Positions 1 through 64,000 of a DNA stretch of 64,000 nucleotides are shown here, one piece after another. How positions within the stretch are numbered: position 1 is the first letter of the stretch; each line of letters starts with the position of its first letter. The notes under the pieces are model-generated. The model was not told the DNA's origin, ran no database searches, and saw nothing but the letters and a program-made list of their open reading frames with translations. The position numbers were made by a program, and so were the translations under genes. Source of the DNA: a virus; IMG/VR virus record IMGVR_UViG_3300025012_000056; one strand, 5' to 3'.

Positions 1-5
1 CTAAT

Positions 6-1301
6 TTGAATTGGGTTGATAGGGATTATCTTGATTTTTGGAGAACAATATGTTGTTTTTATGCTATGATTGTAGTTTATGCTCGTCATTTTGAAACATT
101 TGGTTCAGACGAAAAATTGTTGTTAGAATATCTAAAACAAAAAGGTTTGAATTTGTGCGATAATGTAAGCATACAAACTTTAATATATTTGAAGGAAAAT
201 TATTTTGATGAAATAAGACAAAGAGGAACTGTGAGAATATACAAGGAGAAGTATTCAAATCAATTAAATTTAACATCAATATTTCATTCAAAGTCTGTAG
301 ATGACAAACAAGTCAATGGAGAATTGTTGCGATTGTTATGTTATAATAACATTGATGAGTTTATTTTTAATTTAGTTGAGAAACATCACATTGGTTGGAA
401 CATTGATAATTCCAGCCCTCTTTTTAAGGGAATGACAAATCAATTAACTGTTAATAAGGCATATGAAGATACGGAAGACTTTGTTTCTCTAACAAAAATC
501 CCAATATTTAATTCAGCCTACTGTTCTTTAGAAAATGATTTTATTGATGGTAAATGGACTTTTAAAATACAGGGAGTTCCAATAGGGCAAAGAGCAGGGA
601 TTTCTCATAATTTAACAACGCCAAACATTACGGATTTTACAAAATGTATAAAAGTTAATGAAAATTTAGATTATGAGATAACATTTTTTGTAAAGTGCCC
701 AACAATAGACGATAGTGATTCAGACAGTAGCTCTGATAGTTTTGTGGCGAACTTAGGGCAATATTTAACATTTGGAGTCGTTGGGTTAGATCAAAATAAT
801 AATATAAAGGATTTAATTAATATCAATACAGGGTTGGCGAGTAATGTATTTGTAACGTCTTACCAGCTTCCTCAACAGAATAGATATTATTTTGTAAGAG
901 GAATTATTTATAATAAGGATGAAGTATTGAAGAACACTGTTAATTCTTGGCTAAATATTAATACAGGAAATAATTTGAAATTCGTTGAAGGAGTTACAAA
1001 GATTATCCCTCAGATAATAATTGAAAATCAAATTGATGTGGATAATGCTCTTTATATATGGGATTTAAAGGTTCGACCGTTATCAACGCCATTTTCTAAT
1101 GGATTTATAATGCCGAGAAATTTTATTGAAATATGGTGTTCTCAAAATAATAAGAATTACACAACAGTTCAAGTTGAAGAAATAATAAGAAAATATTTGA
1201 TTCCATATAATTCAACATTTAAGATGATTTATATGGAACCAACAGCGCAACAATCAAGTAGTTCAGGAAGTCAAAGCCAGAGTCAGAGTACGAGCATTTA
1301 A
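6..1301 (+). CDS. Phage tail/baseplate structural protein, probably 5'-truncated by the window edge
   Basis: 431-aa ORF with a TTG start at the window edge, leading a block of beta-rich ORFs; Ser-rich C-tail. Function inferred from context only. Confidence 0.45.
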   Translation: MNWVDRDYLDFWRTICCFYAMIVVYARHFETFGSDEKLLLEYLKQKGLNLCDNVSIQTLIYLKENYFDEIRQRGTVRIYKEKYSNQLNLTSIFHSKSVDDKQVNGELLRLLCYNNIDEFIFNLVEKHHIGWNIDNSSPLFKGMTNQLTVNKAYEDTEDFVSLTKIPIFNSAYCSLENDFIDGKWTFKIQGVPIGQRAGISHNLTTPNITDFTKCIKVNENLDYEITFFVKCPTIDDSDSDSSSDSFVANLGQYLTFGVVGLDQNNNIKDLININTGLASNVFVTSYQLPQQNRYYFVRGIIYNKDEVLKNTVNSWLNINTGNNLKFVEGVTKIIPQIIIENQIDVDNALYIWDLKVRPLSTPFSNGFIMPRNFIEIWCSQNNKNYTTVQVEEIIRKYLIPYNSTFKMIYMEPTAQQSSSSGSQSQSQSTSI

Positions 1302-1311
1302 AATAAAAGTT

Positions 1312-3597
1312 ATGGAACTGAAATATGCAACAGAATTATTTTTAGGAAAATATGAACTTCAAAGATTGAAGGAATCATTGGACGATAATGGTTTTAGGGA
1401 ATTTTTATTAGACGATTCATTATCTTTTGGGTTAATAAAGAATACAAAGGACAATACATTTTCTAATGGATTAGTAGAAGTGGGAAGTAATGTGGGAACA
1501 ATTAAACATAGTCTTCTTAAGGCTATTGATAAAAATGGTAAATTAATTTATAAAACAGCGGAAGATCTTATCACTCTTACAGATAATAATTTGTGGTATT
1601 GGGTCAAAATAAAACATCAATATTCTTCCCAGGAATTAGGGACAGTTTCAGTGGATAATAGTGGGAATTTAACAGGAGTTGGAACTGAATTTTTAAAGAC
1701 TTTGAGAGGACAACCAGAACACCCAACAAAAATAAAATTTTTGAATGCTGTTAATAATACTTTGGAATATGAAGTGTTAGATGTAGTGAGTGATACTGTT
1801 GCTGTTCTTAATTCAATAACTTCTACTGAAATTGATTTATATTATGGGATTATTGGAACATTTACTCCAGGAAAAGTGATTTCCGCTGGGGATAAATATC
1901 CAATTCAATTTGATGATTGTACGCTTTCTCTTATTTTAGAAGTTGTTCCAGATGTTGCTCCAACAGTTATTATTGATGAAGAGTTTTATTTGGCGAGAGT
2001 TAAGAGAAATGGCGCTGCGGTTACAATTCAAGACAAGCGAATAAATTATATTTGGGAAACAAGAGCAGATTATGTTTTAAGAAATTTGTTTAAACCAACG
2101 ACTGGAGCAATACCAGTTATTGGGATTGAAGCAATTAAATATGATTATTCTGTAACACCAAGAGATAAAAATATTATTTATATTGGTTGGTCTTTCAGAT
2201 CAACTAATTGGACTGTTAATACAAATATAAATACAGTTACACTGAATGCTGGAGAGGGAGGAAGATATAAGACGAATGTTGATTTTACAAGTGGAGAATT
2301 TAATGGGTGGCGATTGTATGTAAAAGATGGAACTTATTATAAAATAATAAGTTCTACAAAAGTTGGAGGAGCAATAAATCTTGTTTTAGATTCCTTAGAT
2401 TACAAGAAATTTAGCGTAGATTTAACCCAAGAATTGATAATAACACCAGATGCTGAAGAGATTGAAATAATATTTGTAACAAATCCGGGAGAGGGTTCAG
2501 AATTACCAGATAAGAGATTTGTTTTTAACATTAACAAACCGTATGGGAAATGCGATGTTTTAGTATATGCTGCAACCGGAACATTGTATAATGTTAGATT
2601 TAGATTTAAACAATTAGGACAATATTCCCAGATACAAGTTATTCCGAGTGATACAACTAATGGATTCTATAATGAGAATCAATTTACCGATAAGGGAGTT
2701 ATTGTTGGTTTCCCTGTAAGATCAACTTATGTAACGCATTTAACTAATGGTTTTATTCCTTTGATATTGAGTTCGATAGCATATGTTAATTTTAATTTGG
2801 GAGATCTATTGGGAATAGAGGATTATATATTAACAAACACGACTCCAAAACAAATATATGTAGGAACCAATAAGCAACATTTCATTATATCAGGAAGTCC
2901 AGTTTTGGCTCAAAATAATTTCATTAATTTAAACAAACTATCTTTTTCAGGAGGAGCGATAAGAAATGGCAATAAATTTTGGATCCAATTAAAATGCGCC
3001 CCAACTTTGGGAGCATTTACTTTTAAAATCGTTCAAGATTATGTAGATCCAGTTACTTTTACTTTGTTGAAGGATATTGATTTAAGTTGTGTTGAATTTA
3101 TTAGCAATACAGTTAATGGAATAATTTTATTATTTGAATTTGATGGAGTTAATTGGAGATTAGCTGAATTCAATGAAGTTGATGTCTATAATGATTGGAG
3201 AGATGTTGATTTTGCAGATTTAACCATAGAGGCATATGATACAGGAGGAGTCTATACAGCAGCAACATTTGGCGCTTCTCCTGCGATGAAATATAAGAAG
3301 ATTGGGAATACAATACATTTAAGTTTTGATGATATACAAAATATTGGTTATGATTGTACTCCCAATACATTAATAGGATTCAGGATATCAGGATTAACAG
3401 TATTAGGATTATCTCCAGTTGGAAGAGTTTCTGGAACCATTTGGAGCGGGAGAGGATTAGGACCGCAAGAATATGCTGAGGGAATAGGGAGATATATGAT
3501 TGATGGAGATACAATAGAAGTTAGATTTACAGGAACTGGGTCATTATCCAGTGCAATACAAAATCTTAAGGGACACGCAACATATAAAATAGCATAA
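1312..3597 (+). CDS. Large virion structural protein, putative tail fibre/baseplate component
   Basis: 761 aa, T/G/V/N-rich beta-type composition; C-terminal DWRDV...MKYKKIGNTIHL segment resembles fibre tip domains. Confidence 0.5.
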   Translation: MELKYATELFLGKYELQRLKESLDDNGFREFLLDDSLSFGLIKNTKDNTFSNGLVEVGSNVGTIKHSLLKAIDKNGKLIYKTAEDLITLTDNNLWYWVKIKHQYSSQELGTVSVDNSGNLTGVGTEFLKTLRGQPEHPTKIKFLNAVNNTLEYEVLDVVSDTVAVLNSITSTEIDLYYGIIGTFTPGKVISAGDKYPIQFDDCTLSLILEVVPDVAPTVIIDEEFYLARVKRNGAAVTIQDKRINYIWETRADYVLRNLFKPTTGAIPVIGIEAIKYDYSVTPRDKNIIYIGWSFRSTNWTVNTNINTVTLNAGEGGRYKTNVDFTSGEFNGWRLYVKDGTYYKIISSTKVGGAINLVLDSLDYKKFSVDLTQELIITPDAEEIEIIFVTNPGEGSELPDKRFVFNINKPYGKCDVLVYAATGTLYNVRFRFKQLGQYSQIQVIPSDTTNGFYNENQFTDKGVIVGFPVRSTYVTHLTNGFIPLILSSIAYVNFNLGDLLGIEDYILTNTTPKQIYVGTNKQHFIISGSPVLAQNNFINLNKLSFSGGAIRNGNKFWIQLKCAPTLGAFTFKIVQDYVDPVTFTLLKDIDLSCVEFISNTVNGIILLFEFDGVNWRLAEFNEVDVYNDWRDVDFADLTIEAYDTGGVYTAATFGASPAMKYKKIGNTIHLSFDDIQNIGYDCTPNTLIGFRISGLTVLGLSPVGRVSGTIWSGRGLGPQEYAEGIGRYMIDGDTIEVRFTGTGSLSSAIQNLKGHATYKIA

Positions 3598-3598
3598 A

Positions 3599-4078
3599 AT
3601 GAATTTAGAAGTAAGGACAGCCGTTAAACAAATAGAAAGTGATTCTTTAAATAATTCTGTGGAAATCAATGCTTATTTGTTAAGTTCAACAGAAACAGAT
3701 TCAACATTTAAAGTTGATGATTGTTTTGTTATAAGACGAAGAATACCATGGGCTGATAGAAATACATTTATTTTAGATGTATTTACACATTTGAATATTC
3801 CTTCTTCAAAATGTACGTATCTATTGGTGGATTGTTATCATGAAATTGAATCTTCATTAGATACAACAGATCCAGTTCAATTCAGAGTTACCTTAACTGA
3901 AGATGCCAGTTGCTCTATATCATATCCTGGGCCAGCGGGACATATAGTGCTGGGAAAGTTGTCTAAATTAGAATTTGCCGCAATGTGGGGATTTTCACCA
4001 AATATCTTGATTGATATGTTTGATATAACTTCTGGGAAAACAGCTATTTTACAAGTTATTGTAGGAGTCAAGAAATGA
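3599..4078 (+). CDS. Hypothetical protein, probably structural
   Basis: 159 aa, tightly coupled to neighbours (ATGA overlap at 4075). Confidence 0.55.
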   Translation: MNLEVRTAVKQIESDSLNNSVEINAYLLSSTETDSTFKVDDCFVIRRRIPWADRNTFILDVFTHLNIPSSKCTYLLVDCYHEIESSLDTTDPVQFRVTLTEDASCSISYPGPAGHIVLGKLSKLEFAAMWGFSPNILIDMFDITSGKTAILQVIVGVKK

Positions 4079-4608
4079 AACTATATTACACAGGAGCGGC
4101 AAAATTAAATGCTTGGCAAGCTGATATTAATAAGAGTTTGGGGGGATATCCATCGGAGTGCACCATTCCCAACGATACATTATCAAATCTTTTGTCAGAG
4201 ATTAGCGAATATGCTGCTCGCCAGGGATTAGTGGAAGTGAAAGCAATTGTGTTAAAGAATACATCGGGAGTTGTAGTTAATAATGTGACTTTATATCATA
4301 CTTATCCTGCTAATTGTCTTGTAAAATTGGAATGGGGAGTAGAATCATTGAACAGCAATTTTAAGTTGTCTTCAATACTTAATATAAGAGAGACCCCAAT
4401 GGGAGTTGTTTTTTCAGAACCAAAAACAGTTGGAACTAAATTATCTGTAGTGAGTTCCTTTCCACCGGATGCGATGATTGGTTTTTGGTGTCGTAGAACC
4501 ATTATACTCCCGAATCCCATTGATGCGATAACAACAGCGAATTTGGAAGCATACGTTACAGCGTTAATAAAAACAGAAAAAATATCTGTAAAAATAGATT
4601 GGACATAA
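4075..4608 (+). CDS. Hypothetical protein, probably structural
   Basis: 177 aa, overlaps the stop of the upstream ORF. Confidence 0.55.
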   Translation: MKLYYTGAAKLNAWQADINKSLGGYPSECTIPNDTLSNLLSEISEYAARQGLVEVKAIVLKNTSGVVVNNVTLYHTYPANCLVKLEWGVESLNSNFKLSSILNIRETPMGVVFSEPKTVGTKLSVVSSFPPDAMIGFWCRRTIILPNPIDAITTANLEAYVTALIKTEKISVKIDWT

Positions 4609-4624
4609 GATTGTAAATATCTAA

Positions 4625-6121
4625 ATGGTAATTTTAAGAAAAATCAAATTACGAGTTTATTGTCATTTTAGTGTTATCCATGAAAGAAAGATAGTAGGAG
4701 ATTCACTATCATTTTTTATGCCTGGCTATCAATATTCAGATAAGTTCAATGAGGGATATTGGGACGGGAAGTTGAAATACTTTCACAGACGAGACAATAC
4801 TTTTCCGGTTGGCTTATTAAGTTATGTCGTGAAAGGGTTGGAGAAGGATGGTTTGCAATACAAATTAATAGGTTTTCAAGATAGAAATATTGAGGAGATT
4901 CAATTTAGTTCATTGTTCCTCCAGAAAGAGAGAGATTATCAAAGAAATTGTATCAAAGCATATTTAAAACAAGGATATGGGATAATTATTGTTCCCACAA
5001 GAGGAGGAAAGACTTATTTAGCTGGGGAAATAATAAGATTATTAAAGAGACAGGATTTTGGGAAAATTGTGTTCATTACGGATATATCTGATGCGTTCAA
5101 ACAAGCGATTGATGATATCTCTACAGTATTGGAAATTCCAAGCGAGGATATTGGACAAATTCAAGGAGGAAAGATTGATATTAAGGATATTACTGTTGCG
5201 ATGGTTCAAACATTGCAATCCATTGTAAAAGTTAACAATAGAAAGATACATAAAGAGAGATATGAGGCGATAAAGAAACTAATTAAAGAGACAGGATTAT
5301 TGATAGTTGATGAGGTTCATGAATATGGGGAATCCAGGCCAAGAATGAATTTAATTGAAATGTTTGATTGCGATCGCCTTGGCTTATCAGCGACCCCATT
5401 CAAAGGAAGTAAAATTCAGAAGCTGAATATAAAGAAATTAGTCGGAGATACAGTTTATGAAATAAAGGAAAGAGAGCTTGTAGATCGAAAAGTTTTGGCA
5501 GTTAATAGGATATTACTACTTTTTATAGAACATCAAAGAGAGGACGGAGGATACCGTGAAACGGTAAACAATCTCGTTATAAATAATCAGGCGAGAAATA
5601 AAGTTATCTTGAATATAATAAGAATATGCGAGGATTTGAATTTGAAACTTCTTGTCGTGTTTAATTCAATAAAACATGGTTTAAGGATAAGTAGACAAAG
5701 CGGAGTTGAATTTATTTCAGGGATTGATACAGGAGAAACAAGGTTATTACAAAAAGAGAAGTTTTTATTGGGAAAAGGTGGTTCGTTATTAGTATCACAT
5801 ATTTGGAAAAAAGGTATTACTCTTCCAGAAGTAGAAGTATTATTGAACGCATCTGGCGGAAAAGAACAGTCATTAGTTATACAAATTCGTGGGCGATCTC
5901 TTGGAATTAGTGAAGACAAAAAGAAAGCATTATATATAGATTTTGTTGACTTTGATGAACATTATTTGAGTGAGCATTCCTATCAGCGAATAAGAGCATA
6001 TGAAAAGAAATTGAATAAGGAAAATATAACTATATTGAATGTTGAGGATGAAGATTTTTGGGATGAGACTAATAAATTTATGAAAGAATTTTTTGAAATA
6101 TATGAAGAAAGAGGATTGTAG
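4625..6121 (+). CDS. uvsW: SF2 DNA helicase (UvsW-like)
   Basis: Motif I VPTRGGKT, motif II LIVDEVHE, motif III LGLSATP, motif VI QIRGR. Confidence 0.9.
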   Translation: MVILRKIKLRVYCHFSVIHERKIVGDSLSFFMPGYQYSDKFNEGYWDGKLKYFHRRDNTFPVGLLSYVVKGLEKDGLQYKLIGFQDRNIEEIQFSSLFLQKERDYQRNCIKAYLKQGYGIIIVPTRGGKTYLAGEIIRLLKRQDFGKIVFITDISDAFKQAIDDISTVLEIPSEDIGQIQGGKIDIKDITVAMVQTLQSIVKVNNRKIHKERYEAIKKLIKETGLLIVDEVHEYGESRPRMNLIEMFDCDRLGLSATPFKGSKIQKLNIKKLVGDTVYEIKERELVDRKVLAVNRILLLFIEHQREDGGYRETVNNLVINNQARNKVILNIIRICEDLNLKLLVVFNSIKHGLRISRQSGVEFISGIDTGETRLLQKEKFLLGKGGSLLVSHIWKKGITLPEVEVLLNASGGKEQSLVIQIRGRSLGISEDKKKALYIDFVDFDEHYLSEHSYQRIRAYEKKLNKENITILNVEDEDFWDETNKFMKEFFEIYEERGL

Positions 6122-6713
6122 AAAATATTGTTTGGAGATATATCAGGATTTGTATCGTCAAGTCACTCTTTATTCAGATTTCATTGTGAGCACAACAAAG
6201 AATGATGAGACAACTTTAAATAAATTTGTTGATAGTTTATATAAAATATATGGAGAGCAACAAATCGGCATTAATTTCTTGGCTAATATCATAGAGAGTT
6301 GTTTTACTTATTGGGTCAATCAAAAAACAAAATTCGGGACAGGAATAATAATGTTTAATTGGATATTTGGGAAGAAGTCATTGGATCGCTATGAGTCTAT
6401 TAAACATTTGGATTCAAAAATGAATCCTTACAAAAGTAGAAGTATTAAAAAGATTGTAAGAGCAACTGTTTTAAAGAAATATAATCCGTCTTCAAAGTTA
6501 TTAACAAACAGTGCTAAGTTTACTTCTGTTGTGGAAGAAGAGGAAAAGGCGAGATATTTAAATGAAGATATTGGGTTTGTTTGGTGTTCACAAAACACAA
6601 CATTATATAATCACATGTCTCAATATTGCATGCAATGTAATTATAAAAAAGATTGTAAAGAGACATTGAAAATCAATTACAGTAAAATCTATAAATTGCG
6701 AGGATATGAATAA
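6093..6713 (+). CDS. Hypothetical protein with C-terminal Cys cluster, between two helicases
   Basis: 206 aa, WC...CMQC...C; overlaps both neighbours. Confidence 0.6.
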   Translation: MKYMKKEDCRKYCLEIYQDLYRQVTLYSDFIVSTTKNDETTLNKFVDSLYKIYGEQQIGINFLANIIESCFTYWVNQKTKFGTGIIMFNWIFGKKSLDRYESIKHLDSKMNPYKSRSIKKIVRATVLKKYNPSSKLLTNSAKFTSVVEEEEKARYLNEDIGFVWCSQNTTLYNHMSQYCMQCNYKKDCKETLKINYSKIYKLRGYE

Positions 6714-8043
6714 AGAATTGGATGAGGATTTTTTGGACGAACTATTTAAATGTGCACTTTCTGATAAAACTTTTCTGCAAATATTGGTAGACCATTTGAA
6801 GGTCAATTATCTTCCAGACCAAAGATACAAAGATGTATGGAAAGTTATGCTGAAATTATGGAGAGCAGAGGGAAAAGTTCCAACAATAGGAAAGTTGAAG
6901 TTGGAATTACTGAGAGATACAGATGCTAAGGAAGTTGTTTCAAAAATACGGGATGTTATTGTTCCAGATCAAGAGTCAATATTACAACAATTTGAACAAT
7001 TTATTAAACAAAATAGGTTTGTAGAATTTTACGATGTTGTTGGCGATATTTACAATAAAGGCGATAAGGATAAAGCATTTGAACATTTTGTCAAAGAAGC
7101 TGACGAATTTTCTAAATTTTCTTTGCAATGTGAAACGGACACAAAAGTTTTTAAGGATTTTAATAAGAGACACATTGAAAGATTGACGAAAGACAATAAG
7201 AGATATAAAATTCCGTTCGCTATTGATATGTTAAATGAATTAACAGATGGTGGCAGTGAAACAGGAGAGTCTACTCTTTATTTGGGAGATGTAAATATAG
7301 GAAAATCGACATTATTGGTTGCAGATGGCATTGCAGCTGCGAGAAGAGGATTTAAGGTTGCTCATTTTCAAATTGAAGGCACAAAAGAACAGTGTTGCTC
7401 TCGCTATGATTCCGCTTGGACAGGAATGCTTTACAAGGATATAAAGATGGCTAATATTGATGCGGAGCAATTAAAAAAATTTAGAACAATTACTGATAAA
7501 ATTGGTCGTGGAGAGATATATATAGTAGCATACGAACAATTTGGTCAAAAGACACTTTTGGATATACGAGCAAAATTGATAGAACTTAATAGAGTACATG
7601 GGAAGATTGATCGTGTTATATTGGATTATTTAGAATTGATTGAACCAGGAGATGGCATAAAATATGGTCCGCAATATGAGAGATTTAGACAAACTGCTAT
7701 TTCCAGAGGGTTGAAAAAAATAGCCATGGAATTTAATTGTGATGTCGTGACTGTTACACAAGCGAGTTCTGTTTCTCCACAAGAATTGAATAATCCAGAC
7801 TTTGTTTTTACAAAATATAATTTATCAGAAGATCGTGGGAAGACCAGACCTTTCGACAATCATATCACCCTCAATCAGACCTCTGATGAACGAGCGGAAA
7901 AAATTATGCGATTATATACGGATAAATTTAGACAATACGAAAGAGGTCAAATATTTTCAATAGCTCAAGCTCTTGAGCGTTCAAGATTTTATGATCGTAA
8001 AAGGACTTATGAACTCTTTTTGTATGAGGAGGAAGAAAAATGA
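6706..8043 (+). CDS. dnaB: DnaB-like replicative helicase
   Basis: Walker A LGDVNIGKS, Walker B VILDYLEL, VVTVTQA motif, adjacent to primase. Confidence 0.88.
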   Translation: MNKELDEDFLDELFKCALSDKTFLQILVDHLKVNYLPDQRYKDVWKVMLKLWRAEGKVPTIGKLKLELLRDTDAKEVVSKIRDVIVPDQESILQQFEQFIKQNRFVEFYDVVGDIYNKGDKDKAFEHFVKEADEFSKFSLQCETDTKVFKDFNKRHIERLTKDNKRYKIPFAIDMLNELTDGGSETGESTLYLGDVNIGKSTLLVADGIAAARRGFKVAHFQIEGTKEQCCSRYDSAWTGMLYKDIKMANIDAEQLKKFRTITDKIGRGEIYIVAYEQFGQKTLLDIRAKLIELNRVHGKIDRVILDYLELIEPGDGIKYGPQYERFRQTAISRGLKKIAMEFNCDVVTVTQASSVSPQELNNPDFVFTKYNLSEDRGKTRPFDNHITLNQTSDERAEKIMRLYTDKFRQYERGQIFSIAQALERSRFYDRKRTYELFLYEEEEK

Positions 8044-9056
8044 AAATAGAGGATATTGAAAGGCATTTAAATAATGTTTCTCGCAATAGGAAAGGAAATC
8101 ACATACAAGCTGATTGTCCCTTTTGTGGAAAGGAAAAACATTTTTATCTTAACATTTATAAGGTATTTGAAAAGACCGAAGCGGGATTATACAAGAAATG
8201 CTGGGATTGTAAGCATTGTTTGGAGACTGGTGACCTTACAAAACTGTTAATTGAACTCAATCTCGAGGATCTTTCGCAGGGAGAGACAATTAATCTCAAA
8301 AAACAATTAAACAGAAAGTTAGATGAGATTGAAGAAAACAAAGATGAGGAATTAAATTGTCCCAAGAGGCGACTCCCTGTGGGATTTAAAACGATATATT
8401 GGAATAAATATTTAGAAGATCGTGGTTTTACAAAAGAAAGTTATAAAAGATATGTTGTGGGAAAGACAGATTTGGTAAAAAGATTAAGAAATTATTTGAT
8501 TTTCCCAGTTTATGAAGATAGTGAGGTCAAGGGATTTATGGCGAGATATCCAGAGGAAAAAGAGAAGTTAAAGAAAATTAACGAAGAACGAAAGGAAAAG
8601 AAATTAAAACAAATACTCCGCTGGCAGAATGATCAAATGGATGTAGCCAAATTAATTTACGGCATAGATGAGATAATATTTTCCACAAAAACAGCGATTG
8701 TGGTTGAAGGGTTGTTTGATAAGAAGGCAGTTGATGACGCATTTAATTTGCGTTACAATCCGTATATCAAGTGCGTCCATACATTTGGGAAATCAATTTC
8801 AAAAATTCAGGTATTAAAATTGGTAGTAAAGAAAAAAATTGAAAACATTATTGTAATCCAGGATCCCGACGCTGTTGAAAATACTAAAAGATTTGTAGCT
8901 GAATATGGGAAATACTTCACAAAGATTTGGATCGGATACACTGGGGACAAGGATTTAGGCGATTCTGCACAGGATGAAATCAGAACGGTTTTTGAAAATT
9001 TAAAGAATTCAATAGAATATAATGTGGGAATTGTGTTAAAGAAAAAATTGGTATGA
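8040..9056 (+). CDS. dnaG: DNA primase
   Basis: Zn finger CPFC...CKHC, TOPRIM motifs IVVEGLFD and QDPD, KDLGD. Confidence 0.88.
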   Translation: MKIEDIERHLNNVSRNRKGNHIQADCPFCGKEKHFYLNIYKVFEKTEAGLYKKCWDCKHCLETGDLTKLLIELNLEDLSQGETINLKKQLNRKLDEIEENKDEELNCPKRRLPVGFKTIYWNKYLEDRGFTKESYKRYVVGKTDLVKRLRNYLIFPVYEDSEVKGFMARYPEEKEKLKKINEERKEKKLKQILRWQNDQMDVAKLIYGIDEIIFSTKTAIVVEGLFDKKAVDDAFNLRYNPYIKCVHTFGKSISKIQVLKLVVKKKIENIIVIQDPDAVENTKRFVAEYGKYFTKIWIGYTGDKDLGDSAQDEIRTVFENLKNSIEYNVGIVLKKKLV

Positions 9057-9502
9057 GTGAAAATAAAGATCGGCATATTTCTATATTGAAATTTTTTGAA
9101 GTTTTACAACGAGAATACTACATTGCAGAAATACGCAAGAAAATATACCCATCTCCTAAGGACAAGAAGTATTATAAAAAGGTGATGGACTTTAAGAAAC
9201 AAAAGATTGAAGACATTGCTTTGAAAAATAACTTGGATAGTATCTTTAATAATGATGAAGAGAAAAGGAATTACATTTTACAGATTTATCCTGTTATTGG
9301 TCTTCCAAAGTTTGAATTGACTAATGATGATATAATAAACTATTATAATGAAGGTGCGGAAGTGCGAGTCAATATTGAAGAAAAGAAGCTGACGGGGCAT
9401 ATTGTAAGAGCAACCTTAGAAAAAAATTTAGTGTTTGTGAAATTGAAGGGAGAGTCAATTGAGAAGCCATTCAATTTCCAAGTCGTAACACGAATCTTAT
9501 AA
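9053..9502 (+). CDS. Hypothetical protein
   Basis: 149 aa, ATGA-coupled to primase. Confidence 0.6.
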   Translation: MSENKDRHISILKFFEVLQREYYIAEIRKKIYPSPKDKKYYKKVMDFKKQKIEDIALKNNLDSIFNNDEEKRNYILQIYPVIGLPKFELTNDDIINYYNEGAEVRVNIEEKKLTGHIVRATLEKNLVFVKLKGESIEKPFNFQVVTRIL

Positions 9503-9542
9503 CTGCCTATCTTCCAGTCAATAATAATTTATTTTTGGTATT

Positions 9543-9581
9543 GATTTTGCGATTTCGGGAAAATACCCTTAATTAGCTGCA
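9543..9581 (+). promoter_or_regulatory. Putative promoter, bipartite motif GATTTTGnGATT-N15-TAATTAGCTGCA
   Basis: Same motif and spacing at 51928-51966; both copies are intergenic and just upstream of a start codon. Confidence 0.55.
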
Positions 9582-9601
9582 AAATTGTAAATCAAATTAT
9601 T

Positions 9602-10198
9602 ATGGAAAACAGAGCAAAGCTGGAAGAATTGTTTAAGGAATACGAGAAACTTGCTTACACGTATGCGTCTCGTGTAAATCAATTAGAGAAACTTGGTTTT
9701 GAGTATGAGGATACAGTTCAAGAACTTAAATTGAAGATATGGCTGCTTATACAGTCATACTTAAAAAAGGTTGAGGAGTACAAGAAGACGGGCAAATATC
9801 GTCCAGTACCTTTATTGTATTATATAAAGGCAGGAATTATTAATAAGTTGAGGGATTGGATAACTGTATTGCAAAAGAAAGGGAACTTGGTATCTTTCGG
9901 TGATATAGAGTTTGATATTGGCCGTGAGGATTCCCTTCAGTTGAATTTCCGTGATAAAGAAGTGGTTGTAAACGGAATTGATGTATTGCAAGGATTAGAG
10001 AGGGGTTTTGAGCAGGGAGTTTTTTGTATGTATCTCAAAGGATATAGTATTGACCGAATCAAAGCGACAAATAAAAGAAAAGGTAATGAGGTTCCGAAAG
10101 TCATAAGAGAACAACTTGCGAAGTTAAGGCAACAAAAGGATGATTTGTGTGAAAATCATCCAATTTTTGTTTGTACGTATGAACTTGAGGAACAATAG
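9602..10198 (+). CDS. Sigma-70-like RNA polymerase sigma factor
   Basis: Region-2-like YEDTVQELKLKIW and YIKAGIINKLRD; C-terminal HTH-like YLKGYSIDRI. Confidence 0.6.
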   Translation: MENRAKLEELFKEYEKLAYTYASRVNQLEKLGFEYEDTVQELKLKIWLLIQSYLKKVEEYKKTGKYRPVPLLYYIKAGIINKLRDWITVLQKKGNLVSFGDIEFDIGREDSLQLNFRDKEVVVNGIDVLQGLERGFEQGVFCMYLKGYSIDRIKATNKRKGNEVPKVIREQLAKLRQQKDDLCENHPIFVCTYELEEQ

Positions 10199-10302
10199 AT
10201 TGCAAAGTATTTTTGAAAAAGTTTTGCGAATTGCGGAAACATTAGTTACTTTGCGTTATGATTGTGAAACAAAATTGTAAACTAATATAGGAGAACAAAG
10301 CA

Positions 10303-10968
10303 ATGAAAACAATTTATTTAAGAGACGAACAGTATAATTGGAAAGAACATGAATATGAAGTTCTTTCTGATTTGAAGAAAGAGTTTGAGAGACTTAATAT
10401 AGAAGTGGGTGAAGGGGCAAAAGTGGGTGAAGGGGCAAAAGTGGGTGAAGGGGCAAAAGTAGGCACACGGGCAGAAGTGGGCGCATGGGCAGAAGTGGGC
10501 GCATGGGCAGAAGTAGGTGAAGGGGCAAAAGTAGGCACACGGGCAAAAGTAGGCACACGGGCAGAAGTGGGTGCATGGGCAAAAGTGGGTGCATGGGCAG
10601 AAGTGGGTGAAGGGGCAAAAGTAGGTGAAGGGGCAAAAGTAGGCACACGGGCAAAAGTAGGCACACGGGCAGAAGTGGGTGCATGGGCAGAAGTAGGTGA
10701 AGGGGCAAAAGTAGACACACGGGCAAAAGTAGGAATTGCTAATGCGATGTTCGCTTTAAATTTATATAAATATGCAACATCAGCATATATGGGAAAAGAT
10801 GGTGAAGAAATGATTCAATTAGGCTGTTGTCTTCGTACTCGCCAAGAATGGGACGCTGATTTTTGGAATAACCCTAATGAATTCACAAATCCGGAGGTGC
10901 CAGAATCAAAAGCCAGAATGAATGCATTTAAGGTCGCTTGTTTCTTTCTTGATTCTTTAAAGTCGTAA
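10303..10968 (+). CDS. Hexapeptide-repeat (left-handed beta-helix) protein
   Basis: 18 tandem [K/E]VG(EG/TR/AW)A-type units flanked by unique N- and C-terminal domains. Confidence 0.8.
   Translation: MKTIYLRDEQYNWKEHEYEVLSDLKKEFERLNIEVGEGAKVGEGAKVGEGAKVGTRAEVGAWAEVGAWAEVGEGAKVGTRAKVGTRAEVGAWAKVGAWAEVGEGAKVGEGAKVGTRAKVGTRAEVGAWAEVGEGAKVDTRAKVGIANAMFALNLYKYATSAYMGKDGEEMIQLGCCLRTRQEWDADFWNNPNEFTNPEVPESKARMNAFKVACFFLDSLKS
10402..10734 (+). repeat. 18-bp coding tandem repeat, 18 full units plus a partial one
   Basis: Units such as aaagtgggtgaaggggca, aaagtaggcacacgggca, gaagtgggcgcatgggca read directly. Confidence 0.95.
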
Positions 10969-11060
10969 ACATTTTCACAAAAACAAAGTTATAATAATTC
11001 AAACAAACAATTAAATACAAATTAGAACCTTATGGTGTAAAGGTCAACCACATTAAAAAT

Positions 11061-12275
11061 ATGGCTACAAAATTAAGCAAATCGCAAATCGCCGAGCTGG
11101 CTAAATTGGAAATCACAAAGGTGATGACCGTTGAAGAAGCTACTAAGATCCTTATTAAAAAATTGAAGGTATTTGATGTGACTGACGTTGAAAAAGATCC
11201 GATTGATGACCTTATCAGTATGTACGAGGCATTTTTTGATGTTGATGCTGGTGTTGAGGAAGTTGAAGAAGCCGAAGAGCCTGTTGAAGAGGAAGAAACA
11301 GAGGAGGAAGCGGAAGAAGGTCTTGATCTTTCCACTCTGGATCGCAATGCGTTGAAAGCGTACATTAAAGAAAATGCCCTGGAAGTCAAAGTCACGACCA
11401 AAATGACCGATGAAGACATTCGGGACGCAATTATTGCAGCGGTCAATCCTGAAGAGGAAGAAGCTGAAGAAGAAGTTATTGAGGAAGGTCCGACCAAGAA
11501 AGCGAAAGCTGCTACCGCCAAGATCACTGGTTCCGGTTGGGACAAGGAAAATGAGACTCATATGAAAATGCTTGAACCTTTTAAGAAATTGTTTAAGGGA
11601 ATTACCGGTATTGTTTTCAACCTGATCTCTTCAGGCATTACCGTGTTCGTTGAGTTGAAGAATGCAAAGAAATCAATCGTGCGTTTTTGTGACCTGCGTG
11701 TTGATGGTAAGAACTTGGTGGGTTCCTTGGATTTCACGGTCTTCAGTCATGATCTGAAGTCGGCTGAGGCGTTTCTTGAACCGTTTGAAGTTGAAATCAA
11801 GAATTATGACAACCGTTTGCCTCTTGTAAAACCCATAACGATGGTCACTATCGCTGAAATTCTTACTCCTGAAAACATTGCCGAATTGGTTGCGAAATTG
11901 GAAGGTGCTGATAAAAAATTGGGGGCTAATAAAGCGAAGTTGGATGAGAAGATGACCAGCAAAAAAGGAAAAGCTGAAGTCGCTGAGGAAGTTGAAGAAG
12001 AAGTGGTCGAAGGTGAGGATCCCTTGGGACTTAATGATATGGATCGCAATGAGTTGAAGAAGCTCATCAAAGACAGCGAACTGGATGTCAAAGTCACGAC
12101 CAAAATGACCGATGAAGACATTCGTCAGGCGATCAATGACGCTTCAGTGGAAGAAGTCGAGCTGGAAGTTGAAGAAGAAGTGGAGGAGGTTGAAGAACCG
12201 GAAGTGAAAAAACCAGCCGCCAAGAAAGTCGCGCCAGCTGTCCCTGCTAAGAAGGTTGTTGCGAAGAAAAAGTAA
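11061..12275 (+). CDS. Highly acidic protein with two copies of a ~35-aa helical module and a Lys/Ala-rich tail
   Basis: DRNxLKxxIK...VKVTTKMTDEDIR occurs twice; Glu-rich linkers; more GC-rich codons than neighbours. Confidence 0.75.
   Translation: MATKLSKSQIAELAKLEITKVMTVEEATKILIKKLKVFDVTDVEKDPIDDLISMYEAFFDVDAGVEEVEEAEEPVEEEETEEEAEEGLDLSTLDRNALKAYIKENALEVKVTTKMTDEDIRDAIIAAVNPEEEEAEEEVIEEGPTKKAKAATAKITGSGWDKENETHMKMLEPFKKLFKGITGIVFNLISSGITVFVELKNAKKSIVRFCDLRVDGKNLVGSLDFTVFSHDLKSAEAFLEPFEVEIKNYDNRLPLVKPITMVTIAEILTPENIAELVAKLEGADKKLGANKAKLDEKMTSKKGKAEVAEEVEEEVVEGEDPLGLNDMDRNELKKLIKDSELDVKVTTKMTDEDIRQAINDASVEEVELEVEEEVEEVEEPEVKKPAAKKVAPAVPAKKVVAKKK
11385..12124 (+). repeat. 38-bp exact direct repeat (11385-11422 and 12087-12124)
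   Basis: gtcaaagtcacgaccaaaatgaccgatgaagacattcg present twice, encoding the duplicated module. Confidence 0.9.
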
Positions 12276-12301
12276 TTTAAGAAGATTCAAAGTTATTTTA
12301 A

Positions 12302-12326
12302 GGGAGTCCGCTGGGCTCCCTTTTTT
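12302..12326 (+). terminator. Rho-independent terminator
   Basis: gggagtcc-gct-gggctccc hairpin followed by T6, downstream of the 11061 gene. Confidence 0.85.
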
Positions 12327-12450
12327 ATTCTCTTCAATGTAGAAAGGTGGGGAGAATTTGTTTTTGAAACAAAGTTAATACTATATACTGTAATTGGGTG
12401 ATAATTGAAGAGAAGTAAGAATAAGCGGTAAAAATTAAAATAACAATTTC

Positions 12451-13665
12451 ATGATTAACAAAGATGGCGGAGTATGTGTTACGGATAATTTCTCATCAGA
12501 ATATCCGTTGCTGAACCAGTTCTTAGTGGATAATGGTAAGGAACAAAAAAGTCGGTATGGGGATACAAAGGAATTAATTGATTTCAAATTAGTTATTAAA
12601 GATCCTTTGAAAAGATGTGTAGGAGGTTTTGGGAGAGACACTAATATCTTCTTTTTACTTGCGGAAGCATTGTGGATATGGGCGGGAAGAAGTGATGTTG
12701 AATTTCTTACTATATTTAACAGCCGGATGAGTGAATTTAGCGATAACGGTCAAACATTTCATGCACCTTATGGATTCAGATTAAGAAAATATGGTAATAA
12801 TTCTGATTCTCCTGGAGATGTTAGTTTGGATCAAGTTGCAAAAGCTATTGAGATGTTAGCTGAGAATCTTGATGATAGAAGAGTTGTTATGGGGATTTGG
12901 GATCCCTTTTTGGATTTGGGCGTTAAAAGTCTTGATTTGCCCTGTAATGACTTGGTATTTTTAAAAATAAGGGATGGGAAACTTATAACAACCATAGCGA
13001 ACAGAAGTAATGATATTGCTTGGGGCTTGGGAACCAATGTCTTCCAATTTAGTTTTATTACAGAATTAATGGTTCATTGTATAGGGGATGTTGAGTTGGG
13101 AACACAAACCCACAATATTCAAAGTCTTCATTATTATTTGAATAATTCCATTACAGATGAAGTTGTAAAGAATTGGTGCGGAGAAGTTATGAATGATTTG
13201 TATGATATCGTTAAGTCAGTTCCGTTTGATTTTAATCATTATGAATTTGTAGGGAAAGGAAAAACATATAAGGATAAGCTGGGGAATGTGGATGAAACTG
13301 TAAAAAGAATAATAAAGTTTTTGTTATATAATTATAAGACTGGTGATAATGATTATTATTTTGAAAGAGATCATGAATCTATTTGTAAAATTAGTGTGAA
13401 ATTGGGAAAGATATTTTATTTGTTGTATAAATTTATACAACGCAAGAAAATGTTAGATAAGGATGCTGACGGAGCCACCTGGAGAGCTATTCAAGATATT
13501 TCAAATCATACTCTCCCAGACGATTATACATATTTAGCATTAAATTGGCTGATAAAACGAATAAAGAATAAGAATTTGAAGGAAGATGCTGTTGTTTTTG
13601 TAGAAAAAATGTTGAGCGAAACGCTGTGTTATGCCGGTAAGGATTTCTTTTTGGGACGCATGTAG
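12451..13665 (+). CDS. Thymidylate synthase homolog, probable dUMP hydroxymethylase
   Basis: TS motifs LAEALWI, YGFRLR, RRVVMGIWDP, catalytic DLPCN, RSNDIAWGLGTN. The terminal Asn aligns with E. coli ThyA N177 (dUMP specificity). Confidence 0.75.
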   Translation: MINKDGGVCVTDNFSSEYPLLNQFLVDNGKEQKSRYGDTKELIDFKLVIKDPLKRCVGGFGRDTNIFFLLAEALWIWAGRSDVEFLTIFNSRMSEFSDNGQTFHAPYGFRLRKYGNNSDSPGDVSLDQVAKAIEMLAENLDDRRVVMGIWDPFLDLGVKSLDLPCNDLVFLKIRDGKLITTIANRSNDIAWGLGTNVFQFSFITELMVHCIGDVELGTQTHNIQSLHYYLNNSITDEVVKNWCGEVMNDLYDIVKSVPFDFNHYEFVGKGKTYKDKLGNVDETVKRIIKFLLYNYKTGDNDYYFERDHESICKISVKLGKIFYLLYKFIQRKKMLDKDADGATWRAIQDISNHTLPDDYTYLALNWLIKRIKNKNLKEDAVVFVEKMLSETLCYAGKDFFLGRM

Positions 13666-13751
13666 AGCTTTTGCGTCCCATGTTTTCTTATTGCAGTCAA
13701 GTAAATCTCCAAAGTTAATAAAAAGACAGCGAGAATTAAGAAAAATTGGTT

Positions 13752-16700
13752 ATGGACGAATTATTAAGAGAATGGTTAACTGAGGAGAAAATTGATTTTC
13801 TTTACAAGGAGAAATTCATTCAAATTATTGGACAGGGTATTTACTATCTTTTGAAGTACAAAGAGAAGGTCATAAATAAGGATTTTCTACTGGAAATAAC
13901 TGACGAAGAATGGGAAGAGATATATGATTGTGAAGCTAATTTTGTCATTTTCAGATTCGGCGGTCAATACTATTACAGTGCGATCAATAAGGAGAAGGAA
14001 ACTTGGAAAGTTCCAGTAAAGTTTGAAGATCTACGACATATTGGGAAAGCCAAACAAGACTTTGATTATGATTTTGTGAACCTTGGAGTTCATTCAGAAT
14101 ATGAGCTTTTGAATGGATCAAGAAATATGAAGAGTTGGGCGAAGAAAGCATTATTCTTGAATCATATAGGATTGGGAATATGCGATAAAAATACATTAGC
14201 TGGTATTGTGGCATTTCAAATGGAATGCGAGGAAAAGAAATTAAAATTTGTTATTGGAGAGACCATAACAGTCTTATACGATAAGTTGACGGAAAATGAG
14301 ACATATGAGTTGAAATTATATGTAAAGAATGAAGAGGGTTGGAAAAATTTGTTAATGATTAACAAGGCAATCAATATTGATAACAGCGGATTCATTAAGG
14401 AGAATGATCTTTTGAAATATTCTGAGGGATTGATATTGATATTTTCCAAAGAGAGTATTGTTAATAATAAGGAACCAAATGTTTGTAAGAGATATATTTT
14501 GTTGTATCGAAAGTATTTTGATCGTTGTTTTTACCAGATAGATACAGTTGTCTATGAAGGATTAGATTATGAAAAACAAAAATTGTTGGGATTAAAACAA
14601 TATTTTAATGAACTTTGTAATTTAGTTGAGCCAATTTTGATAAATGATTGTTATTATCTGGATAAGAGGGATAGTAATGTGAAAAGAAGATTGAATAAGG
14701 TTGCGGGAAAGTCACAACCAGTCAGCAAGAGTCAATACTATAAGAATTTGGATGACTCCATTTCTTTGTTAGGAGAGTTGTTTAAGGGAGAAAAAAAATA
14801 TAAAAATGGAGAAACTTATTACGAATTGTTAGTTCGGATGATTGGTAATACGGTTGAATTAGCAAACAGTTGCTCTTTCAGGATTGATATTGGTAATTCA
14901 AAACTTCCTACTTTTGAGAGCGGTCAAGATAATAAAGAATTATTTGAAGAAATAATTGCAGAAGGTTGGGAATTAAAGGTTCAAGGAAGGGCTGATGAAG
15001 TTGTTTATATGGCGAGATTGGAACGAGAAATGAAAGTTATTGAAGACAATAATTTTATTGATTATTTTCTTATATTGTGGGATGTGGTGAAGTGGGCTAA
15101 AAATAATCAAATATTGGTGGGGAATGCGAGAGGAAGTGTGGCGGGAAGTTTGGTGGCTTTTTTGTTAGATATTACAACTGTTGATCCAATAAGGTTTGAT
15201 CTTTTGTTTGAGAGATTTATGAACGAAACAAGGTTTTCAAAAGAAAGAGCAGCCTCTCAAGATAATCTTCCCGATATAGATTTGGATTTTCAATCATCAA
15301 AAAGGGATAAAATTAAGGAATATTTTGAAACAAAATACGGTTCAAACTATACAGCGTCTGTTGGAACATTCACGAAAATGCGATTAAAAGGAGTCATTAA
15401 AGATTTTGGAAGAGAGGAACATAATTTGAATTTTACTTATTTGAATTATATTACTTCTATGTTTAATGATTGGGACGAACTATATTGGGAAGATTTGTTT
15501 AAGGTCGCCATTACAGAGAACAATGAAAAGCTAATTAAATTTATACAAGAAAATTTTGATTTAGTTAATGATTTGAAGTGCGCTGTTAATCAAGCGAGGG
15601 CAGCATCAGTTCATGCTTCTGCATTATTATTAGTTCCAAAAGTTTTTTATAAGGGACAAAAATTAAATATTTTTCAGCAAGTTCCTGTTAGAAAAATCAA
15701 GGAGAAAGGAAAGGATGTATTAATAACTGAATGGGAGGGAAAGTATGTTGAGAGGGCTGGCTTTCTTAAGGAAGACATATTGGGAATAACGCAGTTGGAT
15801 AAGTTTGATATGATGATTAAACTTATTAAGAGATACAAGAATAAGGTCATTGCGCTGGACGATATACCTTTAGATGATGAAGAAGTTTACAAAATATTTC
15901 AGAAGGGACATAATGAGGATGTATTTCAATTTGGTACGCATGGTATAAAGAAATATTCAAAATTAGTTAAACCAGATAATATTGAAGATTTAATAGCTAT
16001 GAATGCTCTTTATCGCCCAGGACCAATAGGATCTAAAGCGCATTTGGACTATGCAGAAATAAAACATGGAAGAAAGAAGGTTGTTTATGATTATGGTCTT
16101 AAGATAGTAACAGAAAAAACATATGGTCTTTTTGTGTACCAAGAACAAATTATGCAAGCCACTATGGTTCTTGGAAATCTTTCAGCCGCAGAATCGGATA
16201 CGGTCAGAACAATTATTAAGCATTTTTTGCGTGAGAAGATGGAATTATATGAAAAGAAATTTATACAGGGGGCGATAAAAAATGGTTGTGGGGACTTGGA
16301 GGCAGCAAAAATTTGGAAAAAACTTCTCTTGTTTTCGGAATATGGATTTAATCGTTCTCACAGTTGTGCATATGCTATTATGGCGTATCAATCACAGTGG
16401 CTCAAATGTCATTATCCTCTCGAATTTTATACGACAGCTTTTTCCTTTGGTGATAAGGATTATGATATTCCAAATATCATTAATGAGATCAATCAACGCA
16501 AGATTAAAATCAAAATCAACCCACCAGACATAAATGAGTCTCAATACAGTTTCAGCTGTGATCCCAATATAAACACAATCTATTGGTCTTTGATAAGTGT
16601 GAAAGGAGTGGGCGAGGCAACAATTAAAGCATTATTTGCAGTAAGGAAAGAAGGGAAATTCAAGAGTTTGAAAGACTTTATTGACAGAACAGCTGGGAGA

Positions 16701-17273
16701 GGCGTTAAAAAGAATATTGTAGAGGTATTGATACTTGCGGGATGTTTTGATATCATAGAAAACATTAAAGACGAAAGACAAAGAAAAAAATTGTTAGAAG
16801 AAGCATACAAACAAAGTAACACAACTTTTCCAGAAAAATATAGTGAGAGCAAGTACAATAGAAATTATAGTTGGATATTGTTGCAGAAAGAAGTGGCAGG
16901 ATTTGGTCAATTGAATTTTGAGGAGATATTGAACGCATACGACCGCCGTCTTTCAAGGTTATATCTTTCAGCCGAAAGTTTTTTAACTGGTAAGAACAAC
17001 TTTAAACAAGGCATTGTTGTTGGGTTTTTGACTTCTATAAGGGAACGGAAAAGCAAGAGAGGGAAGTTTGCTGAATTAGTGGTGCAAAATAATTATGAGA
17101 CTTTGTACGTTACAGCGTGGTCGGATATATACGGTGAAAATAAAAAGCAATTGGAGAAGATTAAAAAAGAAGAGACATTGTTTGCTGTTACCGGCAAGAT
17201 AAAATATGATGATTACAAGGGATTCAATGTTTTATATACCGACACAGAACATACAAAAATAATAGAATTATAA
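13752..17273 (+). CDS. dnaE: DNA polymerase III alpha subunit (family C)
   Basis: PHP motif GVHSEYELLNG, GNARGSVAGS, PDIDLDF, FLKEDILG, FNRSHS, C-terminal OB fold. ATG at 13752 preferred over TTG at 13746. Confidence 0.95.
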   Translation: MDELLREWLTEEKIDFLYKEKFIQIIGQGIYYLLKYKEKVINKDFLLEITDEEWEEIYDCEANFVIFRFGGQYYYSAINKEKETWKVPVKFEDLRHIGKAKQDFDYDFVNLGVHSEYELLNGSRNMKSWAKKALFLNHIGLGICDKNTLAGIVAFQMECEEKKLKFVIGETITVLYDKLTENETYELKLYVKNEEGWKNLLMINKAINIDNSGFIKENDLLKYSEGLILIFSKESIVNNKEPNVCKRYILLYRKYFDRCFYQIDTVVYEGLDYEKQKLLGLKQYFNELCNLVEPILINDCYYLDKRDSNVKRRLNKVAGKSQPVSKSQYYKNLDDSISLLGELFKGEKKYKNGETYYELLVRMIGNTVELANSCSFRIDIGNSKLPTFESGQDNKELFEEIIAEGWELKVQGRADEVVYMARLEREMKVIEDNNFIDYFLILWDVVKWAKNNQILVGNARGSVAGSLVAFLLDITTVDPIRFDLLFERFMNETRFSKERAASQDNLPDIDLDFQSSKRDKIKEYFETKYGSNYTASVGTFTKMRLKGVIKDFGREEHNLNFTYLNYITSMFNDWDELYWEDLFKVAITENNEKLIKFIQENFDLVNDLKCAVNQARAASVHASALLLVPKVFYKGQKLNIFQQVPVRKIKEKGKDVLITEWEGKYVERAGFLKEDILGITQLDKFDMMIKLIKRYKNKVIALDDIPLDDEEVYKIFQKGHNEDVFQFGTHGIKKYSKLVKPDNIEDLIAMNALYRPGPIGSKAHLDYAEIKHGRKKVVYDYGLKIVTEKTYGLFVYQEQIMQATMVLGNLSAAESDTVRTIIKHFLREKMELYEKKFIQGAIKNGCGDLEAAKIWKKLLLFSEYGFNRSHSCAYAIMAYQSQWLKCHYPLEFYTTAFSFGDKDYDIPNIINEINQRKIKIKINPPDINESQYSFSCDPNINTIYWSLISVKGVGEATIKALFAVRKEGKFKSLKDFIDRTAGRGVKKNIVEVLILAGCFDIIENIKDERQRKKLLEEAYKQSNTTFPEKYSESKYNRNYSWILLQKEVAGFGQLNFEEILNAYDRRLSRLYLSAESFLTGKNNFKQGIVVGFLTSIRERKSKRGKFAELVVQNNYETLYVTAWSDIYGENKKQLEKIKKEETLFAVTGKIKYDDYKGFNVLYTDTEHTKIIEL

Positions 17274-17304
17274 TTGGTGAAAAAATAAAAAGAAGGAGAA
17301 TAAT

Positions 17305-17940
17305 ATGGTAAGAATGTTAGAAAAAATTTTAAAAGAAAAAAGTTTTGATATTTTTTATAATTTAAATCGTTGGAATGGTAGTCGTGTTGTAAATAGGGAA
17401 TCTGTAGCCGCACATTCGTATTTTGTTGTTTTTGTTGTAAGAATAATGGTTGAATATTTGTTTGTTGAGGACAAAGATAAGTTGAGATTGACAGATAAGG
17501 CTATGTTGCATGATTTTGACGAAACATATGATTTTGACATAAATCATAAAATTAAACACAATGATTGGAACGGAAAACAAATAAGAGATTGTATTGATAT
17601 GTATTGCAATTTTATGTTTGATAAAGATTTTCCAGAAGATTCATGGCTAAGAAGAGTTTTCAAGAAAGAAGGAATTTATGCCCTCAAGGATGAATTGGAC
17701 TCTGCAATAATTAAGATCGCTGATTGGTATAGCTGTATATTTTATTTAAGAAAAGAAATAGGGATGGGAAATAAACAATTAATGGAAGAATATGGGCGAT
17801 CCTTAATAGGCTTCAAGAACAGTTGCCAATTATTGGAAGATATTTCTTCAGGATTCAATCCAGATCAATTAAACAAAGAATTCATTGGAGAATTAATACA
17901 ATATTCACAAAATTTAATATCAGAAAATTATGTCGGATAA
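17305..17940 (+). CDS. HD-domain nucleotidase (YfbR/DatZ-like)
   Basis: RESVAAHSY, AMLHDFDE and KIADW motifs. Confidence 0.8.
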   Translation: MVRMLEKILKEKSFDIFYNLNRWNGSRVVNRESVAAHSYFVVFVVRIMVEYLFVEDKDKLRLTDKAMLHDFDETYDFDINHKIKHNDWNGKQIRDCIDMYCNFMFDKDFPEDSWLRRVFKKEGIYALKDELDSAIIKIADWYSCIFYLRKEIGMGNKQLMEEYGRSLIGFKNSCQLLEDISSGFNPDQLNKEFIGELIQYSQNLISENYVG

Positions 17941-18376
17941 GGATGTTTATTTGGTAAAAATTAACAAGCAAGTTGACTCTGATTGGTTAGTGCCTTATAT
18001 TGGTAGAGAATTGCATGTGACTACATATAATGGAGCATATTGGAAAATTAAATCATTGGATGAATCATTGGATGGTAGAACATTTTCAAAAAGTTGTGCT
18101 ATTGTGATTAAAGAAGAATCAAGGGATTATGACTTTGTTAATCACCCTCAACATTACAAAAATTATTCTGTTGAAGTCATTGATATGATTGAAAGAATAT
18201 GGGGAGTAGAAGCAACCATTCATTATTGTGAGGGGAATGCTTTAAAATATCGTATGCGTGCGGGAACCAAACCAGGCATATCATTGGAGCAAGACTTTGA
18301 AAAGGAGAAATGGTATTTAAACAAAGTTAAAGAATTAAAACAAAAATTAATTTGTATAGGACAAGAAAATAAATAA
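17930..18376 (+). CDS. DUF3310-like protein
   Basis: VNHPQHY...IDMIE...GNALKYRMRAGTK...DFEKEKWYL pattern. Confidence 0.75.
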   Translation: MSDKDVYLVKINKQVDSDWLVPYIGRELHVTTYNGAYWKIKSLDESLDGRTFSKSCAIVIKEESRDYDFVNHPQHYKNYSVEVIDMIERIWGVEATIHYCEGNALKYRMRAGTKPGISLEQDFEKEKWYLNKVKELKQKLICIGQENK

Positions 18377-18380
18377 TAAA

Positions 18381-18902
18381 ATGGAAAAAATAACAGTTAA
18401 TTTGGGCGAAAGGGTGCTAACAATATCGGTAGATTTATTTGCAGACGATATTGATGTTGACAAATTATTAAAAATTGATTACCAGTCGCTCATAGCAGAG
18501 GTTGCCACCTTCCCGGTCATATTAAATAGGTTCGGTCTCTTGTTAGCGCAAATGAATAACAGGAAGAATGAGGTCGAATTGGGTTATCGTATATTTAAAG
18601 CCAAGATACGTGAAGAGGCCAGAATTTATTATGAGAATAAAGGTATTAAATGGACTCTTGATATGATTGATTCCTATCAGCGAAAGAGCCCAGTATATCG
18701 TGCAAAGAGCACCCAAGTTAATAATGTAAAAAAGGAACAAGAGATGATTAATAGTATCTATTGGGCTGCGAAGGCAAAAGCAGATATTCTTCAAAAGTTG
18801 TCTCTTACAATACAACCAGGAGATATTGATTTGAAACAATTAATAAAAACATATAATGGAATTACAATAAAATCACAAGACGTATTAATAAAAAACAAGT
18901 AA
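18381..18902 (+). CDS. Helical protein, possibly a UvsY-like recombination mediator
   Basis: 173-aa coiled-coil-like ORF just upstream of SSB and RecA; assignment mainly from context. Confidence 0.45.
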   Translation: MEKITVNLGERVLTISVDLFADDIDVDKLLKIDYQSLIAEVATFPVILNRFGLLLAQMNNRKNEVELGYRIFKAKIREEARIYYENKGIKWTLDMIDSYQRKSPVYRAKSTQVNNVKKEQEMINSIYWAAKAKADILQKLSLTIQPGDIDLKQLIKTYNGITIKSQDVLIKNK

Positions 18903-18906
18903 AACA

Positions 18907-20220
18907 ATGGCGAAAGAAAAAGATTTGTATGCAAAGTACTCCGCAACCAGTGTAAATACACTGAAAAATAAGATTGCGGAGGAAAATCAGGAATTCAACA
19001 ATTCCTTTAGTGACTTTCTCACAATAGATGAGGGCACTACAAAGTTTCGTATCCTTCCTAAACATGAAGGAGAGAACAGTTTTTATTCAGTCCGTGGCGT
19101 TCATTGGATTTCAGTGGAAAAGGAAAACAATGAATTGGGTCGTTCAACCGTTCTTAATGGCCGCATCCATGGCGGAGGTAAAAGGGATATTATTGAGGAA
19201 TATGTGGCGCTCGCCAAAAAGAAGTTAGCTGATGATGACAATAATTCTGAAAAGTTAGCAGTATTAACTCATTGGCAGGACGGATTGCTCCTCCAGTTTA
19301 CTTGGATTATGTATGCTTTGAAAATCACCAAAGTGGGAGAAAAGACAGTAAAAGAATTCGGTCGTTTGGAAGTAAAGAAGTCCATAAGAGATCAAATGAA
19401 TAGCATTTCTACAACGGAAGATGTTGATGAGCCAATTGAAATTGATCCCTTTACAGATCCCAAGAAAGGCATTCCAATTCTTATTACTTGGAATCCTAAA
19501 GCGAAGAAGCCAGCCGACAAATATAAGGTTAATCTCGCTAAGAGTCCCATGCCTTTAACAATTGAGGAATTAGGCGAATTGGATAAGTCAAAACCCTTAT
19601 CAGAATTGTACGGTGATGTATATACCATAGATGATTTTGAGAAAGCCTGTGAGGGATTGAGGAATTTTGATGAAGTTAATGAGATGGGATTGTTTGATGA
19701 TGAAGAATTTCAAGAGATCTTGGAAGAGGTTAAAAAACAATATAGTGAAAGTAGCCGGAAGACCAGCAAGAAAGGTGATGATTTTGACGAAATGGATCGG
19801 GAAACATTGAAGAAACATATTAAGAAAGAAGGTTTGGATATTAAGGTATTTTCTAAAATGACTGACGATGACATACGCAAAGCCATTCGAGAAGTAACAG
19901 CAGTTGAAGAAGAAGCTGAGATTGAAGAACCAGAGGAAGAGGAAGTTAAAGAGGAAGAAATACCAGGAATTGATTTGGATGCTCTTGACCGCAATGCTTT
20001 AAAGATGTTGATAAAAGAACAAGGATTGGAAGTCAAAGTATTCCCCAGCATGACCGATGATAATATTCGGGATAAAATCAGGGAAGTAATGCCTTCCGCA
20101 GGGGGAACAGAAGATGTGCGGGAAGAGGTTGAAGAACCAGAGGAAGAGGAAGTTGAAGAACCAGTAGTAAAGAAAAAGCCGACTTTGGCGGATATTAAGA
20201 AAAAATTACAAGGAAAGTAA
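18907..20220 (+). CDS. gp32-like single-stranded DNA-binding protein with extended acidic C-terminus
   Basis: TKFRILP motif, DPFTDPKKGIPILIT, acidic tail carrying two copies of the module seen in the 11061 gene. Confidence 0.7.
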   Translation: MAKEKDLYAKYSATSVNTLKNKIAEENQEFNNSFSDFLTIDEGTTKFRILPKHEGENSFYSVRGVHWISVEKENNELGRSTVLNGRIHGGGKRDIIEEYVALAKKKLADDDNNSEKLAVLTHWQDGLLLQFTWIMYALKITKVGEKTVKEFGRLEVKKSIRDQMNSISTTEDVDEPIEIDPFTDPKKGIPILITWNPKAKKPADKYKVNLAKSPMPLTIEELGELDKSKPLSELYGDVYTIDDFEKACEGLRNFDEVNEMGLFDDEEFQEILEEVKKQYSESSRKTSKKGDDFDEMDRETLKKHIKKEGLDIKVFSKMTDDDIRKAIREVTAVEEEAEIEEPEEEEVKEEEIPGIDLDALDRNALKMLIKEQGLEVKVFPSMTDDNIRDKIREVMPSAGGTEDVREEVEEPEEEEVEEPVVKKKPTLADIKKKLQGK

Positions 20221-20232
20221 TTGAAGACAAAG

Positions 20233-20308
20233 AACAACGTAGCTCAGCTGGTTAGAGCGGCAACCTTCTAAATTGCAAGTCACAGGTTCGAATCCTGTCG
20301 TTGTTCCA
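20233..20308 (+). tRNA. tRNA-Arg, anticodon UCU
   Basis: Acceptor aacaacg/cgttgtt, D-arm gctc/gagc, anticodon stem gcaac/attgc with loop ct-TCT-aa, T-arm acagg-ttcgaat-cctgt, followed by cca. Confidence 0.88.
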
Positions 20309-20327
20309 AATAATTAAAAACAATATT

Positions 20328-21404
20328 ATGGAATTGATAGATAAAGTTTTACAGCGTATTAATTCGGACGATGTTATTAGATTTAGTGAAAAGAATCCCT
20401 TTGAGGATGTTTCAACCTGGATCAGTACAGGTAGTCCAGAACTGGATTATAATATAAGAACACTTGGTTTCCCTGTTGGGATAACAGAAATATCCGGCAA
20501 ATCCAAGTCAGGGAAGACCACTATCGCTCTTCACGCAATGAAGAACTTTCAACAAAAACATAAAGATGGTATTTGTATCATTCTTTCTTCAGAGAACAGG
20601 GATAGCAAGTTGTACGCTGAGAAGATAGGTGTAAAAACCAAGGATGTAATAATCATTAAAAGTAAATTTGTGGAGGATTTGTTTTTCAAACTTCAAAATT
20701 ATATCAATGAGATATCAGATATATGGAGGGAAGAAAAACTTCCCGGAAAGCCAAAGATTTTTGTGTATTGGGACAGTTTGGGTGGCACACTCTCCAGAGC
20801 TGAAGTTGAGGCATTTCAAGCGAATGCTAAGATAGAGCAAAAAAATGCAGAGAAAGGTACAAAGACTGAATATAAGCACGCTCAAATGGGGAGCTTTGCT
20901 AAGAATGCTAAGGCAGCTATGAAAGCTATGCTCGCACAAATATACGAAAAGGATATTGTATTTATTATATTAAACCATGTTATTGATAACTTTATGACCG
21001 GAGGCAAGGACTCCCCAGGTGGGAGTTGGGTTGAATTTCTTCCTTGTTTAAGGCTGAGGACTGCAAGAAAATCATGGGAGAAGTTGGATGAGGAAGAAGT
21101 GGCGCAATATACTGAAGTGAAGGTAGAGAAGAATGATTTTGGGCCAAGAAAAAAGACAACAATTGAGATTCTTTTGGGTTATGGCGTGGTTATAAGTGAG
21201 GAAGATATTGAATACGCTGTGGAGAAAGGTATAATAAAGAAAGAGACAGCCAATAAATACAACTTTATGAATGGTAAAATGACTTGGAGTAGCAAGCGTA
21301 CATACTATGCTAACTATATCAATGGAAGCAAATTCATCCCAATACTCCTTAGCAAGATAACAAAAGAGCGTCATGCGGATGTATTAGCTAAACAAGAATT
21401 ATAA
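20328..21404 (+). CDS. recA: RecA/UvsX-like recombinase
   Basis: Walker A EISGKSKSGKT, Walker B VYWDSLG, FIILNH. ATG at 20328. Confidence 0.88.
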   Translation: MELIDKVLQRINSDDVIRFSEKNPFEDVSTWISTGSPELDYNIRTLGFPVGITEISGKSKSGKTTIALHAMKNFQQKHKDGICIILSSENRDSKLYAEKIGVKTKDVIIIKSKFVEDLFFKLQNYINEISDIWREEKLPGKPKIFVYWDSLGGTLSRAEVEAFQANAKIEQKNAEKGTKTEYKHAQMGSFAKNAKAAMKAMLAQIYEKDIVFIILNHVIDNFMTGGKDSPGGSWVEFLPCLRLRTARKSWEKLDEEEVAQYTEVKVEKNDFGPRKKTTIEILLGYGVVISEEDIEYAVEKGIIKKETANKYNFMNGKMTWSSKRTYYANYINGSKFIPILLSKITKERHADVLAKQEL

Positions 21405-22441
21405 TGAAGACGTTCCTTTTCAGCGATTTACACTTGAAGGAAGATAATTTGCAGGAATGTAAGGAAATCATAGATCAAGGAATAGAGAAGTCTGAAGAAC
21501 TCAAAGTAAGGGAGTGGATATTTCTTGGAGATATGTTTGTCAATAGGTCTGCTCAAAAATTAGCTGTATTACTTTGTTTTTCCGAAATATTGAAGAAATT
21601 GGAAGACCATAAAATTAAGTTGTATGCTATCCCAGGAAACCACGATAAGACCGATTTAGAGAGCGAATTAAACTATTTGGGGTTGTTTAAAAATTCTAAT
21701 TTTTTATTATCAAGTGAAGAGGACGTTTATCTCAATGATAATGGGACTAAATGGTATTTTCTACCATACTTTAAAGAAAATGGTTCTCTCATAGGAAGAT
21801 TAAATGTCTTACAAGAAGAAGCGTCAAACGGGGAGCGAGGAAAGTATTTATTTATGCATTCTGCTGTAAATGGAATAAAAAACAATGATGGAACACTGGT
21901 TAAGGATGGCTTGCAACAAGGATTGTTTAGCTCTTTCAGTAAGGTCTTTGTAGGACATTATCACAATTATTGCAAATTAACAAATAAAATAACCTATATT
22001 GGATCTGTAAAACCACATAATTATGGAGAGGATAATGATAAGGGATTTTGGTTGTTTGATGATAAAGATGGTGAGATCACGAGAATCCCAATAAACTTTA
22101 AGAAATATATAAAAGTTGTATTAGATTTAGATGTAAGAAACAAGATTTTTATTGAAACGATGCGGAAGAAGTTTGCGAATTCAACAAACAATATCCGTTT
22201 CATTTTCCAGGGGACTGAGGATCAATTAGCGATGATTGATAAGAATATGTTTGAGGATGTAGGGATAGAAGTGAAAAAAGAAAATAAAAATGTTGTTAGA
22301 TCATTACAATTATTGGAGGAAGTTGGAACAATACGGTTTGACAATAAGAGCATAATGAAGAACTTCATTCAGTATTGTGCTATTAATAAAGTACAGTCAG
22401 AACAAAGACAAATAGCAATGAATTATTTTAAAATGTTGTAA
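21404..22441 (+). CDS. sbcD: SbcD/Mre11 (gp47-like) nuclease
   Basis: Metallophosphoesterase motifs SDLH, GDMF, GNHD, GHYH. Confidence 0.9.
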   Translation: MKTFLFSDLHLKEDNLQECKEIIDQGIEKSEELKVREWIFLGDMFVNRSAQKLAVLLCFSEILKKLEDHKIKLYAIPGNHDKTDLESELNYLGLFKNSNFLLSSEEDVYLNDNGTKWYFLPYFKENGSLIGRLNVLQEEASNGERGKYLFMHSAVNGIKNNDGTLVKDGLQQGLFSSFSKVFVGHYHNYCKLTNKITYIGSVKPHNYGEDNDKGFWLFDDKDGEITRIPINFKKYIKVVLDLDVRNKIFIETMRKKFANSTNNIRFIFQGTEDQLAMIDKNMFEDVGIEVKKENKNVVRSLQLLEEVGTIRFDNKSIMKNFIQYCAINKVQSEQRQIAMNYFKML

Positions 22442-22442
22442 T

Positions 22443-22718
22443 ATGAAAACAGTGCAATTTGAAGCGACTATTCAAATAACAATAGATGGAGCGAGATGTC
22501 TTGTTAATCAAATATTTGCTTGTCCTGATGGAAGTGAGGAGTTTCAAAAGAATAAATTTCATATAATGGCCTTGCTTCATAAGGGTATATTAATTAATAC
22601 AAGCGGACAATACGATAGATATTCTTTGAGATTATCAGATTGGGGGGAGCAATATTTTTGGAAAGTTAGAAATTATATGCAAGAGTGGTTCCCAGAATTG
22701 GTGGAAAATAAATATTGA
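22443..22718 (+). CDS. Hypothetical protein inserted between sbcD and sbcC
   Basis: 91-aa ORF filling the gap. Confidence 0.55.
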   Translation: MKTVQFEATIQITIDGARCLVNQIFACPDGSEEFQKNKFHIMALLHKGILINTSGQYDRYSLRLSDWGEQYFWKVRNYMQEWFPELVENKY

Positions 22719-22728
22719 AAAGAATAAT

Positions 22729-24582
22729 ATGTGGTATTTAGACAATATACGTCTGGTGAATTTTAAGTCCCACAGGGATACTACAATAGAATTCAATAAG
22801 AATAAAACGACTTTGATATATGGAATCAATGAAGACGATAAGGGAGCAGATAGTAATGGGGCAGGAAAATCTTCAATTGTAGAAGCCATAACAATATTAT
22901 TATTGGATGTTTATACAAAAGAACTAAATCAAGAGGATTTTATCAACGATCAATCAACTTTTTCAGAGCTTATTGGGGAATTAAGCAATCCATTAATAAA
23001 AGCAAAATTAGGAATACATAGAATATTTAGGAGAAATCATACATCTGTATGCAGTATATCAGATAATGGTATTCCAAATGAAGTATTGGTTTCTGTGGCT
23101 GAAAAGAATAAATATGTTCTTCAGCGAATAGGAATCACTAAAGACGATATATTAAATTACTTTATCATTAATCAAGACAATAGTAATTCCTTCTTTATGG
23201 CTTCTGATATGCAAAAGAAGGAAATAATAGGGAGATTTACAAATTCTGTAACAGTAGATAAGTTGATAGAATTTGTAGCGGAAGATTTATATAAGATTGA
23301 TACTAACATACAGAGTAATAATAATCTCATTGATGCAGCTCAAGCTCAAATTGAATCTTTGGAAGAGTCATTAACTTATGAAAAAGAAGAAAGATTGAAG
23401 GAATACAATGAGGAAATGGTTTTGTTACAGGATAAGGTAAAAGAATTGAAGCGAGAAGTGACTGAGGAGTTAAACAAACTAAACACTTCAAAGACTGAAA
23501 AGACGATGAAGGACAAACAATTAGTGAATTTAACAAAACAAAAAGTTGATGATAATATTAGTTCGGACATACAAACAAAAGAGAAGTTATTGAGGATCTT
23601 ACAAACAGAACGAAGAGAATCAATAGTTATAAAGAATGATTTGGAAATAAAGATTGACGGAAATATGGTCTGTCCAAAATGTAAGTATAAATGGTCTACC
23701 ATTGATCCCACAGTTGATTTCAAAACACTGGAAGAAACATTGAAGCAATGTAAAGAAGTTATAAATACGTATGAATTTGGGATAGATTTGAAAGAAACTG
23801 AAATAAGTGGGTTAAGAAAGAAATTGGACGATCAAAAAACAAGTGCATCCAAACGAATTCAAATTAATAATGCTATTGAAAACATTGAAAAGTCAATAGG
23901 ATATACTGAAAGAAACATAAAGACTCTGAAGGAACAATTAACCAGCAATACAAAGAAATTAGAAGAGTTGAAAGTCTTTAAGAAGAATATTAAGCGGATT
24001 CAAGATTTAGAAGCTGAGAGACGAAAGAAGTTAGAGGAAGTTGGTATATTAGTTGTAAATAACGAAAAGTTGACCGAGCAAAAGAAGAATTATGAATTTT
24101 GGAAGGTTAATTTTGGGCTGTTAGGATTCAAGACCTTTTTGGTAAACAAAACACTCTCAATCATTGAATCCGTTGTAAATTCATTCCTTTACAGGTTTGA
24201 AATGAATCTTCTTGTAAAGATAAATGGTTTTAAAGTATTGAAGTCCAAGGAAGTTAGGGAGAAAATTGATATATTAGTAAGCAAAAATGAACAAATTTGG
24301 AGCAAGTTCCGTAAATTTTCTGGCGGACAACGAAAGAGAATCAATATTTGCGGGATATTAGCATTGCAAACATTGATTAATTCAGCTTCAGATAGCGGGG
24401 GATTGGATTTTATGGTACTTGATGAGACGTTCGAGAGCCTGGATAATGCAGGGCAATTAGAACTATTGAGGATATTAGATAAGAGTCAACAAACGAATTT
24501 AGTAATATCGCATCAAAACAACGATATTGGTCGGGAGAATCAAATATTTGTTAAATATAAGAATGGGGAGAGTTGTATATGA
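22729..24582 (+). CDS. sbcC: SbcC/Rad50 (gp46-like) ATPase
   Basis: Walker A NGAGKS, coiled coil, zinc hook CPKC, signature FSGGQ, Walker B LDETF. Confidence 0.92.
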   Translation: MWYLDNIRLVNFKSHRDTTIEFNKNKTTLIYGINEDDKGADSNGAGKSSIVEAITILLLDVYTKELNQEDFINDQSTFSELIGELSNPLIKAKLGIHRIFRRNHTSVCSISDNGIPNEVLVSVAEKNKYVLQRIGITKDDILNYFIINQDNSNSFFMASDMQKKEIIGRFTNSVTVDKLIEFVAEDLYKIDTNIQSNNNLIDAAQAQIESLEESLTYEKEERLKEYNEEMVLLQDKVKELKREVTEELNKLNTSKTEKTMKDKQLVNLTKQKVDDNISSDIQTKEKLLRILQTERRESIVIKNDLEIKIDGNMVCPKCKYKWSTIDPTVDFKTLEETLKQCKEVINTYEFGIDLKETEISGLRKKLDDQKTSASKRIQINNAIENIEKSIGYTERNIKTLKEQLTSNTKKLEELKVFKKNIKRIQDLEAERRKKLEEVGILVVNNEKLTEQKKNYEFWKVNFGLLGFKTFLVNKTLSIIESVVNSFLYRFEMNLLVKINGFKVLKSKEVREKIDILVSKNEQIWSKFRKFSGGQRKRINICGILALQTLINSASDSGGLDFMVLDETFESLDNAGQLELLRILDKSQQTNLVISHQNNDIGRENQIFVKYKNGESCI

Positions 24583-25037
24583 AAATATTAGCTATTGATC
24601 CAGCTACAGAGTCTGGGTGGGCATTATTTGTAGATAAAAATACCACATTGTGGGGAATTTGGGATTTGCGTACAAAGAAAGACGAGAGTTGGGGAATGAA
24701 GTTAATTCGCCTACAGACTAAGTTGCAAGAAATATATGATGCCTATAAGTTTGATGTTGTAACTTATGAGAGACCAGGAGGGAGAAACACCCAAGGAGTT
24801 ATAACACAATCCAAAATAATAGGACAAATTGAAAAGTTTTGTGTAGAGAATAAAGTGGAATATAGAGCATATAGTTCAAAAGAAATGAAGAGATTCGCCA
24901 CAGGAAATGGTAATTGCGGGAAGCCAGCTATGGTGAGATCAGCAATCTTAAAATTAAGATATAAGGGCGGTAATAATAATGAAGCAGATGCGATGTGGTT
25001 ATTAGCACTTACAAAATCAGACTTAAACATTAAATAA
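24579..25037 (+). CDS. ruvC: RuvC-like Holliday junction resolvase
   Basis: ILAIDP, VVTYERP and NEADA acidic motifs. Confidence 0.8.
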   Translation: MKILAIDPATESGWALFVDKNTTLWGIWDLRTKKDESWGMKLIRLQTKLQEIYDAYKFDVVTYERPGGRNTQGVITQSKIIGQIEKFCVENKVEYRAYSSKEMKRFATGNGNCGKPAMVRSAILKLRYKGGNNNEADAMWLLALTKSDLNIK

Positions 25038-25038
25038 T

Positions 25039-25314
25039 ATGGAATTTAAATGTAGTGATTGCGGACATGTGACTGTTATACATGTCTATACATTAGGACA
25101 AAAAGTTAAGTGTGAGAAATGTAAGAGTATTAACACAAAATTTGTTGCCCCTGAGGGAGATTACGATAATGTTAATATTGGTGAATTTTCCAGTAAAAAT
25201 AGTGAAGGAAAAAAGAAGATATTGAAAGAACGTAGTCATAATCATTTTAAGAAGTTTGATGAAGAAAAGAAAATGGATATGATTAAGAATCAATTCAAAC
25301 CGAAGAAAAAATGA
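25039..25314 (+). CDS. Zinc-ribbon (FmdB-like) protein
   Basis: FKCSDCG...CEKC. Confidence 0.65.
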   Translation: MEFKCSDCGHVTVIHVYTLGQKVKCEKCKSINTKFVAPEGDYDNVNIGEFSSKNSEGKKKILKERSHNHFKKFDEEKKMDMIKNQFKPKKK

Positions 25315-25949
25315 AGATTACATTCAATTCTTTGTGTGGCGAGAAGATTGAGTACGACGAGCAAAGAGTTGTACAATCTATTCTCATTTGTAGGAAGTGT
25401 GGAGAAGAGAAAGTTCTTGAAAGACACAGAGTGAGATTGTTTAGATATTTATCAAAGATAATTGTAAAAAATATAAATAATTTTGCTTTTCTTACATGTG
25501 AATATGAACGAGAATTGGTGTTTACAAAAAATGATTTAATTTCAGAGTGTTATATAGTGTTGGAGAAGTGTATTTGTTCCTTTGATTTGCGTAAAAAAAA
25601 ATCATTTTATTGGTTTTACAATAAGGCTCTTTCGAGACATTTGTTGAGATTAATTGAGAGGAATTGTAGGAAACACATTAAGGATATAGGAATTGATTTG
25701 GTTAAAACATCTGTAAACGGCATTACAACAACATCAGAGATTGATTTTTTGAATTATTATTTGAATAAGATTGATTTTACAGATGAAGAAAAGAAGTTAA
25801 TAGAATCACGGTTAAGTATGGTGAAGTTGAATGATTATGTCAAGAAAGTTGTTGGTATGAATGGGAGTAGATATTATCAATTGCTACAAAGCGTTAAACA
25901 AAAAATAACTAAATTTTATGAACAAGATCATCAAAATATTGACGGATAA
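25311..25949 (+). CDS. Second sigma-like factor with N-terminal Cys motif
   Basis: DLISECYIVLEKCI..FD...SFYWFYNKALSRH (region-2-like); C-terminal HTH-like segment. Confidence 0.5.
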   Translation: MKITFNSLCGEKIEYDEQRVVQSILICRKCGEEKVLERHRVRLFRYLSKIIVKNINNFAFLTCEYERELVFTKNDLISECYIVLEKCICSFDLRKKKSFYWFYNKALSRHLLRLIERNCRKHIKDIGIDLVKTSVNGITTTSEIDFLNYYLNKIDFTDEEKKLIESRLSMVKLNDYVKKVVGMNGSRYYQLLQSVKQKITKFYEQDHQNIDG

Positions 25950-26199
25950 TGGATATAATGTGGTATTCTTTCCGGAACACAATGAGATTTGGATAGCGAA
26001 TGAATTTAAAGACAACTTCTCACAGGGATTCAACCATATTACAGGATTTAATATGACGGAATTCTTTAAACAACAGACGCATTTGGAGACGCAATCAGAA
26101 GCGTATGTTCTTCAAAGAGTGGAAAATGAAATGGCGAATATGAATGTTTTAAAGTGTAGAATGAATTCAAGAATTCATTATTTTTGTTATGGAAAATAA
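25918..26199 (+). CDS. Hypothetical protein
   Basis: 93 aa in a tightly overlapping + strand series. Confidence 0.55.
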   Translation: MNKIIKILTDNGYNVVFFPEHNEIWIANEFKDNFSQGFNHITGFNMTEFFKQQTHLETQSEAYVLQRVENEMANMNVLKCRMNSRIHYFCYGK

Positions 26200-26437
26200 A
26201 GAAATCAATGGAAAATTCAAAGTAGATAAAAACAGGATTAAGAGTCAAATTAAAATCTACTTTCAAACCCATAATTTATGGGTGCAAAATAAATTAATAC
26301 AAAAAGCATTAATATTTATTGACGGATATGTATGTTGCTTGGTTCAAATGGGGGAATTTCCAATGAGAGAAAAAGAAATTGAGGATGTTATTGTAGAGGA
26401 AGCGATTTCGTACATAGAAAATAAATTAATAAAATGA
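26189..26437 (+). CDS. Hypothetical protein
   Basis: 82 aa, overlapping series. Confidence 0.55.
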   Translation: MENKEINGKFKVDKNRIKSQIKIYFQTHNLWVQNKLIQKALIFIDGYVCCLVQMGEFPMREKEIEDVIVEEAISYIENKLIK

Positions 26438-26802
26438 ATTTTGCCCGCAAAGTTAATATAAATACCTTTATAAAGGTTGTGAAAGAGGGAGCTAATATGA
26501 AAAAAAGAAAGAAAATATTAGACATATTAAAAATAGTTCAACCAGTTCTTGATGGCGGATACTGGATGACTGCAAACAAATTCTTTCAAATTTATCCTCA
26601 GCGAAAGGATAATTGGTCTGAGATATTCTCCTGGCTTTATAGAAATACTCAAATTTTGGAGCGCAAACCTGTTAAAGGAATAGTGATGAAGAGATTACCA
26701 TTTCCTTATAGCCCATATAGATGTAAGTGGGCGTACAGATTGAACGCCAAGGAATACGCTGCATTCGTCAATGGCGGAGAACAATTAAAATTAGCGATAT
26801 AA
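26434..26802 (+). CDS. Hypothetical basic protein
   Basis: 122 aa, overlapping series. Confidence 0.55.
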   Translation: MNFARKVNINTFIKVVKEGANMKKRKKILDILKIVQPVLDGGYWMTANKFFQIYPQRKDNWSEIFSWLYRNTQILERKPVKGIVMKRLPFPYSPYRCKWAYRLNAKEYAAFVNGGEQLKLAI

Positions 26803-27149
26803 TGTTTTATACACCGAAACAAAAAGGTCTTTTTTCAGCGCAAATTGATGAAATTTGCGAAAGACTGTTTAAGGAAGCTCAGGAAATGGGAGGATATTGT
26901 GGAGATTGCGGCGTTCCTTCAATGACTAAACATGAAGAAAATTGTGATATTGCAAAGTGTACTTCTTGCGGCTTACAAAGATTAAGTTGTTTTTGCGAAG
27001 ATGGAGATAGCGATATTTGGGAGGGACTTTGGCCGGGAATTAAGGATTGTTATGAATTGAAAATGATTTGTTTTGACACTGCAACTGGAGAATGGTGTTT
27101 TGATTTAAATGAATGGGCGAGAATACAAATGAAACGTAAAAATAAATAG
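26802..27149 (+). CDS. Cys-rich, probably Zn-binding protein
   Basis: CGDCG...H...CD...CTSCG.Q.LSCFC; ATG at 26802 preferred. Confidence 0.6.
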   Translation: MFYTPKQKGLFSAQIDEICERLFKEAQEMGGYCGDCGVPSMTKHEENCDIAKCTSCGLQRLSCFCEDGDSDIWEGLWPGIKDCYELKMICFDTATGEWCFDLNEWARIQMKRKNK

Positions 27150-27151
27150 TT

Positions 27152-27544
27152 ATGGATATTTCAGAAAAATACATTCTCATGTGTAGCAAAGCTACAGAGA
27201 TACAGGAAAAATACAATTTGTCCCATAAGGGAGATTGGTTTTGCCATGTGACAAATATAATTATTGTTTGCAATAAAGATACAACTCAGAAAGCAGGTGT
27301 TTGGTTGCCTCGCCAGGATCAATTACAAGAAATATATAAAGAGGATAAACAATTCAGCATTTATCAATTATCTTTAAGAGTACATGTTTTAGCTAAAGAT
27401 ACAACAATGGCAGGAGTAATGTCGGAACAATTTCAAAAGGATTTTGGGGAAATTACTTTTGAAAAATTGTGGTTAATAGCTATTATGCAAGATAATTACA
27501 GCAAAGAATGGAGTGAAGAAAAACGAGACTGGACGAATGTATGA
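27152..27544 (+). CDS. Hypothetical phage protein
   Basis: 130 aa with a WLPRQDQLQE motif of a kind I recognise from phage ORFs. Confidence 0.6.
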   Translation: MDISEKYILMCSKATEIQEKYNLSHKGDWFCHVTNIIIVCNKDTTQKAGVWLPRQDQLQEIYKEDKQFSIYQLSLRVHVLAKDTTMAGVMSEQFQKDFGEITFEKLWLIAIMQDNYSKEWSEEKRDWTNV

Positions 27545-27986
27545 CGTTTATACAGACGGCAGTTGCAACAATAGACTCTCAAAGTCAAAACGACTTGGCT
27601 CCTGGGCAGCAATCATCCTCCAGGACGATAAGATAGTAAAAATTCTTACAGGAATAAATAGAACATCACCGACCTCACAAACAATGGAACTCACTGCTGT
27701 AATTAGAGCATTAGAGTTCTTTCGTTCTTTCAGAAATATAGATTGCGTGAATATTTATTCAGATTCCGCATATATAATTAATTGCTTTAAAGATAAATGG
27801 TATGAAACTTGGTTCCTTAGGGACTTTCTAAATGTCAAGAACGTTGACTACTGGAAAAAACTACTTGATTTGAGCTTAAATTCAAAATTCAAAGTTAATT
27901 ATTTTAAAGTGAAAGGTCATAGCGGAAACAAGTGGAATGAAATGGCTGATAAATATTGCGGTATATCAACAAAAACAAAGAGATAA
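27537..27986 (+). CDS. rnhA: Ribonuclease HI
   Basis: VYTDGSC, MELTAVIRAL, IYSDSAY, KVKGHSGNKWNEMAD. Confidence 0.92.
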   Translation: MYDVYTDGSCNNRLSKSKRLGSWAAIILQDDKIVKILTGINRTSPTSQTMELTAVIRALEFFRSFRNIDCVNIYSDSAYIINCFKDKWYETWFLRDFLNVKNVDYWKKLLDLSLNSKFKVNYFKVKGHSGNKWNEMADKYCGISTKTKR

Positions 27987-28558
27987 TGGAAAAGAGCAAG
28001 TATCAATTAAGTTTCTACAGTAATACAACCCACGTGGGAATTGAAAAGGTGGGATTTCATCCGAATTTGTTGCCATTTATGCAAAAGGCAATAGACAGTA
28101 TTTTGAGACAAAATAAGGGAGGAGCCAAAAACGCAACAGCAACAATTCCTTTCGTTATTTTCCCCAGTGTGAAGAAGTCGCTTATACGATACAATAAGAT
28201 ACATCATAAAGATTTCATGATTTTATATAGTAATCATGTCCCAATAGGAGTCATTGATGAGGACATCCCGAGAGCATATCCTATTTGTCCGCATTGTGGA
28301 AAAGACTTGATTAAGAAAGTTATTACTATTGATCCCGCTGATAATAAATGGAAGAGAATGGTGCGTTGGTTAACAACACATATTATTAAGATCAATATAA
28401 ATATCCCTCAGTTTGATGTGAGAGACAAAGCGGGGAAATTTTATGGAGACATTACAGGATACAAGAAAGGAAAATTCGTCGCTTGGGAGAAAGAGAAATT
28501 TACAAGACTTGTTTGTAGAGATCATTCAGTTGATAAACCAAAATACATAATTATATGA
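27986..28558 (+). CDS. Hypothetical protein with CPHC motif
   Basis: ATG at 27986 coupled to the RNase H stop. Confidence 0.55.
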   Translation: MEKSKYQLSFYSNTTHVGIEKVGFHPNLLPFMQKAIDSILRQNKGGAKNATATIPFVIFPSVKKSLIRYNKIHHKDFMILYSNHVPIGVIDEDIPRAYPICPHCGKDLIKKVITIDPADNKWKRMVRWLTTHIIKININIPQFDVRDKAGKFYGDITGYKKGKFVAWEKEKFTRLVCRDHSVDKPKYIII

Positions 28559-28740
28559 TAACCAAAGATTATGATCGTAAATTAGTAGAGGACAAAATGA
28601 ATGCCCTTTCAATTGTAAGGGATGGCGGAGAAGTCGTCACAAAATATCACGGAATAGTAATTAATGAAGCTGAATTGAGCGACCGATACGGCATCTTTCA
28701 ATTCGGAGAGTTCATCAATCAATTACTCCCTTCCAGATAA
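28555..28740 (+). CDS. Hypothetical protein
   Basis: 61 aa, ATGA overlap. Confidence 0.45.
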   Translation: MITKDYDRKLVEDKMNALSIVRDGGEVVTKYHGIVINEAELSDRYGIFQFGEFINQLLPSR

Positions 28741-28842
28741 TGCTAAATTTATTGATGATCCAGACGCAAACGGAAGAAAAGAACATAGAGAATTGGTTAA
28801 AAAATGAAAAGAGGTTAAAAAATGGAAAGAAGCTAAATAATT

Positions 28843-29670
28843 ATGAAAACAGTTCTCCCATTATCTAACAAACTTCACGACTTTCATAAAGTTAATCTTA
28901 TTACAGATAAGAATGTGAGAAATTGGTATCGCTGCAATAAATGTGGTCTTTCTGGTTATCGTCCAGGTTTGTCTGATAAAATAATTATTGATGGGACTGA
29001 AAAACAAATAAGAAATTGCAGCGGACAACGGAATTTACAAGTAGAGTACATTAAATACATTAAGACCTTCAAGACACAAGTTGTAAAAATTGTTACGCCA
29101 ATAGCAATAATGGGTTGTGAGAATTTAGGGTTATATACAGAACACAATACCGTCCCTTGTCCCTTCAAACATTTTAGTAATCAAAAGATTGGGGAGATTT
29201 GGTTGAGAAATAAGAAAAAACTTCCTTGCAGACTTTGGAATCATGAATATAGATTGGTTGAGAATGGCGAGGATCAGAAAGGTAAAGAGATGGCCGAGAA
29301 TAAAACTCAATCTAAAGTCAATAAAGTATCCATTAACTTAAAGTTACAAACAAGAATAATGGTGCGAGTTGCCGAGTTTTTGACGGAGAAGTTTTTTATT
29401 GAGGGATTAGACATTTCATCAGGATTTAAAGATGAAAGTTGGACTTTATATTGCAATAATATGTTTCTTGTAACAGGAAAGAAGTTTAATTTGTGGAATA
29501 AAGTGTTGGTGAAGAAATACAGTAAATTTGTCTCTTGGAAGATGCAGTATTTGCATGATATCACAAAAGCGGTATTGAAAGAGGATCATAAAGTGTTATT
29601 TGTTAGTTCTATCAGTAAGATCAAAGGAACAATAGTCACTCAAATAATAACAAATGAAAACAAAAGTTGA
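28843..29670 (+). CDS. Hypothetical protein
   Basis: 275 aa with a CNKC motif. Confidence 0.55.
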   Translation: MKTVLPLSNKLHDFHKVNLITDKNVRNWYRCNKCGLSGYRPGLSDKIIIDGTEKQIRNCSGQRNLQVEYIKYIKTFKTQVVKIVTPIAIMGCENLGLYTEHNTVPCPFKHFSNQKIGEIWLRNKKKLPCRLWNHEYRLVENGEDQKGKEMAENKTQSKVNKVSINLKLQTRIMVRVAEFLTEKFFIEGLDISSGFKDESWTLYCNNMFLVTGKKFNLWNKVLVKKYSKFVSWKMQYLHDITKAVLKEDHKVLFVSSISKIKGTIVTQIITNENKS

Positions 29671-30229
29671 TCGTAGTGGTCTTTTTGTATTATTGTTAAT
29701 TATTTCTATAATTTCAATAGTATTTCTCGTAAGAGGGAATTGGATTCTTCCAATTCGAGATCAAAAAGAAAGGTTTATTGAGGATACTATTGGATTAAAT
29801 AAGATCATTAAGGAGAAACAACGAGAAATTGATAGTCTTAAACATTTTGGTGATAGTTTGAGGTGTTTGACTGTGAGAAACAAATATGAAATAGCATATA
29901 GTTTTTCTGATCGAGAAATAAAGACTGTACTGAGATTGTCTAAGAAATTGCAAATTCCCGAGCATATTTGTTTTAATTTGATAAAAAGGGAGAGTTGTTA
30001 CGATTCCACAGTCCTCTCAGCTGAGGGATGCTTAGGATATTTACAATTGAATCCAAGATATTTTGCATTTGAAAACAGTGAAGATAATTTGAAGAAGGGA
30101 TTTTGTTTTTTAAGAAAACAATATGATAAATTGGGTTCTTGGGAAGAAGCATTGATTTATTATAATTCAGGAGAAAAACATTATAGAAACAATAGATATA
30201 TTGATTATATTTTACACAATAATGAATAA
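29654..30229 (+). CDS. Membrane-anchored lytic transglycosylase (SLT family)
   Basis: N-terminal hydrophobic helix; catalytic LIKRES, GCLGYLQL, YYNSG. Confidence 0.78.
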   Translation: MKTKVDRSGLFVLLLIISIISIVFLVRGNWILPIRDQKERFIEDTIGLNKIIKEKQREIDSLKHFGDSLRCLTVRNKYEIAYSFSDREIKTVLRLSKKLQIPEHICFNLIKRESCYDSTVLSAEGCLGYLQLNPRYFAFENSEDNLKKGFCFLRKQYDKLGSWEEALIYYNSGEKHYRNNRYIDYILHNNE

Positions 30230-30749
30230 TTTTGAAGAACATTTGTTTAAGTTGGTTAAAGAGTTTTACACTCTTAAACAAACCAAGCTAAATTTTGAAA
30301 AATATTTTCAAGAAAGATTGAAGATTTTTGTTAAGAATGGCTTCAAGGATTTTTACAATCTTTTAATGACTTCTTCAATAGAAGAATTTGATTTAAAGTA
30401 TAAACAATGGGAGTCAAATTTATTAAAAAATATGGTTTTTGAAGGAAATATGACTTTGGAATCTTTATTATGTGTTTGCGTTAATGTTAGAGAGGATGTA
30501 ACCATACAAGAAATAAAAGGAAAAAGTAGAAGAAGGGATTTCGCTGATGTGAGATTTGTTTATTATAAAATAGCTAAGAAATTTAATGTATCTACAAATC
30601 AAAATATAGCTGGATATATTAATAGAAACCACACGATAGTGACTTATGGTTGTAAAAAATGTGATGATTATATAGAAACCAATGAAAAATTTAGGGAATA
30701 TTTTAATAAATGTTTTGCAGTATTTTCAGATAAAGCAAGACAAGATTGA
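30222..30749 (+). CDS. Protein with a DnaA C-terminal-like HTH domain
   Basis: IKGKSRRRDFADVRFVYYKIAKK...IAGYINRNHTIVTYGCKK matches the DnaA domain IV pattern. Confidence 0.7.
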   Translation: MNNFEEHLFKLVKEFYTLKQTKLNFEKYFQERLKIFVKNGFKDFYNLLMTSSIEEFDLKYKQWESNLLKNMVFEGNMTLESLLCVCVNVREDVTIQEIKGKSRRRDFADVRFVYYKIAKKFNVSTNQNIAGYINRNHTIVTYGCKKCDDYIETNEKFREYFNKCFAVFSDKARQD

Positions 30750-30969
30750 AAAATTCGATGAGGGAGATTTGGTTCAATTCTTTCATCAGGGAGATTGGTA
30801 TGAAGGAATAATTAAATATCATTTTTGTGGAGATATTTATGATGTTTGTTATTATGAGAAATATTGGAGAGGATACAATCAAGCATTTAATTGTATAGTT
30901 TATGTTAAAGAGAACAAAGCAACTAAAATAAATAAAACATTATGGCGAACATATCGGGAACAAACTTAA
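30682..30969 (+). CDS. Hypothetical protein, start uncertain
   Basis: SH3/Tudor-like FDEGDLVQF..GDWYEG segment. Confidence 0.4.
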   Translation: MKNLGNILINVLQYFQIKQDKIEKFDEGDLVQFFHQGDWYEGIIKYHFCGDIYDVCYYEKYWRGYNQAFNCIVYVKENKATKINKTLWRTYREQT

Positions 30970-31184
30970 CAAAGAAAGAAATTAAGATTTGGATAGCGAT
31001 ACCAAATTATAAGGACAAACAAGGCAAAAAATTGTCCGAACTTCTTAAAATAGTAAATGAAAAGCAATCAGATTATAGGTTTGATGCACCAGAATTTAAG
31101 ATGATTTTGGATTCTTTATGTAGAAAGAATTGTGCTAAGAGGACAAAAAATGAGTTGGGGGAATTATTTTATAAGAAAATATAA
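30942..31184 (+). CDS. Hypothetical protein
   Basis: 80 aa, overlapping series. Confidence 0.5.
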   Translation: MANISGTNLTKKEIKIWIAIPNYKDKQGKKLSELLKIVNEKQSDYRFDAPEFKMILDSLCRKNCAKRTKNELGELFYKKI

Positions 31185-31558
31185 TGACTCGTCCAGCATA
31201 TAATCCAAATATTGGAGATCTTTATAGAGGAAAGAAGGTTGCGGATAAAAAAGATTATTTTGAGGTTCTCGGTAAAAAGGATTTGTCTTTAAAGGATCTA
31301 TCAGAAACCAATTATTCTACTGTTTTAGCGTATAAATTATGTGAATTGATAGTTGTATTTAGAAGAGGAGATATTCAAAGAGAGCCAAGAGCAAGGCGAT
31401 TTATAACGGATATTTATGCCTTTAAGAATACTGAAGTGGGCGATATTATTGAAATAAAATATTTGAGAAATTACAAACAATTTTGGGCGGGGAATATTCG
31501 TTCAATTTATAATACAAGAAACAATTGGAGAATAAGAGCATTTAGAGAATTATGGTAG
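31184..31558 (+). CDS. Hypothetical protein
   Basis: 124 aa, TAATG coupling. Confidence 0.55.
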   Translation: MTRPAYNPNIGDLYRGKKVADKKDYFEVLGKKDLSLKDLSETNYSTVLAYKLCELIVVFRRGDIQREPRARRFITDIYAFKNTEVGDIIEIKYLRNYKQFWAGNIRSIYNTRNNWRIRAFRELW

Positions 31559-31770
31559 CATACGGTTGGTTTAGAAATAAGAGCAATGGTAAGAAGTATT
31601 TTGTTATTGACTTCAAAGTTATTAATAAAACTAACAGAGATGATGGCAAAGAAATGGTATTATATAGCGCAGGAGAGGGGGAATTGTTTGTAAGAAATAA
31701 AAAAGAATTTTTTGAGAAGTTTGAGGAAGACAAGAAATTAAATGAAGAAACATACATAATAAGGAAATAA
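31552..31770 (+). CDS. DUF1653-like protein
   Basis: GKKYFV...EMVLYS...LFVRNKKEF pattern. Confidence 0.65.
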   Translation: MVAYGWFRNKSNGKKYFVIDFKVINKTNRDDGKEMVLYSAGEGELFVRNKKEFFEKFEEDKKLNEETYIIRK

Positions 31771-31771
31771 T

Positions 31772-32041
31772 ATGGTAACATCAATGTCAAAAACAGACCG
31801 CCCAATAGATTCAAAGAAAATCTATATAATAGAAGCGTCCAGACGAGGACAATTTTGGCAGGAACAAGCGAGATTTGAAGAAGGACAAGAAAGTAAGTTG
31901 GGAGATGTAAAATTTATAGCGAATGAAAAGATAATTGTAGAAATGGCTAAATTGTTTAAAACAAAACATCAAGAAGAAACAAAAATTTTATCTGCATTTA
32001 GTGCGGTTGTTGAATTTATTGAGTTTTTTATTAATATGTAA
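31772..32041 (+). CDS. Hypothetical protein
   Basis: 89 aa. Confidence 0.5.
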   Translation: MVTSMSKTDRPIDSKKIYIIEASRRGQFWQEQARFEEGQESKLGDVKFIANEKIIVEMAKLFKTKHQEETKILSAFSAVVEFIEFFINM

Positions 32042-32075
32042 TTTAATGATTTTGCAAAAATCAAAGTGCGTAGGC

Positions 32076-32277
32076 AAAAATTATTAAAAAAATATTATTC
32101 GAATGTTTGAGTTGAAAAACCACAAAAGTATAGCGTCAAAGCCCGTGTTATGGAAGTGCGATTCCGGCATGGGCGGCGGCTCGTTTTAATGTTCCATAAC
32201 GATTGGGGCTTTGCGCTGTACGAACGGGAATCACAATAGTTTGAGAAATGCACGAAAATATTTTTTAATAATTTTTT
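32076..32277. repeat. ~200-bp imperfect inverted repeat with attC-like GTTATGG/CCATAAC cores
   Basis: 32128-32155 pairs with 32192-32221; 32076-32096 pairs with 32257-32277 (one indel); GC-rich centre in an intergenic gap. Confidence 0.7.
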
Positions 32278-32325
32278 AAGGAGGGGGTTTAAAATCTTTT
32301 ATTTATTAATTATAAACGAATAAAA

Positions 32326-32607
32326 ATGAAAACTTTAAAGAAAGTACCCTTAGAACTTGTGGAAGTAAAATTTATTCCACCGCATAATGAAATGGAGTTT
32401 GGTAAACTATACTATTCCAAAGAGTATGAAACAACAAATCATTTATGTCCGTGCGGGTGTGGGATGCAATCTCCGATACCTGTTAACGATGTAGGATGGC
32501 ATTTGACAATTAACGACAATAAAGTAACTATCAGTCCATCTATATTACATCGAATGGGTTGTCAATCCCATTACATAATTACTAACGGTATCGCTAATAT
32601 TGTATGA
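32326..32607 (+). CDS. DUF6527-like metal-binding protein
   Basis: HLCPCGCG...W...SPSI...GCQSHY pattern. Confidence 0.7.
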   Translation: MKTLKKVPLELVEVKFIPPHNEMEFGKLYYSKEYETTNHLCPCGCGMQSPIPVNDVGWHLTINDNKVTISPSILHRMGCQSHYIITNGIANIV

Positions 32608-32608
32608 A

Positions 32609-33157
32609 ATGAATGAAAAAGTTATTTTTAAACAAATTGGAGTAATTGACTTTATTGATTTAACCAAAAACAGAATCAATGAAGTTGCTGATTTGATTAT
32701 ATCAACCTATAAGGATGAAAAGATATGGTCAAATTTTACAATAGGACAAATGGAGGAAGAATTACTGGCCTCTTTCAAAAATATTTTATACAAACCCTCA
32801 TTTTTCATTGCTTTATCAAATAATAAGGTAGTTGGCGTGGGTAGTTATATGTGTTCTCATATTTCAATGCAAGCATACGAATTATCATTTGGTACGGTTC
32901 ATAAAGATTATCAAAAAAAGGGGATAGGTACATTTTTGATTTATTTACGTTTGAGGGAAATTATAAAAGAACGCACGGATGCCGTTATATTTGCTCGTTG
33001 TAGAAAACCCGAAATGTTCCAAAAATTTGGTTTTAGGTTTATTAAAAAATATTTAGGGAAAAGTTCTGCCGGAAGTGAATATTTATATTGCCCAGCCGAA
33101 GAAATAACTTTTTCATTTCTTAGTCCTTCATGTCAAAAATTCACGCTTAATAGATAA
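32609..33157 (+). CDS. GNAT-family acetyltransferase
   Basis: VHKDYQKKGIGT acetyl-CoA loop, FQKFGF. Confidence 0.8.
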   Translation: MNEKVIFKQIGVIDFIDLTKNRINEVADLIISTYKDEKIWSNFTIGQMEEELLASFKNILYKPSFFIALSNNKVVGVGSYMCSHISMQAYELSFGTVHKDYQKKGIGTFLIYLRLREIIKERTDAVIFARCRKPEMFQKFGFRFIKKYLGKSSAGSEYLYCPAEEITFSFLSPSCQKFTLNR

Positions 33158-33162
33158 CCACC

Positions 33163-33378
33163 ATGACAAAATCAATGGATTTACTAAAGAGTTTTGCATT
33201 ATATTACCATGATGAATATGGAGAAAATATTGTATCTGGCGCAATAGATTCCTTTATTAAAACTTTAACGTCAAATGAGCAAAAAAAAGAGAAATGCAAC
33301 CCGTTATGTGACGGAAAAATTGGATATTTTGACTATCATGGTATGTGGGTTGGTTGTTCATGTAATCCAAAAAAATAA
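33163..33378 (+). CDS. Hypothetical protein
   Basis: 71 aa with CNPLC...CSC. Confidence 0.5.
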   Translation: MTKSMDLLKSFALYYHDEYGENIVSGAIDSFIKTLTSNEQKKEKCNPLCDGKIGYFDYHGMWVGCSCNPKK

Positions 33379-33521
33379 ATTATGAAAAAATCAGAAATCG
33401 AAAATGGCTGATGGAATACAAAAGATGAGCGATTTGATAGACAAAATGACAAAACAAACGGAGACAGAAATAGATAAACAATGTGATGATTTAAGAAAAA
33501 AAATATAAAGGGGGAAATGAG

Positions 33522-33824
33522 ATGTTAAAAAGAATTTGGAGAAGGTTATTCAAGAAACAACAAATAATACAATCATTTGAAATACCAAAAGAGATAATTC
33601 CTATCAGGAAATTGCGTTGTGTTAAATTGTTAGATGAAAGGATCTTTGAATTGACTCTCGGTGTAGAAAAACAACAAATTGTTGAAAGATTTCAAAAAGA
33701 TATGGAAAAGGAATTATTTAACGAATTAAGACCAGCAATCATTTGGGATAAACGAGAAGTTGAGCCGGGAATAATAAGATATGAAGCGATTTTGTTTGTA
33801 GGAGTAAAAGAAAAATCTTATTAG
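33522..33824 (+). CDS. Hypothetical protein
   Basis: 100 aa. Confidence 0.5.
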   Translation: MLKRIWRRLFKKQQIIQSFEIPKEIIPIRKLRCVKLLDERIFELTLGVEKQQIVERFQKDMEKELFNELRPAIIWDKREVEPGIIRYEAILFVGVKEKSY

Positions 33825-33944
33825 AAACTCAAAACAATTTTAAGTCTATTCTCCAACCAACACAATATAACTCAGTCTAAACAGTTATAAGGTATTAAAA
33901 GAAGTCCCAAGGAAACAACTCAAAACAAACAATCACACAGTAAA

Positions 33945-35078
33945 ATGAAGGATGCGGATCTCAAAGACTACGTAACTAATCAAGAGGCTTTTGAAAAATA
34001 TCAGAAGCTGATGAATAACCCTTTTCTCAAGAAGTACGTAGACAAGCCATATGTAGCCAGTGATGGGACTAAAATAAATTTGATGCTACTCCCTCACTCC
34101 CTGAGAGCCAAGATTGAACATCTGCCGCAAGAAGAACAAACCAAGATTCTTGGGTTGAAGAAAGCCCACATCCATCTTTACAATACAGCGATGGGTTTCA
34201 AAGGAACTGCATTTGCATATAATCCTAAAAAGGTTGGAAAACCAGGGGTTGGGAACATATCAATGTTAGAAGGAAAGAAGGATGAGATAATAGAATTACT
34301 TGGTAGAATGTATACAATTGGAGAGGTACATCAGATAATAACAAAGGACTGGAAGATGCCCGTGTCTCTACAAATGTTTAATGTGTTTGCAAAGAAGTAT
34401 AATGAGATAATAAGAGAAAGAACTGAAGTCTACAAACAATCATTTGAAGATGTGAGACTTGCGGTGAAGCGGAGTAGACTGGACGAACTAACATGGATGT
34501 ATGTGGTACACAAGACACAATATCAAAAACATAAGTATGGGAATGATATGCGGGTTCTTCTTTCAGTGTTAGAACAAATAAGAAAAGAAGTTGAGGGAGA
34601 CACATTAAAAGTAGAAGGCGATATTGGGATAAAGATTGAGACGACTGTTAATACACATCTTCAAAAAGAAGTGTTTAGGGAACTCAATATACAAATGATA
34701 ATCATTGCGAAAGTGGCTGCAAGAATGGGGGCAGATCCGATGATGTTATATAAGAGTTTGGTTGAGAGTTATTACAGTAAATACACAGGGATAAATGGTA
34801 AACCAGAATTTGATGAGGAGATAGCTTATCCCTCAACAGAGATATATGATTGGGTCGGTATAAGAGAAGCTAACGACAAGGTGAACGAAGCTGTGGAGGT
34901 AAATATATTGGCAAAACCAGAACAAACTGACGAGCAAAAGAAGAAGGATGAAGAGAAGAAGAAAATCAAATCAAAGTTGCTTGGTCTATTAAGTAAAGAG
35001 AAAGCTGATTTGCATTACAGAAAGAGTTTGGTTGAGAAATCAATATTAGATGGAGACACAAATAGAATTAAAGAATGA
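33945..35078 (+). CDS. Conserved-looking helical protein, possible terminase small subunit
   Basis: 377 aa with an HTH-like segment and RLDEL...VLEQIRKEVEG; weak and contextual. Confidence 0.35.
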   Translation: MKDADLKDYVTNQEAFEKYQKLMNNPFLKKYVDKPYVASDGTKINLMLLPHSLRAKIEHLPQEEQTKILGLKKAHIHLYNTAMGFKGTAFAYNPKKVGKPGVGNISMLEGKKDEIIELLGRMYTIGEVHQIITKDWKMPVSLQMFNVFAKKYNEIIRERTEVYKQSFEDVRLAVKRSRLDELTWMYVVHKTQYQKHKYGNDMRVLLSVLEQIRKEVEGDTLKVEGDIGIKIETTVNTHLQKEVFRELNIQMIIIAKVAARMGADPMMLYKSLVESYYSKYTGINGKPEFDEEIAYPSTEIYDWVGIREANDKVNEAVEVNILAKPEQTDEQKKKDEEKKKIKSKLLGLLSKEKADLHYRKSLVEKSILDGDTNRIKE

Positions 35079-35359
35079 ATAGAAAAGTGAAGTTCAGACG
35101 TTGGATACCATCTCGATACGATATGAGAGGTGGAAGCAAGGTGTTGAAGGATGGGACAGGAATATTTGAAGAAGAGTTCAATGGAAGAGGTACATTCTTG
35201 CAATGGGCTAATTGTTTCGAACAATTTGAAGAAGATGGTATTGGGAATTATACGGTTGCGTTGGTAGAGTTGAAGAACGGAAAGATTGAGGAAGTGTTAC
35301 CCCAAAATTTAATGTTCGAAAACAAATATTATATAATTGTTAAACAAAGAGCTAATTGA
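35075..35359 (+). CDS. Hypothetical protein
   Basis: 94 aa, ATGA overlap. Confidence 0.55.
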   Translation: MNRKVKFRRWIPSRYDMRGGSKVLKDGTGIFEEEFNGRGTFLQWANCFEQFEEDGIGNYTVALVELKNGKIEEVLPQNLMFENKYYIIVKQRAN

Positions 35360-35550
35360 TGAAACCATTTACACAGCAAGAATTGGAGAACTTGGCTTTA
35401 AAGAGAAAGATTGAGGAGTTGGAAAAGCAGACAACTTCTCTCGCGCGAGAGATAAGTGGTCTCAAGAATGGGATGATCCGGATCACAAACTATATTGATA
35501 TGAAGTTTGGTGAGTTAATTGAAATTGTTGAAAATAACGATAGGAAATAA
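35356..35550 (+). CDS. Small coiled-coil protein
   Basis: 64 aa with a heptad pattern. Confidence 0.5.
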   Translation: MMKPFTQQELENLALKRKIEELEKQTTSLAREISGLKNGMIRITNYIDMKFGELIEIVENNDRK

Positions 35551-35664
35551 TATGGCTTCAAAGATTGTGAAGAACAACGGGATTAAAAAGGAATTAATTG
35601 TGAGAGCAATAAGCAAATTGAATTCCTTGGAATCTAATATGGATAAGTTATTAAGGTTGATAAA

Positions 35665-35991
35665 ATGAGTGGAGAGACAGACGACGAAATTGATGATAAT
35701 CCTTTAAAAAAGAAGAAAGGGGATTGGAAACCAAAGGACGGCGGTAAACGACCGCAAGTTAAGATATTGATGGAGTGGGAGAGCGAAGCATTTGACCCTT
35801 GGTTTATCAAGAATATCAAGAGGGATGTTTATTATAGGGAAGACGTTGAAGACGGTTTGGGTTATCTTTTCAAAGTTATATTCGTTGATGAGACGGAGTT
35901 GGAGTTTAAATATGATTATGAGACAGAAAGGGATGAGAAGTTAATTCAGTTTGAAGAAAAAATGGGTCGTTTGCGTGTGTTTGTTATTTGA
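35665..35991 (+). CDS. Hypothetical protein
   Basis: 108 aa. Confidence 0.55.
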   Translation: MSGETDDEIDDNPLKKKKGDWKPKDGGKRPQVKILMEWESEAFDPWFIKNIKRDVYYREDVEDGLGYLFKVIFVDETELEFKYDYETERDEKLIQFEEKMGRLRVFVI

Positions 35992-36109
35992 AACTTGTAA
36001 GAGATGGGCGATTTAGAAGAGTTTGTTGTAGTTGGTAAGAAGCAAGTTTTGACCCCAGGGAAAATCTAAAGAGAAGTGGTTCAAGAGAAAAATAAAAAAG
36101 AAACAAGAG

Positions 36110-36403
36110 ATGACTTTACAAATAATGTTGGATGATACTTCTGTAGTAAAGAAAGCGCAAAAAGTCAATTCAAGCGATAAAAGGAAGGACAATTATTTCA
36201 TCAAATCTTCTTCAGAGGAAAGAAGACTTTTTAAAGACAAAATAAATAGGTTATCTTTAATAGACAAGAAAATTCACAATATTATGTTAGAGATACCAGA
36301 ACTAAGAATGACGGTCTATTGCAAAGAAGGAAGTGATTTGAAAAGCATAAAGGAAAAATACTTAAAATTATCAAGAGAACCAATAAAAGAGGAAAATGTA
36401 TGA
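36110..36403 (+). CDS. Hypothetical protein
   Basis: 97 aa. Confidence 0.5.
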   Translation: MTLQIMLDDTSVVKKAQKVNSSDKRKDNYFIKSSSEERRLFKDKINRLSLIDKKIHNIMLEIPELRMTVYCKEGSDLKSIKEKYLKLSREPIKEENV

Positions 36404-36499
36404 TTGAAATAATAATTATAATTGTTTGTGTAGGAGTGGTTGTAGGATTACCAATTTTAGTAGCGTTGATAGAAGATTGACGGGATAAATAAACAAGAA

Positions 36500-36510
36500 C
36501 AAAGTTATTA
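36500..36510 (+). promoter_or_regulatory. CAAAGTTAWWA putative phage promoter core, one of 7 copies
   Basis: Also at 10984, 12370, 13710, 37292, 41055 and 56105, each shortly upstream of a gene start. Confidence 0.55.
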
Positions 36511-36534
36511 AAACAAACTAAAAAATTTAAAGTT

Positions 36535-37206
36535 ATGAAAACAAAAATTATTTTGTTCGCTTTGTTTGCTTTTATCGCTTTTTTAGGTAAAAGTCAAACA
36601 TTTTCAATTCCTAACGATGCTGCGGTGATTAAAGATTCCACAAGCACTAACATAGAATATAATTATTGGGTTTGTTCTGAGGGGGAATTATATGCTGATC
36701 TTGGAGGTATTAATGTCTTTATGGAGGAAGGATCAAAATGTTTATCTTGGCATTTAGGCGGTTCTAATTATTATGTGAAAAATAATGCCACTTTGTATCT
36801 TTGGGGAGAAGGTGGCAGCAATACTATTTATTACGAGCCAGATGCTATTATCTTTGATAGTTTATATGGCGGAGGATCAAATGTCTTTATTGAGTGCGCT
36901 GATTTGATATTTGATTATTATTTTGCTCCTAAGGATGGTTGCAATGAAAATACATTAGATATAGACGAAAATATTGGCTATTTTAGTGTCTCCCCCAATC
37001 CCACGACAGGCATAATTAATATTCGTTTAAAAGATGAAGATGTGGGAAATTATGTTTTAAGAATATTTGATAATATTGGAAAAGAAATATTTAAAAGCAA
37101 TACTTCAACGCAAATAGATTTGAAGGAATACGGAAGTGGATACTATTTTTTAATTGTTTGCGATAATAAAGGGAGAATCAATAAGATAAAATTATTGGTA
37201 TTATAA
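36535..37206 (+). CDS. Secreted protein with T9SS type-A C-terminal sorting domain
   Basis: Sec signal MKTKIILFALFAFIAFLGKSQ; C-terminal FSVSPNPTTGIINI...IFDNIGKEI...IDLKEYGSGYYFL...KIKLLVL. Confidence 0.85.
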   Translation: MKTKIILFALFAFIAFLGKSQTFSIPNDAAVIKDSTSTNIEYNYWVCSEGELYADLGGINVFMEEGSKCLSWHLGGSNYYVKNNATLYLWGEGGSNTIYYEPDAIIFDSLYGGGSNVFIECADLIFDYYFAPKDGCNENTLDIDENIGYFSVSPNPTTGIINIRLKDEDVGNYVLRIFDNIGKEIFKSNTSTQIDLKEYGSGYYFLIVCDNKGRINKIKLLVL

Positions 37207-37345
37207 CTTAACAGCGTTAATAGATGAATAGACAAGATTGGGATTTACTTCTGTTTGGAATGAAAGCGACTGAGATTGTAAGAAAAGACAACAAAGTTAT
37301 TAAGAGAAGAGTGGATCCTACAATAATAAAATTAAAGATTTTGAA

Positions 37346-37999
37346 ATGATTAATTATAACTATATCGTCTTTGACTGTGAGACTGGGGGATTATCACCCA
37401 AGAGAAATCCAATAACAGAAATAGCATTAATCGCTTGTGAGTTCGGAACATTCAAGGAGATTAATCGCTTTGAGACCTTTGTTAGACCATACGCTGATTT
37501 AGTTATTGAGGAGAAGGCGTTGGAGATGACAAACATTACGTTGAAAGAGATCAATCAAGGGATAGACTATAAGGAGTTGGTTAAGTTGTTAATTCAATTT
37601 TTTCAGCTTTCAACACCCAGAGGAGGCAAAGGAAATAGATTTTATCCAATTCTTGTAGGACATAATGTGAGTTTTGATATAGGGTTTGTAAAAGAGATAT
37701 TTCAGTTTGCAGGACGAAATTTGCACGACTATGTGGCTTCTAACAATGAGGAAGTTGACCGAATATGCACGCTGAAACTATCTAAGGCAAAATGGATAGA
37801 CAACGGAAAATACAACTTAGAAGCCTGTTGCAAGAGGGCAGGAATAACATTAACAGATTCCCACAGAGCTATGGCGGATGTTGCAGCGACAAAGAAATTA
37901 GTTGAGATATTATTAAAACCAGTTATAAAGAATGCTAAGGGAGAGGTTGAAGAAGAGACCAATGGGGTTCAGGAATTTAGAAAACAATTTGAGATTTAA
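37346..37999 (+). CDS. DEDDh 3'-5' exonuclease (DnaQ/epsilon-like)
   Basis: VFDCETGG, VGHNVSFD, HRAMADV. Confidence 0.9.
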   Translation: MINYNYIVFDCETGGLSPKRNPITEIALIACEFGTFKEINRFETFVRPYADLVIEEKALEMTNITLKEINQGIDYKELVKLLIQFFQLSTPRGGKGNRFYPILVGHNVSFDIGFVKEIFQFAGRNLHDYVASNNEEVDRICTLKLSKAKWIDNGKYNLEACCKRAGITLTDSHRAMADVAATKKLVEILLKPVIKNAKGEVEEETNGVQEFRKQFEI

Positions 38000-38434
38000 A
38001 TGATTGATTTAACAAACATATCGTTAAAACAATTAGCAGAAATAATAGTTGATTGGGAGAAACACCACAAGGAAGAACATGGTTCTTTCATTTGTGAGAC
38101 CAAAGAATGCTATTGTATTTATCTTCGGATGAAAGGGGTGTATTATTTGAAATTAGCTGAGGAAAATTAAATAAAGTTAATGTTTGGGAGATAAAGAAGC
38201 GAGATACAAAAAATTCTTATTCTTATATAGATGAGCGTGGGAATATAATGGAACAATTGTCTATTGAGGGGCACAATGAGAAGATGAATGTGGGAGATAT
38301 ATTAAGAGCGAGAGGAAAGTATTGTGTAAGCGATTTTGAAATTGTTGAGGTAAAAAGACGAAGAAAACAAGAAGACCCAGCTAATTATATAACTTTATTT
38401 AGTTTGAGATTGTTAGGACTAAAAAGAAACTGAT

Positions 38435-39118
38435 ATGGGATTAGATAAATTTGAAGAAGACATTCCGAAGGAAGATAATTTAGAATATTTGGGGGAATTA
38501 GTTAAGGGAGATGACTATAATGTTAATCCTGATAAGGATGTAAGAATAATTGATCCGGAAACATTAGACAACACATTAAATATTAATTTTATGGAAAATC
38601 AGATTATTTTAATAAACGGGATATTGACTCCTTTGAGTTCTTTCCAGTTAATTAGGGGATTGAAGGAAGACCAGCTTTCAAAACATTTTAGTATTAAAGA
38701 AAAGAAGATTGGAGAGTTTCAACCCTTTTTATATGCAGCGCCATTAATAGAATTGTTAGAGGCATTTAGAGAAGAAATGGTCTCTCCAGTAATAATCAAT
38801 AGTGGTTTCCGCACGCATGAGAAACAAGAAGAGTTGAAGAAGGAGGGTTATCGTGCAGCCACTTATAGTCCTCACGAACAGGGGATGGCTTTTGATATAG
38901 ACACGAAGACTTGGAAGGAAACGCAAGATCAGGTTGCAATCATCTCCAGAATTGCTAATAATATGAAGATAATGGTGCGGATAGGATATATGAAATACTG
39001 GCATGCAGACAAAATGACCTTCTTTCATATAGACGTATGTCCTATGTATTTTGCGGAGGGAATGCCTTATCATAGTAAAGAACATCCAAAAGCGTGGGAG
39101 AATGAAATAAAATGGTGA
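38435..39118 (+). CDS. Peptidase M15-family cell-wall hydrolase, candidate endolysin
   Basis: INSGFRT, SPHEQGMAFDI (H-x6-D) and FFHIDV zinc ligands. Confidence 0.8.
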   Translation: MGLDKFEEDIPKEDNLEYLGELVKGDDYNVNPDKDVRIIDPETLDNTLNINFMENQIILINGILTPLSSFQLIRGLKEDQLSKHFSIKEKKIGEFQPFLYAAPLIELLEAFREEMVSPVIINSGFRTHEKQEELKKEGYRAATYSPHEQGMAFDIDTKTWKETQDQVAIISRIANNMKIMVRIGYMKYWHADKMTFFHIDVCPMYFAEGMPYHSKEHPKAWENEIKW

Positions 39119-39327
39119 TAAAACTAAATATATTGGAAATTATAAGATATTCAATATCAGTTAAGGGGAGAACGGTTGCCCCTGATGTGGAGTTGGAAGA
39201 GCCCATTCTTATTGAGGACAGACAAGATCCAAAGGTTGAGGAAAATAGAAAAAGAATAATGGGGGAGGAATCTGTAAAGAACAATCAATTGGTAGAAATA
39301 TTCTTCTATTTCAGAGAAAAGATTTAA
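39112..39327 (+). CDS. Hypothetical protein
   Basis: 71 aa between the peptidase and terminase. Confidence 0.45.
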   Translation: MVIKLNILEIIRYSISVKGRTVAPDVELEEPILIEDRQDPKVEENRKRIMGEESVKNNQLVEIFFYFREKI

Positions 39328-41052
39328 ATGCCTAAGTTTACAAAGAAACCAAAAGATGGTGTAGGAAGTGCATTAGACGTTCCATATCATATACCAAACA
39401 TTCCACATGTAGAGACACTTCCAAAGATCACAGAGACTTATAAGATTGTAGAGACCATAATAGACAATTTAGACGATGAGGCTTTATCTCAGCTTTGTTC
39501 GGGGACTGAGGAAGACATTGATAAGTTATTTGGGGTACTTACTGACGAAACGTACAAAATGTTGTTCGGCAAAGGAGGAATAGTGCGAGAAAGCACATTT
39601 CTTTATTTAGATAAACTCACAAAGAGTGTCGAAGAAACATTTAGAATTGAGAGTTTGAACTACTTTATTGCGAGTGCTCTCCCTGACTTTGAGATTAATT
39701 GGCACCATTTAGAGTGGGGCGAGATTGTGATGCATTATCTAAAATTTAGTATTTTGGCTGCGAGGGATCACGGGAAGTCATTCTTCTTCAGTAATGCACT
39801 CCCTATTTGGAAGATGTACCGTGCGAAACCATATAGCGAAATGTTGGGATACAGGAGGAAAGACTTGTCTCTATGTTTGACTGGCTATATCATTACAAAC
39901 GAAATGGGATTAGGAGTAGACCTGTTAGAGATTGTTAAAGGAACAATTGAAAGTAGTCCTTCCATTAGAGACAGGCTGATGCCTGAAAATAAGAACGATG
40001 GTTGGGGAGCAGAAAGAATTAAGTGTAGGAATGGTAGCAGATTAAGTGTTAAGAGCTATGGGAGTTCCTTCAGAGGAAGACATCCTGGATATATAATAGT
40101 GGACGATTTTTTGAAAGATAACATTATTTACAGCGATATCCAAAGACGAAAGAGCAACGACTATTTCCATGCTGTTATAATGAATGCAATTGTTCCAGGA
40201 GGACAAGTCCCGGTTGTAGGAACACCGTTCCATGAATTAGACTTGTATGGAGATCTCAAGACAAAGAAGGGTTGGTTGGTTTTAGAATATCCTGCTATAT
40301 TTCCAGATGGCAGAGTCTTATGGCCGAGCAGATATACCTTTAAAGACCTTATCAATAAAAAAGAAGAACAAGGAAATCTTATATTTTCCAGGGAGTCCTT
40401 GGTGAGACCAATCATGAGCGATAGTTCGTTGTTTCCGTTTGAGTTGATAAAGAGAGCATATGCGGGGATGGAAAATTATACGTTGGTTAATAATGTTGAA
40501 GCGTTTCCTGTTAAGTTCGAGCATATTGTAGTGGGTTGTGATTTTGCGATTAGTGCGAATGTGGGTGCGGACTTTAGTGTTTTCACTGTTTGGGGAATCA
40601 CAGAACAACAAGAGATGTGGCTAATTCACTTTTATAGAGCCAAAGGGAGAACATATGGGGAACAAATAGCAGTTTTGGCGAGCATTAATGCTAATTTCAG
40701 GCCAACTCTCTTTTATGTAGAGTCCAATCAAATGCAATTAATATTCGGACAAGGTATGGGAGATTTGGGCTTACCGATTATTACAGAAGCAACAGGAGCG
40801 AACAAATATGATTTAAAGAAAGGTGTTCCGAGCTTGGTCTTGTTGTTTGAAAGAAATAAGATTAAATTTCCCAGAGGAGACAAATATAGTCGTGAAATGA
40901 CTGATATAATGGCTGCAGAGTTTGCCGCTATGACTTGGACTGAAAAAGGATTAGAAGGAGTGGGAGCCCATGACGATACAGTTATGTCTACTTGGCAAGG
41001 AGAGAAAGGTATGGGGAATGTAAACTTTGGGTTTGATTTTGTAATGGCTTAG
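39328..41052 (+). CDS. terL: Terminase large subunit
   Basis: Walker A AARDHGKS, Walker B IIVDDF, VVGTP coupling motif, nuclease VVGCDFA and GAHDDTVM. Confidence 0.92.
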   Translation: MPKFTKKPKDGVGSALDVPYHIPNIPHVETLPKITETYKIVETIIDNLDDEALSQLCSGTEEDIDKLFGVLTDETYKMLFGKGGIVRESTFLYLDKLTKSVEETFRIESLNYFIASALPDFEINWHHLEWGEIVMHYLKFSILAARDHGKSFFFSNALPIWKMYRAKPYSEMLGYRRKDLSLCLTGYIITNEMGLGVDLLEIVKGTIESSPSIRDRLMPENKNDGWGAERIKCRNGSRLSVKSYGSSFRGRHPGYIIVDDFLKDNIIYSDIQRRKSNDYFHAVIMNAIVPGGQVPVVGTPFHELDLYGDLKTKKGWLVLEYPAIFPDGRVLWPSRYTFKDLINKKEEQGNLIFSRESLVRPIMSDSSLFPFELIKRAYAGMENYTLVNNVEAFPVKFEHIVVGCDFAISANVGADFSVFTVWGITEQQEMWLIHFYRAKGRTYGEQIAVLASINANFRPTLFYVESNQMQLIFGQGMGDLGLPIITEATGANKYDLKKGVPSLVLLFERNKIKFPRGDKYSREMTDIMAAEFAAMTWTEKGLEGVGAHDDTVMSTWQGEKGMGNVNFGFDFVMA

Positions 41053-41073
41053 AACAAAGTTAATAAAAGAAAA

Positions 41074-41193
41074 ATGATTAAGAGATTGTTTAAAATATTA
41101 ACTTTTCAAGATTTTGATTATTTCTCAATAGTTGGAAAGTTTTGGACTTTAATTATTTTAATAATAATTTTCTTGATATGGTTAAAATCATAG
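41074..41193 (+). CDS. 39-aa membrane peptide (below ORF-track cutoff)
   Basis: MIKRLFK...FWTLIILIIIFLIWLKS, directly after a CAAAGTTAATA motif. Confidence 0.4.
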   Translation: MIKRLFKILTFQDFDYFSIVGKFWTLIILIIIFLIWLKS

Positions 41194-41411
41194 CAAACGG
41201 TGAAGACTTCAATTGGACGGACAAACCAGTCTTAGGAGCAACATTAAGAGGACTTGGAGGAACAATGGACTCTTATAAACACGAAATCAAGAAAGATAAA
41301 CTATACAGAGTTGGGAAGCACAAGACCGAAGGACAAGTAGTGATTCTTCCAGTAGAAAAAGAAAACAAAGATGAGAAAGATACCAAGGGATCAATCGCTG
41401 GTTCCAATTAG
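41178..41411 (+). CDS. Hypothetical protein
   Basis: ATG at 41178 preferred over TTG at 41142. Confidence 0.5.
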   Translation: MVKIIANGEDFNWTDKPVLGATLRGLGGTMDSYKHEIKKDKLYRVGKHKTEGQVVILPVEKENKDEKDTKGSIAGSN

Positions 41412-41601
41412 TCATTATCAACAAAATCTTTTACCAGTAGAGTATATTGAGACGGTAGAAGCAGAGGAAATTCCTTTTGAGGACAAGGAAATAGATCATA
41501 GGAATGATGCTACTTGTTATGTTACTGGTTTTGACTTTGGATATTTGGGGATAGGAACAGTTGAAATAAACATTCATCCCCGGTATGCCTTAATTATTTG
41601 A
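41371..41601 (+). CDS. Hypothetical protein
   Basis: 76 aa. Confidence 0.45.
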   Translation: MRKIPRDQSLVPISHYQQNLLPVEYIETVEAEEIPFEDKEIDHRNDATCYVTGFDFGYLGIGTVEINIHPRYALII

Positions 41602-41635
41602 AAAATCAGTTATAAAGTAACAAATACATTTTGTT

Positions 41636-42739
41636 ATGAGTAATACAAGCGAATTAACACTATTGGACTATAAAGGTCATTTGAATTTTGAAACATTTGG
41701 TGAAGACTTTAATAAAGGAATAACCGAAGTTGAATTTAATGACCGATTTCCCAAAGAAAGATTTGAAGTCTATACAGAGAAGGCTCTCCAGGCATATACG
41801 ATGTCTGTAAGAAAGAAGATAATGGAGATTCAAAAGGCAGAAGGTGAAGATGAGGATACTATTGAGAAGGCGAGGACAAAAGGAGCGAAGGATAAGGTGA
41901 AGAGGAAAAGAAAAGACAGGCATAGTGAAGCATGGGATAAAGCTAATGAGGATTATGAATCTGGGGTAGAAGAATTGGCTGTAAAGTATAATAATAAAAA
42001 GGATTGGCAATATACTAAAGCAGGTCATAAGGATATGATAGAGCTTTGGAATAAAAGAGCAGATGAACATAATAGAATAGCTGGTGAGAGAGGAGGTCAC
42101 CCTCGTCCTAAAAAATCAGACATCTCTAAAGCATTCCTCGCAAACATCCAATTTCTCCAAAGAGTCATAAGATTAAATGAAGCTGGCGGACATGATGTGT
42201 TGTTTGTAAAAGCGAAGGATATAAAGAAATCTATTGAAGATACAATTGAAAAAGGATTATCTGATACACTCCGTTACAATTCTGACATGTCTGTAACCAA
42301 AACAGGCAAGGAAGTCCGTGAAAAGGTTGCATCCGCAATAACAATAATAAAAGAAAAGATTGTTAAGACCAAGGAAAGAATGGAGGTCATTGTTGATGAA
42401 GTGGGAGAACAGCCCACAGAAAAGCCATGGTTTAACAGCGAAGACAATCCAATGTCTAAGGATTACAGGACATACAACTATAACAAGACTTGCTATAATT
42501 GTGATAAGGCGACCGTTAACCAGGGATCAGTTGCAGCATATTCCGAAACAGCCGGAAAGAGTATCTCTGGCGCTTCGTCTGAAGACCAAGCAAAGCTATG
42601 TAGCGAATACAATCAGTTAGTCTCAAAGTGTTATTCCATGTGTAATGACCTGGAGATAGCTGAAGTCTTTCTCAGGAATTTCGACGACAAGAAGAGTTAC
42701 AAATTAAACATTCAACAACTGAAAGAATTTGGTTTTTAA
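41636..42739 (+). CDS. Hypothetical, possibly virion-associated protein
   Basis: 367 aa with a basic KARTKGAKDKVKRKRK segment; lies between terminase and the GT island. Confidence 0.5.
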   Translation: MSNTSELTLLDYKGHLNFETFGEDFNKGITEVEFNDRFPKERFEVYTEKALQAYTMSVRKKIMEIQKAEGEDEDTIEKARTKGAKDKVKRKRKDRHSEAWDKANEDYESGVEELAVKYNNKKDWQYTKAGHKDMIELWNKRADEHNRIAGERGGHPRPKKSDISKAFLANIQFLQRVIRLNEAGGHDVLFVKAKDIKKSIEDTIEKGLSDTLRYNSDMSVTKTGKEVREKVASAITIIKEKIVKTKERMEVIVDEVGEQPTEKPWFNSEDNPMSKDYRTYNYNKTCYNCDKATVNQGSVAAYSETAGKSISGASSEDQAKLCSEYNQLVSKCYSMCNDLEIAEVFLRNFDDKKSYKLNIQQLKEFGF

Positions 42740-42768
42740 GAATATAAACAATTAAATACAATAAAGTT

Positions 42769-43074
42769 ATGGCAACAACAAGTTCAGAAGCAGTTTACAC
42801 TTTCAGAAAAGGTGTAGGAGATCATAAAATAACAATTAAGGCATTTCAAAGTGGCGATAAGAATATCATTGTAGCCACAATAAAGGCTGAATCGGTGGGA
42901 GTAGCTGACGGCGATCTTCAATTAACGATGGAAAACACCTTTAAGCTGGGGAGTAACATTACCGAGCAATCCTTAACAGATTGGGCGGACACAGAGGGTT
43001 ATCATCTTAATAGAGCTGTAGGAGATACAGACGATGTTCTGTTTGACCCAGCAGCATCAGTCAGTGTTTCTTAA
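42769..43074 (+). CDS. Small beta-rich, possibly structural protein
   Basis: 101 aa preceded by an A-rich leader. Confidence 0.55.
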   Translation: MATTSSEAVYTFRKGVGDHKITIKAFQSGDKNIIVATIKAESVGVADGDLQLTMENTFKLGSNITEQSLTDWADTEGYHLNRAVGDTDDVLFDPAASVSVS

Positions 43075-43139
43075 TTAAGTTGAATTAACGACAGACGTTG
43101 AAAGACGTCTTTCTTTTATTTTATAAAAACAAGAAGACT

Positions 43140-43721
43140 ATGAATCGTTCAACAATTATCAATTCTCTTATAAAGAAAAATGGCTACAAGAGCTATTTAG
43201 AGATTGGGTGTCAAAACAATCGTAATTTCAATGTTATTGTTTGTAAAAAGAAGACAGGCGTTGATCCTGTTAAGGGAGGGACAGTTACACTACCAAGTGA
43301 TATCTTTTTCAGAGGAGCGATAAAAGGAAAAGAAAAATTTGATATCATCTTTATTGATGGGGATCACACGAAAGAGCAAGTGGCGAAGGATATTAAAAAT
43401 TCTTTGTCGTGTTTGAGCCCAGGCGGGACGATTGTGGTTCATGATTTGAATCCATCAACATTTGAAATGCAAGCAGTTCCAAGGATTCAGAAGGCATGGA
43501 CAGGAAATGGTTGGGAAGCTTGGGTTAAAATGAGAATGGAAAACAAAAATCTTTTGATGTGCTGTTTTGAGGGAGATTATGGTGTAGGTATTATTCAGAA
43601 GGGAAGTCAGGATCTTCTCATTGCAAAGAGCGCAATCAACTTTAATAATTTTGTAAAGAACAAGAAAAAATGGATGAATATGATTTCTTGGGAAGAAGTC
43701 CAGGAGATCTTTTTTAAGTAA
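43140..43721 (+). CDS. Class I SAM-dependent methyltransferase (Methyltransf_24-like)
   Basis: YLEIGC, FDIIFIDGDH, GGTIVVHD. Confidence 0.85.
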   Translation: MNRSTIINSLIKKNGYKSYLEIGCQNNRNFNVIVCKKKTGVDPVKGGTVTLPSDIFFRGAIKGKEKFDIIFIDGDHTKEQVAKDIKNSLSCLSPGGTIVVHDLNPSTFEMQAVPRIQKAWTGNGWEAWVKMRMENKNLLMCCFEGDYGVGIIQKGSQDLLIAKSAINFNNFVKNKKKWMNMISWEEVQEIFFK

Positions 43722-43729
43722 ATGAAATT

Positions 43730-44425
43730 GTGAATAAGGATATTGTTGTCTTTAGTTGTATATTCGGAAATTATGATACCTTAAAAGAACCTCTGTATGT
43801 AAATACAGGGGTCTCTTTTGTTCTTTTTACAGATAATCCAAACATAAAGAGTAATACTTGGAAGATTATTTTAGTTGATTTAAAGTATTTGGGAGGGGAT
43901 CCTCAAAGAGTAGCCAGAAGGATCAAAACAAATCCACATTTGTTTCTTCAAAAGAACCATAAAATAAGCGTTTGGGTTGATTCCAATTACCATATCAGGA
44001 TTAGAGATATCAAGAATTTTTGCAATTTATCTTTAACAAATAATGATGTGGCGATGTATAAGCATCCAAGGAGAAATTGTTTATATAAGGAAATTGATAC
44101 TTGTATTAATTCAAAATTAGATAAACCAGAAATCTTGTTAGCTCAAAAGAATAAGTATTTGAAGGTAAAATTCCCGTGCGAGAATGGTTTATATCATACT
44201 GCTGTAGTTATTCGTAGAAATAATACGAAAGTCAATAAGATAAATGAAGAGTGGTGGGAGGAAATAAAGAGATTCAGTCGAAGAGATCAAATTTCTTTAC
44301 CTTATATATTTTGGAGAAACGGTATAGTTCCAAATATTGTTCCATCTGAATTTGGAGAGACGTTATATAGAACAGATTATTTTTTCAGATTTAAGCATAA
44401 TCGTCAAAGAACTCGGTATGAATAA
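43730..44425 (+). CDS. DUF616/MUCI70-like glycosyltransferase
   Basis: CIFGNYDTL, SVWVDSN, HPRRNCLYKE, RDQISLPY. Confidence 0.8.
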   Translation: MNKDIVVFSCIFGNYDTLKEPLYVNTGVSFVLFTDNPNIKSNTWKIILVDLKYLGGDPQRVARRIKTNPHLFLQKNHKISVWVDSNYHIRIRDIKNFCNLSLTNNDVAMYKHPRRNCLYKEIDTCINSKLDKPEILLAQKNKYLKVKFPCENGLYHTAVVIRRNNTKVNKINEEWWEEIKRFSRRDQISLPYIFWRNGIVPNIVPSEFGETLYRTDYFFRFKHNRQRTRYE

Positions 44426-45263
44426 GCGAGGAGTCGTAGTCAAAGAAATGAAACCTGTTTTTGGGCCAATAGCGGATGCCATAAAGAAGACAGGAATAGA
44501 TATGATGGACTTTTCTGAGGTTGAAAAAATCAAGGATTATGATTATTTGATTGTGTTTTACAATAAGTTATTCCCAGCATTAGAGACAAGGGCAAAAGTG
44601 GGATGGTGGATGAATGATTTGAATTCTCCAAGTAAAGTCGGAACAGGAATTAATTGGGGATTTGATTATATATTTCTTTGTAACATGGAATTCTTTGAGA
44701 GTTATAAGCAAGTGTTTGAGAGACCAGTATTTTATATGCCGCAATGCGGATTAGATAGTGATAATATTAGTTGCAGAGATATTAATTGGGAAGTTTTATT
44801 TATTGGAAGTGTCGCTCCACATAGATATAGAAATAATAGGAAAGAAATATTAGAAGGGATTGGAAAATCATTTTTTCTTAAAGTTATTAGTGAGGAACGA
44901 ACCTCTGTGGATCAAAACATACTCTATAGAAACACGAAATATAATTTAAGCATTAGTTCACCATTAAATACAACAACGAGTAATCGTTTGTTTAATATAT
45001 TGGCTTCTGGTGGATTCGCATTGGTATCGTATTTCCCAGGATTAGAGAAATTGTTTAAGAATCATCAACATTTAGTGTGGTTTAAGAAGTCAAAAGAAGC
45101 AATAAGGTGGATAAATTATTATGATAACAATCCTATTAAATACAGTAGAATTAAGAGATTAGGACATTTGCAATATTTGGAGAAACATACTGCTAAACAT
45201 AGATTGGAGAATATGTTTGATATAATGGAAGGAAAAGAAACTAAATTTAGAGGATGGTTATGA
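44418..45263 (+). CDS. CgeB-like GT-B glycosyltransferase
   Basis: VLFIGS...YRN.R, RLFNILASGGF, GLEKLF...HLVWF. Confidence 0.75.
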   Translation: MNKRGVVVKEMKPVFGPIADAIKKTGIDMMDFSEVEKIKDYDYLIVFYNKLFPALETRAKVGWWMNDLNSPSKVGTGINWGFDYIFLCNMEFFESYKQVFERPVFYMPQCGLDSDNISCRDINWEVLFIGSVAPHRYRNNRKEILEGIGKSFFLKVISEERTSVDQNILYRNTKYNLSISSPLNTTTSNRLFNILASGGFALVSYFPGLEKLFKNHQHLVWFKKSKEAIRWINYYDNNPIKYSRIKRLGHLQYLEKHTAKHRLENMFDIMEGKETKFRGWL

Positions 45264-46018
45264 GAGATATAACATTATTATTTTATCCAGAACCACTCAA
45301 GAAAGTTCCTCTTTCAAGAGTGTATAGAATATGTAAAGAATATGGGATTAATTTTCATAATGATTCTAAACTACCATATGATTTACATATATTTTGGAGT
45401 TACACAAAATGTAGAATTATTCCAGATGGATTTACTTTAAATGCAAAAGATTGTATAAATAAGGGGTGTTGGGATGTTGGGAAGGAGAGAGTTAATGATA
45501 TTTTTAATGATATTAGAATTGATCCTACAATATTTAAAGGAATTTGTGTTGAGAAATTGGATCTTCAAGGTCGTCATGGCAGTCATCATTTGATAGAATG
45601 TCCTGCGAAGGAAAGAGAGGGATATATTTATCAGAAATATATTGAAAATAAGGAAGGAGATTTGTTTTACAAATATAGAATATATTATGCAGATGGTATA
45701 AATTATATTCTTAAAAGTTATAAGCCAAATCCTTTTGGGTCTGAATGTGTGAGACATGAGTTGATAGATAAAAATCAATTGTTTACAATAGAACAAGAAC
45801 AAGATTTTCATAAGAAGTGTAAAGAGTTTGGTTTTGATTTTGGGGAAATTGATGCTATGGTAGATAAAGGCAAGCTGATAATTATAGATGTTAATAATGT
45901 AGTTGGAGGAGGATTTGTTTGGGGATTAACTGGGACGCAATTACATAAAGATATTGATTATACATTCATTAAGTTTTTGGAGAAGAGGATAAATGATAAG
46001 ACAAGCGAGATTTGCTAA
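45260..46018 (+). CDS. ATP-grasp-like protein
   Basis: YIYQKYI and FDFGEIDAM...IIIDVNN resemble the ATP-grasp C-terminal metal-binding motif. Confidence 0.55.
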   Translation: MRDITLLFYPEPLKKVPLSRVYRICKEYGINFHNDSKLPYDLHIFWSYTKCRIIPDGFTLNAKDCINKGCWDVGKERVNDIFNDIRIDPTIFKGICVEKLDLQGRHGSHHLIECPAKEREGYIYQKYIENKEGDLFYKYRIYYADGINYILKSYKPNPFGSECVRHELIDKNQLFTIEQEQDFHKKCKEFGFDFGEIDAMVDKGKLIIIDVNNVVGGGFVWGLTGTQLHKDIDYTFIKFLEKRINDKTSEIC

Positions 46019-46724
46019 ATCAATAAGGTTTTTTAAGGAAGGATTTTTGAATCGTTGGGGATTAACTGATTATTCTAATAATCAAGAATCATGCATATTT
46101 GTAGGAATATATCGTTCAGAAGATGTTGATGTTGTTAATAATCATAAAGGATTTAAGTTAATTTGGAATACAGGAAGAATTAGAGATTGTTTTAAAAATA
46201 TTGATCCCATTAATGTTGTTGTAATGGAAAATACTATAGATTGTGAGTTAATAAAGGGATTGTATAAAATAAAGCGTGCGAACATTGAAATAAAGGATTT
46301 CTCTTTGTTTAAACTGAGTGAGTTGGGGAATAAGGTTTATTGCTATTTAGGCAATGCGAAGGGAAAATTTGTAATGGGTTTTGATTTAATGAAAGAAGTT
46401 GAAAAAGAAATTAAATATGAGATAATACAAGGATTTCAGGGAAACACTATAGAATTTGTTAGAGATAATATTTATAATGAATGTTTTGTAAATTTGAAAC
46501 CAAATTTGACTGGAGGAATTACATCAGCGGTGGAATTAGCATTAATGGGAAGAAGGACAATTTCAAATACAATTGCTCCCTTTTGTATGGGATATAAAAG
46601 TGTTGAGGATATTGTGCGAATCATTAATGAGGAAAGTAAAAAAATTGGGATTATACAAGCATCAAAATTAGGAAATTATTTTGATACAGGAGAAGAGTGG
46701 AGAGAAGAAAAATTTTGGTTATGA
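45993..46724 (+). CDS. Putative GT-B-like glycosyltransferase
   Basis: YNECFVNLKP...GGITSAVELALMGRRTI resembles a GT-B nucleotide-binding segment. Confidence 0.5.
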   Translation: MIRQARFAKSIRFFKEGFLNRWGLTDYSNNQESCIFVGIYRSEDVDVVNNHKGFKLIWNTGRIRDCFKNIDPINVVVMENTIDCELIKGLYKIKRANIEIKDFSLFKLSELGNKVYCYLGNAKGKFVMGFDLMKEVEKEIKYEIIQGFQGNTIEFVRDNIYNECFVNLKPNLTGGITSAVELALMGRRTISNTIAPFCMGYKSVEDIVRIINEESKKIGIIQASKLGNYFDTGEEWREEKFWL

Positions 46725-47350
46725 AAAGAAGAAATATTATCAATGATTTAATTGTTAAACTCAATTTTGAAAATTATCTTGAATTGGGGATAAGGACAAA
46801 AGAGACATTCAATAGCGTTATTTGTAAAAATAGAATGTCTGTTGATTGTGAAAATAAGTGGGAACCAACTTACTGTTATACAATTGATGATTTCTTTAAA
46901 TTGTTAGATGGGGGATTTTTAGATATTGATAAGAATTATAAATGGGATTTGATTTTTATTGATGCTTGTCATAAAGCAGAATATGTGTATAGAGATACAT
47001 TGAATTCTGTAAGACATTTGAATGATAAGGGAATATTGGTCTTGCATGATGTATTTCCAGTTAAATGGGAATTTACAATAGAGGATGATCAGAACGGAAC
47101 AGCTTGGAAGGTTGTTCCTTATATTTTGAAATATCATCCTGAATTAAATGTTTGCGTTATTCCAGAGAGAAATGGCGGATGTGGAATAGTTACTAAAAAT
47201 TTAGGAAAGTTAAGAGAGAATTGTTTAGATAAGGATTTTAATGTGTTTTATGATTTTTATTTAATGGATGTGAATAGAAAAAAATCGCAAAATATAATTG
47301 TATATTCTGATTTGATTGATTGGATTAAACAACCTTATTATAATAAATGA
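46721..47350 (+). CDS. Methyltransf_24-like methyltransferase, paralog of the 43140 gene
   Basis: YLELGI, WDLIFIDACH, GILVLHD, NGTAWK. Confidence 0.82.
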   Translation: MKRRNIINDLIVKLNFENYLELGIRTKETFNSVICKNRMSVDCENKWEPTYCYTIDDFFKLLDGGFLDIDKNYKWDLIFIDACHKAEYVYRDTLNSVRHLNDKGILVLHDVFPVKWEFTIEDDQNGTAWKVVPYILKYHPELNVCVIPERNGGCGIVTKNLGKLRENCLDKDFNVFYDFYLMDVNRKKSQNIIVYSDLIDWIKQPYYNK

Positions 47351-47351
47351 T

Positions 47352-47948
47352 ATGGCAATCATTAAGTTTATCAAAGATAAAGAAGAACAAATTCTAACTG
47401 AATTAGGATTTCAATATAATGGTTTGAGATTGTGTGAATTGGGAAATCAGAGTTTTGGTGAGAGACCAGCTAAATTAATGTATGGTTTATTGGGTGCCTA
47501 TCATGTATCAATAGATATTAATGGGAGAGATGGAGCATTTCCATTTAATTTATCAGAAGAGTTACCAGAATATATGGGAGGACATTTTAATGTAATTACA
47601 AATTATAGTACAACGGAACATGTTAGCAGTCAAATTGAGGTGTTTAAGAATATTCATAATCTTTGTAGAGTTGGGGGAATAATGATTCATGGAGTTCCTC
47701 TTATAAATAATTGGGCGGGACACGGGAGATATTATTATACATTAGAATTTTTCAATAAATTAGCGAATTTTAATGGGTATAAAATTTATGTTTTAGAGAT
47801 TTTAGATAAGGATTTTTATGCGGCTCCAAAGAATTTAGTCTATTCAGTGTTAATTAAAGAAGTAAATAATGATTTTAAAGGTTTTGATTTTAAAGATATA
47901 TTTGATTCTGGCAATGTAAGTCGTACGCAAAATTATGCTAAAAGATGA
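47352..47948 (+). CDS. SAM-dependent methyltransferase-like protein
   Basis: LCELGNQ, SIDING, FNVITNYSTTEHV, GGIMIH. Confidence 0.7.
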   Translation: MAIIKFIKDKEEQILTELGFQYNGLRLCELGNQSFGERPAKLMYGLLGAYHVSIDINGRDGAFPFNLSEELPEYMGGHFNVITNYSTTEHVSSQIEVFKNIHNLCRVGGIMIHGVPLINNWAGHGRYYYTLEFFNKLANFNGYKIYVLEILDKDFYAAPKNLVYSVLIKEVNNDFKGFDFKDIFDSGNVSRTQNYAKR

Positions 47949-48718
47949 AAGACTTTGTAAAAGAATATTGGGATAAAAATGCTCAAAAATTTGGTGGTTC
48001 TCATTGGGCTTCCTGGGGCGACAATTTTATGATAGAATTGGAGATTGATATTATTGCAAAGTATCTTAAGGACGGAGATTATGTTTTAGATGTAGGTTGC
48101 GGTAATGGTTATTCAACATTTGAGCAAGTTAAGAGACATAGTCTTTCTATTGAGGGAATTGATTATTCTTTGTTTATGATTAAGGAAGCCATTAAAAAAA
48201 GAAATGAAATAAAAAAGGAAAGAACTATATTATTCTTTGAGGGAGATGTTAGGAAACTTGACTATAAGGATGAATTGTTTGATAAGACATATGTTACGAG
48301 AGTATTGATTAATCTTCAAACTTGGGAAGAACAAATTCAAGGAATTAAAGAATGTCTTAGGGTCACTAAACCAGGAGGAACAATCATTCTTTTAGAAGCA
48401 TTTTGGGAACCTCTTCAAAAATTGAATGCAATAAGATTAATTTGTGGTCTTCAACCTTTAGTGGAACATGATTTTAATAGATATTTGAAAGAATCAAAGT
48501 TAATAGAATTTTTAGAGAGGGAAGGGATTAAATATAAAAAAGAAGAATTTAGTTCAGTTTATTACTTTGGAAGTCGTGTGTTAAGAGAACTTGTCACTGA
48601 TTTTAAATCATTTGAAGGTTATGATAATCCAATAAATGAGGAGTTTTGTAAATTAGCAAAGAAATATAATGGCGGGGGAGTTGGAATTCAAATTGCATAT
48701 ATACTTTATAAATTATGA
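47945..48718 (+). CDS. Class I SAM-dependent methyltransferase
   Basis: VLDVGCGNG, GIDYS, EGDV, LRVTKPGG. Confidence 0.9.
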   Translation: MKDFVKEYWDKNAQKFGGSHWASWGDNFMIELEIDIIAKYLKDGDYVLDVGCGNGYSTFEQVKRHSLSIEGIDYSLFMIKEAIKKRNEIKKERTILFFEGDVRKLDYKDELFDKTYVTRVLINLQTWEEQIQGIKECLRVTKPGGTIILLEAFWEPLQKLNAIRLICGLQPLVEHDFNRYLKESKLIEFLEREGIKYKKEEFSSVYYFGSRVLRELVTDFKSFEGYDNPINEEFCKLAKKYNGGGVGIQIAYILYKL

Positions 48719-49353
48719 GACATAATCCATACAAAATAGTTCAAATGTTTGAAGAAGAGATAGCAAATTATACTGGCGCTCCCTATGCGGTATCTGTAGA
48801 CAGTTGTACTAATGCATTATTCCTTTGTTGTAGATTTTTAAATGTTAAATGGGTTACAATACCAAGTAAGACATATCTTTCAGTTCCGCAATCTATTATG
48901 CACGCTGGGGGAAGTGTTATTTTTGATAAAAGAGAAATAACAAATAATTGGAAGGGAATATACCAATTGTTACCATATGGTATATGGGATGCTGCTAAGA
49001 GATTTACATTTAATATGTATTCTCAAAATACTGCACCGGGAGACTTTATGTGTTTATCATTTCATATGAAAAAGCATTTGAAGATAGGCAAAGGGGGTAT
49101 GATTCTTACAGATAACGAGAAAGCTGTTGCGTGGTTTAAGAAGGCGAGATACGAAGGAAGAAGTCAAAAGATGTATCATGAAGATGATATTGATATGTTA
49201 GGATGGAATATGTATATGACTCCTCAACAAGCAGCTCATGGTTTAGCATTAATGCAAAATATTGAAAAATATAATGATGACTTGGGTGAAAACAATGGTT
49301 ATAGAGATCTTACAGAATTTACAATATTTAAAAATAATCAAACAATCGAATGA
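48715..49353 (+). CDS. DegT/DnrJ/EryC1/StrS-like PLP sugar aminotransferase, short form
   Basis: AVSVDSCTNAL, IWDAA, SFHMKKHL (PLP lysine), GKGGMILTD. Confidence 0.8.
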   Translation: MRHNPYKIVQMFEEEIANYTGAPYAVSVDSCTNALFLCCRFLNVKWVTIPSKTYLSVPQSIMHAGGSVIFDKREITNNWKGIYQLLPYGIWDAAKRFTFNMYSQNTAPGDFMCLSFHMKKHLKIGKGGMILTDNEKAVAWFKKARYEGRSQKMYHEDDIDMLGWNMYMTPQQAAHGLALMQNIEKYNDDLGENNGYRDLTEFTIFKNNQTIE

Positions 49354-50093
49354 TTGAATTAACAGTTGCTCTTCCATTATTTAATAGCGGAAAAATCGCT
49401 TGGTTGGCATTAGAGGGATTATGCAATCAGAGAGATATTGATTTTGAATGGGAATTAGTGATTGCGGAAGAACAAAATGATTTAATGTTTGGAAAAGAGG
49501 GGATTTTAGAATATAAAGAAAGATTGGAGAGGATTGGATGTGTAAATATAACATATTTATATTTAATAAGGTGGATTTCTTTGGGAGAGAAATGGAGATT
49601 GATAGCGATTAATACTAATGCAAATTCAAAAGCATTTCTTTTACAGGCTTCTGATTGTTATTCTCAACCATTTAGATTAAAGGCAGTATATCAAGCGATT
49701 GTTAAGAGTGATTTTGATTGGTATAAAAGTAATCAGGGATTATTTTATCATTTAAAAACAAAGAAAAATATTTTGTTTAGTGATGTAGAGAACATACAAA
49801 GAGGTGGATTAAATATGGCCACATTGACAAAATATGTTAAAAATTTACCATTAGAACAAAGAAGAGCAGTGGTCGATGGTTGGTTATATAAGTATTGTAA
49901 TCCCAAAAAGGTTTTTGTAGATATAGCGGATTATTGGGAATTGGGGGTTGATACTCATGGATTAAACCAAATTTCCTTAAAAAGAGATAAGTTTTTTAGG
50001 AATCCCACATTTCCGTTTGTAGAAACAGAATTAAATTGTAGAACATTATTGCCAGAATATATAATTCAGAAGTTTGATGATTTATTATTTTAA
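49350..50093 (+). CDS. GT-A (GT2-like) glycosyltransferase
   Basis: LTVALPLFN, WELVIAEE, FLLQASDC in place of DxD. Confidence 0.6.
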   Translation: MIELTVALPLFNSGKIAWLALEGLCNQRDIDFEWELVIAEEQNDLMFGKEGILEYKERLERIGCVNITYLYLIRWISLGEKWRLIAINTNANSKAFLLQASDCYSQPFRLKAVYQAIVKSDFDWYKSNQGLFYHLKTKKNILFSDVENIQRGGLNMATLTKYVKNLPLEQRRAVVDGWLYKYCNPKKVFVDIADYWELGVDTHGLNQISLKRDKFFRNPTFPFVETELNCRTLLPEYIIQKFDDLLF

Positions 50094-50610
50094 GCCATTT
50101 GATTTGGACAAGAAGTTGGGGCGAGCATATAATGAATATATGCGAATGCTTCCAAGTGATGAAGATTGGGGTTGTCTTTTAGATGGTGATACTATGTTCC
50201 TTACAGAGGATTATGGAAAACAAATTCAAGAAATTGTAATGATGTACCCAAATACAGGGTTATTTACTTGTTTAACAAATAGGGTTGGTAGAAGGCAACA
50301 ATGTTATAAAGGAGTTATGTCGGAGAATTGGGATATCAAACATCATTATCAAATCGCTCAAGAGGTTCAAAAATTTGCTCGTCACAACGTGTCTGAGATA
50401 CATACTATAATCAGTGGGCACTTATTATTAGTTAAAAAAAAAACATGGCGAGAAGTAGGAGGATTTGTTGAGGAAGGCATTTTAAAAGTAGATAATAAAT
50501 TTAGTTGGGGGATTTTACAAGCGAGGAAGAAGATACTAATAATGAATGGCGTTTATATTTTTCACCGTTACAGAATTAATGGAATTAAATTTAGAGAACA
50601 TTTAAAATGA
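50077..50610 (+). CDS. GT-A (GT2-like) glycosyltransferase
   Basis: LGRAYN, CLLDGD (DxD), SGHLLLV, GGFVE. Confidence 0.7.
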   Translation: MIYYFKPFDLDKKLGRAYNEYMRMLPSDEDWGCLLDGDTMFLTEDYGKQIQEIVMMYPNTGLFTCLTNRVGRRQQCYKGVMSENWDIKHHYQIAQEVQKFARHNVSEIHTIISGHLLLVKKKTWREVGGFVEEGILKVDNKFSWGILQARKKILIMNGVYIFHRYRINGIKFREHLK

Positions 50611-50787
50611 GTATAGATCGTACAATATTGTATATAGTCAAGCCATGAATGCGGTTTTTCGATTGGGAGAATATTTGAATAGGTTGATAAATAGTGAAGA
50701 AAGTAAGAAGACAATGAGTGAGGAAAAATTTAATAAAATAAGAGAATCTTTAGAATTGTCTAAGAAGATAATGAATAATTTAAAGTA

Positions 50788-51525
50788 ATGCAAGAAATTG
50801 ATGTTGTATATCCGGTTGGTATTGGGAGCATCTGGAAAGACAATGAAATGCGTTATTCCTTGAGGAGTTTGGAAAAGAACTTGATAGGATTAAGAAATGT
50901 ATTTATTGTCGGCCATCTCCCTCAGTTCATTCAAAGAGTTATTCACATTCCAGCAGCGGATATATACAGAGAGAACAAAGATGCAAATTTAATAATGAAG
51001 ATTTTGATGGCTTGTGATCATCCATCTTTATCAGAAAATTTTGTAAGACTCAGTGATGATCAATTAGTTTTGAAACCAATTTGTGAGGAATGTTTTGAGA
51101 ATTGGTGGTATGAGGATTTAAAAGATAGACATTTTGGTCGTTTAAATAATTGGGGAAAGAGACTTAAGAATACTTATAATTTGTTAAAACAACAAGGTCT
51201 CCCAACAAAGAATTATGATTCACACATTCCAATGATTTATAATAAGAAGAGTTTTGTAGATATAATGAATCGTTATCCTTGGAATAAAGATGGAAGCGGG
51301 GAAGGATTTACAATAAATACATTATATTTTAATAATATTTATAAAGGCGAGAGAGTCAAAGAAGGAATAAGATTTAATGTTGAAACACCATTAGATAAAG
51401 CCACTCTTCAGCGAGGATTTGAAAAAAATATGTTTTTAGGATATGATGAAAGAGGAAGAAATAATGAGTTGGAAGAAGTAATTCAAGAGGCGTTTCTTCA
51501 AAAAAGCAAATATGAAATTGATTAA
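50788..51525 (+). CDS. Stealth-like hexose-1-phosphate transferase
   Basis: IDVVY (CR1-like), EMRYSLRSLEKN...NVFIV (CR2-like), FVRLSDD, HIPM. Confidence 0.7.
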   Translation: MQEIDVVYPVGIGSIWKDNEMRYSLRSLEKNLIGLRNVFIVGHLPQFIQRVIHIPAADIYRENKDANLIMKILMACDHPSLSENFVRLSDDQLVLKPICEECFENWWYEDLKDRHFGRLNNWGKRLKNTYNLLKQQGLPTKNYDSHIPMIYNKKSFVDIMNRYPWNKDGSGEGFTINTLYFNNIYKGERVKEGIRFNVETPLDKATLQRGFEKNMFLGYDERGRNNELEEVIQEAFLQKSKYEID

Positions 51526-51779
51526 ACACAGTTATTATATATAATTGGATAAATGGAAAAGTTCTTTGAGTTCAACATTGATAATAAATAAGTGTAAAAA
51601 AAATCCTGATAAAACAATTGAAAAGGTTGTTAAACAGGTAAAACAATTCTTGTAGTCGTATAGTGTCTTTTGTAATTGTTGGGATTATAATGCGCATAAT
51701 CAAGTGATCGCGCATACCAGTCGCTTCGGTAACTGCAGAACCCGTGGCTAATACAATAAACCGTCCATCCCGATGTTGA

Positions 51780-51896
51780 ATGAAAAGAACTTTAAATTTG
51801 GCTTTGTTTGTTTCCTTAATAGTTTGCTCATGGTTAGTAGGTTGTTCGGAAGATGCCCAGAAAATGGGGCATTTTTCATTGGTTCTAATATGTTAA
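51780..51896 (+). pseudogene. 38-codon lipoprotein-signal ORF: micro-lipoprotein or truncated remnant
   Basis: MKRTLNLALFVSLIVCSWLVG-CSEDAQK followed by an early TAA. Confidence 0.35.
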
Positions 51897-51927
51897 TTTA
51901 CAGTGTATAATAAAGTATTTTGGTGAT

Positions 51928-51966
51928 GATTTTGAGATTGGAGAAAATAGACCGTAATTAGCTGCA
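51928..51966 (+). promoter_or_regulatory. Second copy of the bipartite promoter motif
   Basis: gattttgagatt-N15-taattagctgca; same spacing as 9543. Confidence 0.55.
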
Positions 51967-51992
51967 TAATTCATTATTAAAACCAAAATAAA

Positions 51993-52511
51993 ATGAGCAA
52001 AGCGTATCAATTGAAAGCCATAGAGGTCAACTCTGGCATAGAATGCACAAACTTGTGCATTATTAGCAACCCAAAGAAAACCATAGAAGAGGTCAAAGCA
52101 TTAACCCCTAAGTTGATAGGACAAAGAAGAAAGTTAAAATGGAAAGGATATGTTTGTCCGAAGACAAAAAAGATTCAGTTTACTTCTTTTGCGGGCAAAT
52201 TCCTTTTGGTTATTTCTTCAGCTAACAGTGAACGACCAATCATACCTTTTATTAAAAGGGAAATTGAGGGCAGACGTCCAACCGAGGACAAATTCAAGCC
52301 AAATCCTGATAAGTATAGACATATAATGTTTGTATTGAAAGACAAGGTTCTTTACTGGAATCCGGTTGCTGGGAAATGGCACTCAACAAAGACCGCTATT
52401 CCTGTAAGCATTTCCCAGGAAATGTTTAATGCAGTTAAGGCGAAGTTTGGAAAGAATGTGGTTATGACTGATTATTGTAAGACCGATGAATATTTAAAGA
52501 TTGTAAACTAA
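51993..52511 (+). CDS. Hypothetical basic protein
   Basis: 172 aa downstream of the promoter motif. Confidence 0.6.
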   Translation: MSKAYQLKAIEVNSGIECTNLCIISNPKKTIEEVKALTPKLIGQRRKLKWKGYVCPKTKKIQFTSFAGKFLLVISSANSERPIIPFIKREIEGRRPTEDKFKPNPDKYRHIMFVLKDKVLYWNPVAGKWHSTKTAIPVSISQEMFNAVKAKFGKNVVMTDYCKTDEYLKIVN

Positions 52512-52528
52512 CATAGGAGAACAAAGCA

Positions 52529-52852
52529 ATGAGTGCAAAATTCGTAAAAGGTATTGGGATCGTCAAAAAATTAGACGATGTACCAAAGATTTTAATGGTT
52601 AAGAAAGAAGTTGCAAATGAGGAATGGTGTAAACATTTACCAACTCCATTAAAAGAAGGTGAGAAGGTTGTTGTTAAAGCGACGAGAATGGATAGCTTAT
52701 TTAACATGGGTATTCAAGTCAAACACGGAAATGGAATAAAAGGATTGAGTTGGTTTCATCATACCCATTTCGCTGATGTGTTCGGTCATCAATTAAAAAT
52801 TATTTTGGGAGAATTGTATATTCTCATTAAAGCAAAAAGGATTGTAAAATGA
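52529..52852 (+). CDS. Hypothetical protein
   Basis: 107 aa with an AGGAG-containing leader duplicated at 10274. Confidence 0.6.
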   Translation: MSAKFVKGIGIVKKLDDVPKILMVKKEVANEEWCKHLPTPLKEGEKVVVKATRMDSLFNMGIQVKHGNGIKGLSWFHHTHFADVFGHQLKIILGELYILIKAKRIVK

Positions 52853-53070
52853 ATGATAATCTCTTTTTGTTTCTTGAAGAAACGTCCGCCATAGGTGGGA
52901 AGTTTCTCCCATTTAAAATGGATGATTTTGGCAAATATCCTTTGAGAGTATCATTAGATATAATATGCCGGTTGTTAAGGCCAGAAGAAGCCAGGGAGGT
53001 GTTGAAAGATTTTTTACCGTTATTTACAGATAAAAAATTTAAGACTTTATACGGGTCTGTAAACAACTAA
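52849..53070 (+). CDS. Hypothetical protein
   Basis: 73 aa, ATGA overlap. Confidence 0.5.
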   Translation: MNDNLFLFLEETSAIGGKFLPFKMDDFGKYPLRVSLDIICRLLRPEEAREVLKDFLPLFTDKKFKTLYGSVNN

Positions 53071-53176
53071 AACAAACCAAAAGATCCTTCCAGAGAAGTG
53101 ACTTCTGGTGAACAGCAATATAAGCGTATGGTTTAGCATAAAACAACGTTAAATTAAAGAAAAATTGTAAATTTGA

Positions 53177-53440
53177 ATGCCACTGAAGAAGCAAAATAAT
53201 TTCTTTGAGGATTGGTCTAAAGCAATTAAGAGCATTGGGAAAGGTGAGGGAATCAAATGTAGAGTGGCCTGTAATACTAAATGCGTTAAGTGCGATGCAT
53301 GCGAGCCAGAAATGGTATTGGTTGGAATAATTCCTTTTTGTGGAAAATGTTGGTCTAAATATATTAAGAAAGATGAAATATCTTTGAAGTTGTATCATGT
53401 ATGGTTGAAGATTTGGAACAAGAAAATTGGTAATGTATAA
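53177..53440 (+). CDS. Cys-rich hypothetical protein
   Basis: CNTKCVKCDAC...CGKCW. Confidence 0.55.
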   Translation: MPLKKQNNFFEDWSKAIKSIGKGEGIKCRVACNTKCVKCDACEPEMVLVGIIPFCGKCWSKYIKKDEISLKLYHVWLKIWNKKIGNV

Positions 53441-53468
53441 ATGTGTGTTAAAATAAAAGAAAATTGTT

Positions 53469-54125
53469 ATGAAAAATTTAATTTTAGTTGCTTTTGCCAT
53501 ATTATTAATGGCGAGTTGTAAAAAAGAAGATGTGTCTCCCGATCCGCAAAATGGGATTGATACAGTTTCTCCAATAATTACAATAATTGGTGATAATCCA
53601 TTAATTGTAAAACAGTTTGATGCTTACAATGATCCTGGAGCGATAGCAATAGATGCTATTGATGGAGAATGTATTGTGGATATTTCAGGACATGTAAATA
53701 TTGATTCTGCAAAGGAATATGTTGTAATTTATTCTGCAAGCGATTTGAGTGGAAATAGCAAAAACATATCAAGAACAGTAATTGTTTCAGGAGCCAAATA
53801 TTTATCAGGAAGTTATATTGTAAGCGATTATCAAAGTGGAATATTAGTAATGTCTTACTATGATTCTATTCGGGGAGATTTAAACAACCATAACAAGATA
53901 TGGTTTAAGAAATTTGCAGGATATCAAAACGCTGTAATATATGGCGACATAGTTGGGAGTAAAATAGCAATACCGTCACAAGTGGTTCTTTGTGGTAGTC
54001 CTCAAATTCAACGAACATTTCAAGGATATGGGTCTTATGTTAAAGATTCAGTTAATTTTAATATAAATTATATAGAAACAACTAATGGGAATTCAACATC
54101 TGGAATATTGAAATTTAAGAAATAA
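53469..54125 (+). CDS. Lipoprotein with DUF5011-like Ig domain
   Basis: Lipobox MAS-CKKED; PIITIIGDNP...YNDPGAIAID...YSASDLSGN. Confidence 0.8.
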   Translation: MKNLILVAFAILLMASCKKEDVSPDPQNGIDTVSPIITIIGDNPLIVKQFDAYNDPGAIAIDAIDGECIVDISGHVNIDSAKEYVVIYSASDLSGNSKNISRTVIVSGAKYLSGSYIVSDYQSGILVMSYYDSIRGDLNNHNKIWFKKFAGYQNAVIYGDIVGSKIAIPSQVVLCGSPQIQRTFQGYGSYVKDSVNFNINYIETTNGNSTSGILKFKK

Positions 54126-54146
54126 AATTGTTTAGGAGATTGTAAA

Positions 54147-55478
54147 ATGAAATTGTTATTACAAGCATTAGTTGATATCTCCAATTGCAAGGGAAGTGGC
54201 TCGAAAGAGAAACAATTGCAATTGTTGAGAGAAAATGATTCTGAGGAATTTAGAGAACTCTTACAAATAGCATTCAATCCTTACAGACCTCTACATATAG
54301 CAAAAGTTGAAGGAGCAATATTTGAAGATTTGAAGGTACATGATTGTGTATTTGAGGACTTCAAATATATTGTAGAGAAACTGGAAGGAGTGAAGGCGAT
54401 AAACGATCGCTTAAGAGGAATCGTGACTCAATTTGTGTGTACTGCGGATATTACAAAAGAACAAAGGGAGATATTAATTCAAGTGTTCTGCAAGTCATTA
54501 AACATTGGGATCGGCATAAAGACCATTAATAAAGTATATGACAAAGACTTTCTACCAGATGTCGAGCCAATGCTTGCGGAATCGGAGAATGAGGAAGTAT
54601 TGAAAAAATGGTTGAAGGAATACGGTTATTTTTATTGCGAGGAAAAGTTTGATGGTTGTCGTCTTCTCATCCCAATAGAGAAAGGAGTTGTTAGGTTCTT
54701 CACCAGAGAATTCAGAGAATTAGACACCGCATGCCTTCCGAATCTGAAGAAGTCAATTGAGGCATTACATTTAAATAACTGTTTTCTTGATGGAGAATGG
54801 ACTGATTTGAACCGGCAAACAGTTAGTGGGCGATTGAACAAGATATTGAAAGGAAATAAGGAGATACAAGATGAGGATACAATTGCTCACTTGTTTGCAA
54901 TTAATCCGTTGGAGACATTTTACAATAAGAGAAATGGTTATAGTTATGAAACAAATAGGAAGATATTGGGAAGTGAACTATTTCAAAATGTAGAAGATGA
55001 CAATCCTTGGAGAATAGTTATGGCATACAAATGTGATTCCTTAGATAGGATGAGAATGTATTATAATAGCGTTGTAAAAGCTGGCGGGGAGGGACTTATT
55101 TGTAAACGTCCGGGACACACTTACCATATGAAGCGCAGTTCCGATTGGATCAAGAAAAAAGAAGAAAACATTTGTGATTTAAGAATAATAACAACTTTCC
55201 CAGGAAAAGGGAAAAGGCTTGGAAAGATTGGGGGATTTATTTGTGAAAGCGAAGATGGTTTGTTGAAAGTAAATGTCGGCGGGGGATTCAGTGACGAGTT
55301 AATTGATAAAGTTACGAAAAGTCCAGAGAATTATAAAAAGAAGATTGTTGAGATTAAATATAACATTAAGAGTCAAGACGAAAAGGGAAATTGGTCTTTA
55401 TTTCTCCCAAGGTTAAATGGGAAAGAACCGTTCAGGATTGATAAAACTATCGCTAACAAATTGAAGGAGATAAAATAA
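54147..55478 (+). CDS. lig: ATP-dependent DNA ligase
   Basis: Motif I EEKFDG, FLDGE, EGLICK, WIKKK, C-terminal OB domain. Confidence 0.93.
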   Translation: MKLLLQALVDISNCKGSGSKEKQLQLLRENDSEEFRELLQIAFNPYRPLHIAKVEGAIFEDLKVHDCVFEDFKYIVEKLEGVKAINDRLRGIVTQFVCTADITKEQREILIQVFCKSLNIGIGIKTINKVYDKDFLPDVEPMLAESENEEVLKKWLKEYGYFYCEEKFDGCRLLIPIEKGVVRFFTREFRELDTACLPNLKKSIEALHLNNCFLDGEWTDLNRQTVSGRLNKILKGNKEIQDEDTIAHLFAINPLETFYNKRNGYSYETNRKILGSELFQNVEDDNPWRIVMAYKCDSLDRMRMYYNSVVKAGGEGLICKRPGHTYHMKRSSDWIKKKEENICDLRIITTFPGKGKRLGKIGGFICESEDGLLKVNVGGGFSDELIDKVTKSPENYKKKIVEIKYNIKSQDEKGNWSLFLPRLNGKEPFRIDKTIANKLKEIK

Positions 55479-56093
55479 GTGGATAAGACACTAATCATTT
55501 GGTTAATTGGGGGAAACTGTACTGGTAAAACAACGCAAGCCAGAGAGATACACAAATATTTTCAAAAATTGCAAACACATTCAACAAAGGAAAGAGTAAT
55601 TGAGGAAAGTAATTTTTGTTATACCAGTATGTCTGACATATCTTGCAATGCGGGAAATCTTTTGAAAAGTCAATGTTCAGGAACAGATACACTTTCTACA
55701 AAACAACAAATTGAGGATTGCATCAATTATACAAAAGACCGTTATCCAATTGTTGTAATAGAAGGTATAATGGCAACCGGACAGTGGATTCACTTTTTAA
55801 AACAGCAAGACACCATACTATTTACAGTGTTTCTTAATATGACGCCAGAAATCAATTTTAAGATGGTTTCTCAGCGTCGTGCCGCAAAGAAAGGTATTGC
55901 CCCAACTGATATACAGATCAGTCAGAAAACAAAGGAAAATATGGCTTCTAAATTACGAGGATTCTTTCTTTTATATAATAGGATGCAACCGTTATCTGAT
56001 TTTGCAATGAAGATTGACGTTGATGGGAAATCAATAAAGAAAATATTTGGCGTGATTGAGAGACAACTACAAACGATTTTACTTTCAGTCTGA
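55479..56093 (+). CDS. P-loop nucleotide kinase-like protein
   Basis: GGNCTGKT Walker A, VVIEG; GTG start immediately after the ligase stop. Confidence 0.7.
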   Translation: MDKTLIIWLIGGNCTGKTTQAREIHKYFQKLQTHSTKERVIEESNFCYTSMSDISCNAGNLLKSQCSGTDTLSTKQQIEDCINYTKDRYPIVVIEGIMATGQWIHFLKQQDTILFTVFLNMTPEINFKMVSQRRAAKKGIAPTDIQISQKTKENMASKLRGFFLLYNRMQPLSDFAMKIDVDGKSIKKIFGVIERQLQTILLSV

Positions 56094-56229
56094 AATCTTA
56101 TTTCCAAAGTTATTATAAATACATTTATTTAGTGTAAGAAGTGGGCGAAGTATTAACCAATAAAAGTAAATTAAGGAACACAGTTATTACCAATAGTACT
56201 GTAAGTAAAAATAGTTTGTTTAACTTAAA

Positions 56230-56454
56230 ATGGAGATTAAAAGAATGGCTACAACAAAATTAGTTGCGTACTGCATGAAGACCAAACAGAAGAATGTTCC
56301 TTTTGTTGGAAAACCCAAAATCATTAAGACCAGTCGTGGTTCGTATATGGTTCAGGGCGTTGATAAGGCAGGGAACAAAATGGCCACAACCGTATCTGAA
56401 GCAGTCGCAATGGCTGCAATCAAAGAAGGTGTTGCTGTAAAGAACTGGAAATAG
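56230..56454 (+). CDS. Small basic DUF5679-like protein
   Basis: AYCMKTK...KTSRGSYMVQGVDKAGNKM pattern; Lys-rich; has its own promoter motif and terminator. Confidence 0.55.
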   Translation: MEIKRMATTKLVAYCMKTKQKNVPFVGKPKIIKTSRGSYMVQGVDKAGNKMATTVSEAVAMAAIKEGVAVKNWK

Positions 56455-56480
56455 TCCGGTTGTGAGTGAATAGTTGTTAC

Positions 56481-56513
56481 GAAGTCCCATTGAAAAGTGG
56501 GACTTCTTATTTT
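56481..56513 (+). terminator. Rho-independent terminator
   Basis: gaagtccca-8nt-tgggacttc perfect 9-bp stem followed by ttatttt. Confidence 0.8.
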
Positions 56514-56520
56514 CTTCAGA

Positions 56521-57486
56521 ATGAAAGACTATAGATTATCAGAAAACAGGTGGGAAGGTTGTAAACAATACTTTAAAGAGTATGTTGAGAGCAATGATAT
56601 AAATGTTGAGGAAATAGCAATAAAGAATTTAGTAGGATTGATTGGTTTATCCAGAGAACAAATGCTCTGGTATTCGTTTTTGTATTCAATGACTCACAAT
56701 GTCTTTTCAGCTTGGTCAATTCTTTATGAATTTCCAGAATGGAATAACATAAATATGACCAAATTTGAAAGATACTGGAAGCAAGAAAAAGTTAATTTGG
56801 AATTTACAAGCGATCGTAGGAGAGTAAAGAGTTATGATCTTCCAGGAAAAATAATAGAATCATACAGAGGGTTGATGCGAGAAGGACAAGAAGAAACACT
56901 TGGGAAGTATATTGTTGAAGACGCTAATAAGAGTTATTTGAATCTGATGAAATTTTGCGGGCAATTTTATTATTACGGGAGATATTCCATTGATTTGTAT
57001 TTAGGGAAGGCAACACACTTATTGGGATTGAACGTTGCGGGAGAAACAATTAATTTCAAAGAAGCAGAGTCAATTCGCAACGGGATGTTATATGCTCTTA
57101 ATATGAACGAATATATAACAATGCATCACCAAAAACCAATTAAAGTTCTTTCTCCAGCAGATTATGAATTATTAGATTCAAAGTTAAAGAAGTTAGTGCG
57201 AGAAGTGAATCAAGAAATGGGAAGTGAATTCTCCATTTGGGATATAGGAAGCACGCTGTGTCCATATAAAAAGTTGTTTTGGGGGGATAGGTATGTAGGA
57301 TATTATATTGACCGGCAACTTGGAGAATTAAGGCGAGCAGAAGAGAAACTGAAGAATATACCGTTTGATATGTTTTGGGAATTCAGAAAGAACTATATGA
57401 ATAATAATTATTTGGGCGAGTTGAACGGGTGGAGTGATATACGGAAGCCATTACAAAAGAAATTTCAACAAACAGGAGAATTATGA
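56521..57486 (+). CDS. Amino acid:DNA transferase-like protein (aGPT-Pplase2 clade)
   Basis: WYSFLYSMTHN, FTSDRR, YGRYSIDLY, LCPYKK...RYVGYYIDR, GWSDIR. ATG at 56521, after the terminator. Confidence 0.72.
   Translation: MKDYRLSENRWEGCKQYFKEYVESNDINVEEIAIKNLVGLIGLSREQMLWYSFLYSMTHNVFSAWSILYEFPEWNNINMTKFERYWKQEKVNLEFTSDRRRVKSYDLPGKIIESYRGLMREGQEETLGKYIVEDANKSYLNLMKFCGQFYYYGRYSIDLYLGKATHLLGLNVAGETINFKEAESIRNGMLYALNMNEYITMHHQKPIKVLSPADYELLDSKLKKLVREVNQEMGSEFSIWDIGSTLCPYKKLFWGDRYVGYYIDRQLGELRRAEEKLKNIPFDMFWEFRKNYMNNNYLGELNGWSDIRKPLQKKFQQTGEL

Positions 57487-64000: not shown

Follow-up and report, generated by a model that had tools for sequence, protein, structure and literature searches.

The locus raised the question of whether a phage can send a protein of its own out through its host's type IX secretion system (T9SS). 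The window, i.e., the whole stretch of viral DNA that was analysed (64,000 nucleotides), contains an open reading frame (ORF) on the plus strand whose 223-aa product, P0001, had been proposed in a preliminary description to leave the cell by this route. Our analysis supported the proposal on the basis of profile matches and structure of the C-terminal domain (CTD), the phage character of the window, and contigs that bridge the junctions of the gene, with export itself being predicted; each in-silico check suggested in that description favoured it. We regard it as quite likely that P0001 is a phage-expressed substrate of the host T9SS; its sorting signals were seen in the protein, and its export would follow from the established pathway. 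The gene and its parts were as follows.

36500 to 36510, plus strand: promoter-like copy of the upstream motif CAAAGTTATTA, 24 nt 5' of the ATG
36535 to 37206 (stop codon included), plus strand: putative T9SS cargo gene encoding P0001, 223 aa with an ATG start, from the ORF list and the sequence
36535 to 36594, plus strand: signal peptide, aa 1-20, of Sec / signal peptidase I type, with a predicted cut between G-K-S and Q that leaves Gln21
36595 to 36951, plus strand: passenger, aa 21-139, a right-handed beta-solenoid according to the AF2 model, fold matches, and family conservation
36952 to 36981, plus strand: flexible linker between passenger and CTD, aa 140-149, with pLDDT < 50 at residues 140-147
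36982 to 37203, plus strand: T9SS type-A C-terminal sorting domain, aa 150-223, from PF18962, TIGR04183, and structural superposition

Both the frame and its signal peptide were present as the preliminary description had stated, and n, h, and c regions were visible in the latter. The basic N-terminus (MKTK) was followed by a 13-residue hydrophobic core and by G-K-S, so that the c region had small residues at -3 (G) and -1 (S) and Gln at +1, and residues 2-17 formed a helix in the AF2 model. Gln at +1 is the "Q-rule" of Bacteroidota signal peptidase I substrates (PMC5837995), and this column was kept in 68 of the 71 small family members that were aligned. Judged by inspection of the sequence and by family conservation, P0001 carries a predicted Sec signal peptide that would expose Gln21. 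An invariant Cys at +1, the lipobox of Llp- or Cor-type proteins, was not found, as the +1 residue is Gln and the first Cys of P0001 is residue 47. When the 71-sequence family alignment was used as input, the AF2 model of the whole protein had a pLDDT of 89.5, and residues 140-147 of the linker were predicted to be disordered.

The C-terminus had been read as a type-A CTD, and a profile search had been suggested as the check. Both relevant profiles passed their curated cut-offs: PF18962 (Por_Secre_tail) scored 40.9 bits (cut-off 27) over residues 153-217, and TIGR04183 scored 33.7 bits (cut-off 23) over residues 152-222 of 223, that is, at the extreme C-terminus. The model of this part, between residues 150 and 222, was a seven-strand Ig-like beta-sandwich with a pLDDT of ~82-97; a 3+4 beta-sandwich is the defining fold of the T9SS CTD (PMC11285876). 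The motifs P-N-P (154-156), G182, and G202-x-Y204 and a Lys-rich C-terminus were recognised. The model superposed on solved CTDs, the best match in the PDB being the CTD of NucA (8glk_D; Foldseek E 3.8e-5, TM 0.84; VIA-align Z 12.7, rmsd 1.3 Å over 73 residues), which is bound in the T9SS translocon of F. johnsoniae. The next matches in VIA-align were mirolase (8qb1, Z 11.1), FspA, RemA, RgpB (5ag9, Z 9.0), PorZ, and PorU. Secretion CTDs fitted the domain better (Z 12.7) than generic Ig domains did (Z ~8). A type-B CTD (PF13585 CHU_C or TIGR04131) was tried and rejected, as CHU_C reached 13.4 bits (cut-off 27) and the NCBIfam scan brought up no type-B model. Together, these results established the C-terminus of P0001 as a genuine type-A T9SS CTD.

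The passenger was modelled on its own, and AF2 returned a compact, narrow right-handed beta-solenoid of ~115 aa (pLDDT 92.9, pTM 0.86). Its GG[S/I]N turns recurred four times, at residues 57, 75, 93, and 113, with a period of 18-20 aa. The preliminary description had called the passenger rich in Cys, Gly, and Tyr with repeated turns of this kind; the Gly/Tyr richness and the repeats were borne out by residues 21-150 (Gly 10.8%, Tyr 9.2%, Asn 9.2%), whereas "Cys-rich" was an overstatement for four Cys (3.1%). Conserved residues of the passenger were C47, E64, C121, and C136. In VIA-align, the model resembled the TibA passenger (4q1q, Z 8.8), the CAP C-domain (1k4z, Z 8.3), the Ca-dependent antifreeze adhesin MpAFP (3p4g, Z 8.0), bactofilin (6ria, Z 7.0), and Bacteroides "putative adhesins" (Z 6-7). 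The four named proteins are, like the passenger, narrow solenoids with ~18-20 residues per coil and short strands, and the similarity to them (Z 7-8.8 over ~83-97 aligned residues) came with 4-12% identity, a likeness at the level of the fold. Unlike solenoid modules of the TibA or MpAFP type, the passenger has neither an autotransporter barrel nor a Ca-binding RTX motif. Fold matches in this range (Z 6-9) are generic for the solenoid class; they single out no particular family and are uninformative as to a ligand. DUF3060 (PF11259) was tried as a family for the passenger and rejected, as its HMM did not match P0001 at E <= 1; it was weakly matched by 9 of the 71 family members (best E 5.5e-7), and an AFDB model of DUF3060 ranked eighth against the passenger (E 0.036, TM 0.41).

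A solenoid joined to an Ig-like sandwich could also belong to the virion, with the CTD decorating the particle or acting there as a binding domain, and the solenoid forming a piece of a fibre or spike. Ig-like sandwiches and beta-helices are frequent on virions, the passenger model showed a weak likeness to a staphylococcal phage tail part (8egr_A, VIA-align Z 8.6) and to tailspikes, and TerL is encoded 2 kb downstream. We consider a virion part very improbable, since the cleavable signal peptide with Gln at +1 is kept family-wide, and since the CTD fits secretion CTDs well above generic Ig domains. Moreover, the genes around it are small and non-structural apart from one for an exonuclease, its chromosomal relatives are stand-alone cargo genes amid housekeeping genes, and the search of BFVD with the passenger model gave no match at E <= 0.001 (best 0.048).

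We further investigated the family to which P0001 belongs. An exhaustive phmmer search with P0001 against 1.84 billion representatives found 633 matches at E <= 1e-3, and the best 150 of these 633 were mostly 205-250 aa long with the same three-part layout. Among the 71 aligned small members, PF18962 was present in 71/71, C47 was kept in 71/71, and a Cys directly followed Gln +1 in 66/71; W45, E64, C121, C136, and an FDY..AP..GC block were also conserved, as were P154, N155, P156, G182, G202, and Y204 of the CTD. Larger relatives had the passenger module beside PKD, Calx-beta, F5/8 type C (discoidin), He_PIG, GEVED, or SprB repeats, usually before a CTD, and none of these larger relatives had an enzyme domain beside it. 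These domain neighbours point to a non-enzymatic, adhesin-type binding module. Four proteins of 620-1020 aa (P0007, P0016, P0021, and P0026) had two or three passenger modules together with PKD and ended exactly at ...AP..GC, with no T9SS CTD. Since these four end in this way, the passenger module is also used outside the T9SS context, and possibly in other phyla too. The genome of one chromosomal member was an uncultured Bacteroidetes MAG; when the passenger profile was run against 300 genomes from the phylum of that MAG and against the 17 others of its order, neither set yielded another member. The passenger belongs to an unnamed accessory family of T9SS cargo of Bacteroidota type, and this family is sparse.

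Other collections returned little for this protein. P0001 matched no PHROGs family, GenBank phages gave no match by megablast (14 kb around the gene) or tblastn (the P0001 protein), pattern scans of IMG/VR with P0001 and the neighbouring exonuclease found no relatives, and a feature search of the ESM Atlas with P0001 yielded no usable match. Within the 64-kb window, P0001 was the only frame that matched the family-derived CTD and passenger profiles.

The setting of the gene is clearly a large dsDNA phage, uncultured and from groundwater. All large ORFs of the window were on the plus strand, and its replication and repair genes included two helicases, DnaB, a primase, a 1175-aa family-C polymerase, thymidylate synthase, UvsX, SbcCD, an exonuclease, and a DNA ligase. 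Other landmarks were the following.

20233 to 20307, plus strand: the single tRNA-Arg (anticodon TCT), between an SSB-like gene and uvsX
38435 to 39118, plus strand: M15 endolysin gene, 1.2 kb 3' of the cargo gene
39328 to 41052, plus strand: TerL, ~2 kb 3' of the cargo gene
61557 to 63209, plus strand: portal

Both flanks of the cargo gene consisted of phage genes on its own strand, which embedded it in the phage genome; its local neighbours were small non-structural genes and the exonuclease, and the exonuclease together with three small ORFs lay between it and the endolysin gene. The host-like character of the gene was the one feature that spoke for an assembly artefact, in which host DNA had been fused into a phage contig, and the preliminary description had named such a misassembly as a danger to its reading. 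Assemblies made independently of each other argued against it. The identical P0001 protein occurred on 13 contigs from several groundwater metagenomes and different assemblers, with unchanged neighbours, and the longest of these contigs was 98.7 kb. Logan contigs of four runs were aligned to 34000-40000. A 42-kb contig of one sample, possibly the one from which the window came, spanned this whole stretch; sample X5 gave pieces at 36292-36840 and 36908-38071, and sample X7 gave one at 36298-36898, all with 0 differences, so that the X5 and X7 pieces together crossed both gene junctions. Contig depth was similar inside and outside the gene, these depths being per-contig means that do not resolve local depth, and GC content showed no break in composition (31% in the gene versus 33% in the window). 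Because independent contigs bridge both junctions, the cargo gene is not misassembled host DNA, and the probability that we would still give to an artefact is negligible.

A motif upstream of the gene, noted in the preliminary description, proved to be real, recurrent, and strand-specific. With at most one mismatch, CAAAGTTATTA had 21 copies in the window versus 3.9 expected, and 0 of 100 shuffles reached 21. The pattern CA[AC]AGTTAWWA occurred 13 times on the plus strand and 0 times on the minus strand, spanning 10984-56189, and 7 of the 13 copies were intergenic, an enrichment given that coding sequence takes up 94% of the window and non-coding DNA about 5%. The pattern is probably the signature of a group of phage promoters. 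The copy at 37292 lay within a 41-aa ORF, 43 nt 5' of the exonuclease gene. The reverse complement of the pattern holds TAnnTTTG, which we take to be the Bacteroidota -7 box, but on the non-coding strand. Around the cargo gene, a sigma-70 scan found 9 sites versus 7.9 expected, i.e., the level of chance, and a terminator scan found none. Contigs of ~6.8 kb and higher depth from two other groundwater samples had only 36195-36216 and 36512-36532 in common with the window; these two stretches of 20 nt flank the intergenic region 5' of the cargo gene. They may be regulatory words shared with a related phage, or they may be due to chance.

Directly 5' of the cargo gene and its motif, the plus strand also had an ORF of 26 codons (36401-36481) for a very hydrophobic single-pass peptide (MIEIIIII...LIED), the ATG of which overlapped the stop codon of a preceding 97-aa ORF (ATGA). 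Such a tiny hydrophobic product, together with the endolysin gene downstream, would fit a role of P0001 in lysis, as a disruptor directed to the outer membrane and acting with the M15 endolysin. To our knowledge, spanin equivalents are not known in Bacteroidota phages, which is a further point in its favour. We consider a lysis accessory most improbable, given that the gene is not adjacent to the endolysin gene but separated from it by the four intervening genes described above, and that its chromosomal relatives have no lysis context. The homolog at locus L011 was 17 kb from a GH108 endolysin and on the opposite strand.

We then asked how a gene of host type relates to its relatives in phages and on chromosomes. 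P0001-P0005 (P0005 being a fragment) formed one clade with an SH-aLRT of 99 inside the wider family. Identity of P0002-P0005 to P0001 and to each other was 36-46%, depending on the alignment, versus 24-31% to chromosomal members, and the nearest relative of P0001 in the phmmer search was 40% identical. The Cys after Gln +1 was missing in P0001-P0004, and also in P0039, which has Tyr there. When genomic contexts were examined, 5/5 of those in the clade were phage or phage-like and 3/3 of those outside it were chromosomal. The latter (P0009, P0156, and P0159) were found among housekeeping genes, e.g., those for ribosomal protein S20, ProRS, GAPDH, Dxr, RseP, GDH, and SOD.

For four of the five contexts in the clade, the phage label is probable and based on weak signs, namely orphan co-directional ORFs, a DNA methyltransferase fragment, one GH108 endolysin, and a piece resembling a TerL nuclease. 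The locus of P0002 (L005/L011/L012) covered bases 69194-108390 of the 186394 bases of JBINOC010002871.1. At least 39 kb of this contig held ~45 co-directional genes with almost no Pfam matches, among them a GH108 endolysin (phrog_315), a TerL-nuclease-like protein (phrog_2666), and giant proteins of 2044 aa (with SNF2, helicase, and Zeta-toxin/AAA_33 matches), 1550 aa, and at least 1356 aa, the last running off the locus. This 186-kb contig looks like a large phage composed almost entirely of orphan genes; as few of the neighbours at L005/L011/L012 were matched in PHROG scans, its identification as phage stays at probable. P0003, P0153 (of the P0004 cluster), and P0158 were on contigs of 1.5-2.7 kb with small co-directional orphan ORFs, one of which had a phage-type DNA methyltransferase match. 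The neighbourhoods in the clade shared nothing but the CTD gene and ranged in GC from 33% to 46%, which indicates that the gene has moved between different elements. Its membership of a separate clade, without the Cys after Gln +1 and encountered only in genomes of phage or phage-like character, argues for an old capture adapted to phages, and P0001 thus appears, from these comparisons, to be an old, host-derived, phage-adapted gene rather than fresh host DNA.

A gene with this history might nevertheless be a neutral hitchhiker, that is, a host accessory gene caught by chance, perhaps exported, and of no use to the phage. The family is sparse on chromosomes, as the census of 300 genomes of the phylum and 17 of the order showed, and no partner gene was conserved across contexts. 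Moreover, the closest relative, at L005, looked like an inserted moron, being the sole opposite-strand gene at its locus with flanking gaps of 0.5-1.8 kb. We consider a neutral hitchhiker unlikely. An identity of only 40% to the nearest relative implies that the capture was not recent, the phage-type copies form their own clade with a common loss of Cys, and core residues are kept at 36-42% identity across unrelated phage-like backgrounds. In addition, the gene has a GC content like that of the phage and the phage's own motif upstream.

As a T9SS cargo of the phage, P0001 would take the following course. The gene would be transcribed from one of the recurrent upstream motifs of the phage, the precursor would pass the inner membrane via Sec, and signal peptidase I would cleave it before Gln21. 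The host T9SS translocon, of SprA/PorV type, would then recognise the type-A CTD, and the folded solenoid would cross the outer membrane. Afterwards, the CTD would be removed, and the passenger would be released or anchored on the cell surface. A T9SS in the host is predicted from the CTD and the Q-rule.

Phage-resistance mutations of Flavobacterium reportedly map to genes of gliding motility and the T9SS (10.1101/2020.10.02.323337; PMC9804748). As resistance maps to these genes, a small binding module placed on the infected cell could shield a receptor, occupy it, or compete for the translocon. The use that we would put first, as a tentative guess, is a change to the infected cell's surface, such as a receptor being occupied or shielded or a second phage being excluded. 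The roles put forward in the preliminary description, namely masking of receptors, exclusion of superinfection, and jamming of the T9SS, are likewise guesses. A broader proposal, which we hold to be doubtful, is that P0001-P0005 are a phage-specific T9SS-cargo moron that moves among unrelated large Bacteroidota phages and serves superinfection exclusion or receptor shielding, with the solenoid binding or displacing an adhesin receptor delivered by the T9SS, or competing for the translocon. If true, this would be the first demonstration of a phage effector that works through the T9SS.

Bacteroidota owe their surface coat, their gliding adhesins, and many of their virulence factors to the T9SS, and T9SS-tagged phage genes have so far been entries in metagenomic studies. 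P0001 is small (~115 aa plus the CTD), well folded according to its model, and non-enzymatic, and it comes with a clade in phages and cousins on chromosomes, which makes it a convenient construct. Such a construct is suited to asking whether phages load the host T9SS, and with what effect on adsorption, gliding, and surface display. In addition, P0001 delineates a passenger domain that has no name and is found again in surface proteins containing SprB, PKD, or discoidin domains.

Compared to the type-A cargo of cells, P0001 has the same layout of an N-terminal signal peptide and a C-terminal CTD, and the fold and motifs of its CTD are common to NucA, RemA, and FspA of F. johnsoniae, RgpB of P. 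gingivalis, and mirolase of T. forsythia. Cellular cargo is encoded by the cell and has enzymatic or large adhesin passengers, whereas P0001 is a very small phage product without an enzyme domain. Phages also encode exclusion lipoproteins, such as Llp of T5 and Cor of phi80 and N15, which are small, reach the outer membrane via host Sec and Lol, stay in or on it, and block the receptor. P0001 differs from Llp and Cor in having no lipobox Cys and in its predicted route by Sec and the T9SS.

Closer parallels come from phages of Bacteroidota. The genome of Cryophage, an uncultured phage known by bioinformatics, encodes type-A T9SS cargo, which its authors called a "unique occurrence" at that time and read as hijacking of the host T9SS, with roles in superinfection or competition being raised (Bellas et al. 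2020, Nat Commun, PMC7468147). Cryophage and P0001 have in common an uncultured phage with a Bacteroidota-type host and a T9SS type-A sorting domain, both known from bioinformatics alone. The passengers of Cryophage are an endoglucanase, a GH39 protein, and a PA14 protein in hypervariable islands, whereas that of P0001 is a non-enzymatic beta-solenoid of ~115 aa whose family has no name; it did not vary between the samples in which it was seen, and it belongs to a phage-type clade. ORFs with T9SS sorting domains were also found in gut phage contigs of crAss-BACON cluster 2 (de Jonge et al. 2019, Viruses, PMC6949934); these have BACON-repeat or other passengers near the head module and, unlike P0001, no beta-solenoid passenger was described for them. 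Porphyromonas gingivalis phages have genes with signal peptides that expose an N-terminal Gln, a feature interpreted as fitting them to the secretion apparatus of Bacteroidota (PMC10367356). These proteins share Gln +1 with P0001, and as that paper mentions T9SS or type IX 0 times, it describes no T9SS tag for them. The principle of phage-encoded T9SS cargo is therefore not new, having been published already (Bellas 2020; de Jonge 2019), and what P0001 adds to it is a new type of passenger and a clade of phage type.

Follow-up and report, generated by a model that had tools for sequence, protein, structure and literature searches.

A soluble glycan-building gene island in an uncultured groundwater phage, with a phage protein as its likeliest target

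Giant viruses carry gene clusters for soluble glycosyltransferases and sugar methyltransferases together with a DegT-type aminotransferase, whose joint products are methylated, amino-sugar-containing glycans attached to virion proteins in the cytoplasm. Described examples are the capsid glycans of the chlorovirus PBCV-1 and the fibril glycan clusters of Mimivirus (PMC4691112, PMC9614988, PMC10117803). Virion O-glycosylation has also been reported for the mycobacteriophages Che8, Corndog and Myrna (Freeman et al. 2023, cited in PMC12619734 and PMC12801897), with the sites of the glycosylated capsid and tail-tube subunits reported at the C-terminus (PMC12619734). [quoted passage not shown] In DNA sugar hypermodification, glycosyltransferase genes lie near those for a thymidylate-synthase-type hydroxymethylase and the terminase (T-even glucosyl-hmC; Pyle et al., bioRxiv 10.1101/2023.12.21.572611).

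The locus described here shares traits with each of these systems. It lies in a 64,000-nucleotide stretch of DNA (the window) from an uncultured groundwater phage, with the following features:

10303-10968, + strand: hexapeptide-repeat acyltransferase (Pfam Hexapep, E 6e-18)
39328-41052: terminase
41055-41065, + strand: promoter-like motif CAAAGTTAATA, directly after the terminase stop
42769-43074, + strand: o101, small non-enzymatic protein, first island gene (from context and Ser-rich C-terminal tail)
43140-43721, + strand: MT24a, class I SAM methyltransferase (Methyltransf_24, Pfam E 1.7e-10); conserved 5′ frame
43730-44425, + strand: TOD1/MUCI70 (DUF616) GT-A glycosyltransferase (E 2.3e-15); conserved 5′ frame
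44418-45263, + strand: CgeB-like GT-B glycosyltransferase (Glyco_trans_1_2, E 6.9e-18)
45254-46018, + strand: RimK-like ATP-grasp amidoligase (structure match, TM 0.72-0.75 to RimK/ATP-grasp clusters)
45993-46724, + strand: compact GT-B (GT4-like) glycosyltransferase (from its fold); middle cassette
46697-47350, + strand: MT24b, second Methyltransf_24 methyltransferase (E 5.2e-8); middle cassette
47352-47948, + strand: probable class I methyltransferase (Methyltransf_23, 23.2 bits, cut-off 27)
47945-48718, + strand: Methyltransf_25/11 SAM methyltransferase (E 1.5e-15); middle cassette
48715-49353, + strand: half-size DegT-type PLP enzyme, 212 aa (E 3.3e-24)
49350-50093, + strand: GT2-fold glycosyltransferase (structure match, TM 0.79-0.91)
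50074-50610, + strand: small GT-A glycosyltransferase (phrog_14179, DGD motif, E 1.8e-33)
50788-51525, + strand: mini-Stealth, 245 aa, hexose-1-phosphate transferase candidate, last island gene (Stealth_CR2, 32 bits)
51848-51877, + strand: terminator-like hairpin (11-bp stem, 5 GC pairs), the region's strongest
61557-63209: portal

Twelve + strand ORFs (43098/43140-51525) form the nearly gap-free, co-oriented run described by the initial annotation: ten of the eleven junctions are overlaps of 4-28 nt or gaps no longer than 8 nt, the sole exception being 177 nt 5′ of the last gene. Its placement between terminase and portal stands at the terminase flank only, as another 10 kb separates the island from the portal. 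This interval holds the gene of an ATP-dependent DNA ligase and, 4 kb downstream of the island, a thymidine-hypermodification operon that encodes the 5-hmdU DNA kinase (HMUDK), a radical SAM enzyme and a TAGT-like glycosyltransferase. The count of four SAM methyltransferases and about five glycosyltransferases was confirmed at family level, as was the ATP-grasp protein by its fold; the probable methyltransferase at 47352, below the Pfam cut-off, is the weakest call among the twelve and may alternatively start at TTG 47316. Apart from the spurious N-terminus that this TTG would add, no 19-residue window in the island proteins has transmembrane-like hydropathy, in agreement with the absence of membrane proteins first noted. 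Also missing from the island are a priming phosphoglycosyl transferase, a flippase, a polymerase and any membrane protein of the Gtr type.

The enzyme first annotated as a DegT aminotransferase does belong to that family, but is only half-size. The large domain is present, including the DAAK aspartate and the SFHxKK lysine, and the C-terminal domain is missing; its AlphaFold2 model (pLDDT 82) is nearest to sugar aminotransferases (TMq 0.6, TMt 0.36). The proposed "amino-sugar" character of the glycan depends on this enzyme and was over-stated, neither a dehydratase nor an N-acetyltransferase being encoded within the island. Homologues of the short DegT at 75-80% identity number more than 4,142 in large T4-like aquatic phages, and the immuto enzyme is 45% identical; it is all that the window's island has in common with these other large-phage islands, which lack mini-Stealth and o101, occupy another genome position and have predicted functions. 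The carriers of the short DegT that were examined have a T4-type Gp23 capsid protein and not the NCLDV (giant-virus) capsid. The giant-virus clusters resemble the island in combining virus-encoded glycosyltransferases, methyltransferases and a DegT-type enzyme, but belong to eukaryotic viruses of another realm, and no orthology at sequence level was shown.

Mini-Stealth scores below Pfam's threshold of 39.4 bits, yet its initial assignment as a Stealth-like phosphotransferase was upheld by fold and motifs: phmmer aligns the ELRYSLRS, DD and HxP motifs with the eukaryotic GlcNAc-1-phosphotransferase GNPTAB (E 8e-5), and the AlphaFold2 model (pLDDT 92.9) has Mycobacterium tuberculosis CpsY (best) and GNPTAB as its top PDB folds (TMq 0.67-0.76). 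In miniature, the protein shows the Stealth fold with each of the four regions conserved in that family (bacterial capsule polymerases, CpsY, GNPTAB), but it has no membrane anchor or accessory domains and falls into phrog_7999, a clade specific to phages whose annotation reads "unknown function". It is encoded on at least 162 IMG/VR phage contigs. Eighty loci were compared, many of them mutually related. Mini-Stealth lies directly 3′ of a Pfam-verified capsid gene in one lineage (L056, L058, L059, L089) and two small genes after such a gene in L032 and L033. In about 22 loci it follows the head protease and a putative capsid gene by 1-8 genes, and the capsid gene of the largest lineage is likewise putative. 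In other lineages it adjoins a DNA methylase-helicase, and the nearness to head genes is only suggestive of a virion role. Elsewhere mini-Stealth is often fused to GT1/GT4, GT2, GT8, mannosyltransferase, Methyltransf_24 or FkbM domains, which makes it plausible that the separately encoded island enzymes form one pathway.

Checked for synteny, the relatives show that the island's frame is conserved and its middle cassette exchangeable. The island is carried by a sub-clade of at least five phages, and its genes are absent from four near-complete relatives (89-100% complete) that keep the hypermodification operon, with HMUDK between terminase and portal. At the 5′ end, MT24a has orthologues at 47-55% identity in L003, L226, L228, L229 and L231, and the TOD1/MUCI70 gene in every island-bearing relative; the CgeB-like gene is found at 57-59% identity in L003 and L226, its position being occupied by a GT-D-like gene in L228 and L229. 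The ATP-grasp gene opens the variable cassette, with a 53% identical copy adjoining a GT-B in L160, and the compact GT-B occurs together with the short DegT in 24/80 loci. The GT2-fold gene lies 5′ of the GT-A/Stealth pair in the window and in L003/G001, with a 52% identical orthologue in L003 and no match in L228. The small GT-A is a recurrent partner of mini-Stealth, across lineages (11/80 loci). The island is an accessory, low-GC3 mosaic that was horizontally acquired. The distant hexapeptide-repeat acyltransferase, shared only with the island-bearing sister G001 among five compared genomes, is a possible partner that might N- or O-acylate the island sugar.

The island's true start lies one gene earlier than first described, at 42769: o101 directly precedes the MT24-TOD1 pair in six of seven contexts, and every member has a Ser-rich tail. 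This family of ~100 aa proteins comprises about eight clusters among 1.8 billion proteins. Its members end in a Ser-rich stretch after a YDP motif (…FDPAASVSVS in the window), where serine makes up 22 of 56 residues (the last eight of each protein, 39%) versus 37 of 637 in the body (5.8%). No similarity of o101 to any virion protein was detectable. We consider it a candidate glycan acceptor, its tail recalling the C-terminal sites of mycobacteriophage capsid and tail-tube subunits; alternatively, it could act as a chaperone or adaptor, or its gene could have nothing to do with the island. In comparison with island-less relatives, the major capsid protein has no island-specific Ser/Thr extension, which counts against a virion target. 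So does the distribution of CAAAGTTAATA, the nearest candidate start for the island's transcription unit: the window holds 38 matches versus 17.7 expected, an enrichment, and exact copies lie upstream of replication genes, of the island's unit and of the hypermodification operon, with none in the head-gene region. The putative terminator lies in a 467-nt gene-less gap 3′ of the island.

We favour, at a probability of roughly 0.5, a reading in which the island (42769-51525) assembles a glycan on a phage (virion) protein inside the cytoplasm of the infected cell. As all island enzymes are soluble, assembly would be cytoplasmic. From gene content we infer the following acceptor, reaction order and chemistry: o101, probably a subunit that lies on or decorates the virion surface, would offer its Ser-rich tail; mini-Stealth would move a sugar-1-phosphate from a host UDP-sugar, either priming the chain on Ser or later adding a phosphodiester-linked sugar; and the five glycosyltransferases would lengthen the chain using host nucleotide sugars. 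Tailoring could include amination of a host 4-keto sugar by the half-size DegT, formation by the ATP-grasp ligase of an amide bond between an amino acid and a uronic or amino sugar, and O- or N-methylation of chain sugars by the four methyltransferases.

Cytoplasmic assembly on virion proteins was the initial proposal, and a phage protein remains the best supported target, given the o101 tail and the mini-Stealth genes near capsid genes; the accompanying argument that a missing flippase and polymerase speaks against host capsule conversion was over-stated. O-antigen and capsule glycosyltransferases working on lipid-linked intermediates are mostly soluble or peripheral, so the missing membrane genes are compatible with remodelling of the host envelope. 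The transferases would then act at the inner membrane face on host lipid-linked O-antigen, capsule or glycoprotein intermediates, with host flippases or exporters moving the altered glycan outward; the result could be superinfection exclusion, blocked adsorption of released progeny or, in temperate carriers, lysogenic conversion. This account, which we regard as unlikely though the foremost of the alternatives, gains from bacterial Stealth proteins being capsule and exopolysaccharide phosphotransferases (CpsY is the best fold match), from the predicted surface lipoprotein at 53469-54125, from a promoter-like motif common to early or middle genes and from the conventional view of large cyanophage glycosyltransferase clusters as host cell-wall modifiers (PMC12801897). 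Two Stealth-bearing contigs are flagged as proviruses, which also fits lysogenic conversion and counts against the virion reading. However, envelope remodelling leaves the tight link to a Ser-tailed small protein and the repeated position of mini-Stealth within head-gene blocks unexplained, lacks every priming and membrane component named above, and would make a twelve-enzyme de novo glycan a large investment for a lytic cycle. Less probable again is another soluble target, with o101 as carrier or scaffold: the product might be a glycoconjugate that stays free or is secreted, or the protein modified might be a non-structural one of phage or host. In its favour, o101 does not resemble virion proteins, and small-molecule pathways typically use ATP-grasp amidoligases and methyltransferases too; against it, the precursor, export or resistance genes expected for a metabolite pathway are missing, and the packaging/head-region position and mini-Stealth's capsid neighbourhoods point to morphogenesis.

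DNA, also offered initially as a target, is very improbable. The island would extend or decorate the sugar on 5-hydroxymethyl-dU made by the neighbouring operon, through Stealth-type sugar-1-phosphate transfer onto the hydroxymethyl group, then chain extension and methylation. The operon is close by, the same arrangement recurs in sister phages L003 and L228 (both with ADDT), a thymidylate-synthase homologue is present, and the radical SAM gene and ligase are shared only with the island-bearing sister among five genomes compared. Phage glycosyltransferases can place mono- to trisaccharides on DNA (bioRxiv 10.1101/2023.12.21.572611). The island is nevertheless independent of DNA hydroxymethylation, separable from it both in the HMUDK-bearing relatives that lack all island genes and across the Stealth family. 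Thymidylate-synthase-family, HMUDK and Tet/JBP genes are missing from 31 of 33 longer Stealth-bearing phage contigs (21 of 23 that are at least 90% complete), leaving no hydroxymethyl acceptor in their DNA and making a DNA target unlikely, and just 1/80 loci has HMUDK less than 10 kb from the Stealth gene. Moreover, the operon has its own DNA-type glycosyltransferase (PF20691 TAGT), and immuto, with its analogous island, has by LC-MS only dA, dC, dT and fdPreQ1, with no glycosylated nucleoside. We know of no DNA glycan of this complexity.

Glycosylation of a phage protein would be closest to the mycobacteriophage systems, which likewise use soluble phage glycosyltransferases encoded in or beside structural genes and assemble glycans in the cytoplasm with no need of export. 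Those phages infect Actinomycetota, whereas the host here is probably a member of Bacteroidota; their systems have 2-4 genes, in contrast to twelve predicted enzymes here, and their operons, as described, are without a Stealth, DegT or ATP-grasp gene. Their acceptors are capsid and tail-tube proteins; here the candidate is a separate protein of ~100 aa. Such islands occur in many large phages and, to our knowledge, their function has been tested only in mycobacteriophages. The product of the island is most likely a methylated, phosphate-linked sugar chain carried by a phage protein rather than by DNA.

The window is a single strand-uniform stretch of a large tailed phage (~33% GC), with genes for a DnaE-type polymerase, helicases, a UvsX-like recombinase and a thymidylate-synthase homologue. 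The phage is uncultured: genes identical to those of the window were found on ~98.5 kb contigs from a groundwater metagenome series, and its terminase shares 37% identity with the Bacteroides phage DAC19 enzyme. Megablast of the glycan island against cultured phages returned no match, and a single-protein terminase scan of IMG/VR returned one weak locus only. The features that frame the island are:

10303-10968: hexapeptide-repeat acyltransferase amid the replication genes, common only to the island-bearing sister phage G001 and absent from four island-less relatives
39328-41052, co-oriented with the island: large terminase (phrog_38, E 7e-55)
42769-43074: o101, a protein of ~100 aa with a Ser-rich tail
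43140-51525: 12 co-oriented glycan-enzyme ORFs, from MT24a (43140-43721) and TOD1 (43730-44425) to the mini-Stealth gene (50788-51525)
51848-51877: strongest terminator-like hairpin, in the 467-nt gene-less gap (51526-51992) after the island, a locally GC-rich stretch
53469-54125: Bact_surface_Ig-like domain protein that starts with a lipoprotein-type signal (…LLMASC), present in none of the other genomes compared (GC3 0.17)
61557-63209, co-oriented with the island: portal (phrog_12, E 4e-56)

The 12 ORFs overlap or are separated by tiny gaps, the sole exception being one gap of 177 nt. Pfam identifies two Methyltransf_24 proteins, one Methyltransf_25/11, TOD1/MUCI70, Glyco_trans_1_2 and DegT; a Methyltransf_23 match is weak (23 bits vs a cut-off of 27). 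The ORF at 50074-50610 is a glycosyltransferase by PHROGs, and ESM Atlas comparison gives three ORFs with no family match the folds of a RimK-like ATP-grasp protein, a compact GT-B and a GT2. The enzyme inventory of the initial annotation is thereby upheld, as is its statement that membrane proteins are missing, with no transmembrane-like segment found in any island protein. The island does lie between terminase and portal, as the initial annotation placed it, but the portal does not flank it and lies 10 kb further on; the run 43140-51525 stands, but the real start is one gene earlier, at 42769. As in virion glycosylation systems of the mycobacteriophage type, the glycosyltransferase genes lie in or next to the structural or packaging module and on its strand, here between terminase and portal, an interval they share with ligase and DNA-modification genes. 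Between island and portal are small ORFs, the Ig-like-domain lipoprotein, an ATP-dependent DNA ligase and a thymidine-hypermodification operon composed of HMUDK (5-hmdU DNA kinase), a TAGT-like glycosyltransferase and a radical SAM enzyme. Rfam gave no match in 41-54.2 kb. The hexapeptide-repeat acyltransferase encoded among the replication genes may acylate the amino sugar of the island.

Other accessory genes specific to the window encode an SLT lytic transglycosylase, a DnaA C-terminal helix-turn-helix protein and a GNAT acetyltransferase (29654-30229, 30201-30749, 32600-33157). Genes resembling NUMOD3/homing endonucleases are scattered among the head genes (window 63154-64110; L108:9008-9664 and L108:15022-15870, where L108 is the sequence carrying this phage beyond the window end), and their best sister-genome matches lie at unrelated positions, as expected of mobile endonucleases. 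A protein of 1030 aa encoded between portal and head protease (L108:5929-9021, equivalent to ~65.9-69.0 kb) combines in one chain a tudor-like segment, a NUDIX hydrolase and the catalytic core of a eukaryotic-type topoisomerase IB; its orthologues are patchy across relatives, and it may be a packaged enzyme.

A comparison with sister phages reveals a common layout of terminase, o367, o101, MT24, TOD1, a third glycosyltransferase, a variable middle, a small GT-A, mini-Stealth, and the ligase and hypermodification genes. Identity between phages is 40-59% in both the 5' frame (o101, MT24a, TOD1) and the 3' frame (small GT-A, Stealth). The middle comprises six genes in the window (ATP-grasp, GT-B, three methyltransferases, DegT), four other genes in G001 and three in the island-bearing relative L228, the islands containing 12, 10 and 7 enzyme genes, respectively. 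An ATP-grasp/GT-B/DegT arrangement resembling the middle cassette of the window occurs on an unrelated contig (L160, 51-75% identity). GC3 is 0.19-0.28 from TOD1 to mini-Stealth, as against 0.37 for MT24a and 0.36-0.41 for terminase, portal and ligase. Synteny, put forward by the initial annotation as a check, is kept in the sister phages; four relatives (terminase 48-53% identical, genomes 89-100% complete) contain no island gene and yet retain HMUDK between terminase and portal. Because the middle varies, GC3 differs and these four relatives are without it, the island is accessory, a mosaic put together by horizontal transfer and found in one sub-clade. A stable frame with a swappable cassette is what diversifying selection on a glycan would be expected to produce. 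Large phages commonly carry multi-gene glycan islands that have no export genes; distinctive here are the mini-Stealth-anchored frame, a dedicated Ser-tailed candidate acceptor, the ATP-grasp protein with four methyltransferases, and a recently imported half-size DegT.

The mini-Stealth protein (245 aa) belongs to phrog_7999, a family annotated as 'unknown function'. Its match to PF11380 (Stealth_CR2) scores 32.2 bits, under the gathering score of 39.4, and its CR2 motif reads NEMRYSLRSLE (family motif (N/E)ELRYSLRS). CR1 (a DVVYxW-like start), the DD motif, CR3 (HxP) and CR4 (SxFE) are all present, with D5, V7, E20, L25, R26, S27, D90, D91, H146, P148, S240 and E243 invariant across 15 homologues (alignment A1). 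When aligned to the catalytic core of GNPTAB (GlcNAc-1-phosphotransferase), the ELRYSLRS, DD and HxP motifs match. The top 13 PDB matches of the AlphaFold2 model (pLDDT 92.9) are all Stealth enzymes (CpsY 8j2n; GNPTAB 9bgf, 7s6n and 7dxi; E 5e-12 to 3e-9, TMq 0.57-0.76), so that every solved Stealth structure (CpsY of M. tuberculosis; GNPTAB of human, fish and fly) ranks ahead of any other fold; the next is GT6, well behind, from E 1.6e-6. We accept mini-Stealth as a stripped-down Stealth enzyme. Beyond family and fold assignment we infer the mechanistic steps, and the chemistry would be transfer of a sugar-1-phosphate, not a hexose, from a UDP-sugar.

At least 162 phage contigs encode a mini-Stealth, many of the loci being mutually related. 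The gene is frequently part of a head module: it is directly 3' of a Pfam-verified capsid gene in four loci (L056, L058, L059, L089), two small genes past such a capsid gene in L032 and L033, and one to eight genes past a head protease and putative capsid gene in ~22 loci. For the largest Stealth lineage, the protein 'c3' (~321 aa, encoded after the head protease) is taken as capsid by position only, and neither a PDB profile search nor hhalign against Pfam-verified capsids supported that identity. PF05065 matched only 4 of 33 contigs, too few for statistics, and Stealth-capsid proximity is therefore given descriptively. In one lineage mini-Stealth adjoins a helicase-DNA methylase, and two carriers are flagged provirus. 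The domain also occurs fused to GT1/GT4, GT2, GT8, mannosyltransferase, Methyltransf_24, FkbM and GT29 domains, which plausibly places Stealth, glycosyltransferases and methyltransferases in one pathway. Distant homologues are found in cluster K mycobacteriophages, in Gaia, and in Gordonia, Streptomyces and Microbacterium phages, with at least 34 Mycobacterium phage records containing a mini-Stealth-like gene. Fionnbharth gp6 (L225 1273-1959), annotated as hypothetical, is 27% identical to mini-Stealth (E 1e-8) and is located just upstream of terS, terL and portal. Che8, Corndog and Myrna, whose glycosylation operons are proven, are not among the matches listed, these being the best 40 of 42 mini-Stealth records.

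The DegT aminotransferase of the initial annotation does belong to that family (PF01041, E 3.3e-24) but is half-size: at 212 aa (48715-49353) it differs from the two-domain architecture of ~360-400 aa with a C-terminal small domain, and alignments end at about profile position 242-278 of 360-399. The PLP-site residues D92 (the DAAK Asp) and the block S115-F116-H117-x-K119-K120 (with the SFHxKK Lys) are invariant in 18 homologues. Its fold resembles the large domain of the sugar aminotransferases perosamine synthase, WecE and PseC (TMt of the model 0.36), and every NCBIfam equivalog scores far under its cut-off. The half-size clade exceeds 4,142 proteins, 75-80% identical to the window's copy (~78% with T4-like aquatic phages), and its carriers are large T4-like aquatic phages of 70-360 kb with a Gp23-type capsid (loci L140, L142, L143, L145-L224), in which the glycan cluster runs GlcNAc-transferase-like, GNAT, short DegT, GT25-like and TylF/MT24 fusion. 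An algal giant-virus origin, prompted by the neighbours PolB, GlcNAc transferase and LCIB-like, was rejected, as an NCLDV capsid was found in none of five large carriers. T4 Gp23 scores over cut-off in three of the five and weakly in a fourth; with Gp23 present and the NCLDV capsid absent, the clade belongs to large T4-like aquatic phages. No other gene of the phage comes near the identity of DegT to outside phages, a sign that a single gene or cassette was transferred very recently; the ~78% identity marks very recent movement of glycan modules among phage groups that are not related.

At the 5' end of the island, o101 belongs to a rare family, with ~8 relatives in a set of 1.8 billion proteins clustered at 50%, and is directly 5' of MT24-TOD1 in six of seven contexts, the seventh contig being too short to judge. 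All members possess a conserved YDP followed by a Ser-rich tail (AASVSVS, SASSASF, TSSSSE, ASSSISTP and others). Serine accounts for 22 of 56 tail residues vs 37 of 637 in the body (Fisher p = 1.5e-11, a value that overstates the case since the homologues are non-independent). Searches of Pfam, PHROGs, NCBIfam and PDB profiles gave no match to o101, and weak matches to giant repeat proteins seem to reflect composition. One island-less relative has a weak homologue, itself a marginal match, fused to a fibronectin-III-like domain, a type of domain typical of virion decoration proteins. Small, non-enzymatic, Ser-tailed and locked to the glycan island, o101 is the obvious candidate acceptor as judged from sequence, and its virion role is putative.

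Two head proteins were tried as acceptors and rejected. The major capsid protein (L108:13526-15019) and its orthologues, one island-bearing and four island-less, are of equal length with no island-specific Ser/Thr extension. The DUF5661 protein encoded upstream of the head protease (623 aa, L108:10001-11872, equivalent to 69940-71811) is common only to the island-bearing sister among the compared genomes; it is Lys/Glu-rich and Ser/Thr-poor, and is probably a scaffold or internal head protein.

Glycosylation of a phage protein, presumably part of the virion, is the reading we favour, with a probability of roughly 50%. Remodelling of the host envelope is a serious rival, albeit a rather doubtful one: host lipid-linked intermediates can be substrates of soluble glycosyltransferases, the Stealth enzymes of bacteria polymerise capsules, and cyanophage glycosyltransferase clusters are conventionally read in this way (PMC12801897). 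By Pfam, however, the island is devoid of a GtrA/GtrB-type flippase/transferase, Wzx, Wzy and an ABC exporter, a role in which host exporters could serve. Some other soluble target we regard as distinctly unlikely.

DNA, offered by the initial annotation as a second target, is very unlikely. The hypermodification operon has its own DNA-type glycosyltransferase and works without the island in relatives that retain HMUDK. Among 80 IMG/VR loci, HMUDK lies within 10 kb of mini-Stealth in just one, the sister phage. PF00303, PF18723 and PF12851 are missing in 31 of 33 Stealth-bearing contigs (all at least 26 kb, 23 of them at least 90% complete), thymidylate-synthase-family and HMUDK genes being confined to the sister phage and Tet/JBP to one sub-threshold match; without hydroxymethylation genes, these phages have no recognisable DNA hydroxyl acceptor. 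The DNA of the cultured Flavobacterium phage immuto, which has a 13-gene glycan island that includes a short DegT, shows only dA, dC, dT and formyl-preQ1 by LC-UV-MS/MS (bioRxiv 10.1101/2023.04.13.536721). The short DegT is the sole gene shared between the immuto and window islands, so the immuto evidence on DNA is indirect.

The promoter-like motif CAAAGTTAWWA has 38 matches with up to one mismatch in the window vs 17.7 expected. Exact copies are located at:

10984, 12370, 13710, 36500, 37292, 41055 and 56105: CAAAGTTAWWA, the 41055 copy preceding the island's unit

Other copies precede replication, nucleotide and hypermodification genes, and no copy occurs in the 20 kb covered downstream of the portal, where head and tail genes lie. 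The motif thus marks a gene class that includes replication genes, the island unit and the DNA-modification operon, without structural genes. As the motif is shared with replication-type genes and absent from head and tail genes, strictly late expression of the island is not indicated.

Within the favoured reading of phage-protein glycosylation, a more specific and improbable proposal is that mini-Stealth phosphoglycosylates the Ser tail of o101 directly, forming a sugar-1-phosphate-Ser linkage of the kind known from Dictyostelium and Leishmania. The other enzymes would build a methylated, amino-acid-tailored phosphoglycan, making o101 a swappable 'glycan-display' virion subunit. If true, protein phosphoglycosylation would have its first example among bacteria and phages, and the system would be widespread, given the at least 162 phage contigs with the enzyme.

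In mycobacteriophages, virion glycosylation shields particles from antibodies. It is proven in only a few of these phages and in no others, as cited in PMC12619734. The present case offers a concrete acceptor candidate in o101 and points to an uncharacterised phage enzyme family in the mini-Stealth proteins. If Bacteroidota-type and other aquatic phages likewise put a variable methylated phosphoglycan on a particle protein, this coat could affect how stable the particles are, how they adsorb and aggregate, and how a host or grazer recognises them, and the frame-plus-cassette island would be a phage counterpart of O-antigen diversification.
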